64,000 nucleotides of DNA, taken from positions 111,436 through 175,435 of the forward strand of contig DYKG01000002.1 in NCBI GenBank assembly GCA_020722725.1. The letters run 5' to 3'. The DNA comes from Candidatus Methylomirabilis sp. (GTDB lineage Bacteria; Muiribacteriota; Ozemobacteria; Ozemobacterales; Ozemobacteraceae). Positions 1-64,000 of the stretch are shown here, piece after piece. Each line of letters opens with the position of its first letter. Position 1 is the first letter of the stretch. Both the position numbers and the translations under genes were made by a program. The notes beneath the pieces are model-generated. The model had not been told where the DNA came from, searched no databases, and saw only the letters and a list, made by a program, of their open reading frames with translations.

Positions 1-416
1 ATATCTGAACCATGAGTCAAAGCCATGTTCATCAGATCATTGACTGTGATCGCCTTATCATACATGCGCGCCAGGCCAGTAAAGACAGCTGCGGCATCGG
101 TGCTTCCGCCGGCCAGACCGGCCGCAACCGGTATTTTTTTGTCAATATTGATTGCAAGATATGGTTCGATTGAAAATTTTTCAAGAAAAAGCGTCGCCGC
201 GCGGTGAACCAGATTCGTTGAATCCAGGGGCACATCAGGATTGTTGCAGAAAATCTGAATTCCGGGCTCACTGACTTCTTTCAATGTGATAGTATCTGAT
301 AGCGAGATTGTCTGCATTATGCTTGCCAATTCGTGGTAGCCATCCTGTCGCTTGTGCTTGACCCATAAACCAATATTGATTTTTGCCGGTGCCGACAGCA
401 TTAGAGATTTCTTCAT
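1..416 (-). CDS. ispE: 4-diphosphocytidyl-2-C-methyl-D-erythritol kinase (N-terminal part; runs off window start)
   Basis: Not in ORF track. Manual translation from ATG at 416: MKKSLMLSAPAKINIGLWVKHKRQDGYHELASIMQTI...IDKKIPVAAGLAGGSTDAAA. Contains the APAKIN, DGYHEL and GHMP-kinase PxxAGLAGGS motifs; lies directly downstream of ispD. Confidence 0.95.
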   Translation of the reverse strand, partial: MKKSLMLSAPAKINIGLWVKHKRQDGYHELASIMQTISLSDTITLKEVSEPGIQIFCNNPDVPLDSTNLVHRAATLFLEKFSIEPYLAINIDKKIPVAAGLAGGSTDAAAVFTGLARMYDKAITVNDLMNMALTHGSD

Positions 417-425
417 ATTTTTCTG

Positions 426-1109
426 CTACAGCAGCGCCTCCAGAATGTTCAAATCTTCAGGGCGGGTAATTTTTGCATTAAGTTCAGACCCATCAACCAA
501 AAAAATTTTTTCGCCGGTTTCTCTAACCAAACTGGCGTCATCAGTAGCCGTAATATTATTGCGCTCAGCATTTGCAAGAGCCTGCCGCATTTTTGAAAGA
601 CGAAAAATCTGCGGAGTCTGAACCCGGTAAACCTGGCTTCGATCAAGGGTTTCAGTCACTTTACCCTTTACCACCTTGACCAGTGTGTCGCATGATGGAA
701 TGGCGCATACGGCATTGCCGTTCTTTTTCGCACTTTCCATGGCATTTACCACCAGCTCTGGGCTTATTCCCGGCCTTGCACCATCATGAATGATAACCCA
801 TCCCTCTTCATTAGGAATAGCATCAATACCGGCCTTTACCGAATCCTGGCGGCGATCCCCTCCCGCCACGATTTTGAATGGCCTGGCAGGGTCAAAACTG
901 ATGAGCTTATCACGGCCTTCATCGACCCAGTCAGGAGGCAGAACCAGAATTATATTGTCTACCACATGGGTTTTATTGAAACATTCAAGACTCCATTGCA
1001 CTACCGGCTTTCCCTTCAACGGCAGGAACTGCTTTGGAACGCTTGAATTCATGCGGGTTCCAAGCCCTCCGGCGACAATCAGAGCTGTGACTACAGAGCG
1101 ATTTGGCAT
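426..1109 (-). CDS. ispD: 2-C-methyl-D-erythritol 4-phosphate cytidylyltransferase
   Basis: AGGLGTRM..PKQF, GGDRRQDSV, IHDGARP, QTPQIF, TDDAS and NAKITRPEDL motifs. Confidence 0.96.
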   Translation of the reverse strand: MPNRSVVTALIVAGGLGTRMNSSVPKQFLPLKGKPVVQWSLECFNKTHVVDNIILVLPPDWVDEGRDKLISFDPARPFKIVAGGDRRQDSVKAGIDAIPNEEGWVIIHDGARPGISPELVVNAMESAKKNGNAVCAIPSCDTLVKVVKGKVTETLDRSQVYRVQTPQIFRLSKMRQALANAERNNITATDDASLVRETGEKIFLVDGSELNAKITRPEDLNILEALL

Positions 1110-1275
1110 TTCAATTCTCCAGATTCAATTCTTTCGAGAATAAATAAAAACAGCCAATTGTGCAAGCAAACAAAAAACAGACTGCAAACTTTTCAATTAA
1201 TCATTTAAACCATTATTTTTTTTAAAATTTCAATCTCGCCATGATTTTATTCATGAGACTGCAAATCAGATTATT

Positions 1276-1566
1276 TCAGCGGCCATCCTTTTCCGGGTCA
1301 AAGGGCTCTTCAGATGGATTTTCAACAGTACCAAGCAGCTGCATCATTTTCTCTTCAGTCTGATCAAGAATCTGACCACATTTTCTGGCCAGCATGGTTC
1401 CCAGTTCATAGAGGCGACCGCCCATCTGCAACGGTGTCCCATCCTGTTCAAGCGCTGCCACAACCCGCTCAAGCAATTCCATCGATTCTTCATAAGTCAA
1501 ATTGGCTACATCATCTGGTTTAAGCTCAAGCAGCTCATTTATTTCATCTTTTTTGATTTTAGGCAT
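1276..1566 (-). CDS. xseB: Exodeoxyribonuclease VII small subunit
   Basis: LTYEESMELLERVVAALEQ...L...YELG..LARKC..IL pattern; overlaps the xseA stop. Confidence 0.9.
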   Translation of the reverse strand: MPKIKKDEINELLELKPDDVANLTYEESMELLERVVAALEQDGTPLQMGGRLYELGTMLARKCGQILDQTEEKMMQLLGTVENPSEEPFDPEKDGR

Positions 1567-2803
1567 CGAAAGCCTCCTTTGTTATCTGCTCAATTTTTAC
1601 CTCAGCCCTTCCATCAACGAACTGTAGATGCAATTTTTGCTTAAGACGCAGCTGTTCAATCGAAGTGACCATTTTTCCATCTGAATCAGATGCCACCAGG
1701 TAGCCACGGCGAAGAAGCAGAAACGGGTTAAGGGCTGCAACTGCAGCAGCCAGAAGCGCATAGCGATGCCGGGCTTTGCCGATGAAAAGACGAGCCAGCG
1801 AATCAAGTTCCCGGCCGGTGTTCATTACTTTGATCCTGCGCTCTGCGACGAAGAGAGAGGGATTTATGAGAAACCGACAGTCGGCGGCTCGGCGAAATCG
1901 CTGGCGAGCCATAGCAAGCCGCATTTTCATGAGAGTGTTGAGCCTGGTTAACTGCCTTTTTGCATTCTGCAGAAGTTCTGTCTTAACCGGCACCACCAGT
2001 TCACCTGCTACCGATGGGGTCGCTGCCCGTCGATCAGCCACCAGGTCGGCAATTGTCGTGTCGGTTTCATGCCCGACCGCTGAAACGATTGGCTTGTTAG
2101 AAGCGCTGATCGCTCTGGCAACAATTTCTTCATTGAAACACCAGAGATCCTCGAGACTGCCACCACCTCGAGCAATGATAATTACATCTACCCGAGGATC
2201 ATGGTTGAGGCGCTTGATTCCCGCCACGATTTCGGCAACGGCACCATCGCCCTGAACTCGCGCCGGCACAAGGTATATGGGCATGTTTGCAAATCTGCGT
2301 CTGATGACCCTGAAAATATCTTTAATAACTGCACCAGTTGGCGAAGAAACCACCCCAACGCCTTTTGGAATAAATGGCAAAGGCAATTTTCTCTCTGGTT
2401 CAAACAATCCCTCGGCCTGAAGCTTTTTCTTAAGTTTTTCAAAAGCCTCATAAAGGGCTCCAATACCGGCGGGTCGAAGGTCGGTAACCACTATCTGGTA
2501 TTCTCCCCGGGGGGGGTAAACAGATATGTTGCCATAAATAATCACCAGATCGCCATTTTTGAAATCATGGGTGATCCGCCGACGATTGCCAGCCCAAAGC
2601 GCAGCTTTGATTATCGCTTTATCATCTTTGAGAGTGAAATAACAATGCCCCGATGAAGCCTTGACCAGATTCGAAATTTCTCCCTGTATCCAGGTAGAAT
2701 TAAGCAGGGTATCCCTTTCGAGGATACCCTTGAGGTGCATGGTCAGGTCATTTACGCTCAGAACCCTTGCCGGGAAAGGTATTTCTGGCTTAAAAAGATT
2801 CAT
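1559..2803 (-). CDS. xseA: Exodeoxyribonuclease VII large subunit
   Basis: GEISN..SGHCYFTLKD OB fold, ARGGGSLEDLWCFNEE, SAVGHETD and RAATPS motifs. Confidence 0.97.
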   Translation of the reverse strand: MNLFKPEIPFPARVLSVNDLTMHLKGILERDTLLNSTWIQGEISNLVKASSGHCYFTLKDDKAIIKAALWAGNRRRITHDFKNGDLVIIYGNISVYPPRGEYQIVVTDLRPAGIGALYEAFEKLKKKLQAEGLFEPERKLPLPFIPKGVGVVSSPTGAVIKDIFRVIRRRFANMPIYLVPARVQGDGAVAEIVAGIKRLNHDPRVDVIIIARGGGSLEDLWCFNEEIVARAISASNKPIVSAVGHETDTTIADLVADRRAATPSVAGELVVPVKTELLQNAKRQLTRLNTLMKMRLAMARQRFRRAADCRFLINPSLFVAERRIKVMNTGRELDSLARLFIGKARHRYALLAAAVAALNPFLLLRRGYLVASDSDGKMVTSIEQLRLKQKLHLQFVDGRAEVKIEQITKEAFDA

Positions 2804-2807
2804 TTTA

Positions 2808-4208
2808 TCAGATCGCCGCCAACTGTTCTTTTTCTTCAGTACTGCTTTCTTTCAATTCCCTGATGAATTGTTCATAATGCTTGTCAACAAAACTGGTTGA
2901 GAAATTTCCTGAACGAAAATCAGGGTGCTTCAAGACATGAAGATGGAAAGGAATTGTGGTTTCAATACCCTGAATATCATATTCCTTCAAAGCAGCTGTC
3001 ATACGGTCAAGAGCTTCATTGCGGGTTCGACCCCAAGCAATGAGTTTGGCCACCATCGAATCATAATTCGAGCTTACCACATAATTTTCATAGGCTGCAG
3101 AGTCAACTCTTACCCATGGGCCGCCCGGGACAAGGTATTTGTGAATTTTTCCCGGGCATGGGATAAACGACATTGCCGGATCTTCAGCATTTATGCGGCA
3201 TTCTACTGCCCAGCCACAAGGTTGAACAAGTTCTTCCTCGATCGGCAAAGGCTCACCAGATGACACTCTTAGCTGCAATTCAACCAGGTCAGAATTACAA
3301 ACCATTTCGGTAACCGGGTGTTCAACCTGCAATCGAGTATTCATTTCCATAAAGAAGAAGTTGCCCTCGCTGTCGAGTAGAAATTCGATAGTTCCGGCAT
3401 TGCGGTAATTGATCGCTTTTGCAGCCTTGATGGCAGTATCAGCCATTTTGCGACGTATTTCCGGAGTTACTGCCGGCGAAGGGGACTCTTCAATCAGCTT
3501 CTGATGCCGGCGCTGAATCGAACATTCTCTTTCACCAAGGGCGACGACTTTTCCGAAATTGTCAGCAATAATCTGAACTTCAACATGGCGTGGATTGCGC
3601 ATGTATTTTTCAACATAAACCCGCTTGTCGCCGAACGATGCCAGGGCTTCTCCATGGGCCATTTCGCAGAGGAGAGCAAAGTCTTCTTCCTTTTCGACAA
3701 GACGCATGCCTTTGCCACCGCCACCTGATGTTGCCTTGATCAATACCGGGAAACCGATATCGCGGGCGATTTTCAAACCTTCTTCGACGGTTTCGATGCT
3801 GCTCTGAGAGCCAGGCATGACAGGCACGCCAGATTTGATCATTAATTCACGAGCAACTGATTTTTGCCCCATTCTTTCAATTGCACGATGCTCCGGGCCG
3901 ATAAAGACAAAACCGCATTTTTCGGCAACTTCAGCGAAGTTGGGATTTTCCGAAAGAAATCCATAACCCGGGTGGATAGCCTCACAATTGGTCGCGTGAG
4001 CAACCGATAGAAGATTGGGAATATTGAGATAGGAAAGATCCGGTCTGGCTGGCCCGATGCAGTAAGCTTCATCAGCCATTTTCACATGAAGCGCATCCTG
4101 GTCGGCTTCTGAATAAACGGCCACGGTTGCAATTCCCATGCGCTTACATGTTCTTATTATTCTGACCGCGATTTCGCCGCGATTAGCAACTAGGATTTTT
4201 GAAAACAT
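2808..4208 (-). CDS. accC: Acetyl-CoA carboxylase biotin carboxylase subunit
   Basis: ANRGEIAVR, HPGYGFLSEN, GGGGKGMR, RECSIQRRHQK, EMNTRLQVEHPVTE and YDSMVAK motifs. Confidence 0.97.
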   Translation of the reverse strand: MFSKILVANRGEIAVRIIRTCKRMGIATVAVYSEADQDALHVKMADEAYCIGPARPDLSYLNIPNLLSVAHATNCEAIHPGYGFLSENPNFAEVAEKCGFVFIGPEHRAIERMGQKSVARELMIKSGVPVMPGSQSSIETVEEGLKIARDIGFPVLIKATSGGGGKGMRLVEKEEDFALLCEMAHGEALASFGDKRVYVEKYMRNPRHVEVQIIADNFGKVVALGERECSIQRRHQKLIEESPSPAVTPEIRRKMADTAIKAAKAINYRNAGTIEFLLDSEGNFFFMEMNTRLQVEHPVTEMVCNSDLVELQLRVSSGEPLPIEEELVQPCGWAVECRINAEDPAMSFIPCPGKIHKYLVPGGPWVRVDSAAYENYVVSSNYDSMVAKLIAWGRTRNEALDRMTAALKEYDIQGIETTIPFHLHVLKHPDFRSGNFSTSFVDKHYEQFIRELKESSTEEKEQLAAI

Positions 4209-4256
4209 CTGTTTCTCCAGATTTGGATTTTTGCCCGCACTTATACTTTTTCTGAT

Positions 4257-4655
4257 TCAATCAATCTCAACAAGCAGCAACAGCTTACCATAATCGACGA
4301 CTTCGCCATTTTTAACCGGCACCGCCGAGATTTTTCCGCTGGCTGAACATTTGATTCGATCCTGAAAACTTATTCCTTTAACCGTTCCCAGGATTTCACC
4401 CTTATTAATCTGATCGCCTACTTTCAAAACTTTTTCAGCAAAAGAGAAAACCCCGACTTTATCGGATCTGATCTCGATCTGGGTAGATTTAATATTATCG
4501 CCTTCCTGGGATTCAATTTTCTCTTCAACAGTCTGGGAGCAAGAACTATCGAGTTTCAACTTTAAAGATTCGTTTTTTCCCATTTCTAGTTCGAGAGTTG
4601 TGTAGCCATTGGCTTCCATGGCTTCATAAAGCCTTTTAATCTGTTTAACTTCCAT
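4257..4655 (-). CDS. AccB/BCCP-like biotinyl-lipoyl domain protein lacking the EAMKM biotinylation motif
   Basis: BCCP-like N-terminus (IKRLYEAM..NGYTTLELE) and C-terminal domain (IRSDKVGVF..VKVGD-like..SGKI..V.NGEVVDYGKLL); sits just upstream of accC. The motif position reads KGISF. Confidence 0.75.
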   Translation of the reverse strand: MEVKQIKRLYEAMEANGYTTLELEMGKNESLKLKLDSSCSQTVEEKIESQEGDNIKSTQIEIRSDKVGVFSFAEKVLKVGDQINKGEILGTVKGISFQDRIKCSASGKISAVPVKNGEVVDYGKLLLLVEID

Positions 4656-4752
4656 CGGTTACCCTCTGCTGTAAATTAGCGCCATGCTAGCATACTCTCA
4701 ATGATGTTTCAAGCCATCGCCAGGCAAGCGATACGCATACTTTTTTATTGCC

Positions 4753-4782
4753 TTGACTTTTATGTTTACGAGGGGCTATATT
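4753..4782 (+). promoter_or_regulatory. Putative sigma-70 promoter
   Basis: TTGACT-18 bp-TATATT upstream of the ATG at 4842. Confidence 0.4.
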
Positions 4783-4841
4783 GCCAGACAGATTTCCATC
4801 AAAGGAATCTGCAAACAAACAATTTGAGGAGTTTCTTCTAT

Positions 4842-5840
4842 ATGATCAGAAAGCTTTGGCTTGTAACCGCGTTATTAGTGGCTTTTGTCAGCACATCAGC
4901 ATTCGCTGGCGACCTTTTAAAACTTATTCCACAGGAAGCAGATTTTGTCATTCAGGTTAATGTTAACAAAATTCTGACCAGCCCCGAAGCAAAAAAAGCT
5001 TTGCTGGAAAATCTTGAAAAATCACCCGAACAGAAAGCCGCTTTTGATGAATTCGTAAAAAATACCGGCTTTAATCCCATGGAAAACCTTAATCAGATAA
5101 TGGTTTTCTCATCAGGCTCAATTGACCCTAAGAAGCCCAGTCAGATGGCCGGTGCTGTTCTGGATGGCAAATTTGAAGCAGCCAAAATTCTTGAAGCAAT
5201 TACCAAAGACGAAAAAGCCAAAGCCGAAGTGGAAATTACTAAAATCGACGGCTTTGATGCGGTTGTGCCGAAGAACAAAAAAGATGGCTATGGCCTGTTC
5301 ATTGATGACGCCACAGCGGTCGTAGGCGCCGAAGAAGGCGTTATGAAGGTTAAAGACGTCAAAGCTGGCAAAGGCAAAAGCGTCGAATCCAAAAAAGAAT
5401 TTTTCGACATCCTGCAAAAAGTGGATCTTAAGACAACTGTAAGTGGCGCTGGTCTCATTCCAGCCGACCTGAAAGAAAAAGTCAAAGCCAACCCCCAGGC
5501 AGCCCCCCTGGCCGCCCTCAACTACTTTTTCTTCTCTTTCAATCATGGCGAAAACATTGATTTCAACTTCAATGGCGAAGTTGACAAAAAAGAAAACGTT
5601 GAAACCGTTATGACTTCACTCAACGGTTTCCTCGCAATGCTCAAGATGTTTGCCGGCCAGGCTCCCGAAGCAGCAGAAGTTCTCAACATGATCAAACTGA
5701 CTGCCAACAATACAACTGTTGCCATCAACCTCAGCGTTCCTAAAGCCAAGCTTGATGAAATCAAAAAGAAAATAGAAGAAAGAATCAAGGAAATGAAGCA
5801 GAAAGGCGCAGCCGAAGAAGGCGAACGCAAATCTGAATAA
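4842..5840 (+). CDS. Secreted hypothetical protein
   Basis: Start moved to ATG 4842 (GAGGAG RBS upstream); Sec signal peptide MIRKLWLVTALLVAFVSTSAFA; Lys/Glu-rich. Confidence 0.75.
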   Translation: MIRKLWLVTALLVAFVSTSAFAGDLLKLIPQEADFVIQVNVNKILTSPEAKKALLENLEKSPEQKAAFDEFVKNTGFNPMENLNQIMVFSSGSIDPKKPSQMAGAVLDGKFEAAKILEAITKDEKAKAEVEITKIDGFDAVVPKNKKDGYGLFIDDATAVVGAEEGVMKVKDVKAGKGKSVESKKEFFDILQKVDLKTTVSGAGLIPADLKEKVKANPQAAPLAALNYFFFSFNHGENIDFNFNGEVDKKENVETVMTSLNGFLAMLKMFAGQAPEAAEVLNMIKLTANNTTVAINLSVPKAKLDEIKKKIEERIKEMKQKGAAEEGERKSE

Positions 5841-5851
5841 TTTTTAATCTC

Positions 5852-5888
5852 AAAAAGAGCCAGCCCAATGGGTTGGCTCTTTTTCTTT
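5852..5888 (+). terminator. Rho-independent terminator
   Basis: AAAAAGAGCCAGCCC-AAT-GGGTTGGCTCTTTTT stem (one G-U pair) followed by a T-rich run, right after the stop at 5840. Confidence 0.8.
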
Positions 5889-5926
5889 GTCAAAGTTTTG
5901 CTTGCCGAAGTCGATAAGAATTATGA

Positions 5927-7228
5927 ATGCACCGGATAATCATTGCGGCAATATTCTTGATTTCATTGGGAACAGCGGCTTATGCCCAGCCGTTCGATCT
6001 CATCATTCCCGAAAAAGACAGCCCAAGTATGCTGAGTCGCGAACTTCGCGATCTACAGTCGATTGAGCGGGATCTGGCTATTGAAAAGCTGACCAGAGAG
6101 CCATCCAAGCTAGACGCGTATATTGAGCTGGCGGAATTAAGACTATCACAAGGGAAATTAATAGAAGCACAGCGTTTTTATGAAATGGCTCTAAAGATTG
6201 ATCCTGGAAATCGAATTGCAAACCAGGGGCTGGTAATGACCCATTATCATAAAGGCGAATTTAACCAGGCGCACGAAGTTATCAAGAAAATTTACCCGCT
6301 GGAAACCATCTCAGAAAGCCTTGATTATCAACTTCGAGATCTTTATAACCCGTTAAAAAGCAATGCACAGCTGGGCTTGGCTGTTCGAGAAGACGACCGG
6401 GGGATATCAGAGACTATAGCATCTATTGACGGGTATTTCCCCTCATATACCTACCAAAAATTGATTGGAAAGTATCGCTACGAAAGCTGGGTACACGAAG
6501 ACAACGGCGAACAAATCGACAGTCAGGTATTTTCATCAACATTTGAATACCATTCTGATGATAACACCATTGTTTCTCTTGGGTATGCCCCGGAAATGTT
6601 TTCAGGAAAAGACAGCATTGGTGGCTATCATGGACAGATTATCACCGGGACCAAAAACCTTCATATCAGCCTGAGAACCAGCCGACAGACCTTTAAAGAA
6701 AATCTTCAGACGGTTAAAAACCAGCTGGCAGAAACAGCCGGCAGCATAAGCCTTTATGGTGACCTTCATCCACGAACGAGAGTCACCCAGACTATAACCG
6801 CAACCGATCTTTCAGACGGCAATACCCGCCGCCAGTATGATGCAGAAATGATGCATTTCATCTACCGGCAGGGCGCACCTTTTCTTTCACTGAACCTTAA
6901 ACTAACCCAGATGACATACAACGACCAGTTCGATGACGCAGGGAACCTGCTATATTACTGGGCTCCGTCGGATTACAAAGCCGGCGAACTGACGCTCGGC
7001 TGGGAAAGGTCAGTGGGAGCAAACTGGTGGTGGGGGTTCGATACCAGCCTGATTGGAAACACTTATAAATTTGGCCTTGATGATCAGGTTGAAGATATTG
7101 GCATGGGTGGTCTGCTTCATTTGAGCTACAATTTCACTGGCGGCAGAATTTATGCTTCGATTGGTGATCGAATAAACCAGTATTTTCGCGAACGCAAGCT
7201 TGAAGTCTATGGAAGTTTTCAGTTTTAA
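5927..7228 (+). CDS. TPR-containing outer-membrane beta-barrel protein
   Basis: Signal peptide, TPR motifs (AYIELAELRLSQGKLIEAQRFYEMALKIDP), alternating aromatic strands and a C-terminal YGSFQF BAM-type signal. Confidence 0.65.
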   Translation: MHRIIIAAIFLISLGTAAYAQPFDLIIPEKDSPSMLSRELRDLQSIERDLAIEKLTREPSKLDAYIELAELRLSQGKLIEAQRFYEMALKIDPGNRIANQGLVMTHYHKGEFNQAHEVIKKIYPLETISESLDYQLRDLYNPLKSNAQLGLAVREDDRGISETIASIDGYFPSYTYQKLIGKYRYESWVHEDNGEQIDSQVFSSTFEYHSDDNTIVSLGYAPEMFSGKDSIGGYHGQIITGTKNLHISLRTSRQTFKENLQTVKNQLAETAGSISLYGDLHPRTRVTQTITATDLSDGNTRRQYDAEMMHFIYRQGAPFLSLNLKLTQMTYNDQFDDAGNLLYYWAPSDYKAGELTLGWERSVGANWWWGFDTSLIGNTYKFGLDDQVEDIGMGGLLHLSYNFTGGRIYASIGDRINQYFRERKLEVYGSFQF

Positions 7229-7464
7229 AAAAATATCCAGTCGATCAGAAAGCTGATCACATAGCCGGATATAAAGCCATCGGCAAATGCCCAGCTCGCA
7301 CCAATCATGATGCCACGCGGAGTGAAATTGAATCCCTCATAAATGTAGGCGATGAGAAGCAACCATGGGCTGGGCTCTCCGCCGGTGATCTCCGCCAGGG
7401 TCCAGACCACCAGAGCAAACGCCCACATTATTCCCGCAAGAATGCCGATTTCAAAAGGAGTCAT
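7225..7464 (-). CDS. Small membrane protein resembling the family often labelled 'bacteriophage holin'
   Basis: 79 aa, two hydrophobic segments, IY.GF..TP.G..IG..WAF.DGFI.G pattern; overlaps the upstream gene's stop. Confidence 0.6.
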   Translation of the reverse strand: MTPFEIGILAGIMWAFALVVWTLAEITGGEPSPWLLLIAYIYEGFNFTPRGIMIGASWAFADGFISGYVISFLIDWIFF

Positions 7465-8321
7465 TCAGCTTCCTCGAAAATGATCGATGCATAACCAACC
7501 CCACGCTCATGGCGCATTATATCCATCGAAGTCGAGTAAGCAAGCCTGACTGCCTTAACCGATAAATCTTCGATCAGTAAAAGCAGCGCGGCTATTGGCA
7601 TAAGACCGCAAACACTACGGTTCTCCAAATCGACCAGATCAAAAAATCCTTTGGCATCGAGCGCCAGAATTCGATCTATAACCTCACTGTCAAGCCGATA
7701 GGCCTCTTCACGTGGAGTGTCGTGAGAAAAATCAGAACTAACAATTATCAGGTTTTTTTCCAGGTCATCAACTTCATCGAAAAATTCTTTTGTTTTCTCA
7801 ACCAGATTTTTCAAAATACCGAAAGATGTATAGCCCAATGCAACCGGCACAATCTTTAACGGCTTTTCCTGATAAATATGCTGCAGAAATGGCAACTGAA
7901 CTTCGATTGAATGTTCAAACCGATGGGCAGCATCGTCTAAACGCAGATCAGGCACAGCATCAGCCAGATTACGGGCAAAATCCTGGTCAACCTTAACCAA
8001 ACCGAGTGGAGTCTGCCAGCTTTCTGCGTTGCTGATTGAAAATCCTGCACCAAACTGAGTGTGTTTTGGTCCTAATAAAACGACCCTTTCTGGAAGAGGC
8101 TGCTCGAGTTTGAGCCTGGCAAATCCATGTGATGCCGGCGGACCACTGAACATGTAACCAGCGTGTGGCGATATCATAGCAATCAGCCTGCCATTAGCCT
8201 GCAAATCTTTGTTTCCTATACCCAGAGGGTGTTGAAAACATTGCTCAATCTGCTGTTTAAGCCCTTCTCGGTTGCTCTCATAAAACCGGCCGGCAACAAG
8301 TGGTTCTCTATACATTCCCAT
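7461..8321 (-). CDS. amrB: AmmeMemoRadiSam system protein B (MEMO1 family)
   Basis: R.P.VAGRFY, SPHAGYMFSG, LGPKH, EHSIEVQLPFLQ, SSDFSH, SVCG and VGYASI motifs. Confidence 0.92.
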   Translation of the reverse strand: MGMYREPLVAGRFYESNREGLKQQIEQCFQHPLGIGNKDLQANGRLIAMISPHAGYMFSGPPASHGFARLKLEQPLPERVVLLGPKHTQFGAGFSISNAESWQTPLGLVKVDQDFARNLADAVPDLRLDDAAHRFEHSIEVQLPFLQHIYQEKPLKIVPVALGYTSFGILKNLVEKTKEFFDEVDDLEKNLIIVSSDFSHDTPREEAYRLDSEVIDRILALDAKGFFDLVDLENRSVCGLMPIAALLLLIEDLSVKAVRLAYSTSMDIMRHERGVGYASIIFEEAE

Positions 8322-8384
8322 GCTCCTGCAGGATTGCCTGCGTATTTAGTTGAAGACACACGAATATTCTATTACAATAAAAGC

Positions 8385-9626
8385 ATGATAAAAAGATTTT
8401 ACCAGCTTTTTCCTGTTTTTATTTTTTTCCTGCTGATAACAGGAGCAAATTACTCTCAGGTTCAAGCCGCCGCACCGCTGGTGAAAATCGGGCTCGAAGT
8501 TCTTGCCCGCCAGCATCCTGAAATGGTTCGCGGGAAAAAAATCGCACTTTTAACCTCGAAATCTGCAGTAGATAACCAGCTTGAACATTGCATCGACCGT
8601 CTGGCCAGGGCTGCCGAGGTAAAATTAATTTTTACCGGCGAAACATATTTTCGCGAAAAGATTCCATCAAACGATGGTCAAACAAGCCTTGACGCCCTGA
8701 CCAACGCCCGGGTAATCGAGCTCACCGATCCTCTAAACCGACCGGCAGCTGACAGTTTTCAAGACACCGAACTTCTGGTTGTAGATTTTCAGGACATAGG
8801 CATAAGATATTTCAACTATCTGACCCTGCTGGCTCAATTTCTAGACCTTGCCAGAGAAGCCTCTATTCCGGTAATAGTTCTTGACCGACCTAATCCAATC
8901 AATGCCAGCACCGTTGCTGGACCGGTTCTTGAAGTTCCATTCCGCAGCAGGTTTGGGGTTTATCCGATTCCCCTGATTTACGGCATGACTATTGGCGAGA
9001 CGGCTTTGTTTTTCAACAAAGTTTTCGGGCTTGGCGCAAATCTTACGGTTGTCGGCATGGAAGGATATTCCCGCGGAATGTCATACCGCGACACCAACCT
9101 TCATTGGGTTCCACCTTCTGATCATATTCCAGAAGCAGATTCACCAATTTTTTATGCCACCACGGGTTTTTTAGGAGAAATGGGAGTCTTTTCAACCGGA
9201 GTGGGCACTACAAGGCCATTTCATTATGTATTGGCCCCATGGATAGATGGTGAAATGCTGGTTCAGAAATTGCAGAAACATAAGCTTCCTGGAGTCCGAT
9301 TCCTGCAAGCTGCAACTCGTCCGTATTATGGCCTTTTTTCGCAAAAAGAGATCAATGGAATTGAGCTCGTTATAACCGACCGGATTACCTACGATCCGTT
9401 TCTCACTGGGTCTGCCATTTTAAAAGCACTATGGGAACTTTATCCCGAAAGGATTCCACTGCTGAATCCTTCTGCTGCAGAAGCCCTCGACACTCTGCTG
9501 GGCAGCAGCAAAGTGCGCAAAGCCATTATAAATGGGCAGCCGCTTATGGAGTTATATGCCTCGCTTCAGCCTGACCTGGCTGATTTTCTTAAAAAACGCC
9601 GTGAATTCATAATTTATCCGGATTAA
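8385..9626 (+). CDS. DUF1343 / NamZ (GH171) exo-beta-N-acetylmuramidase-like protein, divergent
   Basis: DFQDIGIRYFNY, LDRPNP, GMTIGE, WVPPS and GTTRPF motifs; signal peptide after ATG 8385 (start moved from 8163). Confidence 0.8.
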   Translation: MIKRFYQLFPVFIFFLLITGANYSQVQAAAPLVKIGLEVLARQHPEMVRGKKIALLTSKSAVDNQLEHCIDRLARAAEVKLIFTGETYFREKIPSNDGQTSLDALTNARVIELTDPLNRPAADSFQDTELLVVDFQDIGIRYFNYLTLLAQFLDLAREASIPVIVLDRPNPINASTVAGPVLEVPFRSRFGVYPIPLIYGMTIGETALFFNKVFGLGANLTVVGMEGYSRGMSYRDTNLHWVPPSDHIPEADSPIFYATTGFLGEMGVFSTGVGTTRPFHYVLAPWIDGEMLVQKLQKHKLPGVRFLQAATRPYYGLFSQKEINGIELVITDRITYDPFLTGSAILKALWELYPERIPLLNPSAAEALDTLLGSSKVRKAIINGQPLMELYASLQPDLADFLKKRREFIIYPD

Positions 9627-9627
9627 T

Positions 9628-10092
9628 ATGAAAAAACAAATTGGCATGTCGATGATCGAAATAATTATCGGGGTTGTACTTCTGGCCTTGATCGTTGTTC
9701 CATCATTAAATGTAATAAATACCAAAACCAAATCGGTTACGGCAACCCGCGACCACTCTCAGGCCGCCTTTGTAGCTCAGAAAGTTCAGGAAATGGCGCG
9801 GGCTTTCAGATTCGACCTGATTGAGGCTGATCGCTATTCTTCTGATGCCGCAACTCAAAAAACCACCTTTGAATGGCGGGTAAAAAACCAGGATGAGTAT
9901 AAAAAGCATGTCCTGAACGGAATTACATACCTGATCGAAGACCTTGAAATTGATCCGGTTCTCAACAAAGAAATTCCAGACACAGACCAGAGGCCAATCC
10001 TCTATTTGATGAAGTTCGCGATCAGATATACGGGAAAAGATGGTCGGGATCACGAACTTAGAATTAATACAGCAATTTCGAGGCGCGACTGA
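9628..10092 (+). CDS. Type IV minor pilin / pseudopilin (PilV/GspI-like)
   Basis: Class III signal KKQIG|MSMIE followed by a hydrophobic helix. Confidence 0.8.
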   Translation: MKKQIGMSMIEIIIGVVLLALIVVPSLNVINTKTKSVTATRDHSQAAFVAQKVQEMARAFRFDLIEADRYSSDAATQKTTFEWRVKNQDEYKKHVLNGITYLIEDLEIDPVLNKEIPDTDQRPILYLMKFAIRYTGKDGRDHELRINTAISRRD

Positions 10093-10093
10093 A

Positions 10094-10747
10094 ATGAAAA
10101 GAGGATTTAATCTGATCGAGATGATGGTAGCAATGATTATACTTTCAATGCTGCTCACCGCCCTTTATCAGAGTTTCTCAGCTGGTCAAAGAAATGCCAC
10201 AGAGATCATGGAAAGCCATCAAATCAACGAAGAAGTTGATCGAAACATACAAAAGCTGATCGAAGATGTCCGAGAATCAAACTACATTGACGAGCACTGC
10301 CCCCCCACCCTGAAAGCGGCAGAATTAGCCAATCACAAGACATCTTCGCCCGAAAACATTTTAATGTTCACCAAAATTAATTATGATTTTTCCAAAGAAC
10401 CGGCTGATCTTCCTGATGGAACCTGCAATTATACTCAGACCAGGGTTAAATACTATGTGACGAAAGATGACGAAGACGACCCAAACAGCACTTATGTTCT
10501 CATGCGCCATCTGACCCCCTTTGATAACCGCCGAAAACAGATCGATTCGGAAATTCATGAATATGAAGTTCTCAAAGGTCTCAGTGAATGCATTTTTTAT
10601 CGATTGGATGACCCCGATTCTTCCAGATCTGGCAATTTATACATTAGACTTAAGATAGCACGAAAAGATCGCAATGAAAAAACCTTCTCGAACTATGAAA
10701 ATGATATTCTGATATCGGTGATGGAAAGAGGCTCACCCCCAGAATGA
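10094..10747 (+). CDS. Type IV minor pilin / pseudopilin (PilW/GspJ-like)
   Basis: MKRG|FNLIEMMVAMIILSMLL prepilin motif; start moved to ATG 10094. Confidence 0.85.
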   Translation: MKRGFNLIEMMVAMIILSMLLTALYQSFSAGQRNATEIMESHQINEEVDRNIQKLIEDVRESNYIDEHCPPTLKAAELANHKTSSPENILMFTKINYDFSKEPADLPDGTCNYTQTRVKYYVTKDDEDDPNSTYVLMRHLTPFDNRRKQIDSEIHEYEVLKGLSECIFYRLDDPDSSRSGNLYIRLKIARKDRNEKTFSNYENDILISVMERGSPPE

Positions 10748-13089
10748 AAAGAACCATAAAAAATAAAAAAGGCTCTGCCATTATCACCGCCATCGGCATG
10801 GGAATTGTCTTCATGCTGGTAATTATGGGGCTTCAATCTTTTTCAAGCTTCAGAATTCAAACAACCATTCAAACAAGCCGCAAGGTCAAAGCTCTTGCAA
10901 TAGCCGAAGCGGGAGTTGAAATCGCGCTTGCCGAGCTCAACTATAAATATGGTTTTTCCACTCATCAAACGAATAAAGAGCTTAAATGGCTGGCTGAAAA
11001 GAACTACAAGTCATTGCTGAAAAACGATTCGGGGCATGGATTCAGCGTTGATTCGGCCACATCTGGCACCTATTCGGGAAAACTGGGCGACGGATTCTTC
11101 AAGGTTAGGGTTGCCAACATTCCTTACAAAGACGATGATCGAACGCTGAACATCAATGAAGAGTTCGCCTACATTTTGATTGAATCGCTCGGTCGCTACG
11201 AAGATACGGTCAAAAGGATCAAAGTGGTGGCCAACCGCCGGTATCCATCCCGTGAATTTCTGATGTACGATGGCGACGTTCTTTCTCTCGTATATGGCGA
11301 ACCAGGCGAGTCAAACACCAACAGTTTTTCCACCGGTCATCTTTATGGCCATAAGGGCGTTGAAATCGGCAGGATTCTAACCGATCAACACAACAGCACG
11401 TCTCCAGGCACGAACCAGGAACTCAGCGATATGAATGCAATCATTAGTGGCGCAGGAAGAATATTCTTCTTCAGCCCGATAAAAGTTAAATTCAGAGATA
11501 AACCCGGCCTGCCCGGACCCAATATTGTCCTGCCGAAAAACTTTACCTTTCCTTCGCATGGCTCGTATTCAAGCCCGCAGAAGGAGAAATACGGTGAATA
11601 CCCACAGGAAATGAAGAACGCACGCCCGCAATTCGAACCTGAAATTGAAAAGCAGATAGCTCCATGGGTCAAAGACAAGGCCGATGGTATCTCAATAGAA
11701 ATTCAGGGCGATTCCATTTATCAGTTCAGAGAAGACGCCAAACAGACCGGCAAGGGGTTATATTTTGCTGCAAACTATGCTGACAGCAAATTTGCCAAGA
11801 ATTATCGGGTTCCCGACGGCTGGACAGGTAATGGCAACAAAACGGTAAAATCGATTCTGCTTGATTTTGGCGATAACATAAGACCTGGCAATGTTACCTT
11901 ACCAGCAAACTTCAACGGGGTAATTTTTGCTGAAGACAATATAATTATCAAAGGCAACCCACCCAAAAGTGTCAATATTGTTACTCCACAAAATGTCTTT
12001 GTGGCCGGCGATTTTAATCAGGGTGGCGACAAAAACCAGATTGACGAATTCTATGGGATGCCCCAGGATTATGAATCAAACAAAAATGCTTTGACTGCGA
12101 ACGATTATCGGCCAGAGGTTCGCGCAAAACTCCTCGATGACTGCAAATCAAATGGTTTCCAGAACCATGTTGCCGCAAAAGTTATTGCTGACAAAAGAAT
12201 AATTTATGATTACCGAAGCCCGGTAGACTGCTTTGAAAACGAGTTATACCCATTCATGAAATACAAATTGGCCTCATATATCGATTCTGATAAAGATAAT
12301 GCCAGAGACAACACTCTTGAACACAACAAATCAGGCAAGATTGTTGCTTCGGCAACTACTGAAGAGGAATTTGAAGCCGACCTTGACAAATTTTTCAACG
12401 ATTACAAAATCGATGAAAGCTCTGAAAACGCCTTGAAGGAAGAATTAAAAGACCTTTTCAACGACAAGGACGGGAAGTTCAACTTCAATGATTTTGACGA
12501 AGCCTGCCGGAAAGTCTGGAAGGAATACGCTGAAAAATACGATCCAGAATCTGATGGAGAAATCAGTACCGCAGCCCAAAGTCATGATTACGGGGTTTAT
12601 CGACTGCTCAATGATCTTCGAACCGAAATGAAGGTTCCCGATAACGACCCCAATGCCAAATTTCAGCCAAACGTTGTAAAAGATAAGGCCGGCGATTACG
12701 TTTATTACCCTGAAATGACAACCAATGGCATGTTTATTTCGCACGGAGCAAGAAATAATTTATTTTATGCCGGTCCCGATTATATAAAAATCTATAATGA
12801 AATCGGCCGCTCAGGCAAATGCGTTTCCAGTAAAGTTGGCTTGATTCATTCAGGAATGCTGCACATGGTGCACCGAGTCTTTGGTTCTGAAATTTATTTA
12901 AGAAAAACCAGCACCGGAGTTCAGTTACTTGATGGCGGATATTACGCCCCCCCTACCAGAAAAAAACTTTACGACGAAACCCTTCCCATTTTCGGCCTTT
13001 CGTCGAACAGCAAGCATGAAATTGCCAGCTACCGCATAATTTCATGGCAAGACACCATAGCATCAACTAAAGAATTCGAAGATTTTTAA
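10744..13089 (+). CDS. Large PilX/GspK-like minor pilin (781 aa)
   Basis: KNKKG|SAIIT with no Glu5 (typical of PilX), then KALAIAEAGVE.AL; third gene in a V-W-X order. Confidence 0.75.
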   Translation: MKRTIKNKKGSAIITAIGMGIVFMLVIMGLQSFSSFRIQTTIQTSRKVKALAIAEAGVEIALAELNYKYGFSTHQTNKELKWLAEKNYKSLLKNDSGHGFSVDSATSGTYSGKLGDGFFKVRVANIPYKDDDRTLNINEEFAYILIESLGRYEDTVKRIKVVANRRYPSREFLMYDGDVLSLVYGEPGESNTNSFSTGHLYGHKGVEIGRILTDQHNSTSPGTNQELSDMNAIISGAGRIFFFSPIKVKFRDKPGLPGPNIVLPKNFTFPSHGSYSSPQKEKYGEYPQEMKNARPQFEPEIEKQIAPWVKDKADGISIEIQGDSIYQFREDAKQTGKGLYFAANYADSKFAKNYRVPDGWTGNGNKTVKSILLDFGDNIRPGNVTLPANFNGVIFAEDNIIIKGNPPKSVNIVTPQNVFVAGDFNQGGDKNQIDEFYGMPQDYESNKNALTANDYRPEVRAKLLDDCKSNGFQNHVAAKVIADKRIIYDYRSPVDCFENELYPFMKYKLASYIDSDKDNARDNTLEHNKSGKIVASATTEEEFEADLDKFFNDYKIDESSENALKEELKDLFNDKDGKFNFNDFDEACRKVWKEYAEKYDPESDGEISTAAQSHDYGVYRLLNDLRTEMKVPDNDPNAKFQPNVVKDKAGDYVYYPEMTTNGMFISHGARNNLFYAGPDYIKIYNEIGRSGKCVSSKVGLIHSGMLHMVHRVFGSEIYLRKTSTGVQLLDGGYYAPPTRKKLYDETLPIFGLSSNSKHEIASYRIISWQDTIASTKEFEDF

Positions 13090-13162
13090 AAACACATCTT
13101 TCTTTTTCCCTGCTTGAAATTGAAGTTCAGATTATGCTAAGATTTGGCCACCGGAGCCAATC

Positions 13163-13354
13163 ATGGAAGATAAATGCCCACTTTGCCTCAAAAGTGTTGA
13201 ATTTGAGCCTGAAAAAAATACCTATCTGAAATATCAAAACTCTGAGCGGCTTGTCTGCCCCAGATGCGCAGATGAAATCAGAGGGCACATGCGACCTACT
13301 TGGCAGATAATCTCCGGAAGAGTTTTCCCAAGAAGTACAAAATACGGTATTTAG
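13163..13354 (+). CDS. Small putative zinc-binding protein
   Basis: CPLC...CPRC; GGAG RBS; possible promoter TTGAAA/TAAGAT upstream. Confidence 0.55.
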   Translation: MEDKCPLCLKSVEFEPEKNTYLKYQNSERLVCPRCADEIRGHMRPTWQIISGRVFPRSTKYGI

Positions 13355-13362
13355 AAAGAATT

Positions 13363-14424
13363 ATGATGCATAAGCGCTTCAGCCCCAATGAGCTTGAAGA
13401 ATTCTGCTGTTACCTGAAACAGGAATATGGCCTTAGTTTTTCACCAGAAAAATACCATCAGCTCGAGAATCGCATTTCTCCGATAATGCAGGAATTTTCG
13501 TGCCGACGACTCAGCGATATCATTATTCAGTCAAAAAGAGATATAAGATTACGCCAGGATCTGGTTAATTCGCTAACCACCAATGAGACCTGGTTTTTCC
13601 GACACCCGGCTCATTTTCGCATTCTCAGTCACCATATTCTTCCCCAGATAAAAAAAAGGGCAGCCCAGTCTCACGATAATCGCATCAAAATCTGGTCGGC
13701 CGGTTGTTCCATCGGGGCCGAAACCTTTTCAATTCTGATAACTCTGCTGGAAAATCTTGAAAAACCCCAGGATTGGAATATCTCGCTGATTGGCAGTGAT
13801 CTAGCTTCTGATGCCATCTCGAGAGCAAGAACCGGAGTTTACAGCAAGCAGGAGCTCAAAGAAATTGATAAATCCATTTTTAAGCGATATTTTACCAGCT
13901 GTGGGTCAGATTGCTACCGGATAAAAGATGATCTGCAGAAAATGGTTTCCTTCGAGACTCTGAATCTGCTCGATACCTGGCCACCAAGAAAATTTGACAT
14001 TATCTTCTGTCGTAATGTGATGATTTATTTCAGCGAAGAGCACAAGCAAAAGGTCACCGACAAATTTCTTGCTGCCCTTGAAGATAATGGATTTTATCTA
14101 ACCAGCGCCAATGAATCGATTCACTGGAAAACCGAATCGGGGTTGAAAAAACTGTTTCTTGAAAATGAATATGTTTATCAGAAGGCAAATATTAAAGAAA
14201 GTTTTCGCCTTTATCAGTTTGCCACGCCGTCAGATTTGCTTCGGGCATTGAACATCCTTAACCAGACCGGAGTTACTTACGGTCTTGAAAAGATCACTGC
14301 GGCGCACAACCTTGCACCAAAGCGTGCAATTTTTATTTCACAACGCGATTCGAATCGTGCCGACGAGCTTTTTCTGCTGAGCGCCATAAAAGTTTCAAGC
14401 AACCATCCCTACAAAAAAAATTAA
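13363..14424 (+). CDS. cheR: CheR-type protein-glutamate O-methyltransferase with C-terminal extension
   Basis: TTNETWFFRHP.HF, KIWSAGCSIGAE.FS, IGSD..AI..AR.G.Y and FDIIFCRNVMIYF motifs; start taken at ATG 13363. Confidence 0.88.
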   Translation: MMHKRFSPNELEEFCCYLKQEYGLSFSPEKYHQLENRISPIMQEFSCRRLSDIIIQSKRDIRLRQDLVNSLTTNETWFFRHPAHFRILSHHILPQIKKRAAQSHDNRIKIWSAGCSIGAETFSILITLLENLEKPQDWNISLIGSDLASDAISRARTGVYSKQELKEIDKSIFKRYFTSCGSDCYRIKDDLQKMVSFETLNLLDTWPPRKFDIIFCRNVMIYFSEEHKQKVTDKFLAALEDNGFYLTSANESIHWKTESGLKKLFLENEYVYQKANIKESFRLYQFATPSDLLRALNILNQTGVTYGLEKITAAHNLAPKRAIFISQRDSNRADELFLLSAIKVSSNHPYKKN

Positions 14425-14464
14425 ACATTCAGCTGACCTTTCACATCTGCCGATAACTTAAGGT

Positions 14465-14935
14465 GTGAAACAGGTTTCAGACAACCAGAAAACTCCGGAA
14501 ATCCGGGTAAGAATTACCGTTATCCTCAAAAGGAACGACGGCAAAGTCTGCTTCGCGAGACATCGGAAAAAAGACAAGATTTACTGGTTGTTGCCCGGTG
14601 GCGGTCAGGACCCCATGGAATCAGCATTAGATGCGGCCCAAAGGGAGCTGATTGAAGAACTGAATCTGCCGGTAAAAATATTTCGCCTGGCTTTTGTTCG
14701 TGAAAGTTTCGATTCAAAAGCAGGCAGACATATACAATTTCTGGTTTTTGAAGGCCTCGAAGCCGATTTTTCCAGAATTGCAACTGGCATAGATAAACGG
14801 GTTGAGGGCTTTGACTTTTTTGATGCATCTGAAGTCGCTGAAAAGCCAATTTATCCGGCGATGAAAGACGACCTGATCAAATTTATGAAAAATGAGCAGG
14901 TTGAACTATTCAGAACACTGGAATGGATTCCCTGA
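14465..14935 (+). CDS. NUDIX hydrolase
   Basis: Nudix box GGGQDPMESALDAAQRELIEEL. Confidence 0.88.
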   Translation: MKQVSDNQKTPEIRVRITVILKRNDGKVCFARHRKKDKIYWLLPGGGQDPMESALDAAQRELIEELNLPVKIFRLAFVRESFDSKAGRHIQFLVFEGLEADFSRIATGIDKRVEGFDFFDASEVAEKPIYPAMKDDLIKFMKNEQVELFRTLEWIP

Positions 14936-14950
14936 CCACAGGAGGCAGGC

Positions 14951-17512
14951 ATGGTTGAAAAGAAATACGAACAAATAATTAAAGATTGCAAAAAAAGAAT
15001 AGCAGCAAACCCTCGCGACTTCTTCGCATATTATCAGCTGGCCAGGGCGCTGGAAATGTCTGGTGAAACCGATCGGGCCATCAATGTATTCAAAGATGCA
15101 ATAACGATCAATCCTAAAGATGCCTATGCCCACAATTTCATTGGTCTGGCATACCGCAATAAGGGCATGCTCAATGAAGCCATAACTGAATTCAAAAAAG
15201 CCATCATGTTTAATAACAGTTATGCATATCCATATGCAAACCTTGGTGTTATTTACAAACTCAAGGGAATGTATGATGAAGCTATTATCAGATTCAAGAA
15301 AGCAATTTCACTTAAGCCGGATTATGCCTTTGCACACCTTCAGCTGGGCCTGATTTACCGACTGAAAAAGCTTTATGATGAATCAATCGTTCGCTTGAAA
15401 AATGCCATTGATCTGAACCGCGATTACGCGTATGCCCATTTTTCGCTGGGTGCCGTTTATCTTGAAATTGGCAAAGCGAGAAAAGCCATAGTTGAATTCA
15501 AAAAAACCGTGCTGCTTAACCCGCAGGATGCCTATGCCCTTTGCCAGCTCGGGCGCAGCTTCATTCATCTTGAAAACTATGATGAGGCGATCAGGCATCT
15601 GCAGAATTCAATAAGAATTAACCCTGACAATGCCTTCTCTTTTCTTAATCTGGGAATTTCATATTTCTGCGGCGGCGACTTTAACGAAGCAATTGAAGCC
15701 TTCAAAAGGGTTATATCCATTAATCCGATGCTGACCGAAGCCCAGGTGTACCTTGGCCAGGCATTTCTGAAGAAAAACATGGATGATGCGGCGCTGCAAG
15801 AATTCAAAAAAGCAATTAAAAATGACCCGCGTTACCCACGTCTGCACTTCTTTATTGGCCAGGTTCTAAGAAAAAAAGGTGAAACCCAGAAAGCAATCGA
15901 GCAATTCAAACTGGAAAACAACCTGAACCCGAACGATGGCGAATTGCACTTCAATCTTGCTCTGGCCTATAAAGACCGGGGAATGCTCGACGATGCCACA
16001 GGAGAACTGAAGCGTGCACTGTTTCTTGACCAGAAACTAAGCCGTGCCCACGATGTGCTTGGCGAAATATACGACGTTAAAGGCCAGTGCGACCAGGCGG
16101 TTTATCACTGGCGAAAAGCCTCAGAACTTCGAAAAAAGCAGACTTCTGAAACAAAAGCACCAACTCCAGTGCTGAGAAGTCGGTCTGAAATGGATATGCT
16201 GATCGAGCGCTACAAAGCCGAGATCAATCAAAATCCCAACAACCCTGATGCCCATTACAAACTTGCTTCTGCCTACAAAAACAAAGAAATGTATGACGAA
16301 GCAATTATTGAATACCGCAAAGTAATCGCCTTAAACCCTTATGATACTTTTGCCAATTACAACCTCGAAGTAATCTATCGCATGAAGGGCATCGACGATC
16401 AGAACCTTACCAGGTGGAAACGTTCGGTTACCGTTAATCCTGAAAATGCCGGTGCCCATTACCGCCTCGGACTTGCATACCGGGAAAAAGGCATGCTCGA
16501 CGAAGCAATTAGAGAGTGGGAAAAAGCCATTGCCCTGGACCCGGAATTTTCCCATGCTCATCTGCAGCTCGGCATTGCTTATAAAAGCGTTGGAAAAGCT
16601 GATCAGGCAATTCAATCATGGCATAAAACCATCGAGCTCGACCCCGATTTTCAGGAAGCATTTTTCCATCTTGGCAAAGCATATCTCAATCAGGGTCGTC
16701 TTGAAGAGGCAATCAGCGCAATCAAGCGAACAATCAGACTCAATCCGACCGATGTTGAAAGCCGATATCTGCTTGGCCTCATTTTCAAGAACAACGGCAT
16801 GATGGAAGAAGCCAAAGAAGCCTTTGAAGACTTGCTCAAATACCAGGAAGATAATCCTGCCGTTCTTTCAATTCTCGGTGCTGTTTACAAAAGCCTGAAC
16901 CAGCTCGAGAATGCGCTGAATTGCGTGATGATGGCAATTCGAATAGATGATCAGAAGTTTTACACCCATTACCTCCTCGGAACAATCTACCGCGCCATGG
17001 GTGAGGGAGAAAAAGCCGAAGATTCTTTCAAACGGGCAATTGAATTGAACCCTGATGACGCCTTCTCACAATACAGCCTCGGCGTTCTTTACAAGAATTC
17101 GGGTCGCCTGCCCCAGGCAATCAGAGCTTTTTCACATGCCATAGAACTCGATTCAGACGATGCTTATTCCCATTCTCATCTGGGAATTTCATTTTATGAG
17201 CAGGGGCAACTCGATGAAGCAATTTCATCACTGCAACGTGCTATCGAAATTAACCCGGAAGATACCTATGCCCTCTATAATCTTGGCGTGGCATATCTCG
17301 ACAGCCATTTCTACGATCTGGCAATCGATGCGCTGGTTAGGGTGGTCAATCTGTCTCCCAATGATCCTTACGCCTGCTTTAACCTGGGTCAGGCTTATGA
17401 AGCCAAAAGGCTTCTCAAAGAAGCTAAAGCCTGTTATCAGAAAGCCCTTGACAATGCTCCCAAAAACACCCAGATTGCGAAATTTGCAAAAGAATCATTT
17501 TCAAGGTTATAA
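14951..17512 (+). CDS. Cytoplasmic protein made almost entirely of TPR repeats
   Basis: More than 20 34-residue repeats of the A...LG..Y...G.YDEAI..FKKAI.L.P type; GGAGG RBS; no signal peptide. Confidence 0.9.
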   Translation: MVEKKYEQIIKDCKKRIAANPRDFFAYYQLARALEMSGETDRAINVFKDAITINPKDAYAHNFIGLAYRNKGMLNEAITEFKKAIMFNNSYAYPYANLGVIYKLKGMYDEAIIRFKKAISLKPDYAFAHLQLGLIYRLKKLYDESIVRLKNAIDLNRDYAYAHFSLGAVYLEIGKARKAIVEFKKTVLLNPQDAYALCQLGRSFIHLENYDEAIRHLQNSIRINPDNAFSFLNLGISYFCGGDFNEAIEAFKRVISINPMLTEAQVYLGQAFLKKNMDDAALQEFKKAIKNDPRYPRLHFFIGQVLRKKGETQKAIEQFKLENNLNPNDGELHFNLALAYKDRGMLDDATGELKRALFLDQKLSRAHDVLGEIYDVKGQCDQAVYHWRKASELRKKQTSETKAPTPVLRSRSEMDMLIERYKAEINQNPNNPDAHYKLASAYKNKEMYDEAIIEYRKVIALNPYDTFANYNLEVIYRMKGIDDQNLTRWKRSVTVNPENAGAHYRLGLAYREKGMLDEAIREWEKAIALDPEFSHAHLQLGIAYKSVGKADQAIQSWHKTIELDPDFQEAFFHLGKAYLNQGRLEEAISAIKRTIRLNPTDVESRYLLGLIFKNNGMMEEAKEAFEDLLKYQEDNPAVLSILGAVYKSLNQLENALNCVMMAIRIDDQKFYTHYLLGTIYRAMGEGEKAEDSFKRAIELNPDDAFSQYSLGVLYKNSGRLPQAIRAFSHAIELDSDDAYSHSHLGISFYEQGQLDEAISSLQRAIEINPEDTYALYNLGVAYLDSHFYDLAIDALVRVVNLSPNDPYACFNLGQAYEAKRLLKEAKACYQKALDNAPKNTQIAKFAKESFSRL

Positions 17513-17514
17513 AC

Positions 17515-19527
17515 ATGAATAAACCCGCTGAAAGCCATTCTGCACCGTCTATCGATCTGCGAGTCGCCGTCATTATGGTCTTGGCGATCATTATTATGGC
17601 CACATTCACCGGATGTTCAGGGGCAAGCGTTACGCCCCGGGAAGGGTCAGTCAGCGGAAAAATTTTGAATATTTCCGGGAAACCGGTTGAAAGTGCTCTG
17701 GTAACATGGGCTTACGACAATACACGCTGGTGTCTCACCGACGAAAACGGCGCTTATTACATTGATGGCATAGGCTTTGGAGAGCAGGTTTTCCAGGTTG
17801 AAGCCTTCGGTTACCGAACCATGCAGTTTTCTGTGACCATATATTCAGGACAGACATCTACCGCAACCGATCAAAAGATTGAAGCCAAAAGCTTCGACTA
17901 TTCTGAAATAAAAGTAGCCGAAACTTCTGCCACCCACGCCTTGATTACCTGGAAAACCACAGACTACACTAACGGCCTGATCGAATACGGTGAAACAGAA
18001 AGCCTTGGAAGAACAGTCAGAGAGCCATCTGGTGAATATGCCACCACCCATTCTTTAAAAATTACCGGTTTAAGCTCGCAAAAACAGTATTTTTTCAAAA
18101 TTGTCTCATCCAGACAGGGTCGCGATGCAGAAACATCTGACCGAGGCACTTTTACCACAACCAATACTCTTGAAGATAAAACCGCTCCAGCAGCTCCGAA
18201 CAACGTGCAGGCTGCCATTAACTCCAGTCCTAATCTGGCGACCATATTCTGGGCACCAGTTTCTGAAACCGACCTGAAAGGTTATCGGGTCTACCGGGCT
18301 GAGAATATCAACTCCGCTTTTACAGAGATCAGCAACATTCTCGTGGCCAAAGGTCAGGAGAGATATACTGACGTTTCGGTTGTACCCGGCAAAAAGTATT
18401 TCTATCGGGTTACCTCAGTAGATCAGGCCAATAATGAAAGCGGCTACAACAATATTACAGACATTGTTGTTCCAGGCGACATTTCAACGACCATCACCTG
18501 GACAAGGGTCAACAGTCCATATCTTATTACCGGCGACATAAATATTCTCGAAACAGGCAGATTGAACATCGACGCCGGAGTAGAGGTTCTGATGGCAGAT
18601 TCCGATGCCTATCGCCGCAATGATCCGGACCGCATCGATTTCATAGTTTCCGGAGCCCTGGTAGCCTCGGCAGGAAATCAGCTGCCGGTTGTTTTTGCTG
18701 CTGCGGCAGTTAATCCTTCAAACAATGCCTGGAACGGGCTAAAATTTGAAAATACTGAAAATCCTGCAAACACATTGGTGAACGTCCAAATTTCTGATTC
18801 AATCAAGGCTTTGAGTTTTAAAAATTCGAACGGCATTTTCTCACAGATAAAAATAATGAACTCGCAACTGGCAGTTGAAGCAAGCGAGAGCGATTCTTTG
18901 ACGATTGACGGAATAGAAGTCAGAAAATGCAGCAATGCTGTGGTATTAAACGGAAACAAGAATCTAACTCTCTCCAACAGCACTTTTTATCACCCTTCGA
19001 TCTGTGTCAATTCAACTAACAATGATGGTCTGACCATTTCGGGCTGCAATTTTCTCGAATTTACCAGCGCTGGTCTTCTTTCCAATGAGGCCGGAGGTGT
19101 AATTATGATAACCAACAACCTTTTTGCGGCACCCAACGGCTGGGCAATGAAATTTTCGTCGCAAAGCCCGACAATTGAGTACAACACTTTCGATGTGCCC
19201 TATTGTATTCAGATGAATCAGGGAAACCCGATTATCAGAAAGAACCTTCTTATGGCTAAAAAGAGCGTTTTCTCGGTTGGAAAAGCTGGTATGGAACATC
19301 TCAGCGGACTTATTCCTCTGCCGATTTTTGGTCCAAACAATATTTATGGCTTTGAATCAGGCAAAGACTATATTGGCTGCGAACCGACCTCAGACAGCAC
19401 CAGTGTCGAAGTGCTTCTGATGAAGGATTTGAATGGCGACGAATACGATTACCGACTGCGCCAGCCCTACCCAAACACCGAGGACAGCTGGGGCATAAAT
19501 CGAACAGCTGTACCCTTTAAGCCATAA
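17515..19527 (+). CDS. Lipoprotein with carboxypeptidase-regulatory-like, fibronectin type III and right-handed beta-helix domains
   Basis: Lipobox FTGC; GKI.NISGKPV..TDENGAY; ITWKT..GLIEYG..H.LKITGL; DLKGYRVYR..YTD..YFYRVTSVD; Asn/Ser-rich beta-helix repeats. Confidence 0.75.
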   Translation: MNKPAESHSAPSIDLRVAVIMVLAIIIMATFTGCSGASVTPREGSVSGKILNISGKPVESALVTWAYDNTRWCLTDENGAYYIDGIGFGEQVFQVEAFGYRTMQFSVTIYSGQTSTATDQKIEAKSFDYSEIKVAETSATHALITWKTTDYTNGLIEYGETESLGRTVREPSGEYATTHSLKITGLSSQKQYFFKIVSSRQGRDAETSDRGTFTTTNTLEDKTAPAAPNNVQAAINSSPNLATIFWAPVSETDLKGYRVYRAENINSAFTEISNILVAKGQERYTDVSVVPGKKYFYRVTSVDQANNESGYNNITDIVVPGDISTTITWTRVNSPYLITGDINILETGRLNIDAGVEVLMADSDAYRRNDPDRIDFIVSGALVASAGNQLPVVFAAAAVNPSNNAWNGLKFENTENPANTLVNVQISDSIKALSFKNSNGIFSQIKIMNSQLAVEASESDSLTIDGIEVRKCSNAVVLNGNKNLTLSNSTFYHPSICVNSTNNDGLTISGCNFLEFTSAGLLSNEAGGVIMITNNLFAAPNGWAMKFSSQSPTIEYNTFDVPYCIQMNQGNPIIRKNLLMAKKSVFSVGKAGMEHLSGLIPLPIFGPNNIYGFESGKDYIGCEPTSDSTSVEVLLMKDLNGDEYDYRLRQPYPNTEDSWGINRTAVPFKP

Positions 19528-19662
19528 ACGAGGTAAAATTACCTCTGTTTTGGGGCTTTTTTACCCGATCCGATTCCTTTCAAATATTCCTGATTATTGC
19601 AAAACCCTGATCAGCAAATAGCTTTGGCAAAACTAAAATTTTCAGCAGGAAATGTTTGCATT

Positions 19663-19679
19663 TTGGCACCGTATTTGCG
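19663..19679 (+). promoter_or_regulatory. Sigma-54 (-24/-12) promoter for the flp pilin genes
   Basis: TTGGCACCGTATTTGCG: GG-N10-GC spacing matching TGGCAC-N5-TTGC, about 45 bp upstream of the flp ATG. Confidence 0.75.
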
Positions 19680-19724
19680 ACAATGTCAAAGTGGCGAAAG
19701 CCCAAATTACTCAGGAGGACTTTT

Positions 19725-19907
19725 ATGGAACTCATTCGCAGATTTGTACGGGAAGAAGAAGGACAGGGCCTGGTAGAATACGCACTCATCATCGGCCTCA
19801 TCGCTGTTGTAGCTATTGCTGCTCTTACCGCCTCAGGCACTCAGATCAGCTCAATCTTCGGCAACATCAGTGGTGAACTTTCTAAAGCCGCCGCAACTGG
19901 CAGCTGA
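19725..19907 (+). CDS. flp: Flp/Fap family type IVc pilin 1
   Basis: AGGAGG RBS; MELIRRFVREEEG|QGLVEYALIIGLIAVVAIAAL is the canonical Flp motif. Confidence 0.93.
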   Translation: MELIRRFVREEEGQGLVEYALIIGLIAVVAIAALTASGTQISSIFGNISGELSKAAATGS

Positions 19908-19932
19908 TTTTGTTCTAACTGCGTAAGTGAGA

Positions 19933-19960
19933 GCGAGCCTTACGGCTCGCCTCTTGCTTT
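19933..19960 (+). terminator. Intergenic hairpin (partial terminator or mRNA stabiliser) between the two flp genes
   Basis: GCGAGCC-TTAC-GGCTCGC followed by CTCTTGCTTT. Confidence 0.55.
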
Positions 19961-19999
19961 AGCGGCATTTAAAAAGTTCAGTTCACAAGGAGTTACCAG

Positions 20000-20179
20000 A
20001 TGAGAGTTTCTAACAGAAGAAAAGGGCAAGGCTTAGTTGAATACTCTTTGATTATCGCCCTTATAGCGCTGGTATGCATTGTAGCGATGGTTAACATATC
20101 AGGCACAATCGAAGATTCTTTTTATAAAAACATTTCTGGTGAAATACAGAAAGTCAGCGATAATATGAGCGGCTCCTGA
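20000..20179 (+). CDS. flp: Flp/Fap family pilin 2 (59 aa; missed by the ORF track)
   Basis: AAGGAG RBS; MRVSNRRKG|QGLVEYSLIIALIALVCIVAMVNISGTIEDSFYKNISGEIQKVSDNMSGS*. Confidence 0.9.
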   Translation: MRVSNRRKGQGLVEYSLIIALIALVCIVAMVNISGTIEDSFYKNISGEIQKVSDNMSGS

Positions 20180-20207
20180 GTCATCAAGGCTTAACCGCCA
20201 TGAGAAC

Positions 20208-21689
20208 TCAGTTATCTTTTTTTTTCCAGACTACAAGATCAGAGTGAGAGGCTATTTTTTCAAAGCCAAGAGGCTCACTGTTTGGTCTGTAACCGGGTCG
20301 ACTGTCCTGTATGATCAGGCAACAATCATAGGTTTCAGCAATTTTTTCAGGCCTGAAAACAGTTTTTGCCGACCACATTACCCCCTTGAGGCCTGTTTCA
20401 TGCAAAACTCTAATTGGATCATTTGAGACAACTTTTTCGTCTTTAAAATTTGTGAATAAGCTTTTCAATTCCCGGTATGGAGCATTGATTCCATTTTGAA
20501 AACGGCTGATATTAACGATGCTGTTGCAGGACAAAAACATCTGCCAGATAAGAACGATGAACGCGATAAAAAAAGCGCTTCGATTGCTTTTCAAAGTTTT
20601 TAAAACAAGCAATCCCAGCCCGTTGAGCATAGAAAATCCGGGAATGAAAAATGCGCTGATGTGCAGAGCAGTTCCTTTTTCGCACTGAAAAGGAATGATA
20701 AGCCCGCAAAATAGAACAAATATCCACAGCAGCAAGACAAAAAGCATTCCTTCCCGCTTCCATACGGTTACGAGAGCTCGGCGCCAATAGGGGTAAAAAA
20801 CAATAAAAACGCCTGGAATGGCGATTAAATTTAAAAGAGCCAACCATAACCCTCTAACTCTCTGCAGGGTAATTTTTTGCCAACCCTGAGCCAGAAAGGT
20901 CTCAAGGTTGCCTGAAAATTCGGGGCAAAACAAATCAGAATAATCGGTCAGCATGAGAGCTCTTGAATTAGAAGTCCAGGGTTTTCCCAGAATGATCTGG
21001 TTGCGAATTACCCAGGGCAGCACCGTAAGAACAATCAACAAAACGGTCAAAATTATGGGTCTAACCCGGCGAAAGCGCCAGCCAGAATAAACAAGAGAAA
21101 AAACGGCGATAAGGATTCCTTCGATGCGTGTCAGCACCGCTAATCCAGCGATTACTGGATTCAACCAGAAAAATCTGTCTTCCCTGACAATCGAGGCAAA
21201 AAATAAGAAACCCAATGCTGCGTAAAAAGCGATGTTATCTGTAGTTAGAAGAAAAAAGGCGTTGCGCCCCGAAAAAACGAAGGTCAAGCCTGCAAAAAAT
21301 GAAGACAAAAAGCAGTTGGTCAGAAGAAAAACCCGATAGAAAATCAACCCGGCAAGAAAAGACCAGATTGCAATGTTCAATGCAATTTCACCTTGAATGC
21401 CAAAGGTTTTTCTCGCAAGAGCATACATGATTATTCCTCCGGGCATCCAATAATCCATTGGATGATCGATGGTTTTGTAATCATTGAGGAAATTCCAGAT
21501 TATTGGCTCGGTGAAGCCCTCGCCCTTTTCAATCTGATCAACCATGAGGTGATAGAAGGCAGAATCAAAAGTTGATTGTGGATCAATTTTTTCGGAACCC
21601 CAGAAAAGAAAAACTGCACTGACGATTACGATAGCCAGCGCCCCGAAAACCACTCTTGTTCTGGAATCCCTTATATGTTCAAAATTCAT
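20208..21689 (-). CDS. Polytopic GT-C fold glycosyltransferase (ArnT/PMT-like)
   Basis: Many TM helices; first loop FDSAFY....QIEKGEGF; YWMPG; LAVLTRIEG; PWVIRN motif typical of ArnT-like proteins. Confidence 0.75.
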   Translation of the reverse strand: MNFEHIRDSRTRVVFGALAIVIVSAVFLFWGSEKIDPQSTFDSAFYHLMVDQIEKGEGFTEPIIWNFLNDYKTIDHPMDYWMPGGIIMYALARKTFGIQGEIALNIAIWSFLAGLIFYRVFLLTNCFLSSFFAGLTFVFSGRNAFFLLTTDNIAFYAALGFLFFASIVREDRFFWLNPVIAGLAVLTRIEGILIAVFSLVYSGWRFRRVRPIILTVLLIVLTVLPWVIRNQIILGKPWTSNSRALMLTDYSDLFCPEFSGNLETFLAQGWQKITLQRVRGLWLALLNLIAIPGVFIVFYPYWRRALVTVWKREGMLFVLLLWIFVLFCGLIIPFQCEKGTALHISAFFIPGFSMLNGLGLLVLKTLKSNRSAFFIAFIVLIWQMFLSCNSIVNISRFQNGINAPYRELKSLFTNFKDEKVVSNDPIRVLHETGLKGVMWSAKTVFRPEKIAETYDCCLIIQDSRPGYRPNSEPLGFEKIASHSDLVVWKKKDN

Positions 21690-21716
21690 TTGCTGGTATT
21701 TTAACAGATTCTACTA

Positions 21717-21745
21717 TTGACACCAGATTTTTATCGTACTACACT
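21717..21745 (+). promoter_or_regulatory. Putative sigma-70 promoter
   Basis: TTGACA-17 bp-TACACT upstream of the SH3 gene. Confidence 0.6.
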
Positions 21746-21772
21746 TGGAAAAAATAAATTGGGGGACAGGAT

Positions 21773-22684
21773 TTGAAAAAGGCAAAAATAATCTCGATCT
21801 TAGTAATTATGCTCTCAGTAATCGCTCTGGGCGTTTTTATGGGCAAACAGATGTTTAAACTCATTGAATCTGGCACAGAAACAGCTGCCAACAGCAGCGC
21901 CACTGCCACATCCTCAGTGCAGATTCTTTATAGCTCAGACTCTGTCCAGGATTCGGCCAACGTTCCCGTTCCCGAGATTTCCCCCGTAACCAAAGATTCA
22001 TTATTACAGCCGGAAGAGCAAAATAATGCGTCTTCAGATGCCGCCCTTACCCTTAAGTCCAAACCGGTTGAAGCTGACAAGAGCGGCTTTTCTCCCGATG
22101 GGCCCAAATGGTTTGCCTATGCTTCCGGCAATGGCATAAATGTCAGAATTGGCCCCGACATCTCAACAAAGTTGATGTTCAAAGTTGCCAGGGGAACCAG
22201 AGGAACAGTAGTTGAGAAAAAGAATGGATGGACAAAAATCAAATGGGATTTTAATCGTCAGCTGGGCTGGGTTCGCGACGATCTTTTGGTGCAAGGCCCG
22301 GCAGAGGTGGTCTCAACTCTGGTGGAAAAAACCGGTGATATTGAAAAATTAGATGCAAAGCAGATAAGCAAGACATCTGCAGAAGAAATTCTCAAGGCCG
22401 GCAAGGTTATGGTTGCGGTCGCCAAAGAAGCACCAGTTGCGGAAACAGTAAAATCATTCGCAGAGGGCGAAAAATTACCTGAGCAGGCAAAAATTTCTGC
22501 TGATCCCTTTGCCAATATCAGATCTGGTCCTGGGCCGAAACATAGCCGAGTAGCAAAACTTCCCAAGGGTGTGGTGGTTAAAATAAACAAAGTTCAGCGG
22601 GAAGAGAAATGGCTCTGGTTTGAAATAAGTTTTAATGAAGGCAAGAAAACCGGCTGGACCCGCGAAGACAATCTTTCATTCTAG
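21773..22684 (+). CDS. Membrane-anchored protein with two bacterial SH3 (SH3b) domains
   Basis: N-terminal TM and Ser/Ala-rich linker; INVRIGP..GWTKI..GWV and ANIRSGPG..WFEI..GW motifs. Confidence 0.85.
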   Translation: MKKAKIISILVIMLSVIALGVFMGKQMFKLIESGTETAANSSATATSSVQILYSSDSVQDSANVPVPEISPVTKDSLLQPEEQNNASSDAALTLKSKPVEADKSGFSPDGPKWFAYASGNGINVRIGPDISTKLMFKVARGTRGTVVEKKNGWTKIKWDFNRQLGWVRDDLLVQGPAEVVSTLVEKTGDIEKLDAKQISKTSAEEILKAGKVMVAVAKEAPVAETVKSFAEGEKLPEQAKISADPFANIRSGPGPKHSRVAKLPKGVVVKINKVQREEKWLWFEISFNEGKKTGWTREDNLSF

Positions 22685-22698
22685 ACTTTGCCTGAAGC

Positions 22699-22742
22699 AA
22701 ACCGCCCTGAAACAAAAGAATTTGCTTCAGGGCGGTTTTTTA
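22699..22742. terminator. Bidirectional terminator between convergent genes
   Basis: AAACCGCCCTGAA...TTCAGGGCGGTTTTTT inverted repeat. Confidence 0.75.
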
Positions 22743-22765
22743 TCTTATCAGCGCTTTTGAAAAAA

Positions 22766-23464
22766 TCATTTGTTATCGAAAACAAATTTAGCATAGGGCT
22801 GACGGGTTCTAAAGTCTTTCGAAACTGCATCTCCTGTATCCTGAACCAGTGATACCGATACCCGGCCGCTGCGAAATCTGAATTTATTAATATTAATCTG
22901 GCCATCTTTGCCTCTTTCAAGGAAAAATTTGCCGGAAAATTTTTCCTTATCATTTGATGAACAGGTAAGTTCAAAGCTTTTTCGCTTTTCTTTCATTTTA
23001 AGATTTATGCTTCTGCCTGCGACTGTTACATCACCATTGAGCTTTGTGGGGTCGGCCAGATTTCGACGCACCATATCCCAGAGACAAACCAGCTGTTTTA
23101 CTTCTTCACGACGATCGTTTTCCACACCTTCATATTCATCGTATTGCTTTGCTTTTACAACCATATTGGTCGGATTATGGTCAATAGTAATGTTGGTTCT
23201 GAAAGCAAAAATATCTTTTTTCTTTTCAGGTGTTTCAACGCATACGTGGGCAATAACCTGACTTTGATTTGGGGCAATGTCTTTGAAATAAGCCAAAGAG
23301 CAGCCGATATTCGAAAAGCTTTTCTTAACCGTGCCTCGGTACTGAGCATTGATCCGGTAATATTGCCAGATTTCAGCTGCCCCGGCAATTCCGACAGAAA
23401 ACAGGAAAAAGAACACCATAAGAACCAGGCCATTTTTTAAACATTTGTTTGAACTCATTTGCAT
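22766..23464 (-). CDS. Secreted hypothetical protein
   Basis: Signal peptide ending AGA-AE; basic and beta-rich; third gene of the operon. Confidence 0.65.
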   Translation of the reverse strand: MQMSSNKCLKNGLVLMVFFFLFSVGIAGAAEIWQYYRINAQYRGTVKKSFSNIGCSLAYFKDIAPNQSQVIAHVCVETPEKKKDIFAFRTNITIDHNPTNMVVKAKQYDEYEGVENDRREEVKQLVCLWDMVRRNLADPTKLNGDVTVAGRSINLKMKEKRKSFELTCSSNDKEKFSGKFFLERGKDGQININKFRFRSGRVSVSLVQDTGDAVSKDFRTRQPYAKFVFDNK

Positions 23465-23472
23465 TTCCTCTA

Positions 23473-24306
23473 TTAATCAGCCAATTTGATGGTAAAATCA
23501 CGACGACTTAAAACAATACGAGAACCACAAAAGTTACAAAATCTTGCTCTTCCAATAGAGAACGCTCCGCAGCCTGAGCAGATCATCAACCCTTCGCGGG
23601 GCTGGTTATCTATTTTCAGCACCGAAATCCATGATTCATGAATTCCAAGTATAAAAAGAGAAACAAAGGCAATAATAACTCCGCTGAGCATTTGAAGGTT
23701 CAATTTAAAAACCACAAAATCAAAAAGGCCATGAAAAACCGCTGCAGCAATTATTGCCAGCAGAATTCGCAAAGCTACCGTAGAATCTGATCGTGGTCGA
23801 TTGATAGCATTTGCTGCCATCGCAGCACACATACAGCTGAAATAAAGGTGGGCGGCCGAGCTTATAATCATTCTTGGCAAAACTACATATGAGCCAAAAA
23901 TAGCATAATATTGAATGTTTTCAAGAAGTGAAAAACTCAAGGCACAGCCGGAAAACGCCATGAAAACAATTGTCGGCCTTTTATTGAAACGGGTAAGATG
24001 AGCGACTATAATCCCACCAGAAGCCTTTATCGCTTCCTCGATCAGTCCGATGATGCAGACATTTGCCAAAAGAGTTATCCACCATTCACGCGGGGCAGTG
24101 ATGAATGAACGAAGGTCTCCGCCAAGAAACCATTCGACCGGATAATAAACAATTCTAGTAAGTGTAATGCAGAATACTCCGCTTACCAGACCCCAGGTTG
24201 CCGCCTTTTTCAGCTCTTCATCGACCCAGTTTTTTTTGAAAACCTGGTAGAAAGCCACCAGTGGCATCAGCAGGAAAAACAACATCATGAGATCAACCTG
24301 ACTCAA
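23473..24306 (-). CDS. prsW: PrsW-family intramembrane glutamic protease with C-terminal zinc ribbon
   Basis: EEAIK, FSLLEN, AH and FHGLFD motifs; C-terminal CSGC-x10-CNFC. Confidence 0.82.
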   Translation of the reverse strand: MSQVDLMMLFFLLMPLVAFYQVFKKNWVDEELKKAATWGLVSGVFCITLTRIVYYPVEWFLGGDLRSFITAPREWWITLLANVCIIGLIEEAIKASGGIIVAHLTRFNKRPTIVFMAFSGCALSFSLLENIQYYAIFGSYVVLPRMIISSAAHLYFSCMCAAMAANAINRPRSDSTVALRILLAIIAAAVFHGLFDFVVFKLNLQMLSGVIIAFVSLFILGIHESWISVLKIDNQPREGLMICSGCGAFSIGRARFCNFCGSRIVLSRRDFTIKLAD

Positions 24307-25694
24307 TCCTGCTGCTCCTGTTCAAGAACGGCCACATAGATTTTCTTGCTGCGATTTACATTAGCGTGGAAAACAATGCCAGAGCTGTCAGGAAACCAGA
24401 TCGGTCTGAAGCAGTCTGCATTGCCAAGAGGTCTGATTTCTTTTTCCGATTGATCTAAAAGGTTTTTAATTATCAAGGTATTTTTACTTCCATCGGTAGC
24501 CAGTGATCTTACAAAGGCAAGGCTGCGACCATCAGGCGACACGTCGGCCAGCCAGTTTCGGCCACCCGAATTTACCAGCTCAGTTGCTTCTCCAAGCGGT
24601 TCAAGCGTTATTTTCATGATATTGGACTTTTTCAGAGGTTCAAGGATTCTGGTAAAGACCAGACCTTTTCCGTCTGGAAGCCATCTGGGCTCACGATCAT
24701 CATCGGGTGTTGAAGTTATCTGAAGCTTGCTGCTTCCATCGATTCCGATCAGCCAGATATCGTTATTGCCCTTTTCGTTAGAGACATAGGCCACCAGAGA
24801 ACCGTCCGGTGAAACTGCCGGCATCATATTTTTACCGGTGCCAACAGTAAGAGCTTTAGACTCACGCGAAGCACGATCAAAAACAAAAATATGCTCTGAA
24901 CTTCGACTATCGCTTGAAAAAACGATGGCCTTACCATCTTCAGTAGTTTCCGGGGTCCAGACATTTCCGGGCCATTCGAAGGCGCGTTCAGGAGTTTGAT
25001 TTGCTCCCAGCTTAACGGTAAAGCACTGATAAAGATTTCTGTTGCCAACCTTGAAGCGGTCGGCAGCAAAAACCATTTCTTGAAGATTTCTCGCGATAAA
25101 AGCGTGATAGCTGTTGAATTCCTCTTTTACCAGCGGCTTTACGGTTGAATATTTCAATCTGGTGGAATCAACTTCCTGATCGGGATCTGGGTGGGTCTGA
25201 TCGATCGCGACCTCGCTCTGCGAAGGGTTTTCAGAGCTGGTTGCGACAGACTGAGAGGTTGACGCGATGTCAATAGAAGCAGACTCAGAGGAAGAAATGG
25301 AACTTGCTGACTCGGAGGCAAAATTTGCAAGACTGTAAGAACCTATTTCGAGAGGCAAAGTCGAATCTGATGCGGTAAGCTCAATTGATACAGAGGCACT
25401 TTCCTGGATGGCATTTAAAACCAGGGGCTCAGATGCCAGAAAATTTTCCGGAGAGTCGTTTTTCACGGTCTTCGCACGATCAAGACCGAGAATGCCGGCA
25501 AAGCTGTGATCCCAGGCCGAACCTTTGAAAAAAATCGTATCAAACAAGCTGCCAGCAACCGCGCCGGCGAGAAAAATAAACAAACCGAGAATCATTCTGG
25601 TTCGGTATCGTTGTCTTCTTTTCTGGGGCGTGTCGCACTCAGGACAATTGACCACCCTGGGCGGCAGTTTCTTTCCACATCGGAAACAATACAT
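24303..25694 (-). CDS. Zinc-ribbon / TM / TolB-like (PD40) beta-propeller protein
   Basis: N-terminal CFRC...CPEC, one TM, Ser-rich linker, then PAVSPDGSLVAY, PRWLPDGK, SPDGRSLAF and PIWFPDS repeats. Confidence 0.85.
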   Translation of the reverse strand: MYCFRCGKKLPPRVVNCPECDTPQKRRQRYRTRMILGLFIFLAGAVAGSLFDTIFFKGSAWDHSFAGILGLDRAKTVKNDSPENFLASEPLVLNAIQESASVSIELTASDSTLPLEIGSYSLANFASESASSISSSESASIDIASTSQSVATSSENPSQSEVAIDQTHPDPDQEVDSTRLKYSTVKPLVKEEFNSYHAFIARNLQEMVFAADRFKVGNRNLYQCFTVKLGANQTPERAFEWPGNVWTPETTEDGKAIVFSSDSRSSEHIFVFDRASRESKALTVGTGKNMMPAVSPDGSLVAYVSNEKGNNDIWLIGIDGSSKLQITSTPDDDREPRWLPDGKGLVFTRILEPLKKSNIMKITLEPLGEATELVNSGGRNWLADVSPDGRSLAFVRSLATDGSKNTLIIKNLLDQSEKEIRPLGNADCFRPIWFPDSSGIVFHANVNRSKKIYVAVLEQEQQD

Positions 25695-25815
25695 AGTGTT
25701 CTCCTTGTAAAATTCGCAACAGAATTATACCCTATCGTATCGATGGTTTAAAGCAGAAGGTTTTTTTAATTTAAGCCTTTATTGATGTTGTTTCGGAAGG
25801 CAATGGAGATGCAGA

Positions 25816-27363
25816 ATGAACAAAAAAGACATAGGCAATTTTTTCGTGATTGGTTATCAGGGTGTTAACCCTACGGATGAATTTCTAAAATTCGTTGAAG
25901 AATGGCAGATTGGCGGAGTCATCGTTTTTGCCAGAAACATAGATCGTCCTGAAAACATGACAAAAGCACTCAAGCGCATCGAAGAAGCTGCGGGCCGGAA
26001 AATTTTCACCGCCATTGATCAGGAAGGCGGGCTGGTTATGAGATTGTTGCAGGATTGCAGCCTTTTTCAGTCAGCGATGGGCCTTGCCGCAACCGGCGAT
26101 GTTGAAATGGTTGAAGCTTCGCATCATGCAATGGCAAAAGAAATGCTTGCAATGGGATTGAACTGGAATCTCGCTCCGGTTCTCGACATTAACCATCCGG
26201 ATAACCCGGGAATTGGAGCCCGATCTTTTGGAGATTGCGCTGAAGCAGTCAGCAAATACGGAATAGCGGCGATCAAAGGGCTGCAGAAAGCCGGTGTTCT
26301 TGCCTGTGCCAAGCATTTTCCCGGCAAAGGCAATGCCAGAGTGGATTCTCACCTGACCCTTCCAATCATCGAAAAAACGGCTGAGCATCTGAACCAGCAC
26401 GAATTACTGCCGTTCAAGCGGGCAATTGCTGAAAAAGTTGCAGCCATCATGACCGCCCATGTTTTTTTCCCAGCGTTTGAAAGTGCACCCGACCTGCCGG
26501 CCACTTTATCTAAAAGCGTTTTAACCGGTCTGTTGCGTAACCAGCTTAAATTCGATGGTCTATTGATAACCGATGACCTTGAAATGGGAGCGATTACAGA
26601 AAAATATGGAATTGCAGAAGCCGCCCATCTTTCTTTCGCAGCAGGTGCCGACCTGCTGTTGATTTGCCATCAGCTTGAGCAGGAAAGAGCCGCAGCAGAA
26701 AAGCTTTTGAGCAAAATCAACAGCAGCACTGAAATGCAGAAACGGTTTTCTGAGAGTCTGGCAAGAATTGATAGAGCAAGGAAACGGCTGGATTCACCTT
26801 ATAGAATGCCTGATTGCCAAAGCCTGATGCTCGACCATGAAAAACTTGTCAGAGAAACACATGAAAAATCATTGAGATTTCTCGCCTGGGAAAATGAAAT
26901 GACCGGCCTTTCATCAGAAAGTGAGATCACTATTGTTTATCCTCAGATTTCTGCCCTGGTTCAGGTTGAAGAGACACACGCCGGACAGGGTCTGCATGGG
27001 CTTTTTAAAAATTCTTTCAAAAACGCCATGGCAGTTGAATACTGCCCCAAAGAGACTCAGGAAGAGATTATTCAGAAGGTTGAGAGACTTTCAAAAAAAA
27101 CCGACAAACTGTTATTCTTTACTTACAATGGCCATTTGTTTAATCACCAGATAGAAGCAGCCAGAAAGCTTTCAGCAGGATATAAAAATGCAGCTGCAGT
27201 TGCCCTGAGAAATCCCTATGACCTGAAATTTCTGCCTGAATTCAAAACCAGAATTGCAACGTTCAGCTTTAGAACTCCGGCGATTCAGGCAGTCCTGAAA
27301 TCACTTCAGGGCCAATTGAAGCCAGTCAGTAAGCCATGGCCGGTTGATATAGATGGCTGGTAA
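25816..27363 (+). CDS. nagZ: Beta-N-acetylhexosaminidase (GH3)
   Basis: IDQEGG, APVLD, RSFG, KHFPG.G....DSH, IMTAH and TDDLEM motifs. Confidence 0.9.
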   Translation: MNKKDIGNFFVIGYQGVNPTDEFLKFVEEWQIGGVIVFARNIDRPENMTKALKRIEEAAGRKIFTAIDQEGGLVMRLLQDCSLFQSAMGLAATGDVEMVEASHHAMAKEMLAMGLNWNLAPVLDINHPDNPGIGARSFGDCAEAVSKYGIAAIKGLQKAGVLACAKHFPGKGNARVDSHLTLPIIEKTAEHLNQHELLPFKRAIAEKVAAIMTAHVFFPAFESAPDLPATLSKSVLTGLLRNQLKFDGLLITDDLEMGAITEKYGIAEAAHLSFAAGADLLLICHQLEQERAAAEKLLSKINSSTEMQKRFSESLARIDRARKRLDSPYRMPDCQSLMLDHEKLVRETHEKSLRFLAWENEMTGLSSESEITIVYPQISALVQVEETHAGQGLHGLFKNSFKNAMAVEYCPKETQEEIIQKVERLSKKTDKLLFFTYNGHLFNHQIEAARKLSAGYKNAAAVALRNPYDLKFLPEFKTRIATFSFRTPAIQAVLKSLQGQLKPVSKPWPVDIDGW

Positions 27364-27435
27364 TTTTTTTCTAATTCTTTACCATGTAAATGTCGATGGA
27401 TTTCGAAGAAAAGTAGAAATCTGGAGGCATTAAAC

Positions 27436-27876
27436 ATGTGGGAACTGGAAATTAAAATTCTTGCACTAACCGCTGTTTACTTTATCGGTTGGTTTCTTTT
27501 TGAAAAGGTATTTTCACGGATCTGGAACCTTTTGACCGGTGAAAAATCTGAGCAGCCAAACGAAAGAAGACAGAAAATCGTGCCCCTGGCGACGGTTACG
27601 CCCATGGATCAAACCTGGCGTTACATTCGCGGCCTGAAAAGCCAGGACTGGAGAATCAGAAGAATCTCCTGCATTCAGCTCGGTGAACGTCGAGGAACTG
27701 CGGTTGTTGAGGCTCTTATAGAAGCTCTCGATGACAACCGTGAAGAAGTCAGTCTGGCAGCCGGAGAAGCACTGGCCAAAATAGGAGACCCGGCAGCAAT
27801 AGAAGCGCTTTCAGCCCATTGTTCCAAACTGGAAAAGCATTCTGGCATGACCTACGAAAGCTATCGTGCCGCCTGA
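27436..27876 (+). CDS. Membrane-anchored HEAT-repeat protein
   Basis: GGAGG RBS; N-terminal TM; VEALIEALDD.REEV..AAGEALAKIGDP. Confidence 0.8.
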   Translation: MWELEIKILALTAVYFIGWFLFEKVFSRIWNLLTGEKSEQPNERRQKIVPLATVTPMDQTWRYIRGLKSQDWRIRRISCIQLGERRGTAVVEALIEALDDNREEVSLAAGEALAKIGDPAAIEALSAHCSKLEKHSGMTYESYRAA

Positions 27877-27928
27877 AATGATTGGGAAATGTTGAGACTG
27901 ATCCAGAAGTCTTAAATTATTCAATGCC

Positions 27929-27960
27929 ATCGCCCGACTTGATCGGGCGATCTTGATTTA
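27929..27960 (+). terminator. GC-rich hairpin, probable terminator
   Basis: ATCGCCCGA-CTTGA-TCGGGCGAT followed by CTTGATTT. Confidence 0.55.
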
Positions 27961-27977
27961 AAGTTGTTTTCAGATTC

Positions 27978-28140
27978 GCCAATCAGGGTGGGTGAGCCCC
28001 CCAAAACAGAATAAAAGGCCAGCAATACTGATCGCAGAAAATATATTCGCAGGGGCCGAACTCCGCGTGAAGCGCAGGATGCGCCAATGCCATGGCCCGA
28101 TTTAAACCCTGGCAATACAAACGAATTAAATGTGATTGGC
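27978..28140. ncRNA. Candidate structured non-coding RNA (6S-like size; unassigned)
   Basis: Ends are perfectly complementary (GCCAATCA 27978-27985 / TGATTGGC 28133-28140), with internal stems and A-rich unpaired segments; no convincing ORF. Confidence 0.3.
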
Positions 28141-28177
28141 ATAAGATAGCAACATATTTTTTAAACGGACGATTGAA

Positions 28178-29656
28178 ATGTTCAAGCTGCAAATTACAAC
28201 ACTGATAATATCTTCATCGATTATAATGGTTGAATTGCTGCAGCATTCAAATTACCCGATTTTAACAACCACAGCCTTCACAATGGCCCTGCTTAGTTCT
28301 TTAGCTGTGGTCAAATCGCTAAAACTATTTCATGAAGTCGAAGAAGATCCGGATAAGCGCGAGAATTTGTCAAATGATCTTTTGATCCTTGACAATTCAC
28401 AATTAACCGTTGAAGAAAAAATGATCAAACTGGGCTATATGATGACCCTTACCAACCAGGAGAGCAATTTTTCAGCAAAAATAAATTATTGCTTAAATCG
28501 TCTGTATGAATTTTTTCAGGGCTACACCCTGATTTATTACCGAAGAGAATCGGGAAGTTTCATTTTCACTGGTGGTATTAGAAGCGGGCGCATCAGGCCC
28601 ATTGATGTAATTAAAGAATCAGATCCGCTGGTTGAAGAAATGCTTGATAGAATTGTCAATCTGGCTGATTTTCGCGTTTTTTTGCAGGCAGGCCACATTG
28701 ATCGCGCATTTCAGCCAGGACAAAGCGAAAAAGACCCGCTTACCATGCTGGTTCCAGTTTCATTCTTCGGACGCCTTGAGGGAATTCTGACCGTCCTTTG
28801 TCATGATGGCAAAAGCTTTACAGAGGCGTCAAAGAAAATTCTGCAATTCTTTGCAGATCATCTGGCACTGGTTATTGACAACCACACAATCTTGAACACC
28901 AGACAAAAGACGATAAATCATGAGAACGAGAATCAACTTTGCCGAAGGCTTCTGACAATGCTTTTCTCCCCTGCCCTGCCGGGTCTTAAGGGGTGGGATT
29001 TTGGCCTGAATTATTCTCATTCCGCCTCATACTCAGGTGATTTTCATGAATTTCTGCCGATTCAGGGAAACCGACTGTTGATTCTGACTGGTCACGCCTC
29101 GGGAAAAGGCCTGGATGGAGCAATTTATTTCACCAGACTGAAAGCCATGATAAGTGGACTGGCTAATCAGATAGCCTCTCCGGCAGATTTGTTGAATCTG
29201 CTTTCGCAAAACATGGCGGGAGATCAGGGTGAAGAGCTCTTTACCACGCTGCTGGCAGTGATCATCAAGGCGGGCAGCAGAGAGGTCGTTCTTGCCAATG
29301 CGGGGCATTCAGGTCTGATTATCAACCGAACCCGGAATGGATTCGCTGAGGTTCCACAAATCGAAACTGGCGTGCCGATGGGATTATTCAATCAGAGCGC
29401 TGATGCATATAAGAATCATTCAATTCAATTGTTGCCGGGAGACGGTCTGTTCATTTATACTGATGGCATTCTTGAACAGGCTTTCAGTAATGGAAAAAAA
29501 TTCAGCAGCGAAAACATCAGGCTCATTTTTGAAAAAATTCCGGAGCTGCCAGCAACGCAAACTCTTGAAACTTTTTTCAATGAGCTTTATCTTGAAAGGC
29601 AGTCTGGTTTCGGCATATCCGACGACCAGACCGGCATTTACCTGAAAGTAGAGTAA
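28178..29656 (+). CDS. SpoIIE/RsbU-type PP2C phosphatase with GAF domain and N-terminal TM segments
   Basis: SGDF, SGKG, NAGH, G.PMGLF, YTDGI.E and DDQT motifs; GAF-like LVPV..GRLEGIL segment. Confidence 0.82.
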   Translation: MFKLQITTLIISSSIIMVELLQHSNYPILTTTAFTMALLSSLAVVKSLKLFHEVEEDPDKRENLSNDLLILDNSQLTVEEKMIKLGYMMTLTNQESNFSAKINYCLNRLYEFFQGYTLIYYRRESGSFIFTGGIRSGRIRPIDVIKESDPLVEEMLDRIVNLADFRVFLQAGHIDRAFQPGQSEKDPLTMLVPVSFFGRLEGILTVLCHDGKSFTEASKKILQFFADHLALVIDNHTILNTRQKTINHENENQLCRRLLTMLFSPALPGLKGWDFGLNYSHSASYSGDFHEFLPIQGNRLLILTGHASGKGLDGAIYFTRLKAMISGLANQIASPADLLNLLSQNMAGDQGEELFTTLLAVIIKAGSREVVLANAGHSGLIINRTRNGFAEVPQIETGVPMGLFNQSADAYKNHSIQLLPGDGLFIYTDGILEQAFSNGKKFSSENIRLIFEKIPELPATQTLETFFNELYLERQSGFGISDDQTGIYLKVE

Positions 29657-29662
29657 ATCTCC

Positions 29663-30385
29663 ATGAGTCAAACCAGCGAAGTCCTAGAAAGACACGTATT
29701 CATCAGCAGCAGAAAAGAACGTGAGATTTATTTGAGCGTTTTCGAAAAGATTTTTGCTTTTCCAGTGGCGAACATTGCAGTGCAATTCGTTGACCAGCCA
29801 GACGAGCACTATTCAACCATCAATGACCGCACAAAAAAAATTCTGCTTAACATTGCCAAGCCTGAAAAAATCACCTGCATCAGCGGTCAATTCGAAGATG
29901 GTGGCAGCTTTACCCTGCAGAACGGGAATCTGCATGTGTTAGTTCTTGAAGACGAGTATAATTATGAATTGCTCGAATCTCTAAAAAACTTCCTCAATCC
30001 AATTTTCCCCCTATGGATATTCAGAAATCCTTATATCTGGGGGGTTACCATATTCGAGCCCTATGAAAGACAGCATTTTTTCGATGTAAGGAATTTTTCA
30101 GCCAGGTCGCGCCTGCTTGAAGAGCCGGAAGTGGATATTTTTCGCCGGGATGACGGAATCATTCACAAGTATAGATTTTTCACCCGAGCCGATATTGAAG
30201 CAGAAGAAGGAATGAAATTTCTTGAACCATTTTTCAAAGAAATGCTTGAAGGACTGAAAAAACGTAATTATGAAGGCCTGGAAGTTCTTCACACCTACTG
30301 CACCGACAAGATTGCATTCAGAAGATTAGACCCAAGAACCAAGCTTGGGAAAGATATAAAATCAGTTTTAAGCCCTGACAAATAA
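29663..30385 (+). CDS. Hypothetical protein
   Basis: 240-aa ORF tightly packed in the operon; no recognisable motif. Confidence 0.7.
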   Translation: MSQTSEVLERHVFISSRKEREIYLSVFEKIFAFPVANIAVQFVDQPDEHYSTINDRTKKILLNIAKPEKITCISGQFEDGGSFTLQNGNLHVLVLEDEYNYELLESLKNFLNPIFPLWIFRNPYIWGVTIFEPYERQHFFDVRNFSARSRLLEEPEVDIFRRDDGIIHKYRFFTRADIEAEEGMKFLEPFFKEMLEGLKKRNYEGLEVLHTYCTDKIAFRRLDPRTKLGKDIKSVLSPDK

Positions 30386-30394
30386 GGAGTTTTA

Positions 30395-31144
30395 ATGGCT
30401 GAAGAGACCGCGTATCGCGAATCGTTGCTTGATGAAGTTATCGATGCATGTATCAAGCAGCTAAAGACAAGGCCTAACGAACACGCGAAACTGTTTTTCC
30501 TCGGTAATGCCTTCTTTTTAAAAAATCAATTTGACAAGGCTTCTTTCTGTTACGTTAAAGCGGTCAACCTTAACCCCAAAAACCCGGTTTACTACCTTCA
30601 TCTTGGCCACGCTTATCGAGAACTGGGTGACCGTGATCAGGCGGTTGCTTCTTATGAATCGGTATTGACACTCAACCCACGATTTGCCGACGCACATTTC
30701 AACGTTGGCCTGATTTTTTTTGAAAACAAAGCTCTTGAAAAAGCCATCGCAAGCTTTTCCAATGCTCTGGCGATCAATCCGCGTTATGCCGCGGCCAGGT
30801 ATTATGTTGGTCGCATCTATGAAGAACAGGGTGTATTCAGCAAGGCGATGCAGGAATACAGGCATGTGGTAGAAGATACCATGGGACAAAAGCTGGAGAA
30901 AGGCAGTGTAACCATTGATTTTGGGGCGGTTTTTTCTGATCTGGGACTTCTTGACCAGGCAGAGCGCGAATATCGAAAACTGATCAGAGAACACCCTGAA
31001 TATGCTGACCTGCACTTCCATCTGGGCATAATTCTAAAGAAAAAAGGCAGGCCCGATGAGGCCATGGAAGAATTCAGAGTCGCAATTCAGCTTAACCCTC
31101 ATTACATGGATGCCCGGCGCAACTATTGGGAATCGGCGCAATAA
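30395..31144 (+). CDS. TPR protein
   Basis: AGGAG RBS; several TPRs (P.FADAHFNVGL, PEYADLHFHLG). Confidence 0.88.
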   Translation: MAEETAYRESLLDEVIDACIKQLKTRPNEHAKLFFLGNAFFLKNQFDKASFCYVKAVNLNPKNPVYYLHLGHAYRELGDRDQAVASYESVLTLNPRFADAHFNVGLIFFENKALEKAIASFSNALAINPRYAAARYYVGRIYEEQGVFSKAMQEYRHVVEDTMGQKLEKGSVTIDFGAVFSDLGLLDQAEREYRKLIREHPEYADLHFHLGIILKKKGRPDEAMEEFRVAIQLNPHYMDARRNYWESAQ

Positions 31145-31214
31145 GCAAGCAAGTTTTTCTTTTTCTATGTTTTCAAAGCAGGCGTAATAAGTTACTATAT
31201 AGATTCAAACCGCC

Positions 31215-32903
31215 ATGTTTAAGAGAAAAAAAATCGGACAACTGCTGATCGAAGCAGGCCATATTGGTGAAAAAGAGCTGAACATCGGTCTTGCCGAGCA
31301 GAAGAAGCGCGGCAAACGTATCGGTCAGGTTCTTATTGAGCTGGGCTATCTTTCTGAAGACAAGCTTTTGCCTATTCTGGGCAAACAGCTGAAGGTGCCA
31401 TTCGTAGATTTGAGCAAGGTCGAGATCAAACCTGAAGTTCTCAAGATGGTTCCAGAAAAGATCTGCCGCAAACACAATCTGGTGCCAATCAATTTTGACG
31501 GCAAGAGCCTCATGATCGGCATGGCCGACCCTCTCGACGTTTTCATCATCGATGAAATACAGTTTCAGAACAACTGTGAAGTTGTAAGGGCTATCTGCTC
31601 AGAAAATCAGATCGCAGACTGCACCGACAAGCTTTATGTTGCCGGTGCCATGGCCGACGCACTCAGCGCACTTACATCAGGCAACGGAGACGGAGCGACA
31701 GATGGCGGAGCCCTTGATGGCCTGAAAAAGGCTTCTGAAGAAACGCCGATAATCAAGCTGGTAAATCTGATTCTGACCTCAGCGGTGCAAAAAGGTGCAT
31801 CAGATATTCACATCGAACCGGATGAAGGCGAGCTGAGAGTGAGATTACGCATAGATGGCAACCTGATTATTACCATGAACCTGCAGCCAGAAGCGTTGCC
31901 CTCGGTCATGTCGAGAATCAAGATTCTCAGCGGCATGGATATTTCTGAGCGCCGACTGCCGCAAGATGGCCGTATCCAGATGATCATCATGGACAAGCCC
32001 ATCGATTTCCGTGTAAACACCATTCCAACAGCCTGGGGCGAAAAGGCCTGCCTGCGAATTCTTGACAAATCGAATGTTAACGTTCAACTCGAACAGATGG
32101 GTTTTTCCCCATTAAACTTCAATATGATTCAGAAGGCAATCAATTCGCCAAACGGCATGTGTCTGGTTACCGGGCCGACCGGGTCGGGGAAAACAACCAC
32201 GCTTTATTCATGCCTTAATGCGATTAAAGGACCTGACATCAACATCTGTACAGTTGAGAACCCGGTCGAATATAAGCTCAAATACATCAATCAGGTTCAG
32301 GTAAGGCCTGAAATCGAATTGAACTTTTCAACGGTTCTACGTGCCTTTCTACGCCAGGACCCGGATGTCATCATGTTGGGTGAGATCCGCGATGAAGAAA
32401 CTGCGAGTATTGCGGTAGAAGCGGCATTGACCGGCCATCTGGTTTTCGCCACCCTGCATACGAACGATGCGCCGAGCACGGCGATTCGTCTGGTAGATAT
32501 GGGGGTAGAGCCATTCCTGGTTTCTTCTGCACTTTTATGCATCGTTTCGCAACGTCTGGCCCGGCGTGTCTGCAAGTTCTGCAAAGACGTCGACACCAGC
32601 ATTACACCGGAAATTATTGCAGATCTGGGCCTTCCCCCGGAATGTATAAATGAAACATATTATCGCGGAAAAGGCTGTGACAAATGCGCCAAAACCGGCT
32701 ACAAAGGTCGCGTTGGGGTTCATGAGGTAATGTATACCCACGAGAACCTCAGACGCATGATCATTCAGAAAGTTGGGCCAGATGATCTCAAGAACGAAGC
32801 TTTGAGACTTGGCATGAAAAGCTTGAAGGATGATATTGTTGCAAAATTCCAGCAAGGATTGACAACCCCCGAAGAAGTATTTGCGCTGGCGCGTTCTGAT
32901 TGA
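31215..32903 (+). CDS. pilB: Type IV pilus / T2SS assembly ATPase (PilB/GspE)
   Basis: N-terminal MshEN-like KKIGQLLIEAG; ASDIHIEP; ERRLPQDGR; Walker A GPTGSGKTT; LRQDPDVIMLGEIRD; TGHLVFATLHTND; tetracysteine motif. Confidence 0.95.
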   Translation: MFKRKKIGQLLIEAGHIGEKELNIGLAEQKKRGKRIGQVLIELGYLSEDKLLPILGKQLKVPFVDLSKVEIKPEVLKMVPEKICRKHNLVPINFDGKSLMIGMADPLDVFIIDEIQFQNNCEVVRAICSENQIADCTDKLYVAGAMADALSALTSGNGDGATDGGALDGLKKASEETPIIKLVNLILTSAVQKGASDIHIEPDEGELRVRLRIDGNLIITMNLQPEALPSVMSRIKILSGMDISERRLPQDGRIQMIIMDKPIDFRVNTIPTAWGEKACLRILDKSNVNVQLEQMGFSPLNFNMIQKAINSPNGMCLVTGPTGSGKTTTLYSCLNAIKGPDINICTVENPVEYKLKYINQVQVRPEIELNFSTVLRAFLRQDPDVIMLGEIRDEETASIAVEAALTGHLVFATLHTNDAPSTAIRLVDMGVEPFLVSSALLCIVSQRLARRVCKFCKDVDTSITPEIIADLGLPPECINETYYRGKGCDKCAKTGYKGRVGVHEVMYTHENLRRMIIQKVGPDDLKNEALRLGMKSLKDDIVAKFQQGLTTPEEVFALARSD

Positions 32904-32926
32904 TGTAATAAACAGGAGATTTTGCG

Positions 32927-34126
32927 ATGCCAAAATACGATTGTGAAGTTAAAGATTCTAAAGGTGATATAATCAAAACCGCTCTTGAGGCCCCTAACCT
33001 TCAGGAACTGGCAAATCGTCTTTCAGACAAGGGCTACTACCTGGTAAAAGCCAAAGAGGTAAAAGAAGGCGGTGGCTTCAGTTTTGGCGGTAGCGTTTCG
33101 AAAAAAGAAATGATGGTATTTACGGTTCAGCTTGCCACTCTGGTAGGCGCTGCGATTCCATTGGTGGAAGCAATAGGAATTCTGGCAGATCAGACGCAGA
33201 ATCAGTATTTCAAAAACATCTTGAATTCTATTGGAAAAGATCTCAATTCGGGGCAATCTTTTTCAGTTTCGATCAGAAAATTTCCCAGGATTTTCGACAA
33301 AATTTATTGCAATATGTGTGAAGCCGGCGAAGCCGGCGGTATGCTCGACCAGGTTCTCAACCGCCTGGCAGCCTTTGCTGAAGCCGACGCAGAGATTCGC
33401 GGCAAGATCAAAGGCGCACTCACCATGCCGGTAATTCAGCTGGCTCTGGCGGTTCTGGGGGTTGTGTTTCTTCTGGTAAAAATCTTCCCGAACTTTTCTA
33501 CAATGTTTAAGAAAATGAAAGTTGAGCTGCCCCAAATTACACAGGTAATGATGTTCGCTTCTGACACTCTATTGAATAATTACGTTATGGTCGGCCTTGG
33601 AACTCTTGGTTCGATTATCGGCTTTTATTTCTTTATTAAAACACCAATTGGCAGTCGAATAATCGCAATTATTTCGCTTAAGGGACCAATTATCGGCCCA
33701 TTAACCCAAAAAATTGCGGTCAGCCGCTTTTCCAGAACATTCTGTTCGTTGCTTGGCGCAGGTGTTCCGATCATGCAGGCGCTACAGATTACTTCTTCGG
33801 TTATGGGTAACCCTTTGATGGAAGAAATGATTTCTCAAATGTCCATTGGGGTTCAACAGGGCAACACTCTTGCGAGCACACTGGTAAAGGTTGACATTTT
33901 CCCACCAATGGTTAAAAAGATGATTGAAGTCGGAGAAAACACCGGTAATCTGGATGTTATGTTGACAAAAGCCGCCGACTTTTACGACCGCGAAGTGAAA
34001 GAAGCCCTCGATGGCCTTACTTCGGCAATCACCCCGCTACTGACAGTGGCCATGGGTATGGTAATCGGCACCATCGCCTTATCTGTTTTTATGCCTCTGT
34101 TTAAAATGACTGAGAGCATGAAGTAA
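32927..34126 (+). CDS. pilC: Type IV pilus / T2SS platform protein (PilC/GspF)
   Basis: QLATLVGAAIPL, AGEAGGMLDQVL, GVPIMQAL and VGENTGNLD.ML motifs; three TM segments. Confidence 0.95.
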   Translation: MPKYDCEVKDSKGDIIKTALEAPNLQELANRLSDKGYYLVKAKEVKEGGGFSFGGSVSKKEMMVFTVQLATLVGAAIPLVEAIGILADQTQNQYFKNILNSIGKDLNSGQSFSVSIRKFPRIFDKIYCNMCEAGEAGGMLDQVLNRLAAFAEADAEIRGKIKGALTMPVIQLALAVLGVVFLLVKIFPNFSTMFKKMKVELPQITQVMMFASDTLLNNYVMVGLGTLGSIIGFYFFIKTPIGSRIIAIISLKGPIIGPLTQKIAVSRFSRTFCSLLGAGVPIMQALQITSSVMGNPLMEEMISQMSIGVQQGNTLASTLVKVDIFPPMVKKMIEVGENTGNLDVMLTKAADFYDREVKEALDGLTSAITPLLTVAMGMVIGTIALSVFMPLFKMTESMK

Positions 34127-34127
34127 T

Positions 34128-34724
34128 TTGTCAAGCTCAGATTTGGAGTATTTTGAGTATCAGCGAAACCGAGGTTTTTTTCGAACCTTAGTAAGAAGTT
34201 TTTATTTAAGAAGAATTGCAAGTTACTCAGTGGGTATGTCGATTGATTATGGCTGCGGTACGGGCGAGCTTTTGCGCTACTTACCAAAAAACTCAATAGG
34301 TCTTGAGGTAAATATCAAGACGGTTGAATATTGCGAAAAAGAAGGTTTTAAAGTTTTTAAAATAGCTAAAACACTACCTTCAGAGACCCTCAAACCATTC
34401 ATCGGCAAACCGTTTAAAACAATCATTTTCAATCATATTCTGGAGCATATTCCAAAACCGGAATTGTTTCTGAACAATTTATTTGGCTTTCTTTCAGGCA
34501 CTGATTTTTCCAGATTGATTGTGGTTTCACCGGGAAAAAGAGGATTTTTCTCGGACAAAACGCATGAAGTTTTCATTGATAAAAACTGGTTTAAAATAAA
34601 CAACTTTTATTCATATCCAAATGTGAAGACAGTTAAAAGCTATCATTTTCCAATAAACTTTTTAAGCGCAGGTAATTTTTTCACTCACAATGAGTGGCAT
34701 CTAATTCTTGATTTGAAGAAGTAA
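34128..34724 (+). CDS. Class I SAM-dependent methyltransferase
   Basis: IDYGCGTG motif I and HILEHI motif; TTG start right after the pilC stop. Confidence 0.82.
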   Translation: MSSSDLEYFEYQRNRGFFRTLVRSFYLRRIASYSVGMSIDYGCGTGELLRYLPKNSIGLEVNIKTVEYCEKEGFKVFKIAKTLPSETLKPFIGKPFKTIIFNHILEHIPKPELFLNNLFGFLSGTDFSRLIVVSPGKRGFFSDKTHEVFIDKNWFKINNFYSYPNVKTVKSYHFPINFLSAGNFFTHNEWHLILDLKK

Positions 34725-34730
34725 AATGGT

Positions 34731-35756
34731 ATGGAACCAATCGTTTCAATTATAATTTTGAACTGGAATGGCTTTCAACACCTTAACGAATGTTTAACCA
34801 GCCTGAAAAAACAAACATTTAAAAATTTTGAATGTATCATGGTTGATAATGGTTCAACTGATGGGTCTTTAGATTATCTTGAAAAGAACCACCAATGGCT
34901 AAAATTAATCAAGCTGGAAAAAAACATAGGATTTTCTGCTGGAAATAATGTTGGCCTGAAAAATTCCTTGGGAAAGTATATCGTCACCCTTAACAACGAC
35001 ACGGCAGTTGATTCTAACTGGCTGCGAGAATTGGTCAAGATAGCCGAAAAAAATCCAAAAGCAGGAATGTTTGCATCCAGAATATGTTCATACCATGATA
35101 AAGACACTATCGACTCGCTTGGGATGCAGATTTGCCTTGACGGCATGTCCAGAGGAGCATTTCGGGGCAAAAAATATTCTATGCTGAAGCACGTCCCGTT
35201 TAAAATTTTATTGCCATCCGCCTGCGCAGCTCTTTATAAGAGAGAAATGCTTGATCAGACTGGCTTCTTTGATGAGAGTTTTTTTGCCTATTGCGAAGAC
35301 ACGGATCTGGGTCTAAGAGGTATAAGATTTGGCTGGGAGTCAGTTTTAGCCAAGGATGCAATAGTATTCCACAAATATTCATCAACGGCCGGGTCCTTCT
35401 CCCCATTTAAAATTTATCTGGTCGAAAGGAATCACTTCTGGTGTTCTGCCAAGAATTTGCCATTAATTCTCCTGATTTTATTACCTTTAACGACACTTTT
35501 CCGATATATTTTTCAAGCAATAATTTTATTGGGTGGTCATGGATCAGGAAATGAATTTAAGCAAAGCGATGCCCGTATAAAATGTTTTTTAGCCTTCTCT
35601 AAAGGGGTTTTTCATGGTATTTTTTATTCTTGGAAGAAAATTCTTAAAAGATTCGGCTATCTAAACGCTTGGAAAATCAAAGATGCTGAAATGACAAAAA
35701 AAATAATACGGCATAGGTTATCTTTTCCTAAACTTCTAGATTGCCAAGAGAAATGA
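34731..35756 (+). CDS. GT2 family glycosyltransferase
   Basis: SIIILNWNG, VDNGSTDGS, GFSAGNN, LNND and FFAYCEDTDL motifs. Confidence 0.92.
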   Translation: MEPIVSIIILNWNGFQHLNECLTSLKKQTFKNFECIMVDNGSTDGSLDYLEKNHQWLKLIKLEKNIGFSAGNNVGLKNSLGKYIVTLNNDTAVDSNWLRELVKIAEKNPKAGMFASRICSYHDKDTIDSLGMQICLDGMSRGAFRGKKYSMLKHVPFKILLPSACAALYKREMLDQTGFFDESFFAYCEDTDLGLRGIRFGWESVLAKDAIVFHKYSSTAGSFSPFKIYLVERNHFWCSAKNLPLILLILLPLTTLFRYIFQAIILLGGHGSGNEFKQSDARIKCFLAFSKGVFHGIFYSWKKILKRFGYLNAWKIKDAEMTKKIIRHRLSFPKLLDCQEK

Positions 35757-36472
35757 AACAGACAAAATCAGTCCTTTTGTTGATACCGTGCTTTAACGAG
35801 GAGTTGTCAATAGCAAACCTCCTCGAAGAAATAAAGGCTGCCTGCCCTGGCTATCAGGCTGTGGTAATTAATGATGGATCGAAAGACCAAACTTCTGCAG
35901 TGGTAAAAACCAAAGAAAATACAATTCTTCTCGATCTGCCAGTCAATCTTGGAGTTGGAGGAGCGGTTCAAACCGGCTTCAAATTTGCAAGAATGGTCAA
36001 TGCAGAATATGCAGTAAAAATAGACGGTGATGGACAACACTCCCCGAATTTCATTCCTCAAATGATAGAAACGCTATCTGAAAGAAAATCTGACATTGTT
36101 ATCGGCAGCAGATTCTTGAATTCAACCGGGTTCAAATCGTCAACTATTAGACGTTTCGGCATTTACTTTCTACAAAAGCTTTGTCTTGTTCTCACCGGAC
36201 GAAATATTAGTGATCCAACATCGGGTTTTCGAGCATATAATCGAACAGCAATAGAGTTCCTCGCTGATCATTACCCGTCTTTTGATTACCCAGAACCTGA
36301 AGAAATAATCCTTGCCAGCAAAAATGGGCTGGAGTTAAACGAGATTCCGGTAGAAATGCGAGAACGCCAGAAAGGTTCTTCAACGATATCCTCATCGGGG
36401 TCTGTCTATTACATGTTGAAAGTGACTTTAAGCATGCTGTTTATATTCATACGTAACCGGGAAAAAAGATGA
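35753..36472 (+). CDS. GT2 DPM1/PpgS-like polyprenol-phosphate glycosyltransferase
   Basis: IPCFNEE, INDGSKDQT, NLGVGGAVQTG, DGDGQH, IGSRF, DPTSGFRA and REr..G.S motifs; start taken at ATG 35753. Confidence 0.88.
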   Translation: MKQTKSVLLLIPCFNEELSIANLLEEIKAACPGYQAVVINDGSKDQTSAVVKTKENTILLDLPVNLGVGGAVQTGFKFARMVNAEYAVKIDGDGQHSPNFIPQMIETLSERKSDIVIGSRFLNSTGFKSSTIRRFGIYFLQKLCLVLTGRNISDPTSGFRAYNRTAIEFLADHYPSFDYPEPEEIILASKNGLELNEIPVEMRERQKGSSTISSSGSVYYMLKVTLSMLFIFIRNREKR

Positions 36473-36544
36473 GGATGGTTAACTTTTTTCCGAAAGAACA
36501 ACGCAGTCGTCCTCAATTTTTTTTCGATTAGCCAGAGGTAACCC

Positions 36545-36898
36545 TTGATTAATTCACTTGATAGAATTCAAATCATCTCAATTTTCAGCAGTATTTTATT
36601 TTTGTTTTTCATTCTGGAATTAATAAGAAAAAAACAATTAAAAGAAGCTTATGCCCTGCTTTGGATTATCTTCAGTTTTATTTTTCTATTTTTTTCATGC
36701 TGGAAAACGGGCATGGATTATTTTGCGGCAAGAGTGGGCATCTATTATCCGCCAGCTTTTCTATTTTTGATTTTGATTGTGGCGATAATAGCAATCCTGG
36801 TGCAGTTTTCGGTTCTAGTGTCTCTTCAGGGGGAAAAGATCAGAATTTTGACCCAGGAAATAACTTTGCTAAAAACAAAACTTGAATCAAAGAAATAG
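36545..36898 (+). CDS. DUF2304 family membrane protein
   Basis: LIRKKQLKEAYALLW, GIYYPP and IRILTQEI.L pattern; adjacent to a DPM-like GT2. Confidence 0.85.
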   Translation: MINSLDRIQIISIFSSILFLFFILELIRKKQLKEAYALLWIIFSFIFLFFSCWKTGMDYFAARVGIYYPPAFLFLILIVAIIAILVQFSVLVSLQGEKIRILTQEITLLKTKLESKK

Positions 36899-36899
36899 A

Positions 36900-39116
36900 T
36901 TATTCCAGCTCTTTGACCAGCAAAATTTTCCCATTCAGAACGTCTTTTTCCGTTACCAGACATTTCCCTTTTCGCTCTTTTCCGGAGCTTTTCCAGGAAA
37001 GTTTATAAAAATCGTCGGTAACAACTCTGCCGCTATTAAATTGATTTGAGTATGGAACAGTAAATTCAAAACGACCATTTTCATCAGAAATGACCTCTCT
37101 TTTGTATAAAACCAAGGTTTTATCAAATTGGCATCCCAAAGACAAATCGACTTTGCTGTACGGATCTGCTGACCCGGAAATTTTGGCTCCTGCCACAAAT
37201 TCGTAAACCATAAATTCGGGACCAGTAAACCGGTCAATCTGACTGGCAGAATAAACCATTCTAAGTCTTGATGCGGGGGATTCGAATTTTCCAGTTTTTT
37301 TAATCGCGCAGCAATCTGCAAGCCATGAAAAAAAAGTGTTTTCAAATTTCTTTTCCATAAATTTACTCTCATCAAAATCCGGAAAAAAAGAGTAAAAATC
37401 ATCTGGAACGTTTGCTCGCTCTTTATAAGCATACTGGTATCTGACAATATTCTCGGGAATATTTCTCTGGTCTGCCAGAAGATACCTTACGGAGTATTTA
37501 TTCAAAAAAGAATAGACTTCACTTTCAGATTCAGAAGTTAGAATTTGCGCCATTTTCTTGTATCCGATAATTGTATTGTTAACAAGTGTTGGCCTTTGAC
37601 CATAGAAGTTAATCCGGTTTCCCTCACCCCAGTAGCAGAAAAAACAGTATTCAGGACGGTTTGAATCAATATAGCCGCCGGTAATCGGAGTTTGTGTTCT
37701 AATCCACTCGTAAAGTTCAACCTGGTCTTTTGAAAAATGAAATCCGCGAATGAAATATGGGAAATTCAAGAGAAAATTCGTTAATAGAAGTGGAATCAAC
37801 AAAACAGCAGCTCTAATGTTCAGTAAATTACGATTGGGATTGCGTGAGACTATGGCCGCAAAAATGGAATAAATCGCAACGCCGGCAGCAAAATTGACCC
37901 CAGCCCCGAACCAGCGAAAAAATCTCAGACTATAAACGCTGAGAGTTAAAAACAAAAGACACCAGTCGCGAATAATTCTGGCTTCTCCATCGAAAATGCC
38001 CCTGGGAGAGGAAGTTAAAAACACCGGCCATAGAAACAGCAGGAGTCCCAGATATTTCATTGCATTGATCAGCCATGCCGGATTGATAATACTGTCAATA
38101 CTCATCAGTGGCTTTAATTCTGAAATAGACTGCATCAGCAAATCATTTTTACCGAAGAAAGCAATCCCCTGAGTAATCTGCTCATTAAAAATAAAAAAGA
38201 TCATCACTGGCAAGGCCAGGATTAACGGAATGATCTTTTTAACAAAAGTTAGATCGAATGAACCGGGGGGGGGAAAAGCCAGGGTCAACCTGACACATAA
38301 TGCACCAAGAAGAATGATAGAAGGCTGAAACCAGCCAAAAGAAGCCATACTAAAGCTATTGTTCCCTGAAGAAATCAAAAAAAGAAAAACGAGAAAAGAA
38401 GCGATTACCATGGAAGAATAGGAGTACTGTGCGAATCTTTCAAAAAAAGAACTTTTACCAAGCCAGAGAAAGAAAACATAAAGGCAGACAAAACCGTAAA
38501 ACAATGGAGTCCCGGACCAGGTAAGGATAAATGAGGCAGAAACCAGAGCCCCGACAACCAGCAGGGCTTTTTTACCTGCTTCGCAGAATTTCCATGAGGA
38601 AAAAATCCACAGCCAGATGAAAAAATTATTAAGAAAGTGGTAATCCACTCTCATAAACCACGAATTCATACCCGCAACAGCTCCAGGCACCATACAAGCA
38701 GAAATGACCAAGGTTAAGCCCTGGCTCTTCGTCTTTTTCCAGGTAAACCAGGCAAAAACACAGCAAATAAGCCAGCCAATTAAAGGGGGCAAAGCACCAA
38801 CGATGTATTCAGGAGCAACTGCGCTTTCTGGAAAAAGGTAGAAGAAAAAAAGTGATAAATGAACCATCAAGGCCATGTGCAATGGCGGATAAATTATGGG
38901 CAGCCTGCCTGGAAAGCTGCTATATTCATCAAAAGCCGGCTTTTCTCCTCTCAGCAGCGTTTGTTCAAAAAGTCTGAGAAAAAGCAATGAATCTGGGTCT
39001 TCGACCTGAAATCTACCAGGATTTTGGTTCTGGAAAAAAAAACTTGAAAAATACAGGGCAAGGCATGATATTAGAACAATACAGGTCACTAATTTAAATC
39101 CAGCATTTCTTACCAT
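36900..39116 (-). CDS. STT3/AglB/PglB-like oligosaccharyltransferase with a divergent WWD motif
   Basis: EDPDS loop, YPP, DYH (DxD/DHH-like), SISE, multiple TM helices, YWGEG..I..YGQRP in place of WWDxG, and an AglB-like C-terminal beta domain (GAKISG...SDENGRFEFTVPYS). Confidence 0.82.
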   Translation of the reverse strand: MVRNAGFKLVTCIVLISCLALYFSSFFFQNQNPGRFQVEDPDSLLFLRLFEQTLLRGEKPAFDEYSSFPGRLPIIYPPLHMALMVHLSLFFFYLFPESAVAPEYIVGALPPLIGWLICCVFAWFTWKKTKSQGLTLVISACMVPGAVAGMNSWFMRVDYHFLNNFFIWLWIFSSWKFCEAGKKALLVVGALVSASFILTWSGTPLFYGFVCLYVFFLWLGKSSFFERFAQYSYSSMVIASFLVFLFLISSGNNSFSMASFGWFQPSIILLGALCVRLTLAFPPPGSFDLTFVKKIIPLILALPVMIFFIFNEQITQGIAFFGKNDLLMQSISELKPLMSIDSIINPAWLINAMKYLGLLLFLWPVFLTSSPRGIFDGEARIIRDWCLLFLTLSVYSLRFFRWFGAGVNFAAGVAIYSIFAAIVSRNPNRNLLNIRAAVLLIPLLLTNFLLNFPYFIRGFHFSKDQVELYEWIRTQTPITGGYIDSNRPEYCFFCYWGEGNRINFYGQRPTLVNNTIIGYKKMAQILTSESESEVYSFLNKYSVRYLLADQRNIPENIVRYQYAYKERANVPDDFYSFFPDFDESKFMEKKFENTFFSWLADCCAIKKTGKFESPASRLRMVYSASQIDRFTGPEFMVYEFVAGAKISGSADPYSKVDLSLGCQFDKTLVLYKREVISDENGRFEFTVPYSNQFNSGRVVTDDFYKLSWKSSGKERKGKCLVTEKDVLNGKILLVKELE

Positions 39117-39194
39117 CGTGAGGACTCCTGATTAACTTCCAGGAAAAAATATAGCATATGGGCAGGAAATTAAAGAAATTTATTAATTTCAAAC

Positions 39195-39223
39195 TTGACA
39201 CTGCCGATAAGGGTACCTATATT
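39195..39223 (+). promoter_or_regulatory. Near-consensus sigma-70 promoter for the pilin gene
   Basis: TTGACA-17 bp-TATATT; GGAGG RBS at 39244 before ATG 39257. Confidence 0.7.
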
Positions 39224-39256
39224 GCCCATGCGACAATAAACATGGAGGGAAAACTT

Positions 39257-39826
39257 ATGATTAATCGCAAACAAGGCTTTACCTTGATGGAGATAATGGT
39301 AGTTATTATCGTTATCGCCGTTCTGGCTTCGGTGGCAGGCCCAATGATTGGCTCTATTACAGACCAGGGTCGCACGTCTGCGACCAAGTCAAAAATGAGT
39401 TCTTTGAAAAGCGCAATGCTGGCTTACAAATCGGATGTTGGGCGCATCCCATTTTCTGGCTTGGCAGAATGCGTTGGTTGTGCGGCTGCTTACAACGATG
39501 CATGGAACAATTATCTTGCCGATAATGAGGCAAATAATGTTCTAGTTAACGAAGATGTTGGCTGTACAACTGAGTTTTGTATTACTAACTATGGCCGCAA
39601 ATGGAAGGGGCCTTATATGGACTCTTCGCCCGAAGACTTTATGATGGATTCCTGGGGAGTCAAAATCGAATATTTTGCTCATATTAACACGAAGTCCGTC
39701 TATCTGAGATCCGCTGGGCCAGACATGGCCTATGAAGCAACAGATATTGACTCTGTTGTTAAAGGCAATGATGAAGGAATCGATGACTTTGCCCAGTCAA
39801 TAATTAAATTGAGAAAATTAAACTAA
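39257..39826 (+). CDS. GspG-like major pseudopilin / type IV pilin
   Basis: RKQG|FTLMEIMVV prepilin motif; GspG-type WKGPY...DSWG...Y...LRSAGPD C-terminus; four cysteines. Confidence 0.88.
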   Translation: MINRKQGFTLMEIMVVIIVIAVLASVAGPMIGSITDQGRTSATKSKMSSLKSAMLAYKSDVGRIPFSGLAECVGCAAAYNDAWNNYLADNEANNVLVNEDVGCTTEFCITNYGRKWKGPYMDSSPEDFMMDSWGVKIEYFAHINTKSVYLRSAGPDMAYEATDIDSVVKGNDEGIDDFAQSIIKLRKLN

Positions 39827-39863
39827 GCTTTTAAGTATTTAACAACATTTGCCATAATCAAAG

Positions 39864-39913
39864 TTGCCCTCCCAGAAGCAGATGCTTATAATGAAAGCAT
39901 CTGCTTTTATTTT
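39864..39913 (+). promoter_or_regulatory. Perfect 12-bp inverted repeat (terminator or operator) overlapping a sigma-70 promoter
   Basis: AAGCAGATGCTT-ATAATGA-AAGCATCTGCTT followed by TTATTTT; TTGCCC(39864)-17 bp-TATAAT(39887). Confidence 0.6.
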
Positions 39914-39924
39914 AAGGGAATTTA

Positions 39925-41787
39925 ATGCCTGATCAGCAAGCCTTTCAAAGTTTTGTTGCCATAGATATTGGCAGCTTCTCAATGAAATTCGCCTATGTAG
40001 AAAAAGGTGAAGATGGCGAATTTCTGCTCAAAACCCTTGCCCAAATGCCAATACCGCCTTATGAGCAGGAAATTCCCGATGAAAAGCGCGAAACGATGAG
40101 CAAAGACGATGTGCGGGAGCACTGCCTGAAGGAGTTGCGACAGTTTCTGACCACACATCTCACCGAGCTTTTGTATGATAACGAGATTCAGACCAAAAGG
40201 GCGATTTCATTTGCTTCTAACCGCGAGGTAACCATAAGATGCATTGAAATTCCTCCAGTTCCGGAAAAAGAAAAGTTATTGGAAGCGGTTACGGCTGAGG
40301 CGAACAAGCAGATGCCATTTTCAATGGGCAATGCGGTACTGGGTTATCACGTTCAGGGCGATGTAATAAAAGAAGAGAAAGCCCTGACTCAGATAATGGT
40401 AGCAGCTTTACAAAAAGATATAATCGATTATGTCAACCTTAATTTGAGGGGCGGCGGCCTGTCAAATGAAGGAATTCTGACTCTTCCCCAGGCAATAGAG
40501 TTGGCTCTGAAGAAGCAGCTTGAGCCATATTCGCAAAACGACAAGAAAGTGGCCATCATTCACTGCGGAAATTCTACGACTTCAATTCTTATTTACAAGA
40601 ACGGCAAGATTCAATTTTCTCGCGATATCAACATGGCCGGGGCAACAATCACAGCCGCAATCTATGCCGGTGGCGAATTTGAAGGGCAACAGATCAAATT
40701 CAAACACCCTGGCGAAGCAACCGAATTAAAGCATAAACTTGGAGTAATGCCGCCCGAGGAAATGAAAGATTTGAAGGGTGTAGAGAAATTCGCTGCTACC
40801 AAAATATTTGAAACGGTTGAAAAGATTTTTCAGCATATTCAGCTATCAATCAGCTTTTATATTTCACAAACCGGTGAAACTGCAGTAGATAAGATAATTT
40901 TAACCGGTGGTTCAGCAGGCATGACGAATTTCAAGGAATTCATCGAAGAAAGTCTTGAAGTTCCGACAGTTCTGGCGGATCCATTTGGTTCAATGAAAAT
41001 CGGAGAAATAAAATACGATAATGAGAAACGTTTGATTGATTCCCCGAGCCTTGCCCCGATTCTGGGAGTTGCAATGTATCAGGGAGAGCCGGATATAATC
41101 AACTTTATCGATATCCTTTTCCCAAACCGCAAAAGCCAGAATTTGAATCTTTCAGGCGTAGGCTCAAAATTCGGCGGGAATATTTCCGCGAAATTATTCC
41201 AGCTTGATGAGACAAAACTTAGAATCCTGGCGATTCTGCTCGCCATTCTGATTATTGCTATCGGTTTAATTCCGGTAGTCAACATCAGAAACAAGGTTGC
41301 CGAAGCAAAAGCAAATGATTTAAAAATGAGAAAGAAGCTCCAGCAGCTGCAGTCATCGCAAAAAGAGGTAACTCAATTACTGGCAGAGCAGGAATCAATG
41401 AAAAAATACTCAACAGTCTATTCTGCTTTAAAGGGAAATCTTTGCAACAACTCTTTAATTATAATTGAGATCGCGAGTCTAACGCCGAAGGAAATCTTTC
41501 TTACCGCAGCAGATTTCAATTTCAATCAGTCGCCCGCGTCATTCAAGTTAATGGGTCACGCCGATAATTCCGACAGCATTTTCGAGTATCTAAACATTAT
41601 CGGAAAATCCAGCGTTTTTTCCAATCCAATTCTTGATAAAACTCAAGAAGTGCCTATTGACGAGACCAGGTATTTCCTGCGGTTCGAGTTGAGCGGCAAG
41701 ATAAAAGACAGCGCAATAAAATTCATCGATAAGTCTGCCGAAGCCGACAACAATGTAATGCAGGAAGAAATTACTGAGGAGCCATAA
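39925..41787 (+). CDS. pilM: PilM-PilN fusion alignment protein
   Basis: Actin-like IDIGSFSMK, FSRDINMAG and IILTGGSA motifs; then INFI linker, TM, coiled coil and a PilN-type periplasmic domain (P.EIFLT..L.G.A). Confidence 0.85.
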   Translation: MPDQQAFQSFVAIDIGSFSMKFAYVEKGEDGEFLLKTLAQMPIPPYEQEIPDEKRETMSKDDVREHCLKELRQFLTTHLTELLYDNEIQTKRAISFASNREVTIRCIEIPPVPEKEKLLEAVTAEANKQMPFSMGNAVLGYHVQGDVIKEEKALTQIMVAALQKDIIDYVNLNLRGGGLSNEGILTLPQAIELALKKQLEPYSQNDKKVAIIHCGNSTTSILIYKNGKIQFSRDINMAGATITAAIYAGGEFEGQQIKFKHPGEATELKHKLGVMPPEEMKDLKGVEKFAATKIFETVEKIFQHIQLSISFYISQTGETAVDKIILTGGSAGMTNFKEFIEESLEVPTVLADPFGSMKIGEIKYDNEKRLIDSPSLAPILGVAMYQGEPDIINFIDILFPNRKSQNLNLSGVGSKFGGNISAKLFQLDETKLRILAILLAILIIAIGLIPVVNIRNKVAEAKANDLKMRKKLQQLQSSQKEVTQLLAEQESMKKYSTVYSALKGNLCNNSLIIIEIASLTPKEIFLTAADFNFNQSPASFKLMGHADNSDSIFEYLNIIGKSSVFSNPILDKTQEVPIDETRYFLRFELSGKIKDSAIKFIDKSAEADNNVMQEEITEEP

Positions 41788-42410
41788 TGGCAGACGAAGC
41801 TTTACTAACTAACTGGCTGGCAAAAGCCAAAGAAGATCCGAAAAACGCGGCGCCGCCTGTTGTTATAATTCTGGCGCTTTTTTTCGGTGGTTATAAAGCG
41901 TTGTATGCGCCGAACACTGCAATTCTGCTAAAACAAGATAAGGCTACCAAAGGGATCGAAGCGCAAATTAAAAAGCTTGAAAGTGCTGTTGAAAATCTTG
42001 AAGATATCAAGCTGGAAATTGAAGAAAAAAAAGCTCAATGGAAAAAGACCCAGCAGCTTTGCTACCGGAAATCTGAGATTACCAGGTTTTTACGTCGGGT
42101 AAGAGAGCTTGCCACCCTGGCGGGAATTCCGGTTAAGAGTGTTAATCCTCAGCAGATTTCCCCACTTCCGCTTGGTGAACTGGCTTTCGAGAAGCTTCCT
42201 GTTTCCATTTATTTCACCGGCGATCTGGTAACCTTGGGCATTTTTTTAAGATTAATTGAGAAAGAAGAAAAGATTACCTTTCTTAATCTACCAAGTCTGG
42301 TTCCCAATGCCAGCGGCACTTTTGAACTCGAACTGGTTCCGACAACGATACTAATTCCTGATGAGCTGGTAATTGAGGATAAGCCTGCTGAAACGGATGA
42401 AAAGCCATGA
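41787..42410 (+). CDS. pilO: PilO family protein
   Basis: TM, coiled coil, EITRFL.....LA...GI.V.SVNP and LPVSI.F.G....LG.FL; position after pilMN. Confidence 0.8.
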   Translation: MADEALLTNWLAKAKEDPKNAAPPVVIILALFFGGYKALYAPNTAILLKQDKATKGIEAQIKKLESAVENLEDIKLEIEEKKAQWKKTQQLCYRKSEITRFLRRVRELATLAGIPVKSVNPQQISPLPLGELAFEKLPVSIYFTGDLVTLGIFLRLIEKEEKITFLNLPSLVPNASGTFELELVPTTILIPDELVIEDKPAETDEKP

Positions 42411-43150
42411 AGGGAAAACATATTTTCTGCTTCAGTCTGATCATTCTTTCAGTCGTGATGGGGCTGCACTGGTTCAAAAACAAGCCCAAACCAAAGAAAA
42501 AAGTTTCTGATCGCCCACGAGTGGCCTTGAACCTTGATGATATGCAGATTCAAGATGATGATCCCAACGGGAAAAAGCCGGCACAGAACCCGGAGAACCC
42601 GGATGAAACAAAAGAAGATCCTGAAAACGGCACCCCCAAAGATCCCAAGAACCCTGATGCAACTTCGAACGAAGGCCCGGAAAATCCACCAGATCCGCCA
42701 GAAGTTGCAAATGCTTCAGATACTCAACCGGTTTCTGAGACAGCATCTGGAACCGGTGATCTTCGGCCGGAGCTTAATGACCCGGTAATTATGGCGGTTA
42801 AAGCCATTCCGAGAAACCCCTTCGAGCCTTCGCCCTATGCCAGGCTGGTTGAAAAATTGCGTGAGCTCGAAGAAAAGCCAGACAAAGAAGAAGTTAAAAA
42901 GATCACAGAATTAATCAAAGCCAATTTCACCGCAACCATTAAAACCCGAAAAGAGCTGGTTGCCGTTATAGATTCTCGACTTTATCGAAAGGGCGACCTT
43001 TTTCAGAATCGGAAGATAACTGAAATTGGAGCTGAACTGGTTTCACTCGATACGGAATCCAAGCTTTTCCTGATTCCAAAAGTCGGGGTAGAAGTTTCAA
43101 TCGCCTCTGACGGAACCTACACTTTCGAGGATTCATATAGAAAAAACTGA
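42407..43150 (+). CDS. PilP/GspC-like protein
   Basis: TM, Pro/Asp/Glu-rich linker, RNPFEP motif and AVID..LY..GD..KI.EI small beta domain; position in the operon. Confidence 0.6.
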   Translation: MKGKHIFCFSLIILSVVMGLHWFKNKPKPKKKVSDRPRVALNLDDMQIQDDDPNGKKPAQNPENPDETKEDPENGTPKDPKNPDATSNEGPENPPDPPEVANASDTQPVSETASGTGDLRPELNDPVIMAVKAIPRNPFEPSPYARLVEKLRELEEKPDKEEVKKITELIKANFTATIKTRKELVAVIDSRLYRKGDLFQNRKITEIGAELVSLDTESKLFLIPKVGVEVSIASDGTYTFEDSYRKN

Positions 43151-43186
43151 TCAGCCATCATTTTTAGTCTTTTTTTTTCCGATAGC

Positions 43187-43678
43187 TTGAATATGCAACG
43201 CTATCAAAAATTCATTTTTTTTCTATTCTGCCTGCCAGCCATTGTGCTGCTCAACGGCTGCATCGACAAAACGATCAGACCTGAAGCCGCCATCGAGATT
43301 TCAACTGTAACCCCCTATGAGCTGACTACAACTGCAACTGATACGGCAAGCCTTCCGACAACGGCCATTACGGTAAATTCAATCAACACCGTTCCCTGTA
43401 ATTTAAAAAGTTATTCGGTGACCTATTTCAGCAGATTCGGTGAGATTATTCCGAGTTTAAGCATTCCTTCCACACCAATCGATTTGAAGCTTGCTGCAGC
43501 AGGAACAATCGACGTTACGGTCAGGCCCTACACCAGCCGGGTGGTGGATATGTTTGAGCTTTCAAATTCAGACATTTCGCCGATTCAGGCAAAAATAAAT
43601 CTGGTTTTTGAAGATTATAACAGCAACATTATTAACAAAGAGGCTCATTGTCTGATTTATAAGCCCAACAACACCTGA
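43187..43678 (+). CDS. Lipoprotein upstream of the secretin (pilotin candidate)
   Basis: Lipobox LLNGC; beta-rich; the start may be ATG 43193. Confidence 0.65.
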   Translation: MNMQRYQKFIFFLFCLPAIVLLNGCIDKTIRPEAAIEISTVTPYELTTTATDTASLPTTAITVNSINTVPCNLKSYSVTYFSRFGEIIPSLSIPSTPIDLKLAAAGTIDVTVRPYTSRVVDMFELSNSDISPIQAKINLVFEDYNSNIINKEAHCLIYKPNNT

Positions 43679-43728
43679 TGGTTAATAATTTTTGATGTCG
43701 AGCCGATACGGGGGCAAAGATTAATCTG

Positions 43729-45681
43729 ATGGAGCAAACCTATCTAATGTTGCACAATCCGGAAACACTACAAAAATGCTGTTTGGCAGCTGTTTTGCTC
43801 TTCAGCATGAATACCATTCCGGTCAATGCGCAGTCGAGAAGTGCCATCAGGGGTGCAATAAGCCATCCTGCAAAGGTTAGTCCGAGCACTTCATTTTATC
43901 CGGTTGTGAGAAATAATCATCCTGCGCCAATGGCTGCCGCTGCCCGTCCGGGCTGGACAGAAATGGGAAATGGTGCAAGAATAAGATTTTCAGAAAAAAA
44001 CTTTGCAAAAGAAAGCGGTCTTTCACCTGATGTTCTTGAAACCTTAAAAAGCCTGCAGGTTCAGGCGCCCAAGCCAGCCTACCAACTGGCGCCAGCCACG
44101 ACTTCGATAACCGGAGCAGTTTCCCAATCGCTTCAGGGCCCTGATGATGACGCACCGCCAGAACAGAGAGAAATCGGGGTTCTTGAATCAAAAATCACTT
44201 TTCCGCCGGAAAAGAATATTCGTATTCAGGATCTGGATTTCAGAAACACTACGGTTCAGGATGCCCTGAGATCGCTTGCTCAGTTGATTGAAGTAAACCT
44301 GATGCTTTCGCCGGCAATTTCGGGTAACGTTACGATTCTTTTCAGTGACGTTACCCTGGAAGAAGCCTTCAATACTCTGCTCACCAGCTACGATTTATCG
44401 TTTGCCTGGGAAGGTACAATTTTAAGAATTTTTCCAAAGGCTCAAGCACCGCTGATTACCAAGATTTTTCCAATACAGCATACCAATGCGACCGAAATAA
44501 AAACGATTGTAGATCGCATGCTGACGCCTCAACGGGGCACTTCTGAAATAGATGCACGCACCAACTCGCTGATGGTTACCGACACGGCAACCAAGCTGGC
44601 AGAAGTGAAAAGTTTGCTGCCTCAGCTCGACGTTCAGGAATCTACCGTTGACATCAGCTCTCGTCCGCTTACCGAGGTTTTCTACCTGAACTATGCAGAT
44701 GCCACCAGTCTTAGAACCCCGATTACCATGCTTTCAACCGGGGTTCAAATTCAGGAATTTTCATCAAGTTCAGCATCGCAGGCCGGGGCCGCCGGTGGCG
44801 GGGCAACGGCAGGTCGAATGGATATGATGATCATAACTGATACGCAGAATAATTTGCAGCGAATAAGAGAATTGATCGAGAAGCTTGATATTCCGCCAAT
44901 CCAGGTTACAATCGATGCTCATATTTATGAAATCGACAAGAATGAAGAAGAAAGACTGGGCATCAACTGGCAGAAGGCGATTCCAGTTCCTGGCACAACC
45001 AACAATCTTTTTGAAATGACTATCGCTCCTGAAGATGCCAACGCCGGGGGAACCGGGGTTTTCAGATTCGGCAGCCTCGATATAAATCAGTTCACCGCTC
45101 TGCTTGCAATGTTGAAAACCCACAGTTTCGCCAAGGTCTTGAGTAATCCGGTAATCACGACGTTGAACAACCGACAGGCCAACATTACGGTAGGTCAGTC
45201 GATTCCTTATGTTTCGGCCTCTCAGGTTAATGCTCAAACGGGGCAGGTTACCAATACGATTGCTCAGGCAAACGCCAACATTGCATTGGTGGTTACCCCT
45301 TCGGTTACCGGGAATGATGAAGTTTTTCTCGACATTCAGCCAACGATTTCCAGCGTTCTTGGCTTCACTGAGCTGGGAGGCAACTCTACGCCTAACCTCA
45401 GCACCCGCAGTGCGGTAACTCAAGTAATCTGCAAAAACAATCATACCATCGTAATCGGCGGTATGATCAAGACAGACAAAAGCAATACGATAAGCAAGGT
45501 TCCTTTTCTAGGTGATTTGCCCGGCATCGGAAAATTCTTTCAGAAAAAGACCCAGCGTGAAGTTAGAACTGAGCTGATTATTTTTATTACACCCCACATC
45601 GTTAACAAATATGCAAATCGCGACCGGGTTGCCGACCAGAATGTCGAATTTGGCATGCCCAGACTAACTTTACAGCCCTGA
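43729..45681 (+). CDS. pilQ: Secretin (PilQ/GspD family)
   Basis: LDFRNTTVQDALR N0 domain, DARTNSLMVTD N3 domain, QV.IDA.I.E, LGINW, VLSNP..TLNN..A.I.VG and KVPFLGDLPGIG.FF...TELIIFITP motifs. Confidence 0.93.
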   Translation: MEQTYLMLHNPETLQKCCLAAVLLFSMNTIPVNAQSRSAIRGAISHPAKVSPSTSFYPVVRNNHPAPMAAAARPGWTEMGNGARIRFSEKNFAKESGLSPDVLETLKSLQVQAPKPAYQLAPATTSITGAVSQSLQGPDDDAPPEQREIGVLESKITFPPEKNIRIQDLDFRNTTVQDALRSLAQLIEVNLMLSPAISGNVTILFSDVTLEEAFNTLLTSYDLSFAWEGTILRIFPKAQAPLITKIFPIQHTNATEIKTIVDRMLTPQRGTSEIDARTNSLMVTDTATKLAEVKSLLPQLDVQESTVDISSRPLTEVFYLNYADATSLRTPITMLSTGVQIQEFSSSSASQAGAAGGGATAGRMDMMIITDTQNNLQRIRELIEKLDIPPIQVTIDAHIYEIDKNEEERLGINWQKAIPVPGTTNNLFEMTIAPEDANAGGTGVFRFGSLDINQFTALLAMLKTHSFAKVLSNPVITTLNNRQANITVGQSIPYVSASQVNAQTGQVTNTIAQANANIALVVTPSVTGNDEVFLDIQPTISSVLGFTELGGNSTPNLSTRSAVTQVICKNNHTIVIGGMIKTDKSNTISKVPFLGDLPGIGKFFQKKTQREVRTELIIFITPHIVNKYANRDRVADQNVEFGMPRLTLQP

Positions 45682-45762
45682 AAATAAAGTCTTAATCGGG
45701 GTTGCAGTGAAGCGCTGCAAAGTTTACAATAGCCACATTCCAATTATTTTTGAGCGAAAAAA

Positions 45763-48192
45763 GTGGCTGATTTACAGCAGGAAAAAGAACTGATCGAACA
45801 ACTGGCTTCTCCCAAGAGAAGTCTGGTTATTCAGGCAATTGTTAAGTTGAGCCGGGCAGGAAAAAGCAAAGCGGCCCTTGAAGCTTTGCTTCCGTTTCTC
45901 AACTCAAAAGACCGGGAGATCTCTTTTTTTTCTTTTCAATCAGCAGGCAAAATAGCAGAAAAGGCCGGAATTAATTTTTCTGACTTTGTGAAGGAACAAA
46001 GCCTCGCACAGCCAGGTGAAAGTCAACTCAGCAGACAGGAATTGCTTAACCCGGGGAAAGACAAAATTCCGGTAATTCTGGCGCAAATCAGAAATGATCC
46101 CGACAAATTGCCACGCGAAGTTTTACCGGCAGTGGCTATTTTTCTGAGCAGACATGGAGACATCTCTGATGGCCCCTTTCTTGAGAAATTCCTGCTCCAG
46201 GAGGATTCAACCCTGGCTTTGCCATTCATTGAAGCGGCAGAAAGAATAGCACCCACTGTTCTAACCCGCTCACTACCACACCTTCTTGCCAGTCGCGAAC
46301 CGTTGCTGCGAAGCAGATCAATCAGTGCCTTGAGAAGAATCGACCCGGAAGAAGCTGAGCGCCATTTTTCCGACCTGCTCGCGTCACGAAATCCAGAAGA
46401 CAGGCTGGCAGGCATTGCCATTGCATTTCTTTTTCCTTTCGAGAGGGTAAAAGGCTACATTCTGTCGTTATTACCCGAAGAAAAAGATGGCGATGTTCTA
46501 AAAGCCTGCCAGACTTTTTTGGCGTCAAACCCGGAATTAGACAGTGCATTAGGCCTTCTTGACAGCATCGATGCGGTTTCCCCGGAACAGAAATCCAGAC
46601 TGACTGTAATTTTTAAAACTGTTTGCCAGGCTATGGTAACCACAGGAATTTTATCAGCAGCAGAAGCCGCTCCCGAAGAAATTATCAAAGTCTGGAAAAA
46701 ACAGCGGCTTGAAAGCTTTCTAAATGACCTTGAAATTCAGCTTTCGTTTTCCGATGACGCAAGAAAAGCTCAAATAGTTGACTGGATAGAAAAGAACCGA
46801 ACCCACCCCAGGGTAAAACTACTGATAGAAAGGCTTGGGCGCAATCCGCAGACCGAAAAAATCTTTTATCAACTGACCCGCCCAGGCAAGACTGAAGCCG
46901 AACCAACCGCCGTGAAATCGAACAAACCGGCGCAAAAGCAGTCTGCTGAATCCAGAGTTTCAGATACTAAGGCAGCCGAAACCACCATATCTGATGATGA
47001 GAAGATAAAGAAACTGAGATCGCTTGAAATAGATGATTTCAGCCAGAATCGCGCATGGTTGATGACTGAAGCAGCAGAGGGACTGCCAGCGATAAAGAAG
47101 GAAGCTCTTTCAGCTCTTTTGCGACTACACCCAGACAACAAGCTGAAGGAGCTTGCTAAAAATGCCTGCAAAGAAGCTGACGAAGGGGTAAAAATTGCGG
47201 CTTTTCAAGTTCTGGAAAGAATTGATCAGGAGTTTCTCAAAGAGAATATCGGAGACTTTCTTCAGGAAGACGCAGCAAACATAAGAGTTCGTGCGGTTCG
47301 GTTCGCGCTGAAATTCAAAGAAAACGAAGCAATAGTAATTTTAAAAAATCTTTTAAATAATCCTGATCCGAAATTTCGCGCCAATGCGGTTGCCTGTCTT
47401 GGACTATGCCCGTTCAACCTTGTTTTTCGAATTTTGATGACACAACTGGATAAAGAAGAGCATCCGGTAATTGCCAGACACATTACCAGCATTCTTCTTT
47501 CAAACCCCTCCAGAACCGTTCTTAAGGGTCTTGACAACATTACCAGAACCTCAAATCCTGCTGTTTCAATGGTAATTTCCCAAGCGAGAAACGACCTTTT
47601 CGAAATTGTTTCAAAATTACCCGAGGATAAAGAAGATGCCCTTAAACCGGTTCCTGTTGACGAAGAAAAGCCCTATTCGGTCGAAAATGTCAGGAAAATT
47701 GCCCGGGATCGGCAGAAAACCTGGAAACCAGGCTACAAGCCAGACGGGCAGGCCAAAACCGAGGGTTCTTTCCGGGAAAACATCAATTGGTCAATGGCAA
47801 TCAGCGGGGGTGTAGTAATCGTATTTCTTGCCATGCTTCCAATAATGCTTTTGAGCGACCGTTCAGACATAGATACGGGCAAACCACTTCAAGGTAAAGA
47901 CTGGCGCGAAAGTGAAAGAAAAAAAATGACAGCTTCCAGCATACCATCAAAATTTAGAATGAACCGGCCCTGTTCAATTTCGGTCAAGATAGAAAAAATC
48001 ACCTCTGACACAAGCATGCTGGTGAATCACGAAGACCGCCAGATCATGCTGCGCTTTGAAACTCCAGAGGCAAAGAATCTGGCACTTGGAACTGAATTAG
48101 TAGTTACCATGGTTCCATACCGGGTTAATCCGCGCGGTATCATTCAGGCCAGAGGTCTGAATATGGCTATATCGAAAGGTCAAGAACAATGA
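45763..48192 (+). CDS. HEAT/ARM-repeat protein with C-terminal TM and small extracytoplasmic domain
   Basis: Repeated LL...EP.LR..AI.AL helices; one TM (ISGGVVIVFLAMLPIMLL). Confidence 0.75.
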   Translation: MADLQQEKELIEQLASPKRSLVIQAIVKLSRAGKSKAALEALLPFLNSKDREISFFSFQSAGKIAEKAGINFSDFVKEQSLAQPGESQLSRQELLNPGKDKIPVILAQIRNDPDKLPREVLPAVAIFLSRHGDISDGPFLEKFLLQEDSTLALPFIEAAERIAPTVLTRSLPHLLASREPLLRSRSISALRRIDPEEAERHFSDLLASRNPEDRLAGIAIAFLFPFERVKGYILSLLPEEKDGDVLKACQTFLASNPELDSALGLLDSIDAVSPEQKSRLTVIFKTVCQAMVTTGILSAAEAAPEEIIKVWKKQRLESFLNDLEIQLSFSDDARKAQIVDWIEKNRTHPRVKLLIERLGRNPQTEKIFYQLTRPGKTEAEPTAVKSNKPAQKQSAESRVSDTKAAETTISDDEKIKKLRSLEIDDFSQNRAWLMTEAAEGLPAIKKEALSALLRLHPDNKLKELAKNACKEADEGVKIAAFQVLERIDQEFLKENIGDFLQEDAANIRVRAVRFALKFKENEAIVILKNLLNNPDPKFRANAVACLGLCPFNLVFRILMTQLDKEEHPVIARHITSILLSNPSRTVLKGLDNITRTSNPAVSMVISQARNDLFEIVSKLPEDKEDALKPVPVDEEKPYSVENVRKIARDRQKTWKPGYKPDGQAKTEGSFRENINWSMAISGGVVIVFLAMLPIMLLSDRSDIDTGKPLQGKDWRESERKKMTASSIPSKFRMNRPCSISVKIEKITSDTSMLVNHEDRQIMLRFETPEAKNLALGTELVVTMVPYRVNPRGIIQARGLNMAISKGQEQ

Positions 48193-49007
48193 ACTGGTTA
48201 GACAGGCTTGAAAGAAAATTTCCACAATTGGCTCTCGAGGGACTGATACGTTACATTTCGTTTTTGATGATGATGGTATTCTTTCTTGACCAGTCACGCC
48301 TGCTGCCCTATGAAATGCTCTATCTCGACAGTCATCTTATCATGCAGGGTCAGGTTTGGCGGCTTTTCACTTTTCTGCTCATTCCCAAAAGTACCAGCCT
48401 GTTTTTTCTGATTTTTGAACTGACGATTCTGGTGATGTGCGCTGACGGCCTTGAATCTGAATGGGGTACATTCAAGCTGACTGTTTATTACCTTTTCGGA
48501 GCTCTGGCCAATATTGCGATTGCTTTTGTGATGCCGCAGGCTCAGTTGGGCAGTTACTTTCTCTATCTTACCTTATTTTTAGGCTTTGCCACCCTGTATC
48601 CTGATTTTGAGCTGCTTTTGTTTTTTATAATTCCGATAAAAATTAAATATCTTGCCCTACTTTCAGCGCTCTGGATAGTTCTGGCGCTGGCACTGAACCC
48701 GTGGCCTGAAAAAATTGCCATTCTGCTTTCTGTCGGCAACTACCTGTTATTTTTTGGCCCGGATTTCTTTAAAACAGCCCAGGGAAATTACCGTGCCAGC
48801 GCCAGAAGGCGCGAGTTTGCCGAAAAGACAAAGCAGCCAGATGGTCCCCGCCATGTATGTTCGATTTGCGGCCGCAACGAGATCGAAAATCCGGAACTGC
48901 AGTTCAGATATTGTACATGCAGTCGTTGTGGCGAGAATGGGGTTGCATTCTGTCTTGAACACCTTAAACAGCACAAAAATGTCGATTCACGTGAAACAAC
49001 GAAATAA
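48189..49007 (+). CDS. Rhomboid-superfamily (Der1-like) membrane protein with C-terminal zinc finger
   Basis: GQVWRLFTF motif; no GxSG catalytic motif; HVCSICG...FRYC.C..C...FCLEHL. Confidence 0.7.
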   Translation: MNWLDRLERKFPQLALEGLIRYISFLMMMVFFLDQSRLLPYEMLYLDSHLIMQGQVWRLFTFLLIPKSTSLFFLIFELTILVMCADGLESEWGTFKLTVYYLFGALANIAIAFVMPQAQLGSYFLYLTLFLGFATLYPDFELLLFFIIPIKIKYLALLSALWIVLALALNPWPEKIAILLSVGNYLLFFGPDFFKTAQGNYRASARRREFAEKTKQPDGPRHVCSICGRNEIENPELQFRYCTCSRCGENGVAFCLEHLKQHKNVDSRETTK

Positions 49008-52000
49008 ATGGAAAATAGAAAATCACTATTATTTTTTTTCTTCCTGCTCGTAATTTTTTCCGGTTGCAGTTTTTTCAACATTGGCGACGAAAGCCGGGTT
49101 GAGGAGTCAGAAGATGCAGGGACTCTGCTTTTTCGGAGTGATACAACCGGAAAGGATATGAACTTCAACAGCAATGATTTCAGCCTGATGGTTCCCGGCT
49201 CGTCAATTGCTTCCGGTAAAACTTTGCAGACCGTGAGTTTCTCAAGAGCAGGCCAATTTCCTGGCGCTGACGAATTCAGTCAAATTTCGCCAAGTTATCA
49301 GATCACCATTGAGCCATATTCGGAACTGATGCACCCTTCAGCACAACTGGGTTTAAACCCAGGTTCAGGATATCCCGAAGAGCAACTTTTTGCCTTTTCT
49401 TATTCAGATGCTGATGGCTGGCTGATTCATGGGCACAGCTTCAAGCAGGCTGACGGAAAGCTTGTTTTTTCCACTCCACTGCTCTCATCCTGGATGCTTG
49501 CTGCAAGAACGAACCCAAAACAGTTTTCTCCGGTCAGTGCTCCGGCCATCACGGCCTCGCCCGGTATTTTATTGACCGACACCCAGGGCTACCCGGCCGG
49601 CAGCATTTCAATTAACAGCCAATTTGCAACTTACCCGGGCAATTTTGTTTCAAACCATGGCCATTTCATGACCCTTCAATTACTGGCTCGAAAGGGTTTT
49701 TCAGTTAAGCTGACAAGCCCCGATGGCCAGAGCAGAAAAATCGATGCAGCTATTGACATACGGGGATTCTATAATGCAAGCATCGATGCATTGAACGACA
49801 ACTTCGTAAGCAGGGAACTTTCAGGCAATACCGCATCAACGACAGTAATAATCAGCTTTGAAGATCAAAAGACCGAAATATTGCCAGAATTCATTGTATT
49901 GAGAGCCATTGCGGGTTCGGTCTCCCGTCCAGGATTCACCAGATCAGCAGTCATACTTTTCAGTAAAGATGTTACAAAACCAGTTGAACCTCCAGTTGAA
50001 CCACCGGATGAACCACCGGTTAAGATTGTGCCTGCACTTGAGACAGCATTTCCGACACCCGGCAGCAAACTTTTCGACATAAATGATAATTTAAAATTTA
50101 CTTTTAATAAACCAATCGACCGGGCTAGTTTTCAAAAAGCTTTCAGTATTTTTCCCGCAACCGATCTGAGTTTGGTTAACTTCAAATGGAATGAATCAGG
50201 CTCTGAAGTCAGCATTGAAAATATGCTTCTACAAGGGGCGACAAATTACAGGATAGTTATTGGTAAAAGCCTTGTTGATCTTGATGGAAACAAACTGAAA
50301 CAAAATATTGAGATCGAGTTTTCAACACGAGAAACAGACCCGCCACAACTTCTGGATTTTTTTCCTGACAACGCTACCCTGCTCTCGGTCAATGGCAATC
50401 TGGTATTCAAATTCAACGAAAATATTGCCAGTGAAAGCTTCAAACTCAATGTTGTGCCAGAAGCCAATTTAGAATATTCTTTCAATGATAATCTGGTAAT
50501 AGTAAGCAACAAAAATGCCTGGTCGAACAATACCAGCTATCAGGTAACTTTGCTTCAGGGATTATCAGACCTTCTTGGAAACAAGACCAGCTCGAGTCAA
50601 GCCCTGAATTTCACTACTTCAGCTCTGATTGCGCCTCAAATAGTCAGCTTTGTACCTGTAAATGACAGTGTTGATCAGAAGGTCAGGCCCACAATAGAAT
50701 TTCACTTCGACCAGCCAATGAACAATGCCGTTGTCGAATCGGCCATTTCTTTTAAACCGGCGGCCTCACCCGTATATTCCTGGTCAGAAAAGGTTTTGAA
50801 GATCGAATTCAATCAGGATCTTGAATATGGACAAAATTATGAGATTACCATAAGCAACGATGCCGAATCAGCATCTGGCGCAAAACTTTCAAACAAATAC
50901 TTTTTTAAATTTACTACCATTAGCAGACCACAGATACTGGTTGAATCGGTTTTTCCAATGGAAAATGAACAGAATTTGGCTTCCGACAGTGTGATATTGG
51001 TTCCCTTCAATCGACCGATGAACAAATCTGTTACTGAAAGTGCCTTTTCTCTTATCGGTGATACAGGCAACTTAATCACCGGCAACTTCAGCTGGAACGG
51101 ATCGACCATGAATTTTACCCCTGCAGGCTTTTTAAAACCGGGTGGGAAATACAAAATTGCAGTCAGTGCTGAAGCTGAAGATAGTTATGGACACAAGCTT
51201 GGGCAGCAATTTTCTTCATTTTTTACCGTTGCTTTGAACGCTGAAACTTATATAACAGCTTTTGACCCGGCTGATGGCAGTCAGGCAGTATTGTTCGATC
51301 AGGTAATTAAAGTTTTCTTTTCAGGGCCGATAAAAAAAGAAACGTTTTCTTTTTCTATCGAACCATCAGTAGCGGGTCGCTTTCATACCAGCTGGAAAAA
51401 TAATGACCGGGAAGCATCTATTGCTTTCGAATCAGGTTTTATGGGAGCAACAAGCTATCAGTTAAAAATCGCTGAAAATGTGCAGGACATTTTTGACCGG
51501 AAAATAAACAACGGGTCGGTTTTGAATTTTAAAACTCAAACGGTGCTCAAGCCAAGGATTGCGTCTACCGAGCCTCAGGCTCAGACAACCGGGATTTTGC
51601 CAAATTCGAGCCTGCTGGTGAATTTCAGCGAGCCAATGGATCGAACCAGCACAGAAAATTCCATTTCTTTACATCCGGCGGCAGAACTGACTTTTTCATG
51701 GAGCAACGACGATTCAACGGTAAAAATAGATGCCTCTTCATTGCTTTCTTTTAACCAGAAATACTTTTTGATCGTAGGCTCAAGCGCGCTTAACCTCAAT
51801 GGCCAGAATCTGATAAAAGATTATCAGATAGAATTCACGACCAGGGCACAAACTTTTGTAAAGTCGCTCACGCCAGCATCAGGAGCGGCAGAAATAGGGA
51901 AAAGCGCATTTATAGAAGTTTTGTTTTCATCAGAACCTGATCAATCAATGGCTGAGTCGGCCTTTTTTGCAAGCCATGATTCAACAAAGATTTCCGGTTT

Positions 52001-54947
52001 TTTTTCATGGAACAGCAACCTGATGACGTTCAGGCCTGACAATGAATTTGGCTTTCAGCAGCAGATTATTGCAGGGTTTGACGGAAATATTAACGATCGA
52101 GATGGGTTACCGGTAATTCTTCCCGGCAACTGGAGCTTTTCAACCTTGAGCGAAGCACCACCCGAAATTACCAGTTCCAATCCCCACGAGGGGCAAACCG
52201 AAATTGGGCTCAATCCAGAAATTACCGTGCAGTTTTCCACAAAAATGGCCACCAGCACAGTAATCTTCAACATCACGCCTTCTCCAGGCAATTTTACCGG
52301 AACCTGGGATGAAGCCGGAAAAACATTGACCGTAAAAGGACTGTTTTTAAGCAGCAACACCAGTTATCAGCTGAATTTTTCCAGTGATAGCCAAAGCCTT
52401 GCCGGTAAAAAACTGTCCGGAACAACTTCGATCTCTTTCACCACCGCCTATTTTCCTGGCCCGTCAATCCTGAACACTGTTCCTGAAGGAGCTTCAGAAA
52501 ACATCAGCACGATTGCCAATGCGATTTTGAGATTTGACCGGTCAATAAACAAAGAATCAGCGGCAACGGCTATCAGCATCGCTCCTGCTGCGCCCTTTAA
52601 TCTTGAATTTTCTGATTCAGACCGGGAAATTGTGATTAAATTCGCCAGTCGCCTGCAAACTTCAACCACATATAAGATACAAATCAGTAATGATCTGGCT
52701 GACACAAACGGCCTGAAAATCGATGCCCCCTACTCTTTCACCTTTAATACAGAATCATCCCCGACAGTTACGCGGGTCACCCCCACAAACCTTGCTTCTG
52801 AAATAGCAACAACGACAAAAATAATATTAGACTTCAACAAAGAAATGGATGCGGCTGTAGCTCAAAGCTCTTTCAGACTGAGTTCTGAGTTTTCCACCAT
52901 CCCATGCTCTTTCGCCTGGGAAAATGGCCTTCGCCTTGTTTGCGCCCCGACAGAGCTGTTTCCCGGACGAGTTTATCAGGTTAGTCTAATAAACAATGCA
53001 GCCGACAAACACGGAAACATGCTGACCGAAAATTTTTCCTCGAGCTTTTCAACTATTGCTCCGCCAGCCTTCAATGCTCAGTTCATTCAGCCAACTAATG
53101 GGTTAACCAATGCACCATATGATCAGATCACGATCGCAAGCTTTTCAAATCCGGTAAGACCAGAAACTCTTCTGGCTTCATTTACTCCTGCCCCGCCTTC
53201 CGGATATAGCACCAGCTGGTCGACAGACAACAAGACTCTTTCGATAAAACCAAATGGAAATTTGAATGGCGGTCAGACCTATCAAATAAAAATTTTAAAA
53301 TCATTGCAGGATATTCATGGGTCTTCACTGGCCTCTGACCAGACTGTTACATTTACCACAGCCCCGGTTACAGCACCTGAAATTGTTCAAACACAACCGG
53401 CTGCGGGCAGCTTTGAAATACCTTTAGATCAATCGATTGTAATTACTTTTAATCATGAAATGGATATTTCCAGTACGGGAAATGCTTATTCTATTTCTCC
53501 GTCGGCGGGAGTGCCGGCATTTTCATGGTCTTCTGACCACAAAACCATGACGGTTTCATATCCTGACAATTTTTCCGATGCGACATCCTATCAGGTAAAA
53601 ATTGCATCTTCGGCTCGCGATATTAATCAAACTGCAATGTCAAACAATTATCTGCTGCCGTTTCAGACTATTGCCCGCCCGGAACTTATAATAAGCAAGC
53701 TATCGCCAGCCGATGGCGCAACGCAAATTGTCATTCAGACTCAGGTTAAAATGGTTTTTTCAAAAACCATGAACCTGCAGTCAGTAAAAAATGCCTTTTC
53801 AATGAAGGCAGGGTCAGATTTGGTTTCAGGCGATTTCACACAGAGCAGTCAGACGATTGTATTCACTCCATCTTCGGCTCTTCAATATGATCAGAGTTAC
53901 AGCCTGAACCTTAACTCTTCGGCATTTGACCTGAGTGGGAATTATATCAAAGCACCAGTCAACTGGTCGTTTAAAACTGCTCCCGAGCAGGGTAAAGAAT
54001 GGATTGAAGAGGTTAAGCAGACCACTGAAAACTCCATGTTTTCTTCGCGAGTAGACCATGTGATGATCAATTTAAAAGGTGATGCTTATGTTATCGGTGG
54101 TTTTGACGGCAACTATCTGAACGATGTCTGGAAATCATCGGACGGAAAAAACTGGGAATCAGTTCTTGAAGCCAATACCGGAGGGGGAACTTTTCAGTTT
54201 TCACCAAGGGCCGGCCATGCCTGCGTTGTGCACGGCGACGAAATCTGGTTGACCGGTGGATTTTATGAAAATGACATTGGCAAACAATATTTTGACGACG
54301 TATGGCACAGTGCCAACGGCATAAAGTGGGAAAAAGCAACTCCTTCAGCCGACTTTTACCAGCGTGCTTACCACAATATGGTAAGTTTTAACGGAAGTTT
54401 ATGGGTCGTTGCGGGTGAAACCCAGGATTCAGACGGAAACCCAGTGCTTCTGGACGAATGCTGGAAATCCGGCGATGGCATAAGCTGGACATTGATGTCG
54501 AAAATTGTGAGCTTTTTCCCGCGAAAGCGTGCAAGTAGCGTTTCTTTTGCGGGCAAAATGTGGGTTTTCGGTGGCTATGGCGGAGCAGAAGCAATCCCAG
54601 GTGCATTAAACGACATCTGGAATACAACCAATGGCGATGTCTGGCAGAAAGTCAGCAGCAGCAATGTTTTCACGCCGCGGTGCTGCATGGCCCAGGTTGT
54701 TTATTCCAACAAAATCTGGCTGATTGGCGGATCTTCATCTGATTCAAGCGGTATGACTCTATTCAATGACGTCTGGACAAGCTCTGACGGAATCAACTGG
54801 TTCGAAATTCTTGCCGGTTCGGCGGGATCTTTAACTCATTTTTCACCGAGAACTTTTTTGAAGGGTTGCGAATTGCCTGCTAAAATGCTGATCAGTGGAG
54901 GAGAAACCGCCGGTGGAAATACAAATGAAGTCTGGTCGTCACAATGA
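49008..54947 (+). CDS. 1979-aa surface lipoprotein with about 13 Big_5/SbsA-type Ig-like repeats and a C-terminal Kelch-like propeller
   Basis: Lipobox IFSGC; repeated P.I....P.....V......I...F...MD...W......L.....Y.....D..G..L......FTT units; C-terminal R..H...IWL.GG...NDVW.S.DG..W repeats. Confidence 0.88.
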   Translation: MENRKSLLFFFFLLVIFSGCSFFNIGDESRVEESEDAGTLLFRSDTTGKDMNFNSNDFSLMVPGSSIASGKTLQTVSFSRAGQFPGADEFSQISPSYQITIEPYSELMHPSAQLGLNPGSGYPEEQLFAFSYSDADGWLIHGHSFKQADGKLVFSTPLLSSWMLAARTNPKQFSPVSAPAITASPGILLTDTQGYPAGSISINSQFATYPGNFVSNHGHFMTLQLLARKGFSVKLTSPDGQSRKIDAAIDIRGFYNASIDALNDNFVSRELSGNTASTTVIISFEDQKTEILPEFIVLRAIAGSVSRPGFTRSAVILFSKDVTKPVEPPVEPPDEPPVKIVPALETAFPTPGSKLFDINDNLKFTFNKPIDRASFQKAFSIFPATDLSLVNFKWNESGSEVSIENMLLQGATNYRIVIGKSLVDLDGNKLKQNIEIEFSTRETDPPQLLDFFPDNATLLSVNGNLVFKFNENIASESFKLNVVPEANLEYSFNDNLVIVSNKNAWSNNTSYQVTLLQGLSDLLGNKTSSSQALNFTTSALIAPQIVSFVPVNDSVDQKVRPTIEFHFDQPMNNAVVESAISFKPAASPVYSWSEKVLKIEFNQDLEYGQNYEITISNDAESASGAKLSNKYFFKFTTISRPQILVESVFPMENEQNLASDSVILVPFNRPMNKSVTESAFSLIGDTGNLITGNFSWNGSTMNFTPAGFLKPGGKYKIAVSAEAEDSYGHKLGQQFSSFFTVALNAETYITAFDPADGSQAVLFDQVIKVFFSGPIKKETFSFSIEPSVAGRFHTSWKNNDREASIAFESGFMGATSYQLKIAENVQDIFDRKINNGSVLNFKTQTVLKPRIASTEPQAQTTGILPNSSLLVNFSEPMDRTSTENSISLHPAAELTFSWSNDDSTVKIDASSLLSFNQKYFLIVGSSALNLNGQNLIKDYQIEFTTRAQTFVKSLTPASGAAEIGKSAFIEVLFSSEPDQSMAESAFFASHDSTKISGFFSWNSNLMTFRPDNEFGFQQQIIAGFDGNINDRDGLPVILPGNWSFSTLSEAPPEITSSNPHEGQTEIGLNPEITVQFSTKMATSTVIFNITPSPGNFTGTWDEAGKTLTVKGLFLSSNTSYQLNFSSDSQSLAGKKLSGTTSISFTTAYFPGPSILNTVPEGASENISTIANAILRFDRSINKESAATAISIAPAAPFNLEFSDSDREIVIKFASRLQTSTTYKIQISNDLADTNGLKIDAPYSFTFNTESSPTVTRVTPTNLASEIATTTKIILDFNKEMDAAVAQSSFRLSSEFSTIPCSFAWENGLRLVCAPTELFPGRVYQVSLINNAADKHGNMLTENFSSSFSTIAPPAFNAQFIQPTNGLTNAPYDQITIASFSNPVRPETLLASFTPAPPSGYSTSWSTDNKTLSIKPNGNLNGGQTYQIKILKSLQDIHGSSLASDQTVTFTTAPVTAPEIVQTQPAAGSFEIPLDQSIVITFNHEMDISSTGNAYSISPSAGVPAFSWSSDHKTMTVSYPDNFSDATSYQVKIASSARDINQTAMSNNYLLPFQTIARPELIISKLSPADGATQIVIQTQVKMVFSKTMNLQSVKNAFSMKAGSDLVSGDFTQSSQTIVFTPSSALQYDQSYSLNLNSSAFDLSGNYIKAPVNWSFKTAPEQGKEWIEEVKQTTENSMFSSRVDHVMINLKGDAYVIGGFDGNYLNDVWKSSDGKNWESVLEANTGGGTFQFSPRAGHACVVHGDEIWLTGGFYENDIGKQYFDDVWHSANGIKWEKATPSADFYQRAYHNMVSFNGSLWVVAGETQDSDGNPVLLDECWKSGDGISWTLMSKIVSFFPRKRASSVSFAGKMWVFGGYGGAEAIPGALNDIWNTTNGDVWQKVSSSNVFTPRCCMAQVVYSNKIWLIGGSSSDSSGMTLFNDVWTSSDGINWFEILAGSAGSLTHFSPRTFLKGCELPAKMLISGGETAGGNTNEVWSSQ

Positions 54948-55049
54948 ACTTAGAAAGTAAACCTGGAGAATTTCAGGATCCAATCCCAATTTCCAGCCTC
55001 GACAGCCCGAATAGCATTGAAGTAATGACCAATCAGCCGACTTATTTTA

Positions 55050-55225
55050 AAACAGGTCCTGCATTAAACCACAAGAAAATATGGTGGAAGCAGGCTTGGC
55101 TTAAACATCGTAAAAAAACAGTTGAGGAACTGAATGGCAAAATTGGGGTTGAAAGCTCCCCCGGCAAGGGAACCACATTTGAGGTTTTCCTGCCGGAGAT
55201 TATCAACGAGGAAACCCAAGCATGA
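55050..55225 (+). pseudogene. Degraded histidine-kinase HATPase_c remnant
   Basis: One frame reads KQVLH*TTRKYGGSRLGLNIVKK; after a shift in the A7 run (55112-55118) it continues [26 protein letters not shown], matching the G2 box and C-terminus. Confidence 0.75.
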
Positions 55226-55683
55226 CAAGCATTTCAAACAAATCAGTGCAAATTTATTCCGATGGAGCCTGCAGTGGCAATCCAGGGCCAGGTGGCTGGG
55301 GTGCAATTCTGCGTTATAAAGGTCATGAAAAAGAGATCAGTGGCGGTGAAAAAGAAACTACCAATAACCGCATGGAGCTTCTGGCGGTTATAAATGCCCT
55401 TGAATGTCTCAAAGAGCCCTGTACCGTAGAAATCTGCACCGACAGCCAGTATATTTCAAATGCTTTTGAAAAAGGCTGGCTTGAAAGCTGGCAGAAAAAT
55501 GGCTGGAAAACTTCGGCGAAAAAGCCGGTAAAGAATCAGGAATTGTGGCAAAGACTGCTGGTTCAGGCAAACAAGCATCAATTGAGCTGGAAGTGGGTTA
55601 AAGGGCATTGCGGCCACCCTGAGAATGAGAGATGCGACGAACTGGCGGTTGCCGCCAGAGACAAGGCGGCAGCCGAAAGGTGA
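55222..55683 (+). CDS. rnhA: Ribonuclease HI
   Basis: [36 protein letters not shown] and [17 protein letters not shown] motifs. Confidence 0.97.
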
Positions 55684-57083
55684 AGCAATTTTTTCGGGCA
55701 TTAGTTTTCATTCTTGCCATCAGCGGAACGCTGCAGGCTCAAGACCCGCTGTCAATACTTGAACAACTGCCGCCCCCGGAAGTTGAATACCCGAAGGCTC
55801 CTGCGAAATCATATCCGCCGTTAGAAATTGACCAGGCTGATGACGAAGATTATGCAGCAGAGGTTGCACCAGTAAATGCCCCACCCCTGCCACCACCAAA
55901 AATTGACACAAAAAAGCTGATTGAACAAAACACACCCAGAGTGGTTAAAAGTCTTTCGAACCTGATAAAAAACATTTCTCAACCTGAAGCATCAAAAACT
56001 GCTGTAATTGCCAGTTCCCCACAAGTTATGGCCGCCAATGCCAACCGCAAAAAAACTGCGAAACCTCTTACTGACGCCAAAGAAAAGAAAGTAAAAATCA
56101 GCAAGCCATTGCCAATTCAAACTCAAGTTTATCAGGCGCTCAAAACCCTGAGAAAAAATCCTTTGATAGATGAATGGGATATCGCCTTAAAGAAAGATTA
56201 TCAGCTTTTTCTTGATGCCATCGCACTAAGTCAGAAAATGTCAGCAAAAAATGCCGATTCAGAAGAACCGGTTGATGGAAAAGAGGTCAGCGAAACTGAA
56301 GATGGGCAGGAAAAGGGAAAATCATTTGATTCGGTTTTCGCAAAGATTGCAGGTTTGAAAAAAAGCGAGAAATGGAAAGATATTGCCAATCTTCTGAAAG
56401 ACAACCCGGAAGCGGCAGAGACTCCCGAAGGGCTTGAGCTTTCAATCGAAGCGAATTTAAGCCTGGAAAAACCCAATACAATGGCAGCAAAACGATCAGC
56501 AGACGCTCTTCTGAAAAAAGACAAGCAAAATGGCTGGGCCAATTATGCAATGGCGCTGCATTTTTATAATGCAAAAAAACCCAATACCGCAAAGGCTTCA
56601 ACCCATCTTGATCTTGCGTTAAAAGCCAAAAATCCGCCGGCGGGGGCATCAAAACTCTACTGGAGTATGATGCTGAAAAAAATAGCCCCAGTCGTGCTAA
56701 TTTTACTCGCAGGCATTATTGGGGGAATAAACCAGATAATCAAGAAGAAAAAAGCGGCCCGGGCATTGCTTGAAGGAGAAGGGCAAGCTCAACCAGAGCA
56801 GATACCGGCCGAAGCTCCAGTATCCGGTCTTGCCGCTAAATTAAAATCTTTGTTTGAAAAATTGGCACCCTTGCTCCAGAAATTCCAGAAAAAAAAGACG
56901 GTTGCACCAGAAATTGAGACAACTCCATCAACCGCTGAGCCGATTGCTGAGTTGCCAGAGGCGAATCCGGCTCAAATAGAAGAACCTATAGAGCAGCAGA
57001 AGTCACCAGAACCAGCTGTGGCTGACCAACCGGTTGCGAACGAATCAGAATCCCAGCAGTCTACTGATCAGGTTCAGCCATAA
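55680..57083 (+). CDS. Hypothetical membrane protein (signal peptide, helical domain, TM, Pro/Glu-rich tail)
   Basis: GTG at 55680 overlaps the rnhA stop; signal peptide ending LQA-QD; one TM near the C-terminus. Confidence 0.7.
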
Positions 57084-57118
57084 AGAATCAAAAAAAGCTC
57101 AAGGGTGCTAAAATGAAA

Positions 57119-57146
57119 CGGCGGCACAGAGGAATCTGTGCCGCCG
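57119..57146. terminator. Terminator between convergent genes
   Basis: CGGCGGCACAGA-GGAA-TCTGTGCCGCCG perfect 12-bp stem. Confidence 0.8.
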
Positions 57147-57166
57147 CAGCGTTTTAAAACTGGTGT

Positions 57167-57343
57167 TTACTTTTTGCGGTAAACGTTCAGACCGATTTTT
57201 TCTTCTCGGCCAGGGAGAGCATAATTGCCTTCTGTTGACGCAACAATTACCGACTTACCTGAAGAAGATGCACCAAAATCTTTGGTAAGATCAACTTTAA
57301 TGGTAAGAATGTTGCCTTCTACATTCATTTCAACGTTTTTCAT
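57167..57343 (-). CDS. Small hypothetical protein (58 aa; missed by the ORF track)
   Basis: AGGAGG RBS; MKNVEMNVEGNILTIKVDLTKDFGASSSGKSVIVASTEGNYALPGREEKIGLNVYRKK*; followed by the terminator. Confidence 0.85.
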   Translation of the reverse strand: MKNVEMNVEGNILTIKVDLTKDFGASSSGKSVIVASTEGNYALPGREEKIGLNVYRKK

Positions 57344-57447
57344 GCGTTCCTCCTGTAAAATTTGCTCCTGCTAAGTCAGGCAAGGGTATCACAAATCCAC
57401 AAGCATTTCCACTTTAAATTGCGGGAATGCTCTGAATCATGAATTGA

Positions 57448-58221
57448 TCAATCTTTTGGAATTCTCAGAGTCATGCCGACTTTGAGAAGTTTGGGATTGG
57501 TGATGCCGTTTGACTGAGCAATCTTTTTCCAGTTAGCGGTGGTGCCGTAGATTTTTTTGCTGATTTTGCCGAGGGTATCACCTGAAACAACAACGTATTC
57601 GGTAAATTCAGGTTCTTCAACATTGGCAGAAACTTCGTCAACCGGTTCTTCATTTACATGTTCATCATTTACATGTTCTTCATTTACATGTTCATCATTT
57701 ACATGTTCATCAGCCGGGACTGCAGCCGGAGCCGGTTCTTCTTCGTAAGCCTGGGGAGCCGGTTCTTCCTGGACTGGTTCTGGTTCAAGAACCGGTTCGG
57801 GTTCGATGTATGGTTCAGGTTCCTGGTTTGCAACAGGTTCTTCATTGCCGACAGAAACTTCTTTTGGGGTAACGATTTCTTCTTCAAGAACCTTGAAGCT
57901 TCTTACCTGCAGAGCACCGGTCGGATATTTCTGATCAGGCTTGAATACGTTTCCGAATACTCTGATCTTGACGGCTCTATTTTCTGCAATTTTTGCAACC
58001 TGATCACCGATCAGGTTGATCATCTGACCATCGAGAGTTCTGAAAACAACTTTGTTATCAGCAACAGAGTCAATTACACCGGTAACCGTGGTTGAGCGCT
58101 GCTTTTTGCCGAACCATTCACCCGGTTTCCACCAGTCAGTCCATTTGCTTTTGGCAAATACGCCGCATGGCAGAGAAAGCATGGCCAGAACAACTACGAA
58201 ACTGATAAGTCTTTTCCTCAT
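57448..58221 (-). CDS. Secreted LysM-domain protein
   Basis: Signal peptide, OB-like N domain, acidic Pro-rich linker, then YVVVSGDTLGKISKKIYG...WKKIA..NGITNP.LLKVGMTLRIP. Confidence 0.9.
   Translation of the reverse strand: MRKRLISFVVVLAMLSLPCGVFAKSKWTDWWKPGEWFGKKQRSTTVTGVIDSVADNKVVFRTLDGQMINLIGDQVAKIAENRAVKIRVFGNVFKPDQKYPTGALQVRSFKVLEEEIVTPKEVSVGNEEPVANQEPEPYIEPEPVLEPEPVQEEPAPQAYEEEPAPAAVPADEHVNDEHVNEEHVNDEHVNEEPVDEVSANVEEPEFTEYVVVSGDTLGKISKKIYGTTANWKKIAQSNGITNPKLLKVGMTLRIPKD
57646..57711. repeat. 15-bp coding tandem repeat (about 4.4 copies, 30-bp higher-order unit)
   Basis: TTC(T/A)TCATTTACATG x4 plus a partial copy; encodes (HVN[DE]E)n in the LysM protein linker. Confidence 0.9.
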
Positions 58222-58330
58222 AATCGGATAAAGCCCCCTGTGATAGATAGAATTCCTATGTTCAGGAATGTATAACTTTCACAAAACATTTTCAAGAGGG
58301 AATTTGAAAAAACTTGTAAGAATCAAGAAT

Positions 58331-60517
58331 TCAATCAAAATAAGGCGATTTGAAGGTTTTTACTGCCCGGTCAAAAATGGACTGATAATATGAATCATGC
58401 TCGGTACCAACAAAAAATCTCAGCAGAAAAAAAATTCGGTCTTCAAAAGTCAGGTAATCTACAACGGTTACAGGTCCTTTCGTTGAACTTATCAACCATT
58501 TGATCCGGTAAATCTTTCGACCATCAATTTCAATAAGATCTGGCCCTTTGCGCATTTTCAAAGAAAGCTCGGGTGTTTTTTCAAGCTCTGCAGTTCTTTG
58601 GTTGATATGCTCATCAATCAGAGCTTCTGATGATTTATCACTGATTTCAAACATAGCAGTAAATCTTTCTCTGAATGGACCAACTGCAGAAATTTCCTGA
58701 AAATTCGTTTCCGGTTCGTCGATTTTCCAGGCAGCCGGCAATTCCAGTTCAAATGTCTGCGAAGCATTAGTCAAAGATTTAAATTGTGAAACTCTGCCGG
58801 GATACCCCCCGGATCTCTGGTACTGCAATAAACTAAAAATTGAAAATCCGGCAAAGACTGTTACAAAGCAGACAGAAATAACGGTTACCAGTGATTTCAA
58901 AAGGTGATGTCGAAGAACGGGCACGAGAAAAAGACTCAGAATAGCGCCACCAGCCAGACCTCCAAGATGTGCACTATTGTCTACTCCCTTTTCGACTGCC
59001 CCGATCACCAGATTTATTGCCAGAATAAACACCAGAGTGGAAAAATTATTCTGATTCGCCAGCTTTTCTGCGCCTTTTACTTTGAAGACCTCGAGAATTA
59101 TGGCAGAGGACAAAAGTCCAAGAACGGCTGATGATGCCCCGGCAGAAAGAATCTGACCAGAATAGACTGCGGCAAGGCTACCTGTCAGCCCAGAGAAGAA
59201 ATAGATGCCGAGAAAAAGAGGCCAGCCTGTAACCGTCTCAACGGGCGGGCCGAAGTATTTCAACGCAATTATGTTCATAAAAAGATGAACCCAGCCAATA
59301 TGAACGAAAAGACAGGTAAAAAGACGAAAAAACTCGCCTTCTCCCACGAGAAAAGAACTGTTGGAGCCGACCCGTATCAGGGTAACCAAGTCTTCGATAT
59401 TCATGTAAAACATCAGAATCGAAGACAGAATGCCGATAACCCAGACCAGAATATTGGTGCAATATGGCCTTTCTGGTTGATCTGCAACGAATTCACGGTC
59501 AGAAACAAGCAGCTGGTTAAAAACCTGAGTATATTCATTTCGAAGCTTTTCAAGCTGAGTGAGCAATCTTGAAGCAATGAATTCACGGTTTTCAATCAGC
59601 CCAAAAAATCTTTTTCGCATGAAAGGCAGCCAGTTTTCTGCCTCTTCAGATTCTTCACAGCTGCGCATCGCACCGCCCATTATCTTCTCGCCTTCATCAA
59701 ATGAACCAGCATTAAAGCAACAGACGCCTTTCCAGAAGTCTCTTATCGGAACCGGCAATCTCTCGATACCATCTTCCTGAGAACTCAGCAACACTTCCAT
59801 ATCATTGCGCCAGCCTAAGAAAGCAAAAAAGATCATGCGGCTTATAACCAGATTGGCGCGCTTTTCCGGGCTGTAGTCTTCTGGGTCGCCGATTTTCTTT
59901 TCAAGAGCGATTTGCGCCTCAATTGCTTCTTCATACCTGGTAAGCTCAAGATAGGCCCGCACCAGGTATAAAAGCTCTTCGAAGTTGTATTCATCAACAC
60001 TTTTGCCTGCTACCACAAGGTCTCTGACCATGCCTTCGAAATTTCGATTATTGAAGTGAATCAACCCGATAAAAACACGTGTCATCGAATCATAGGGTTC
60101 GCCTTTATTGAGAAGCTTTCTGATTTCCTGTTCAAGCTGAATCGGATCGTCGAGCATTTCTTCAGCAACCTGAGTGATGCGATGCAGGTGAATATTCAAC
60201 TCGCTCCAGGCAAGGTTTGCTTTCCATCTGGCAAGCGGCTCGATTTCAGCAAGTCGGTTCTCCGCCATAAGAACATCGATCTGACGCTGCAGAAACATTG
60301 GCACGATAACAAGCAGAAAAATTCCAGAGATAGAAATGGCAATGGCTACACCGCCCTGAACATCGTAGGCAATAAAAATAACCATCGCAATCAGAAGGGT
60401 AAGAAGCTGAGAAATATAGCCGGAATAATGGCGGTATCCTTTGCGAAACAAAGAAAAAATCATGTAACCGACATTTGCCATTAAAATATACATTACCAGC
60501 CGATATGCCATATCCAT
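58331..60517 (-). CDS. Rhomboid family intramembrane serine protease with large N- and C-terminal extensions
   Basis: GEFFRLFT..FVH.G..HLFMN, GASS (catalytic Ser) and AHLGG motifs. Confidence 0.88.
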   Translation of the reverse strand: MDMAYRLVMYILMANVGYMIFSLFRKGYRHYSGYISQLLTLLIAMVIFIAYDVQGGVAIAISISGIFLLVIVPMFLQRQIDVLMAENRLAEIEPLARWKANLAWSELNIHLHRITQVAEEMLDDPIQLEQEIRKLLNKGEPYDSMTRVFIGLIHFNNRNFEGMVRDLVVAGKSVDEYNFEELLYLVRAYLELTRYEEAIEAQIALEKKIGDPEDYSPEKRANLVISRMIFFAFLGWRNDMEVLLSSQEDGIERLPVPIRDFWKGVCCFNAGSFDEGEKIMGGAMRSCEESEEAENWLPFMRKRFFGLIENREFIASRLLTQLEKLRNEYTQVFNQLLVSDREFVADQPERPYCTNILVWVIGILSSILMFYMNIEDLVTLIRVGSNSSFLVGEGEFFRLFTCLFVHIGWVHLFMNIIALKYFGPPVETVTGWPLFLGIYFFSGLTGSLAAVYSGQILSAGASSAVLGLLSSAIILEVFKVKGAEKLANQNNFSTLVFILAINLVIGAVEKGVDNSAHLGGLAGGAILSLFLVPVLRHHLLKSLVTVISVCFVTVFAGFSIFSLLQYQRSGGYPGRVSQFKSLTNASQTFELELPAAWKIDEPETNFQEISAVGPFRERFTAMFEISDKSSEALIDEHINQRTAELEKTPELSLKMRKGPDLIEIDGRKIYRIKWLISSTKGPVTVVDYLTFEDRIFFLLRFFVGTEHDSYYQSIFDRAVKTFKSPYFD

Positions 60518-60519
60518 AG

Positions 60520-62679
60520 TTATTCTTCCATTATCAGCTGAATTTGCCCGGTTTCCCGGTTAACACCAATTTTGGCAGCCACGCTGCTGCCGTCTTCAAG
60601 AATAAACCCCTTGATAATCCGCGTGGTTTTACCGGCAATTAAAAGATCTATGGCGCCCTGGGGCAGCTTTTTACCGTGAAATTCTTTCCAGACAACGTAG
60701 TGGCAGCCCTCGCGAAAGCGGTTGCATCCGAAACCCCGCGTTCCTTCGATGATCTGGCCTTTGCCACACACCGGACAAACGCCAAAAGTCGGGCGATTTA
60801 CCAAAGCAGGTGGTGGTGCCTTTTTTCCCTGAGGTTTTGGTTGAGGTGAAGCAGCGACCACCGATCTTGAATTTTTAATTTTACTTACTACTGCGGCAAC
60901 AAAGCCGGCGATATCATTCATAAAAGCCGAGGCACTGTCCTTGCCACGGGAAATATCTGAAAGTCTTTTCTCCCAGTTGCCGGTTAGTTCGGGGCTTTTA
61001 ATTTCAGGCTCGGCCAGCGATATAATCTGAATGCCCTTGGGGGTAGGCACCAGTTTTTTCTTATCGCGTTCCATGTAGCCAACGCGAATCAGTTTTTCAA
61101 TTATTTCCGCTCTGGTCGCCGGGGTGCCAAGGCCGCAATCCTTCATGGCATCGCGCAGCTCCTCGTCTTCGACAAGGCGGCCGGCGGTTTCCATGGCCTG
61201 AAGCAGAGTCGATTCGGTGTATGCCGCCGGTGGCCTGGTTTTTCTGGTAAGAATTTCAGCTTTGGCGATATCTCTTGAATCGCCCTTTTTCAGGTCTGGC
61301 AAGGCCTGATCATTCTCTTCGTCGTCATTTTCAGAATCGATTTTTCGCTCTTCGGCCTGGCCTTTGCGGTGGTAGAGAACGCGCCAACCTTCGGCGGTAA
61401 CGACCCTTCCGCCAGCCTTGAGATGGTCTTCGCCGGATTTAATGACGACCTGAGTTGACAGGTATTCGTGATCGGGGAAAAAGGCAGCGAGAAATCGGCG
61501 CACCACCATATCATAAATCTGCTGCTCGGCCAGTGGCCAGGCACTAGTGTCTGCAACTTTCTTTTCAGTCGGAATAATTGCATGATGGTCTGAAACCTTT
61601 GCATCGTTGAAAACGCGCTTGTCTTTCTGGGGTCGGTTTTTTCTCAGGTGATCGAGAAAAGGCTCATATTCACCGGGAATTGCGGCCAGACGCTTTTCAA
61701 TTGTAGGGAAAATGTCGCCGGAAAGGTAGCGGCTGTCGGTTCTGGGGTAAGTAACAACCTTGCGCTTTTCATAAAGAGTTTGCAGTATTGCCAGCGAATC
61801 GGCAGCGGTCATGCCATAGCGGCTGTTAGCTTCGCGCTGCAGGCTGGTCAGGTCGTAAAGAAAAGGTGGTGGCTGTTTTTTCTTGTTCTTTTTTACCGAG
61901 TGAACGGCCGCTTTAGTCCCAGTAAGGCGATCGGCAAGGGCTTGAGCGAATTCAAGCTTATCAATTCGGGTGGGAAATTCCGGTGCATCGGGGTTAAACC
62001 AGACCGCCGAAAAATCGCCGAGATCGGTTGATATTTCCCAGTAATCGCGGGGTACAAAATTTTGAATTTCAAGATGGCGACCAACCACCATGGCCAGGGT
62101 TGGGGTCTGAACCCGGCCAAGAGTGAGCATTTCGTTATTTTTTTTAGTATAAGCCCGGGTAAAATTCATGCCGACGAGCCAGTCGGCCTGACTGCGGCTT
62201 TCAGCGGCCCGTGCCAGGTCATCGTATTTTTCACCGGGCCTCAGGTCAGCAAAACCATCTTTAATCGCTTCATCGGTCATGCTTGAGATCCAGAGACGAC
62301 GAAATGGCCTGGTGCATCTGGCATGCTGATAAACCAGGCGAAAAATCAGTTCGCCTTCGCGCCCGGCATCAGCAGCATTGATGATTTCACCAACATCATC
62401 GCGCTGCATAAGAGAGGCAACGGTATCAAACTGTTCGGCAGCCGATGGTATTTTGGCCAGCACCCATTTCCGGGGCAGCATGGGCAAAGAAGCCAGCGAC
62501 CATTTTTTCCAGTCAGGGTTTTGGATTTCCGGGGCACCGAGAGCGACGAGATGGCCAAAACCCCAGGTGACAATGTAGCCATTGCCTTCCTGGAAACCCT
62601 TTCCCTTGCCGTTTGCGCCGAGAATACGAGCAATGTCCCGGCCAACCGACGGTTTTTCAGCAAAAACCAGAATCTTCAT
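60520..62679 (-). CDS. topB: DNA topoisomerase III
   Basis: AEKPSV, DAGREGELI, RLWISS, GRVQTPTL, TYPRTDS, DHHAIIPT and GLGTPATRA motifs; C-terminal zinc ribbon. Confidence 0.95.
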   Translation of the reverse strand: MKILVFAEKPSVGRDIARILGANGKGKGFQEGNGYIVTWGFGHLVALGAPEIQNPDWKKWSLASLPMLPRKWVLAKIPSAAEQFDTVASLMQRDDVGEIINAADAGREGELIFRLVYQHARCTRPFRRLWISSMTDEAIKDGFADLRPGEKYDDLARAAESRSQADWLVGMNFTRAYTKKNNEMLTLGRVQTPTLAMVVGRHLEIQNFVPRDYWEISTDLGDFSAVWFNPDAPEFPTRIDKLEFAQALADRLTGTKAAVHSVKKNKKKQPPPFLYDLTSLQREANSRYGMTAADSLAILQTLYEKRKVVTYPRTDSRYLSGDIFPTIEKRLAAIPGEYEPFLDHLRKNRPQKDKRVFNDAKVSDHHAIIPTEKKVADTSAWPLAEQQIYDMVVRRFLAAFFPDHEYLSTQVVIKSGEDHLKAGGRVVTAEGWRVLYHRKGQAEERKIDSENDDEENDQALPDLKKGDSRDIAKAEILTRKTRPPAAYTESTLLQAMETAGRLVEDEELRDAMKDCGLGTPATRAEIIEKLIRVGYMERDKKKLVPTPKGIQIISLAEPEIKSPELTGNWEKRLSDISRGKDSASAFMNDIAGFVAAVVSKIKNSRSVVAASPQPKPQGKKAPPPALVNRPTFGVCPVCGKGQIIEGTRGFGCNRFREGCHYVVWKEFHGKKLPQGAIDLLIAGKTTRIIKGFILEDGSSVAAKIGVNRETGQIQLIMEE

Positions 62680-62853
62680 GGCATTATGCTACATGATGAA
62701 TTTTTCAATGTCCAGAAAAGAGAATTCGGAAAATGATTAATTATTTGGTCGTGCATACCGATTGGTTTTATATTATAATGAGTTTAGAAGACATTAACTG
62801 TTTTGCTGTACGCAGCAGAATTTGTTCAGCTCCACCACGCAGGAGGGTTTACT

Positions 62854-64000
62854 ATGGCGACCTTCAGTTATAAGGCAAGAAACTGGGATGGTAAGATTGT
62901 TTCTGCCGAAATGGAAGGCGAAAGCAAAGACGTTTGCATTGCCAAGTTGCGAGAAAAAGGCTATTTCGTCACCAGCATCGCGGAAAAGAAGGGTTCTGGT
63001 GGCATTTCTTTCAGTTTTCTTCAACGCGGTGTTTCTTCTCAGGAAGTCAGTATTTTCGCGAGACAATTTGCAACCATGATCGGTTCGGGTGTTCCGTTGG
63101 TACGCTGTTTGACGATTCTTCAGGCTCAGTCCGAGAATCCGACATTCAAGAAGATAATAACTCAGATTAGAACCGACGTTGAAGGCGGTTCTACCTTTTC
63201 CAAGGCTCTTGAGAAGCATCCGAAAGTTTTCAGCGATCTTTTCTGTTCTCTTGTTAAAGCCGGCGAAATCGGCGGTATTCTTGACCAGATTCTCGAAAGG
63301 CTTGCCGACTATCTTGAAAGTTCAGAATCGCTTAAAGCAAAAGTTAAGGGCGCATTGACTTACCCGGTAGTAGTATTCGGTATTGCGACCCTGGTCGTTG
63401 TAGCTCTGGTAATGTTCGTTCTGCCACAGTTCAAAGAAATCTTCATGGGTATGAACGTTGAACTGCCGCTTGCAACTACCCTGCTGTTGGCAACTTCAGA
63501 CTTCATGATTTCATGGTGGTTTATCATCATCCCCAGTATGGTTGCAGTGCCAATTCTAGTCTGGAATTTTTTCCAGACAAAAACAGGTGCGCGCATTTTT
63601 GATACCAATATTCTTCGTATGCCGGCGATCGGTATGATGATGAGAAAAGTTGCGGTTGCAAAATTCACCCGAACGCTTGGTACGCTTATCGCTTCAGGGG
63701 TTCCGATTCTTCAGGCTCTTGAAGTTACTGCTCAGACTGCAGGTAACGTGGTTATCGCCGAAGCGGTTGATAAAACTCGCGTATCGATTCGTGAAGGGGA
63801 ATCAATTGCTGACCCGTTGAAGAACTCAGGGGTTTTCCCGCCGATGGTCGTTCAGATGATCGCGGTAGGAGAAGAAACCGGGGAACTTGATAAAATGCTT
63901 TCAAAAATCGCAGACTTCTATGATACAGAAGTTGATACGGCGGTTAAAGGTCTGACATCAGTTATCGAACCGGTCGTTATCGTGTTCATGGGCATAGTAA
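62854..64000 (+). CDS. pilC: Second PilC/GspF platform protein (runs off window end)
   Basis: Not in ORF track. AGGAGG RBS; MATFSYKARNWDGK...FARQFATMIGSGVPL...KAGEIGGILD.ILERLA...KGALTYP...GVPILQAL...VGEETGELD.ML. Confidence 0.93.
   Translation, partial: MATFSYKARNWDGKIVSAEMEGESKDVCIAKLREKGYFVTSIAEKKGSGGISFSFLQRGVSSQEVSIFARQFATMIGSGVPLVRCLTILQAQSENPTFKKIITQIRTDVEGGSTFSKALEKHPKVFSDLFCSLVKAGEIGGILDQILERLADYLESSESLKAKVKGALTYPVVVFGIATLVVVALVMFVLPQFKEIFMGMNVELPLATTLLLATSDFMISWWFIIIPSMVAVPILVWNFFQTKTGARIFDTNILRMPAIGMMMRKVAVAKFTRTLGTLIASGVPILQALEVTAQTAGNVVIAEAVDKTRVSIREGESIADPLKNSGVFPPMVVQMIAVGEETGELDKMLSKIADFYDTEVDTAVKGLTSVIEPVVIVFMGIV

Follow-up and report, generated by a model that had tools for sequence, protein, structure and literature searches.

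Between pilC and the pilin gene of a type IVa pilus operon, in an uncultured Riflebacteria-type (Rifleibacteriota/Ozemobacter-like) bacterium that is diderm and has a PilQ secretin, lies a run of genes of the kind that builds and transfers glycans, which raises the question of what such a block does within a pilus operon and for which acceptor it works. The first-pass annotation of the window (the whole 64,000-nucleotide stretch of DNA that was analysed) had placed six genes between pilC and pilMN, namely those for a methyltransferase, two GT2 glycosyltransferases, a DUF2304 protein, an oligosaccharyltransferase and the pilin, and in profile searches all six were found where it had put them (Table 1).

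Table 1. The pilus operon and the block inserted in it; positions are those of the window.
Feature	Coordinates	Strand	Evidence and remarks
PilB assembly ATPase	31215..32903	+	T2SSE (433 bits), MshEN; left operon flank, conserved
PilC platform protein	32927..34126	+	T2SSF (191 bits); stop codon is the left edge of the variable block
Class I SAM-dependent methyltransferase	34128..34724	+	Methyltransf_23/11/MetW-like matches
GT2 glycosyltransferase with hydrophobic C-terminal stretch	34731..35756	+	Glycos_transf_2 (95.7 bits)
Polyprenyl-phosphate glycosyltransferase (PpgS/AglJ/GacI/DPM1-like GT2)	35741..36472	+	NCBIfam and PDB relatives
DUF2304 small membrane protein	36545..36898	+	PF10066 (84 bits); GacJ/Rv3632-like activator partner of the preceding GT2
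AglB-like STT3-family oligosaccharyltransferase, 738 aa	36900..39116	-	Profiles, motifs, fold
Divergent enzyme-pilin spacer	39117..39256	.	Promoter-like site and RBS; right edge of the variable block
Type IV prepilin	39257..39826	+	N_methyl, T2SSG, GspG-like matches
PilM-PilN fusion	39925..41787	+	PilM_2 (103 bits), PilN; right operon flank, conserved
PilO, two conserved unnamed genes, PilQ secretin	41787..45681	+	PilO, Secretin, Secretin_N matches; synteny with relatives

The methyltransferase gene (34.3% GC), a homologue of which is present at 48% identity in the L005/L044 cassette, probably encodes a glycan O-methyltransferase, and the upstream GT2, which gave weak, sub-cut-off NCBIfam matches to many GT2 families including AglG, probably extends a lipid-linked sugar. 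The downstream GT2 is of the DPM1/GtrB/ArnC type and directly precedes the DUF2304 membrane protein with a gap of 72 bp, and the same pairing was found in at least 17 of the 32 mapped loci that are linked to a pilus. The pair had been likened to mycobacterial PpgS/Rv3632 as a source of polyprenol-phosphate sugar donors, and PpgS and AglJ profile matches agree with PDB relatives that it is a polyprenyl-phosphate-sugar synthase in kind: in NCBIfam the GT2 scores best against PpgS (97 bits), followed by AglJ (88 bits), each far under its equivalog cut-off, its nearest solved structures are the P. furiosus Dol-P-Man synthase (5mlz), ArnC and GtrB, and its nearest relatives all act on polyprenyl monophosphate. 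According to parts of two sources, DUF2304 partners in the GacJ/Rv3632 role stimulate polyprenyl-phosphate sugar synthases (bioRxiv 10.1101/180810) and euryarchaeal AglB uses monophosphate-type donors (PMC8342417). An AglJ/DPM1-like initiating GT2 thus implies a monophosphate-linked donor here, as in Euryarchaeota. Neither flippase genes (including Wzx and GtrA types) nor sugar-nucleotide genes were seen in the window's block.

The opposite-strand enzyme had been described as an STT3-type oligosaccharyltransferase rather than one of the PglL/TfpO (Wzy_C) type, and profiles and fold agree that it is a true member of the STT3/AglB family. It scores 40.0 bits against AglB_L1 (above the cut-off of 23.6), 26.5 bits against AglB_core-like (just under the cut-off of 27) and 116 bits against TIGR04154 archaeo_STT3 (E 1.6e-33) vs a cut-off of 450, while PF02516 STT3 gave no match at E <= 0.01 and no Wzy_C/O-antigen ligase match was obtained in the 17 proteins encoded at 28-48 kb. 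Its structural model (pLDDT 73, pTM 0.72) comprises approximately 13 membrane helices up to about residue 456, followed by a mixed alpha/beta periplasmic domain, and its top PDB match is the A. fulgidus AglB-L structure 7e9s (E 5e-23, TM 0.70), followed by eukaryotic STT3, with PglB reaching only E 1e-8 and TM 0.45-0.48. In an Atlas structure search, a cluster of Methanobacteriota AglB was matched with a TM of 0.88.

Five residues, D42, D158, E333, R401 and W496, are invariant in 29 pilus-linked homologues that share 24-45% identity with the window's enzyme. The first DXD, as defined in part of PMC8342417, is present in external loop 1 as D40-P-D42 (EDPDS); the candidate second DXD, in external loop 2, consists of the invariant D158 in RVDYHF and reads D-Y-H rather than D-X-D; and the TIXE/SVSE motif of external loop 5, with its catalytic Glu, reads S-I-S-E333 in the window's enzyme, most relatives having [ST]I[SAT]E. 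A candidate MI motif, K-M522-A-Q-I525, fits MxxI, its equivalence being judged by position, and M522 is invariant in a 9-sequence alignment and absent from the invariant list of the 29-sequence one. The WWDYG motif is not kept: where the enzyme aligns with the C-terminal domains of A. fulgidus AglB-S over this region, it reads YWGEG, so that Gly replaces the Asp that binds the +2 Ser/Thr, and its relatives read [YF]WD[EQKRDL]GN, with the second Trp kept, the Asp mostly kept and the first Trp changed to Tyr or Phe.

The prepilin was listed as an open reading frame from 39158; its likely start is the ATG at 39257, downstream of GGAGGG and of a promoter-like TTGACA-17-TATATT site at 39195-39223. 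From there, it carries a 7-residue leader (MINRKQG) followed by FTLMEIMVV, i.e., a class III signal with a basic leader ending in Gly and F-T-L-x-E, and it matches N_methyl and TIGR02532 as well as pilins and pseudopilins in the PDB. The model (pLDDT 83.8) shows an N-terminal helix of 52 residues and a small sheet, and mature residues 1-50 are almost unchanged across 29 relatives. This protein is probably the major pilin and is presumed to be the acceptor of the glycan.

That the block is more AT-rich than pilB and pilC, and that it is a cassette whose content varies, was already proposed in the first-pass annotation, and both points hold. GC content is 38.4% for 34128-39116 and 38.8% for 34128-39826, compared to 46.7% for the genome, 46.7% for pilB-pilC and 44.6% for pilMN-pilQ (z = -3.6 and -3.5, respectively; values as low occur in 0.09% and 0.16% of 3139 equal-sized genome stretches). 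Among relatives with a complete cassette, GC is lower in the cassette than in the core pilus genes in 15 of 16 cases, and lower in the enzyme gene in 16 of 16. When the pilC-pilM interval was compared, gene content differed even between species of the same genus, and the relatives' cassettes include genes for B12-radical SAM, SPASM, sulfatase-family, Asn-synthase-like, RmlA/C, Glf, GT4 and PMT_2 proteins. The flanks are far more uniform, with PilB at 89-98% identity across five relatives and the PilM-PilN fusion at 72-81% in relatives; mean pairwise identity falls from 0.87 for PilB through 0.76 for PilC, 0.61 for PilQ and 0.41 for the globular part of the pilin to 0.31 for the enzyme, whose gene has diverged more than any other in the operon. 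Nucleotide homology with the nearest relative (L037) stops at 34127, at the pilC stop codon, and restarts at 39180, within the enzyme-pilin spacer.

Within genera, the trees of the enzyme and of the core pilus genes disagree, and AU tests, applied to pairs picked after the trees had been seen, reciprocally rejected the pairings (p 3e-5 to 1e-4 with enzyme data, 2.5e-6 to 2e-5 with core data). The enzyme tree nevertheless largely tracks genus, with 12 label changes vs a minimum of 9, which indicates that exchange is local and that part of the divergence may be fast evolution in place; rampant transfer between genera was ruled out on the same ground. Of the co-phylogeny of enzyme and pilin that the first-pass annotation had suggested looking for, only a moderate co-divergence was recovered (partial Mantel r about 0.31-0.33), with clear exceptions, as the enzyme has been replaced while the pilin was kept in L040/L063 and in L065/L067.

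Within the phylum, the enzyme is confined to one family (37 of 87 genomes), where its association with pilins is close. A prepilin gene lies within 1.5 kb of it in 28 of 30 loci, adjacent enzyme-prepilin pairs are on opposite strands in 30 of 31 cases, and genome G017 has, at another pilus-type locus of a different kind, tandem enzyme genes that again face a prepilin gene head-to-head. A metagenome scan with the pilin alignment yielded 80 loci, from which 24 full-length relatives (L083-L106) were analysed, and where at least 1 kb of upstream sequence is available, the enzyme accompanies the pilin at 13 of 16 metagenome loci; the enzyme alignment, used in the same way, retrieved no relative. 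Paralogues of the enzyme in relatives lie apart from pilins.

The further claim that the pilin is glycosylated fared less well. The mature pilin of the window contains no N-X-S/T, 7 of the 29 enzyme-adjacent pilins have none, and sequons are not enriched in these 29 pilins, the 39 observed comparing with 45.2 +/- 5.9 after shuffling and with 34 occurrences of the reversed motif. A co-variation of the WWD Asp with a sequon at a conserved Asn (mature position 104) was considered and rejected, as L003 and L004 have WD yet read N-Y-R there. The absence of sequons from the window's pilin and the Gly in its enzyme could together signify a decaying or idle copy, in which case the family glycosylates pilins at N-X-S/T, and the window's lineage has lost the WWD Asp and the pilin sequons and no longer modifies its pilus. 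Among the 26 enzymes with motif calls, of the 29 that are pilus-linked, the window's alone has Gly at the Asp position, L060 combines Ser at this position with a pilin that is also sequon-less, and one further Gly form (P0008) exists among database homologues. However, the 738-codon frame is intact, as are the reading frames of all four glycan genes, and all catalytic residues are kept; moreover, sequon absence is not tied to the Gly change, because five pilins without sequons adjoin Asp-bearing enzymes. An idle copy is considered very unlikely.

The same lack of sequons, and of their enrichment in adjacent pilins, bears on whether the acceptor lies elsewhere. The genome has no STT3-like gene besides that of the enzyme, and it also encodes about 55 other prepilin-like open reading frames, many of them with 1-5 sequons, so that the adjacent pilin need not be the sole or main target. 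A general N-glycosylation system that happens to lie within the pilus operon could thus serve many periplasmic or surface proteins, including other pilin-like ones, with the neighbouring pilin as at most one target and in this genome possibly none; yet neither the fastest divergence in its operon nor exchange along with a glycan block at fixed breakpoints is what one would expect of a housekeeping enzyme, and the head-to-head placement with a pilin, repeated at a second pilus-type locus, likewise speaks against this rather unlikely reading. The acceptor could also be other than a protein: as in GacI/GacJ/GacL or PpgS/Rv3632/Rv3779, the GT2 and DUF2304 pair would make a polyprenyl-P-monosaccharide, from which the GT-C enzyme adds a single sugar to an LPS- or capsule-like glycan. 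The characterised DUF2304-GT2 pairs, as covered in part of bioRxiv 10.1101/180810, do feed polysaccharide-modifying GT-C enzymes, and both the degenerate Ser/Thr pocket motif and the sequon-less pilin would fit. Such three-component decoration is nonetheless highly improbable, given that the top fold and sequence relatives are protein N-oligosaccharyltransferases, with ArnT, GacL and Emb types ranking far below AglB in the PDB fold search, that the TIXE/SVSE Glu, which contacts the acceptor peptide and Asn (from part of PMC8342417), is invariant, and that the constant neighbour is a pilin and not polysaccharide genes.

On balance, the block is probably a hypervariable, recombination-exchanged pilin glycosylation island with an AglB-type enzyme, replaceable between pilC and the pilin promoter, and what it most likely does is decorate the pilus with a strain-specific sugar coat. 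Of the exchangeable glycosylation module first proposed, the enzyme family, the GT2/DUF2304 pair, the variability and the pilin neighbourhood stand, glycosylation of the pilin itself is a prediction, and the co-divergence of enzyme and pilin is moderate. In the pilin glycosylation island envisaged here, the PpgS/AglJ/GacI-like GT2 and its DUF2304 partner would load a sugar onto polyprenyl monophosphate at the cytoplasmic face, the upstream GT2 would lengthen and the methyltransferase methylate the lipid-linked sugar, and the flipped glycan would be moved in the periplasm by the AglB-like enzyme to the pilin produced from the neighbouring divergent promoter, the likely target being an Asn in the exposed alpha-beta loop. 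Enzyme and glycan genes would be replaced by homologous recombination anchored in pilC on one side and in the pilin promoter or the conserved 5' end of the pilin gene on the other, and related species would therefore show different pilus surfaces, with a possible benefit such as escape from pilus-binding phages. A more far-reaching version, in which one Riflebacteria family adapted an AglB pathway of archaeal type, with a monophosphate-linked donor, to form an N-glycosylation island that is dedicated to the pilin and swapped by recombination, yielding the first N-glycosylated bacterial type IV pili, and in which the YWGEG enzyme is a sequon-independent STT3 with a new acceptor rule that modifies an Asn of a pilin without N-X-S/T, is distinctly unlikely.

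No description of such a system was found in the literature searched, subscription-only papers lying outside the search. N-glycosylation in bacteria is represented mainly by PglB, a general and conserved system, and bacterial pilin glycosylation is, to our knowledge, known only as O-linked, by PglL/TfpO/TfpM-type or TfpW enzymes. If the pilin is modified, bacterial type IV pili would join the structures that carry N-linked glycans, the divergent STT3 enzymes would form a natural series paired with different glycans that is useful for studying donor and acceptor specificity, and pilus surface-glycan diversification, perhaps driven by phages or predators, would also occur in uncultured environmental phyla.

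Among known systems, GacI/GacJ/GacL of Streptococcus and PpgS/Rv3632/Rv3779 of Mycobacterium share the GT2 and DUF2304 pair adjoining a GT-C enzyme and, according to part of 10.1101/180810, the polyprenyl-monophosphate sugar donor, but their acceptors are cell-wall polysaccharides and their GT-C enzymes are not STT3-like, and the block here differs in that no Wzx- or GtrA-type flippase was seen in it. In Pseudomonas TfpO/PilO and TfpW, Neisseria PglL and Moraxellaceae TfpM, a dedicated transferase gene likewise lies beside the pilin gene, with allele groups of pilin and accessory genes and glycan diversity between strains, and TfpW, too, belongs to the GT-C enzymes and draws on a polyprenyl-P sugar; parts of three sources describe how pilus glycosylation blocks pilus-specific phages (10.1101/150227, 10.1101/2020.04.19.049825, PMC9829042). 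These enzymes are, however, Wzy_C/O-antigen-ligase-like or unrelated GT-C proteins that form O-links to Ser/Thr, whereas the enzyme here belongs to the STT3 family and has retained the residues that activate Asn, in a block without Wzy_C. Campylobacter PglB is a bacterial STT3-family N-oligosaccharyltransferase with an MI-type motif, but a much weaker fold match than AglB, and the pgl locus is a conserved general system, neither pilin-linked nor hypervariable. In this system, the glycan is a heptasaccharide linked through diphosphate, and the sequon is D/E-X-N-X-S/T. The euryarchaeal Agl pathway comprises an AglJ-type Dol-P hexosyltransferase, further GT2s, a methyltransferase and AglB. It resembles the block in its AglJ/DPM1-like initiating GT2, while archaeal AglB (A. 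fulgidus AglB-L, PDB 7E9S, 3WAK, 5GMY) is the best fold match and shares the AglB_L1 peripheral domain, the DXD-type Asp of external loop 1 and the TIXE/SVSE Glu, and may share an MxxI-like motif, as judged by position; part of the literature describes it as modifying type IV pilins also. In contrast to the archaeal systems, the host here is bacterial and diderm and has a PilQ secretin, the enzyme gene sits in a pilus operon beside that of the pilin, the WWDYG motif has degenerated to [YF]WD.GN in the family and to YWGEG in the window, the NCBIfam score lies far under its cut-off, a DUF2304 partner, a bacterial trait, is present, and the locus is hypervariable. An AglB-type enzyme and an archaeal-style initiating transferase are here wired to a pilin gene in a block that behaves like an O-antigen locus, being AT-rich, varying in gene content and bounded by fixed recombination breakpoints.

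The operon encodes a type IVa pilus on the plus strand, as read from open reading frames and scans against Pfam and NCBIfam, and all six genes that the first-pass annotation had placed between pilC and pilM are present as claimed. The second GT2 (GT2b) has PpgS and AglJ as its top NCBIfam matches, both well below the equivalog cut-offs, and its closest solved structures are the Pyrococcus Dol-P-Man synthase, ArnC and GtrB, all polyprenyl-monophosphate glycosyltransferases. The start of the prepilin was taken as the ATG at 39257, because GGAGGG and the region's best promoter-like site (TTGACA-17-TATATT, 39195-39223) lie upstream of it, and because the protein read from there has a textbook leader, MINRKQG/FTLMEIMVV. 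PilM and PilN form a single 620-aa protein (PilM_2 plus PilN domain), a fusion that is kept in relatives and also matches the Amuc_1101-family PilM-like profile (115 bits, under the cut-off). In many relatives, the genes 5' of PilB and 3' of PilQ keep their synteny with the pilus operon; their products may be regulators or accessory parts.

Features of the pilus operon and its surroundings (window positions)
Feature	Position	Strand	Remarks
SpoIIE/PP2C phosphatase, unnamed 240-aa protein, TPR protein (in this order)	28178-31144		5' of PilB
PilB	31215-32903	+	
PilC	32927-34126	+	block starts right after
Class I SAM methyltransferase	34128-34724		Pfam/NCBIfam scans
GT2	34731-35756		Pfam/NCBIfam scans
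GT2b (second GT2)	35741-36472		PpgS 97 bits, AglJ 88 bits
DUF2304 protein	36545-36898		
738-aa membrane protein (the enzyme)	36900-39116	opposite to operon	
Prepilin	reading frame from 39158; start taken at 39257		
PilM-PilN fusion	39925-41787	+	3' of block
PilO, then two unnamed genes	between PilMN and PilQ	+	
PilQ secretin	43729-45681	+	
HEAT-repeat protein, 809 aa	45763-48192		3' of PilQ

The 738-aa enzyme is an AglB-like STT3 protein, as the first-pass annotation had proposed in calling it STT3-type. Pfam recognizes the AglB_L1 peripheral domain (40 bits, above the cut-off) and an AglB_core-like domain (26.5 bits, cut-off 27), while no match to PF02516 (STT3) was reported in that scan, and the TIGR04154 archaeo_STT3 model aligns to residues 26-553 with 116 bits, far under its 450-bit cut-off. 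Sequence searches of the PDB gave matches confined to the C-terminal domains of Archaeoglobus fulgidus AglB-S1 and S2. An AlphaFold model built from nine homologues (pLDDT 73, pTM 0.72) has AfAglB-L (7e9s) as its top structural match (E 5e-23, TM 0.70), followed by eukaryotic STT3 and the C-mannosyltransferase DPY19, with PglB reaching only E 1e-8 and the ArnT, PMT and Emb types ranking far lower. The Atlas's own model of the enzyme has a TM of 0.88 against a Methanobacteriota AglB cluster, and the feature-nearest Atlas clusters consist of enzymes with AglB_L1, for which the labels are mostly Myxococcota, Acidobacteriota and Methanobacteriota.

Between pilC and the pilin lies a variable island. 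Gene maps of the 47 larger loci share a conserved frame that runs from PilB and PilC through a variable block, the enzyme and the pilin to PilMN, PilO, two unnamed genes and PilQ. Across 29 enzyme-pilin pairs (leaving aside L038 with a short pilin, L057 and L061 with the pilin more than 400 bp off, L036 with a truncated pilin and L058 at a contig end), mean pairwise identity is 0.87 for PilB, 0.76 for PilC, 0.61 for PilQ, 0.58 for PilMN, 0.55 for DUF2304, 0.54 for the whole pilin, 0.50 for GT2b, 0.41 for the globular part of the pilin and 0.31 for the enzyme. Within the window's genus, PilB is 89-98%, PilC 83-96% and the enzyme 37-44% identical to the window's proteins, and even there cassette content varies: the window has the methyltransferase, GT2, GT2b and DUF2304; in L001/L002 a GT2, GT2b and DUF2304 are accompanied by a B12-radical SAM enzyme, a different methyltransferase and two copies of the enzyme in tandem; the L003 block holds a pair of radical SAM enzymes, a sulfatase-family membrane protein and an unnamed protein of 463 aa; and L005 adds a GDPD-like and a sulfatase-family gene to the set found in the window. 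Family-wide extras, from scans of 89 of the 115 listed proteins (omitting short reading frames and proteins already scanned for the within-genus comparison), include Asn-synthase-like amidotransferases, RmlA/RmlC, UDP-galactopyranose mutase, GT4, PMT_2 and YfhO-like GT-C proteins and an amine oxidase.

Two kinds of extras recur. B12-binding radical SAM enzymes are the commonest, at times two or three per block and at times together with an Asn-synthase-like amidotransferase (e.g., L001:17343-18776, L040:6034-8863, L061:11257-14085), which suggests unusual C-methylated or amidated sugars. A sulfatase-family membrane protein of about 600 aa (LtaS/EptA-like), often with an unnamed 460-480-aa protein, adjoins the enzyme in many cassettes (L003:3077-6261, L005:8765-11990; also L042, L046, L048, L052, L054, L059) and may decorate the glycan or the pilin with a phospho-substituent.

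The AT-richness noted in the first pass is borne out: without the pilin the block has 38.4% GC, compared with 46.7% for both the genome and pilB-pilC (z = -3.6), and just 0.09% of 3139 equal-sized genome stretches are equally low. Among 18 relatives' loci with a cassette bounded by PilC or PilB, two of which hold no cassette gene, 15 of 16 complete cassettes have a GC content below that of the core pilus genes (mean difference 5.0 points), as do 16 of 16 enzyme genes. At the nucleotide level, the window and its nearest relative L037 are 80% identical over pilB-pilC up to 34127, one base past the pilC stop; homology is then patchy in the block and picks up again at 39180, in the enzyme-pilin spacer. 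L040 and L063 are without detectable homology in enzyme and cassette and 83% identical from the spacer on, and between L055 and L056 the replacement extends to the globular part of the pilin as well, leaving a 180-nt island of homology at the conserved 5' end of the pilin.

How far such exchange reaches can be read from the trees. The enzyme tree (44 sequences; L036, L070, L071, L081, L082 and one sequence of less than 600 aa omitted) largely groups by genus: it requires 12 label changes where 9 is the minimum and shuffled labels average 28.6. Exchange is therefore not promiscuous between genera, and the duplications are specific to lineages. Within genera, the enzyme tree disagrees with that of PilQ plus PilMN: for pairs chosen after the trees had been seen, the enzyme data reject (L040,L063) with p 3e-5 and (L055,L056) with p 1e-4, and the core data reject the enzyme-tree pairs (L062,L063) with p 2.5e-6 and (L053,L055) with p 2e-5. 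Hand-summed path lengths in the enzyme tree are about 2 to 19 times those in the core tree. Together with the differing content and sharp boundaries of the pilC-pilM interval, this agrees with the exchangeable module that had been proposed. The co-phylogeny of enzyme and pilin expected with it is found in part: beyond core divergence, the enzyme and the globular part of the pilin diverge in correlation (partial Mantel r 0.31-0.33, p 0.002-0.003, a significance that is overstated for related sequences), yet there are clear exceptions, namely L040/L063 (PilQ 0.90, pilin 0.78, enzyme 0.31) and L065/L067 (PilQ 0.91, pilin 0.83, enzyme 0.26), which suggests that in exchange the enzyme stays with the glycan genes more than with the pilin.

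The proposed tie between enzyme and cognate pilin holds as gene linkage. A prepilin with the same GFTLMEIMVV start lies in the 1.5-kb flank of the enzyme in 28 of 30 best-hit loci, the window's own included, and of the remaining two, L029 is truncated by the end of its contig; where the two genes are adjacent (gap <400 bp), they are arranged start to start on opposite strands in 30 of 31 pairs. Of 24 full-length pilin relatives on metagenome contigs, 16 are preceded by 1 kb or more of sequence, and 13 of those carry the enzyme there; some of these contigs may come from populations already sampled as genomes. One genome (G017, contig C1) has a second, different pilus-type locus (L069:6709-18178), in which two tandem AglB-like enzymes lie head-to-head with a prepilin of 114 aa; the locus also encodes a prepilin peptidase, a sulfatase-family protein of 928 aa and a PilB-like ATPase with 47% identity to the window's PilB. 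In L039, L042 and L079, two tandem divergent pilin genes are found beside the enzyme.

A word-indexed protein search with the enzyme returned eight homologues besides the query, one named Candidatus Riflebacteria, and an exhaustive profile search returned 2463 proteins at E <= 0.001, with about 50 cluster representatives above 370 bits before scores fall to about 200 bits. Where genome contigs that share the locus carry a name, they are Rifleibacteriota/Ozemobacter MAGs. The enzyme is present in 37 of 87 genomes of the window's phylum, all of a single family (the window's own and 36 of 50 others), and was not found in the 36 genomes of ten other families, many genomes being incomplete. The window's genome has one copy and some relatives two to five, and since paralogues with a YWD.GH motif adjoin MurJ, TPR or large surface proteins, the enzyme family is not exclusively pilin-linked. 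In genus g14, a separate clade of AglB-like paralogues (L074, L075, L076, L077, L078) with near-canonical YWD[FYLH]GH is not located near pilins; its neighbours are MurJ or a conserved group of TPR/DUF4175 proteins of 419, 795 and 1142 aa, and it may represent a general glycosylation enzyme.

Under the oligosaccharyltransferase motif definitions of PMC8342417, the enzyme has D40-P-D42 in EL1 and S-I-S-E333 at the TIXE/SVSE position of EL5. An invariant D158 lies within RVDYHF, which reads D-Y-H where the second motif would be D-X-D, and K-M-A-Q-I may, by its position, correspond to an MI motif. Ten residues (D42, R48, Q52, D63, D158, E333, R401, W496, G499, N500) are invariant across the 29 pilus-linked homologues at just 24-45% identity to the window's enzyme, which argues that these are working enzymes under constraint. 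The exception among the kept motifs is the Ser/Thr pocket, where WWDYG of AglB-S aligns to YWGEG in the window's enzyme and to [YF]WD[EQKRDL]GN in relatives; among the 26 of 29 enzymes in which this motif was read, Gly at the Asp position is found in the window's enzyme alone and Ser in one (L060), and the database homologue P0008 likewise has Gly.

The acceptor is less clear-cut. The window's mature pilin has no N-X-S/T, at least one is present in 22 of 29 enzyme-adjacent pilins, and no enrichment was found in these 29 (39 observed, 45.2 +/- 5.9 after shuffling, 34 for the reversed motif). Both enzymes without the WWD Asp (the window's and that of L060) adjoin sequon-free pilins, and so do five Asp-bearing enzymes. 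At mature position 104, Asn (I-T-N-Y-x) occurs in 18 of 29 pilins, 8 of which have S or T at +2; Asn 87 (N-V-L) occurs in 27 of 29, and Asn 73 is likewise conserved. In the pilin model (pLDDT 83.8), N104 and the hypervariable stretch lie in a long coil past the N-terminal helix, the usual exposed region in pilus structures. A motif scan of the window's 3.6-Mb genome found 58 reading frames with a prepilin-type leader and hydrophobic helix, or about 55 once a few probable false ones are discounted; many of these carry sequons. This pilin-like repertoire is unusually large and lies partly in tandem arrays (e.g., C39:59880-67534, C61:195507-196680, C64:42716-44109). With sequons not enriched, none in the window's pilin and some 55 other prepilin-like frames in the genome, an Asn-linked chemistry, suggested by the kept Asp/Glu pair, and the adjacent pilin as target are inferred rather than observed. 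Of the reading first put forward, the variable island and the STT3 identity stand, and pilin N-glycosylation is a plausible prediction; in the window's genome it would, if real, be non-canonical.

Several elements have precedents: GacI with the DUF2304 protein GacJ yields GlcNAc-P-undecaprenol for the GT-C enzyme GacL, and Rv3632 stimulates PpgS (10.1101/180810); bacterial STT3 homologues fall within the euryarchaeal clade, with at least two transfers into bacteria (PMC4973528); and monophosphate-type donors are used by Euryarchaeota (PMC8342417). A search of the openly accessible literature turned up no account of an STT3/AglB-type enzyme associated with a bacterial pilin, nor anything on the pili of Riflebacteria. 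Known bacterial pilin glycosylation is O-linked, mediated by TfpO, PglL, TfpM or TfpW, and shields from pilus phages. In contrast to these systems, the putative pilin glycosylation island described here has a transferase of the archaeal AglB type.

Follow-up and report, generated by a model that had tools for sequence, protein, structure and literature searches.

A bacterial, pilus-linked AglB-type oligosaccharyltransferase family with an altered +2 reader motif and a co-varying candidate acceptor site in the neighbouring pilin

Reviews (including PMC7226087 and PMC2952790) regard the N-x-S/T sequon, together with the W-W-D motif that reads it, as universal for STT3, AglB and PglB, and in PglB all three motif residues, W463, W464 and D465, are described as bonding to the Thr at position +2 (PMC7226087, PMC8479172). 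Archaeal AglB, for which D47, D161/H163 and E360 are listed as catalytic residues (PMC7226087), glycosylates type IV pilins and archaellins (PMC5131992), and euryarchaeal N-glycosylation is described as using a monophosphate-linked donor (PMC4476749). That an AglB-type system can use an acceptor independently of the hydroxyl has a precedent in Asn-2 of the S-layer glycoprotein of Halobacterium salinarum, which is still N-glycosylated, by an unexplained mechanism, when Val, Leu or Asn stands in for the +2 Ser; this archaeon has a single canonical oligosaccharyltransferase (OST) according to the same review (PMC2952790). The bacterial PglB of Campylobacter lari and C. jejuni (3rce, 5ogl, 6gxc) is a single-subunit N-OST of the same superfamily, which acts in the periplasm. 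Its donor is diphosphate-linked and comes from a pgl locus with an initiating phosphoglycosyltransferase. Glycosylation genes adjoin a pilin gene in the case of the PilO/TfpO/PglL O-oligosaccharyltransferases and of TfpW, which are O-linking, belong to other families and give a sugar-coated pilus. Further systems to compare are PpgS with its functionally linked DUF2304 partner in mycobacteria, GtrA/B/C, and AglJ of Haloferax.

As shown in Table 1, a conserved cassette of GT2, DUF2304, methyltransferase and OST genes lies in the window (the whole 64,000-nt stretch analysed) between pilC and the gene for a GspG-like major pilin. All sampled 31-mers of the window were found in an independent assembly (share 1.00), whose run is probably the source sample. 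The full order pilB-pilC-(glycosylation genes)-OST<>pilin-pilMN-pilO-x-x-secretin is present in the window and in the related locus L001, and L003, L004, L005 and L036 each show this order as far as the contig extends. PilC/GspF holds the same position in L001, L003 and L005, the DUF2304 gene is conserved in these three and in L036, the 243-aa GT2 is found also in L003, L005 and L036, and a methyltransferase homologue occupies the equivalent place in L005. According to Pfam, the operon carries PilM/N/O, not GspC/L/M, and the GC content of the glycosylation island is low (0.377-0.382). A prepilin ORF was found within 1.5 kb of the OST gene in 27 of 30 genomes, and in L037, from the same genus, two further OST paralogues are divergent from a different small type IV pilin and a prepilin peptidase. 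This adjacency, recurring with a second pilin type, supports the dedicated link to the neighbouring pilin that had been proposed from the sequence-only reading. As with PilO/TfpO/PglL and TfpW, the outcome here would be a sugar-coated pilus; unlike them, the OST has the N-linking STT3 fold.

Judging by its scores, the 243-aa GT2 is of the PpgS/AglJ type and not an equivalog: it reaches 97 bits with NF058614 PpgS (cut-off 370) and 88 bits with TIGR04182 AglJ (cut-off 325), far under the equivalog cut-offs, and every NCBIfam match of the 341-aa GT2 is far under its own cut-off as well. Since these two models gave the best scores and a DUF2304 gene follows, a monophosphate-linked donor is suggested, as in euryarchaeal N-glycosylation. 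Among the cassette genes, Pfam and NCBIfam scans named no initiating phosphoglycosyltransferase. In contrast to the known three-part systems, the GT-C partner is AglB-type, not Gtr-type or arabinogalactan-modifying.

Table 1. Positions of the genes, motifs and sites in the window
Feature	Position	Strand	Evidence
PilB/GspE-type assembly ATPase, first gene of pilus/T2SS-like cluster	31215..32903	+	Pfam T2SSE 433 bits, MshEN
PilC/GspF platform protein	32927..34126	+	Pfam T2SSF 190.7 bits
SAM-dependent methyltransferase of glycosylation island	34128..34724	+	Pfam Methyltransf_23/11
GT2 glycosyltransferase, 341 aa	34731..35756	+	Pfam Glycos_transf_2 95.7 bits
GT2, 243 aa, polyprenyl-phosphate-sugar synthase type (PpgS/AglJ/DPM1-like)	35741..36472	+	NCBIfam
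DUF2304 small membrane protein, putative partner of 243-aa GT2	36545..36898	+	Pfam PF10066 84 bits
AglB/STT3-fold oligosaccharyltransferase (OST), 738 aa	36900..39116	-	Pfam, AF2, Foldseek, hhalign
M522-A-Q-I525, M-x-x-I string near DK/MI motif position	37542..37553	-	Translation; tentative
Y495-W496-G497-E498-G499 at WWDYG position	37620..37634	-	phmmer, hhalign, translation
S330-I-S-E333 (SISE), EL5 TIXE/SVSE-type motif with catalytic Glu	38118..38129	-	Translation, hhalign
D158-Y159-H160 (DYH), second metal-binding motif DxH	38637..38645	-	Translation, hhalign
D40-P41-D42 (DPD), D42 = first catalytic Asp	38991..38999	-	Translation, alignment
Sigma-70-like promoter site TTGACA-17-TATATT, 11/12, in divergent intergenic region	39195..39223	+	Consensus match only
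GspG-like major prepilin, 189 aa (leader MINRKQG, mature 182 aa)	39257..39826	+	Pfam N_methyl, T2SSG
N111-Y112-G113 directly before R-K-W-K-G-P-Y, candidate acceptor site	39587..39595	+	Pilin comparison
PilM-PilN fusion	39925..41787	+	Pfam PilM_2 103 bits, PilN
PilO	41787..42410	+	Pfam PilO 27.7 bits
Secretin (PilQ/GspD type)	43729..45681	+	Pfam Secretin 157.7 bits, Secretin_N, STN

Judging by its sequence and predicted structure, the 738-aa ORF is a genuine OST of the STT3/AglB fold, in which the catalytic residues are intact and the +2 reader is altered. It matched Pfam AglB_L1 (40 bits, cut-off 23.6) and, just below the cut-off, AglB_core-like (26.5 bits, cut-off 27), and TIGR04154, the archaeosortase-A-associated OST, with 116 bits over residues 26-553, below the cut-off of 450. 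The AF2 model (pLDDT 94.8, pTM 0.93) has a GT-C fold, with an N-terminal multi-helix membrane domain and a C-terminal periplasmic mixed alpha/beta domain, in which the AglB core and peripheral domains are complete, as they are in AglB-L and AglB-S (3vgp, 3vu0). The top Foldseek match was Archaeoglobus fulgidus AglB-L 7e9s (E 2e-25, TMq 0.77), and the overall fold is shared with the AglB-L structures 7e9s, 5gmy, 3wak and 3waj at TMq 0.68-0.77; STT3 followed at E 1e-16 to 1e-12, and the match to PglB was much weaker than that to AglB (E about 2e-9, TMq 0.48-0.50). Despite this common fold, identity to AglB-L is only 13-14%, and the host is an uncultured, diderm bacterium of the Riflebacteria type with a secretin and PilMNO. 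Among the genomes searched, the OST family occurs only in a single, Ozemobacter-type family of the phylum Riflebacteria.

Translation confirmed the DPD, DYH and SISE motifs and the YWGEG string that had been picked out earlier. D42 is invariant across 69 sequences and is paired by hhalign with the invariant D47 of canonical homologues, D158 and H160 are paired with D162 and H164 (D in 45 of 45 filled family rows), E333, invariant in the family in the 69-sequence alignment, with E346, and R398, invariant or nearly so in the family, with R417. The catalytic Asp, DxH, Glu and Arg are therefore as in archaeal AglB, which is likewise a single-subunit enzyme. The PglB equivalents of the first Asp and the EL5 Glu are D56 and E319.

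Where archaeal AglB has WWDYG, the OST has Y-W-G-E-G and its family [YF]-W-D-x-G. A phmmer search against the PDB placed the query string 'fcywgegnrinf' on 'mswwdygnwily' in the C-terminal domains of A. fulgidus AglB-S (3vgp, 3vu0), which the family profile matched at E 4e-18, and hhalign of this profile against 12 canonical WWDYG homologues (probability 100, 684 columns) set Y495-W496-G497-E498-G499 on W513-W514-D515-Y516-G517, column for column. Together with the fold match to 7e9s, these alignments uphold the motif register on which the sequence-only reading relied. Only Trp2 and Gly5 of W-W-D-x-G are retained in the OST, Trp1 being replaced by Tyr and Asp3 by Gly. The motif reads [YF]-W-D-x-G-N across some 50 Riflebacteria-type relatives, with F/Y at position 1 in 44 of 51 sequences and W in 0 of 51. 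The residue at position 497 is D in 42, G in 4, N in 2, S in 2 and H in 1 of the 51, and loss of the Asp is therefore a minority state, not the family rule. H, S and N occur in paralogues away from the major pilin, and G arose at at least three places on the family tree. In each of the five G-type sequences the residue next after G497 is E498 (W-G-E-G-N), and this Glu was inherited, because the D-type sisters of these enzymes already carry W-D-E-G-N. It could supply a carboxylate in place of the lost Asp, and the recurrence of W-G-[DE]-G in 7 of 103 distant STT3-like representatives suggests that a shifted carboxylate can serve. W496, G499, N500 and an M-x-x-I string are conserved in the OST (M at the M522 position in 43 of 51 family rows, I/V at the I525 position in 45 of 51). 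A string of this type is also present in PglB, and it differs from archaeal AglB, which has the DK motif near this position; the DK/MI assignment of M522-x-x-I525 is tentative, because hhalign sets it about two residues away from the canonical Asp of the DK motif.

The longest pilin ORF (39158-39826, +) runs divergently from the OST gene, and its true start is likely the ATG at 39257, which is preceded by a GGAGGG Shine-Dalgarno and the promoter-like site. The leader ends in Gly and is followed by FTLMEIM, that is F-T-L-x-E, and a hydrophobic helix; it matched Pfam N_methyl (30 bits) and TIGR02532, and the GspG equivalog TIGR01710 of NCBIfam scored 63 bits against a cut-off of 88.85. In the AF2 model (pLDDT 85.4) residues 10-61 form a helix, and the closest folds are the PulG/EpsG/GspG pseudopilins (TMt 0.59-0.72), at weak E values of 0.016 or more. 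The mature protein has 11 Asn, 4 Cys and 25 Ser+Thr, with an Asn-rich stretch at 39491-39556, and a scan of its 182 aa found zero N-x-S/T sequons, in agreement with the earlier description of this pilin. When the soluble part was shuffled, 18% of 5000 trials had zero sequons (P about 0.18; 1.56 expected), and a sequon-free pilin, taken alone, is within chance. Across 26 pilins there were 32 sequons against 45.6 expected, i.e., no enrichment. The candidate site N111-Y112-G113 lies in a loop of the model, where a short helix (112-115) begins. Fourteen pilins carry the string N-Y-x-[RK][RK]-W, and their x position is filled by S (7 pilins), R, N or G (2 pilins each) or T (1 pilin).

Only two G-type enzymes have a known context, those of the window and L036, and a tree built without the motif columns gives them independent origins. 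The window OST groups with L001a/L002a (W-D-E-G-N; N-Y-S in the L001 pilin, the L002 pilin being cut at the contig end), and that of L036 with L012/L013 (W-D-E-G-N; pilin N-Y-S). At both G-type loci the pilin lacks N-x-S/T and has N-Y-G where the D-type sisters have N-Y-S, and the two N-Y-G pilins among the 14 are exactly those of the two G-type loci. The number of sequons per pilin is 0 in both, compared to 4, 3 and 1 in the sisters. The Ser codon at the site is TCA or TCT in D-type pilins and the Gly codon is GGC in both G lineages, so that at least two base changes were needed each time. The +2 residue of the probable acceptor thus appears to have changed along with the reader Asp in two independent cases. 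Sequon-free pilins also lie beside 5 of 22 D-type enzymes (L003, L017, L020, L023 and L028), and at four D-type loci the site reads N-Y-R or N-Y-N, which indicates that it is no obligate sequon even where the Asp is kept. The association between the D-to-G and S-to-G changes was noticed post hoc, in two loci. With both changes, both hydrogen-bond partners are gone and no new complementary pair is obvious; the same pattern would result from joint loss of one site.

Since the reader residue and the matching pilin site have both become Gly, target recognition may follow an unusual rule. The reading that we prefer, tentatively and with somewhat less than even confidence, is that the OST is an active N-glycosyltransferase linked to the pilus and has given up the Ser/Thr hydroxyl for recognition at +2, the basis being two lineages. 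The bolder version is unlikely, namely that a natural STT3-family OST transfers N-linked glycans to Asn with no Ser/Thr at +2, N-x-G or a hydroxyl-free site on the cognate major pilin being read by the W-G-E variant, and that enzyme and substrate switched together at least twice in one bacterial family. The new acceptor rule put forward in the sequence-only reading is thus partly supported: the altered reader and the two parallel D-to-G/N-Y-G cases favour it, whereas the possible carboxylate of E498, the retention of the Asp in 42 of 51 relatives, the sequon-free pilins of D-type loci and the chance level of zero sequons weigh against it.

According to the preferred reading, the OST would be an active single-subunit AglB-type N-oligosaccharyltransferase, and the cassette would build a short glycan on polyprenyl monophosphate, the 243-aa GT2 acting with DUF2304 and the 341-aa GT2 extending the lipid-linked glycan, perhaps followed by methylation. 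The OST would move this glycan, in the periplasm as with PglB, onto an Asn of the major pilin, a role like that of AglB in pilin and archaellin glycosylation, and possibly onto other exported proteins too. The likeliest acceptor would be the Asn of I-T-N-Y-x-R-K-W-K-G-P-Y. In most lineages the +2 residue would be read by x-W-D, with the pilin presenting N-Y-S/T; in the window lineage Asp would have given way to Gly (W-G-E) with the pilin presenting N-Y-G, and from this pairing we propose that +2 recognition is independent of the Ser/Thr hydroxyl. It may rest on backbone contacts, and E498 possibly takes over the hydrogen bond to the +2 amide. The H. salinarum Asn-2 case differs in being archaeal and in having no enzyme-motif change tied to it.

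A competing explanation, which we consider rather unlikely, keeps the canonical rule and takes the pilin out as substrate: N-x-S/T would be read by Y495, W496, E498 and I525, other exported or periplasmic proteins would be glycosylated, and the pilin would merely have lost its sites, its adjacency reflecting inherited order and co-regulation. This agrees with the constant E498 of G-type sequences, the recurrence of W-G-[DE]-G in distant representatives, the retained W496, G499, N500 and M-x-x-I string, the D-type enzymes that also adjoin sequon-free pilins, and the P of 0.18 for a pilin with zero sequons; moreover, the OST is the sole STT3-like gene in this 91%-complete genome, which fits a general role. 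However, the Glu is not a compensating novelty, being present in the D-type sisters too, and the canonical rule leaves unexplained why Gly stands at the same pilin position in both independent G-type lineages, at a cost of at least two base changes, and why OST paralogues of L037 are paired with a second type of pilin.

Relaxed or decaying function is improbable. Here the pilin would have lost N-Y-S and the reader Asp would have drifted, leaving an OST that binds peptides poorly or nears loss; the joint disappearance of both hydrogen-bond partners fits this, and loss does happen, the family being absent at E <= 1e-20 from 16 of 50 genomes of the host's taxonomic family, some of which are incomplete. 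Yet the ORF is intact with all catalytic residues retained, the GT2, DUF2304 and methyltransferase genes are intact as well, and recurrence of the same D-to-G state at at least three places is unlike random replacement. Of the 96 columns that at least 80% of 26 D-type enzymes adjacent to a pilin conserve, the window OST deviates at 11, its sisters at 14 each, and D-type enzymes at 1-36, and the end branches of the G-type enzymes are unremarkable (0.63 and 0.45). There is no sign of sequence decay in the OST.

We regard as very doubtful a non-protein acceptor, for which the GT-C enzyme would move a sugar from polyprenyl-phosphate to a lipid, a glycan or a polymer of the cell envelope, as three-part systems of the Gtr or ArnT type do. 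The trio of PpgS-like GT2, DUF2304 and GT-C enzyme resembles such systems, the Pfam STT3 model was not among the OST matches at E <= 0.01, and ArnT, Aft and Emb are among the weaker fold matches. On the other hand, the OST has all of the C-terminal AglB core and peripheral domains, its peptide-binding loop can be aligned with WWDYG, a prepilin neighbour is conserved in the 27 of 30 genomes, and AglB and STT3 are by far the best folds (E 1e-25 to 1e-12), with Aft, ALG, PMT and ArnT enzymes at only 1e-5 or weaker. The known bacterial O-OTases (PglL/PilO/TfpO) and S-glycosyltransferases have other folds. An O- or S-linkage to pilin Ser, Thr or Cys residues, also raised in the sequence-only reading, found no support and is highly improbable, since the four Cys and 25 Ser+Thr are the sole point in its favour, while D42 and E333, whose counterparts are described as holding the Asn carboxamide in PglB and AglB (PMC7226087), are invariant, five close pilins contain between 2 and 4 Cys, and across the 26 pilins none of the Cys columns is invariant or nearly so.

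A search of titles and abstracts found no literature on Riflebacteria and oligosaccharyltransferases, or on pairing between a pilin and an AglB-like enzyme in bacteria. In the sequences compared here, the reader of this bacterial, pilus-linked AglB-type family never has the first Trp, and its Asp has been replaced repeatedly. If the pairing with the pilin is not functional, the OST would be an ordinary divergent enzyme in a conserved gene cluster. If it is functional, N-glycosylation of bacterial pilins by an archaeal-type enzyme would, to our knowledge, be the first case, and the family would offer natural enzyme/substrate pairs with which to dissect and re-engineer the acceptor specificity of single-subunit OSTs, which is relevant to bacterial glyco-engineering. 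Should the changed rule hold true, the matched natural D/S and G/G pairs would reveal a way of rewriting the universal sequon rule.

The motif strings listed in the sequence-only reading, which had described an oligosaccharyltransferase (OST) without the WWD sequon reader, were found in the gene (YWGEG at 37620-37634, DPD at 38991-38999, DYH at 38637-38645, and SISE at 38118-38129). Its placement of YWGEG in the WWDYG register held when checked by alignment, since phmmer, hhalign, and an AlphaFold2 fold comparison agreed. A phmmer search against PDB sequences paired 'fcywgegnrinf' with 'mswwdygnwily' in the C-terminal domains of A. fulgidus AglB-S, and the family profile gave the same pairing (hmmsearch against PDB sequences, E 4e-18). 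Both searches matched C-terminal domains only, with no match to the AglB-L membrane domain, which is why the register of the membrane motifs comes from hhalign and the fold comparison. Aligned by hhalign to 12 homologues with a canonical WWDYG that came from the same search as the family (probability 100, 684 columns), the family profile matched Y495/W496/G497/E498/G499 to W/W/D/Y/G. This alignment also put D42 on the invariant Asp, D158-x-H160 on D-H-H, E333 on the Glu of EL5, and R398 on the invariant Arg. The AlphaFold2 model (69-sequence alignment, pLDDT 94.8) was closest to A. fulgidus AglB-L (7e9s, E 2e-25, TMq 0.77), followed by eukaryotic STT3, and then by DPY19 and PglB. The enzyme folds like euryarchaeal AglB and would work like it.

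According to PMC7226087, the catalytic and metal residues of AglB are D47, D161, H163, and E360, and two groups in WWD, the indole NH of Trp and the carboxylate-bearing Asp, bond to the hydroxyl of the +2 Ser/Thr (two residues after the acceptor Asn). In PMC8479172, the +2 hydroxyl and amide are contacted chiefly by the first Trp and by the Asp. These two reader positions are Tyr and Gly in the window enzyme, which has the GT66 fold and all catalytic features of that family but not the defining W-W-D-x-G, and which falls outside the curated TIGR04154 OST subfamily (116 bits versus a cut-off of 450).

A word-indexed search returned 8 relatives with 27-46% identity, one of them a named Candidatus Riflebacteria protein, and a genome-contig search with the 5 closest sequences gave 5 loci. 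Searching 1.84 billion representatives with a profile gave 2463 hits, of which about 50 form the close family (bits > ~200, P0001-P0052), the remainder being distant STT3-like proteins. Loci from public metagenome-assembled genomes were titled Candidatus Rifleibacteriota or Candidatus Ozemobacter, and the family was present in 34/50 genomes of one taxonomic family versus 0/36 of the other families in the phylum (E <= 1e-20). The window's genome (91% complete) has a single OST copy; the extra paralogues in multi-copy genomes carry the non-Asp motifs W-H-[SI]-G-N, W-S-Y-G-N, R-N-[ED]-S-N, and H-N-W-G-H. Among the 51 filled close-family rows, position 495 is F in 23, Y in 21, and never W, position 496 is W in 49, position 497 is D in 42, G in 4, N in 2, S in 2, and H in 1, position 499 is G in 50, and position 500 is N in 48, so the family motif is [YF]-W-D-x-G-N. 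The window enzyme is one of a minority that has lost the Asp, and the G-type sequences, those with Gly at 497 (P0001, P0003, P0047, and P0049), fall in at least 3 separate places on the family tree.

The window is a stretch of ordinary bacterial chromosome with housekeeping genes, including ispD, xseA, accC, topA, and rnhA, and it contains a type IV pilus/T2SS-like gene cluster (see the table). The glycosylation island between pilC and the pilin gene has a GC content of 0.377-0.382 (34001-38000), compared with 0.41-0.49 for every other 2-kb bin across the window, which fits either horizontal acquisition or fast evolution. The two genes between pilO and the secretin gene have counterparts of similar length at the same position in three related loci (L001, L004, and L005), and their products may be stand-ins for PilP-type components. 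Downstream of the secretin gene, a HEAT-repeat gene, and one gene without assignment lies a gene for a giant 1979-aa protein (49008-54947, +) that combines Kelch repeats with 13 Ig-like domains of the Big_5 type. This protein could be secreted or displayed on the surface by the pilus/T2SS-like machine, and could be glycosylated as well. A second prepilin-like set (9628-13089, +) encodes proteins of 154 aa (G|MSMIE-type leader) and 235 aa (N_methyl motif), likely minor pilins, followed by a 781-aa protein without assignment; N-x-S/T is absent from the 154-aa protein. One DNA run, probably the source sample, carries the window sequence, two runs of the same study contain next to none of it, and no RNA runs were listed.

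Genes of the pilus cluster and glycosylation island in the window
Feature	Position	Strand	Remarks
pilB/gspE	31215-32903		
pilC/gspF	32927-34126		
SAM methyltransferase	34128-34724		island member
GT2, 341 aa	34731-35756		island member
GT2, 243 aa	35741-36472		top NCBIfam matches PpgS and AglJ (polyprenyl-phosphate-sugar synthases), far under equivalog cut-offs
DUF2304 membrane protein	36545-36898		island member
OST, 738 aa	36900-39116	-	opposite strand to rest of island
GspG-like major prepilin	39257-39826		
pilM-pilN fusion	39925-41787		
pilO	41787-42410		
No Pfam family, 247 aa	42407-43150	+	Pro/Glu/Asp-rich region; between pilO and secretin
No Pfam family, 163 aa	43187-43678	+	lipoprotein-like LNGC start; between pilO and secretin
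Secretin	43729-45681		

In 27 of 30 genomes (best locus each, 1.5-kb flanks), a prepilin-type ORF adjoins the OST gene, nearly always divergently, the exceptions being L016, L030, and the truncated L027. Longer loci share the order pilB, pilC, variable glycosylation genes, OST, and then the divergent pilin, pilMN, pilO, two small genes, and secretin. DUF2304 and GT2 genes are always among the variable genes, together with various combinations of a methyltransferase, B12-radical-SAM enzymes, and sulfatase-family proteins. In relatives, the islands (L001 17343-18776, L002 7807-9243, L003 3077-9834, and L005 8765-11990) hold B12-binding radical-SAM, SPASM radical-SAM, and LtaS/sulfatase-family genes, none of which is found in the window, and from this differing gene content it follows that the glycan or its substituents differ between lineages. 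A locus from the window's genus (L037, 1209-9358) shows a second kind of pairing, in which two tandem OST paralogues (W-H-S-G-N and W-S-Y-G-N) are divergent from a prepilin peptidase gene and the gene for a different, small type IV pilin (114 aa, ending ...E-S-N-D-S), with a 763-aa sulfatase-family membrane protein following. Because the pairing recurs, a functional link between OST and pilin is likely. AglB glycosylates pilins and archaellins in archaea, as stated in PMC5131992; a literature search, mainly of titles and abstracts, found no paper pairing an AglB-like enzyme with a bacterial pilin, nor one on Riflebacteria glycosylation.

Pfam and NCBIfam both mark the window's pilin as GspG-like, with weak agreement from its fold, and it has a variable insert of ~45 residues. 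Its true start is probably the ATG at 39257, giving the leader MINRKQG followed by FTLMEIM, which is preceded by an 11/12 promoter-like site (39195-39223) and a GGAGGG Shine-Dalgarno sequence. The longest ORF starts 33 codons upstream, and since the promoter-like site lies inside this extension (39158-39256), the latter is probably untranslated. The mature pilin contains 11 Asn, 4 Cys, and an Asn-rich stretch (39491-39556), and the absence of N-x-S/T sequons noted from the sequence was confirmed. This absence is by itself unremarkable; shuffling gave zero sequons in 18% of cases. The 26 aligned pilins are near-identical in their first ~50 residues and again around W-K-G-P-Y-M-D. Directly before [RK]-[RK]-W-K-G-P-Y, 14 of the 26 carry N-Y-x, where x is most often S (7) and otherwise R (2), N (2), G (2), or T (1). 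The two N-Y-G pilins are those of the window, for which the pilin model places the candidate acceptor N111 in a loop where a short helix begins, and of L036, a metagenome contig that was the sole locus found with a degenerate DNA pattern for W-G-E-G-N...Y-Y..R-P. Another search of metagenome contigs for related loci gave 150 pattern matches and zero relatives.

The window and L036 are the only loci at which the neighbourhood of a G-type enzyme is visible. Both have a sequon-free N-Y-G pilin. In a tree built without the motif columns, the window enzyme clusters with those of L001 and L002 (W-D-E-G-N-R); the pilin encoded at L001 contains I-T-N-Y-S and a total of four sequons, and the L002 pilin is cut by the contig end. 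L036 clusters with L012 and L013 (W-D-E-G-N-L; I-T-N-Y-S pilins with three sequons and one sequon, respectively) and with L014 (N-Y-N). These two contrasts are independent and point the same way: an Asp-to-Gly change in the enzyme goes with a change from Ser to Gly at the candidate +2 position and with a pilin that has lost every sequon. Pilins beside D-type enzymes (Asp at 497) encode this Ser by TCA or TCT, and both G lineages use GGC for the Gly, so at least 2 substitutions were required for each pilin change; the enzyme codon changed from GAT to GGT or GGA. The overall association between non-Asp enzymes and sequon-free pilins (3/4 versus 5/22) is too weak to rely on (one-sided hypergeometric P ~0.07, by hand and uncorrected for relatedness).

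These contrasts lead us to favour, tentatively, an active pilus-linked N-OST with hydroxyl-independent recognition of the +2 position. Sequon-independent N-glycosylation has a precedent in the Asn-2 site of the Halobacterium S-layer, as reported in PMC2952790. The 243-aa GT2 together with the DUF2304 protein would load a sugar onto polyprenyl phosphate, to be elaborated by the 341-aa GT2 and the methyltransferase. After flipping, the AglB-type enzyme would transfer the product to a pilin Asn, with N111 as the probable site, and might also modify other exported proteins. In catalysis, D42 and E333 would engage the carboxamide, with the metal bound by D158/H160. At issue is how the +2 position is recognised; the canonical Asp-hydroxyl bond is not available to this lineage.

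Several points speak against a changed acceptor rule. There are just two contrasts, spotted post hoc, and sequon-free pilins also occur beside the 5 of 22 D-type enzymes counted in the association, while N-Y-R or N-Y-N is found at four D-type loci, which indicates that the pilin site is not an obligate sequon. Moreover, Glu 498 is retained in all G-type sequences, and as W-G-[DE]-G recurs in distant homologues, a shifted carboxylate might preserve the canonical reading. In PglB it is D465 that reaches the backbone amide at +2. That the enzyme still reads canonical sequons, in substrates other than the pilin, is the alternative we take most seriously, although we consider it rather unlikely. 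Loss of both hydrogen-bond partners would also look the same as a joint loss of the site, as expected for a relaxed or decaying function. Over the 96 columns that D-type enzymes conserve, there are 11 differences in the window enzyme and 14 in each of its sisters, and 7 in L036 and 1-2 in its sisters (D-type range 1-36). The G-type enzymes thus show no excess change at conserved columns, and we regard decay as improbable. Of these columns, only 497 and 330 differ in both G-type enzymes, and position 330 was ruled out as a convergent change since S is also present in the window's D-type sisters. Pilins as a group show no sequon enrichment as a sign of N-glycosylation (32 observed versus 45.6 expected), a further point against the changed rule; an acceptor other than protein, to be set beside the recurrent pairing with pilins, seems to us slightly more improbable still than decay. 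Complex prediction for the OST and the mature pilin (residues 8-189) scored 0.00 in two runs and weighs neither way. O- or S-linkage, which the sequence-only reading had put forward beside N-linkage, is very improbable for an enzyme whose catalytic residues would act on a carboxamide.

The Asp column of the WWD motif also varies outside the close family. In 103 distant representatives with this column filled (P0053-P0156), D is the most frequent residue (57), ahead of S and G (16 each), E (6), and T (3), and 7 of the 16 G-type representatives have W-G-[DE]-G. These proteins keep the catalytic set of D, DxH, E, and R. Non-Asp readers are therefore widespread in uncharacterised STT3-like proteins, and the distant set amounts to a large reservoir of uncharacterised OST-like enzymes that lack the canonical reader.
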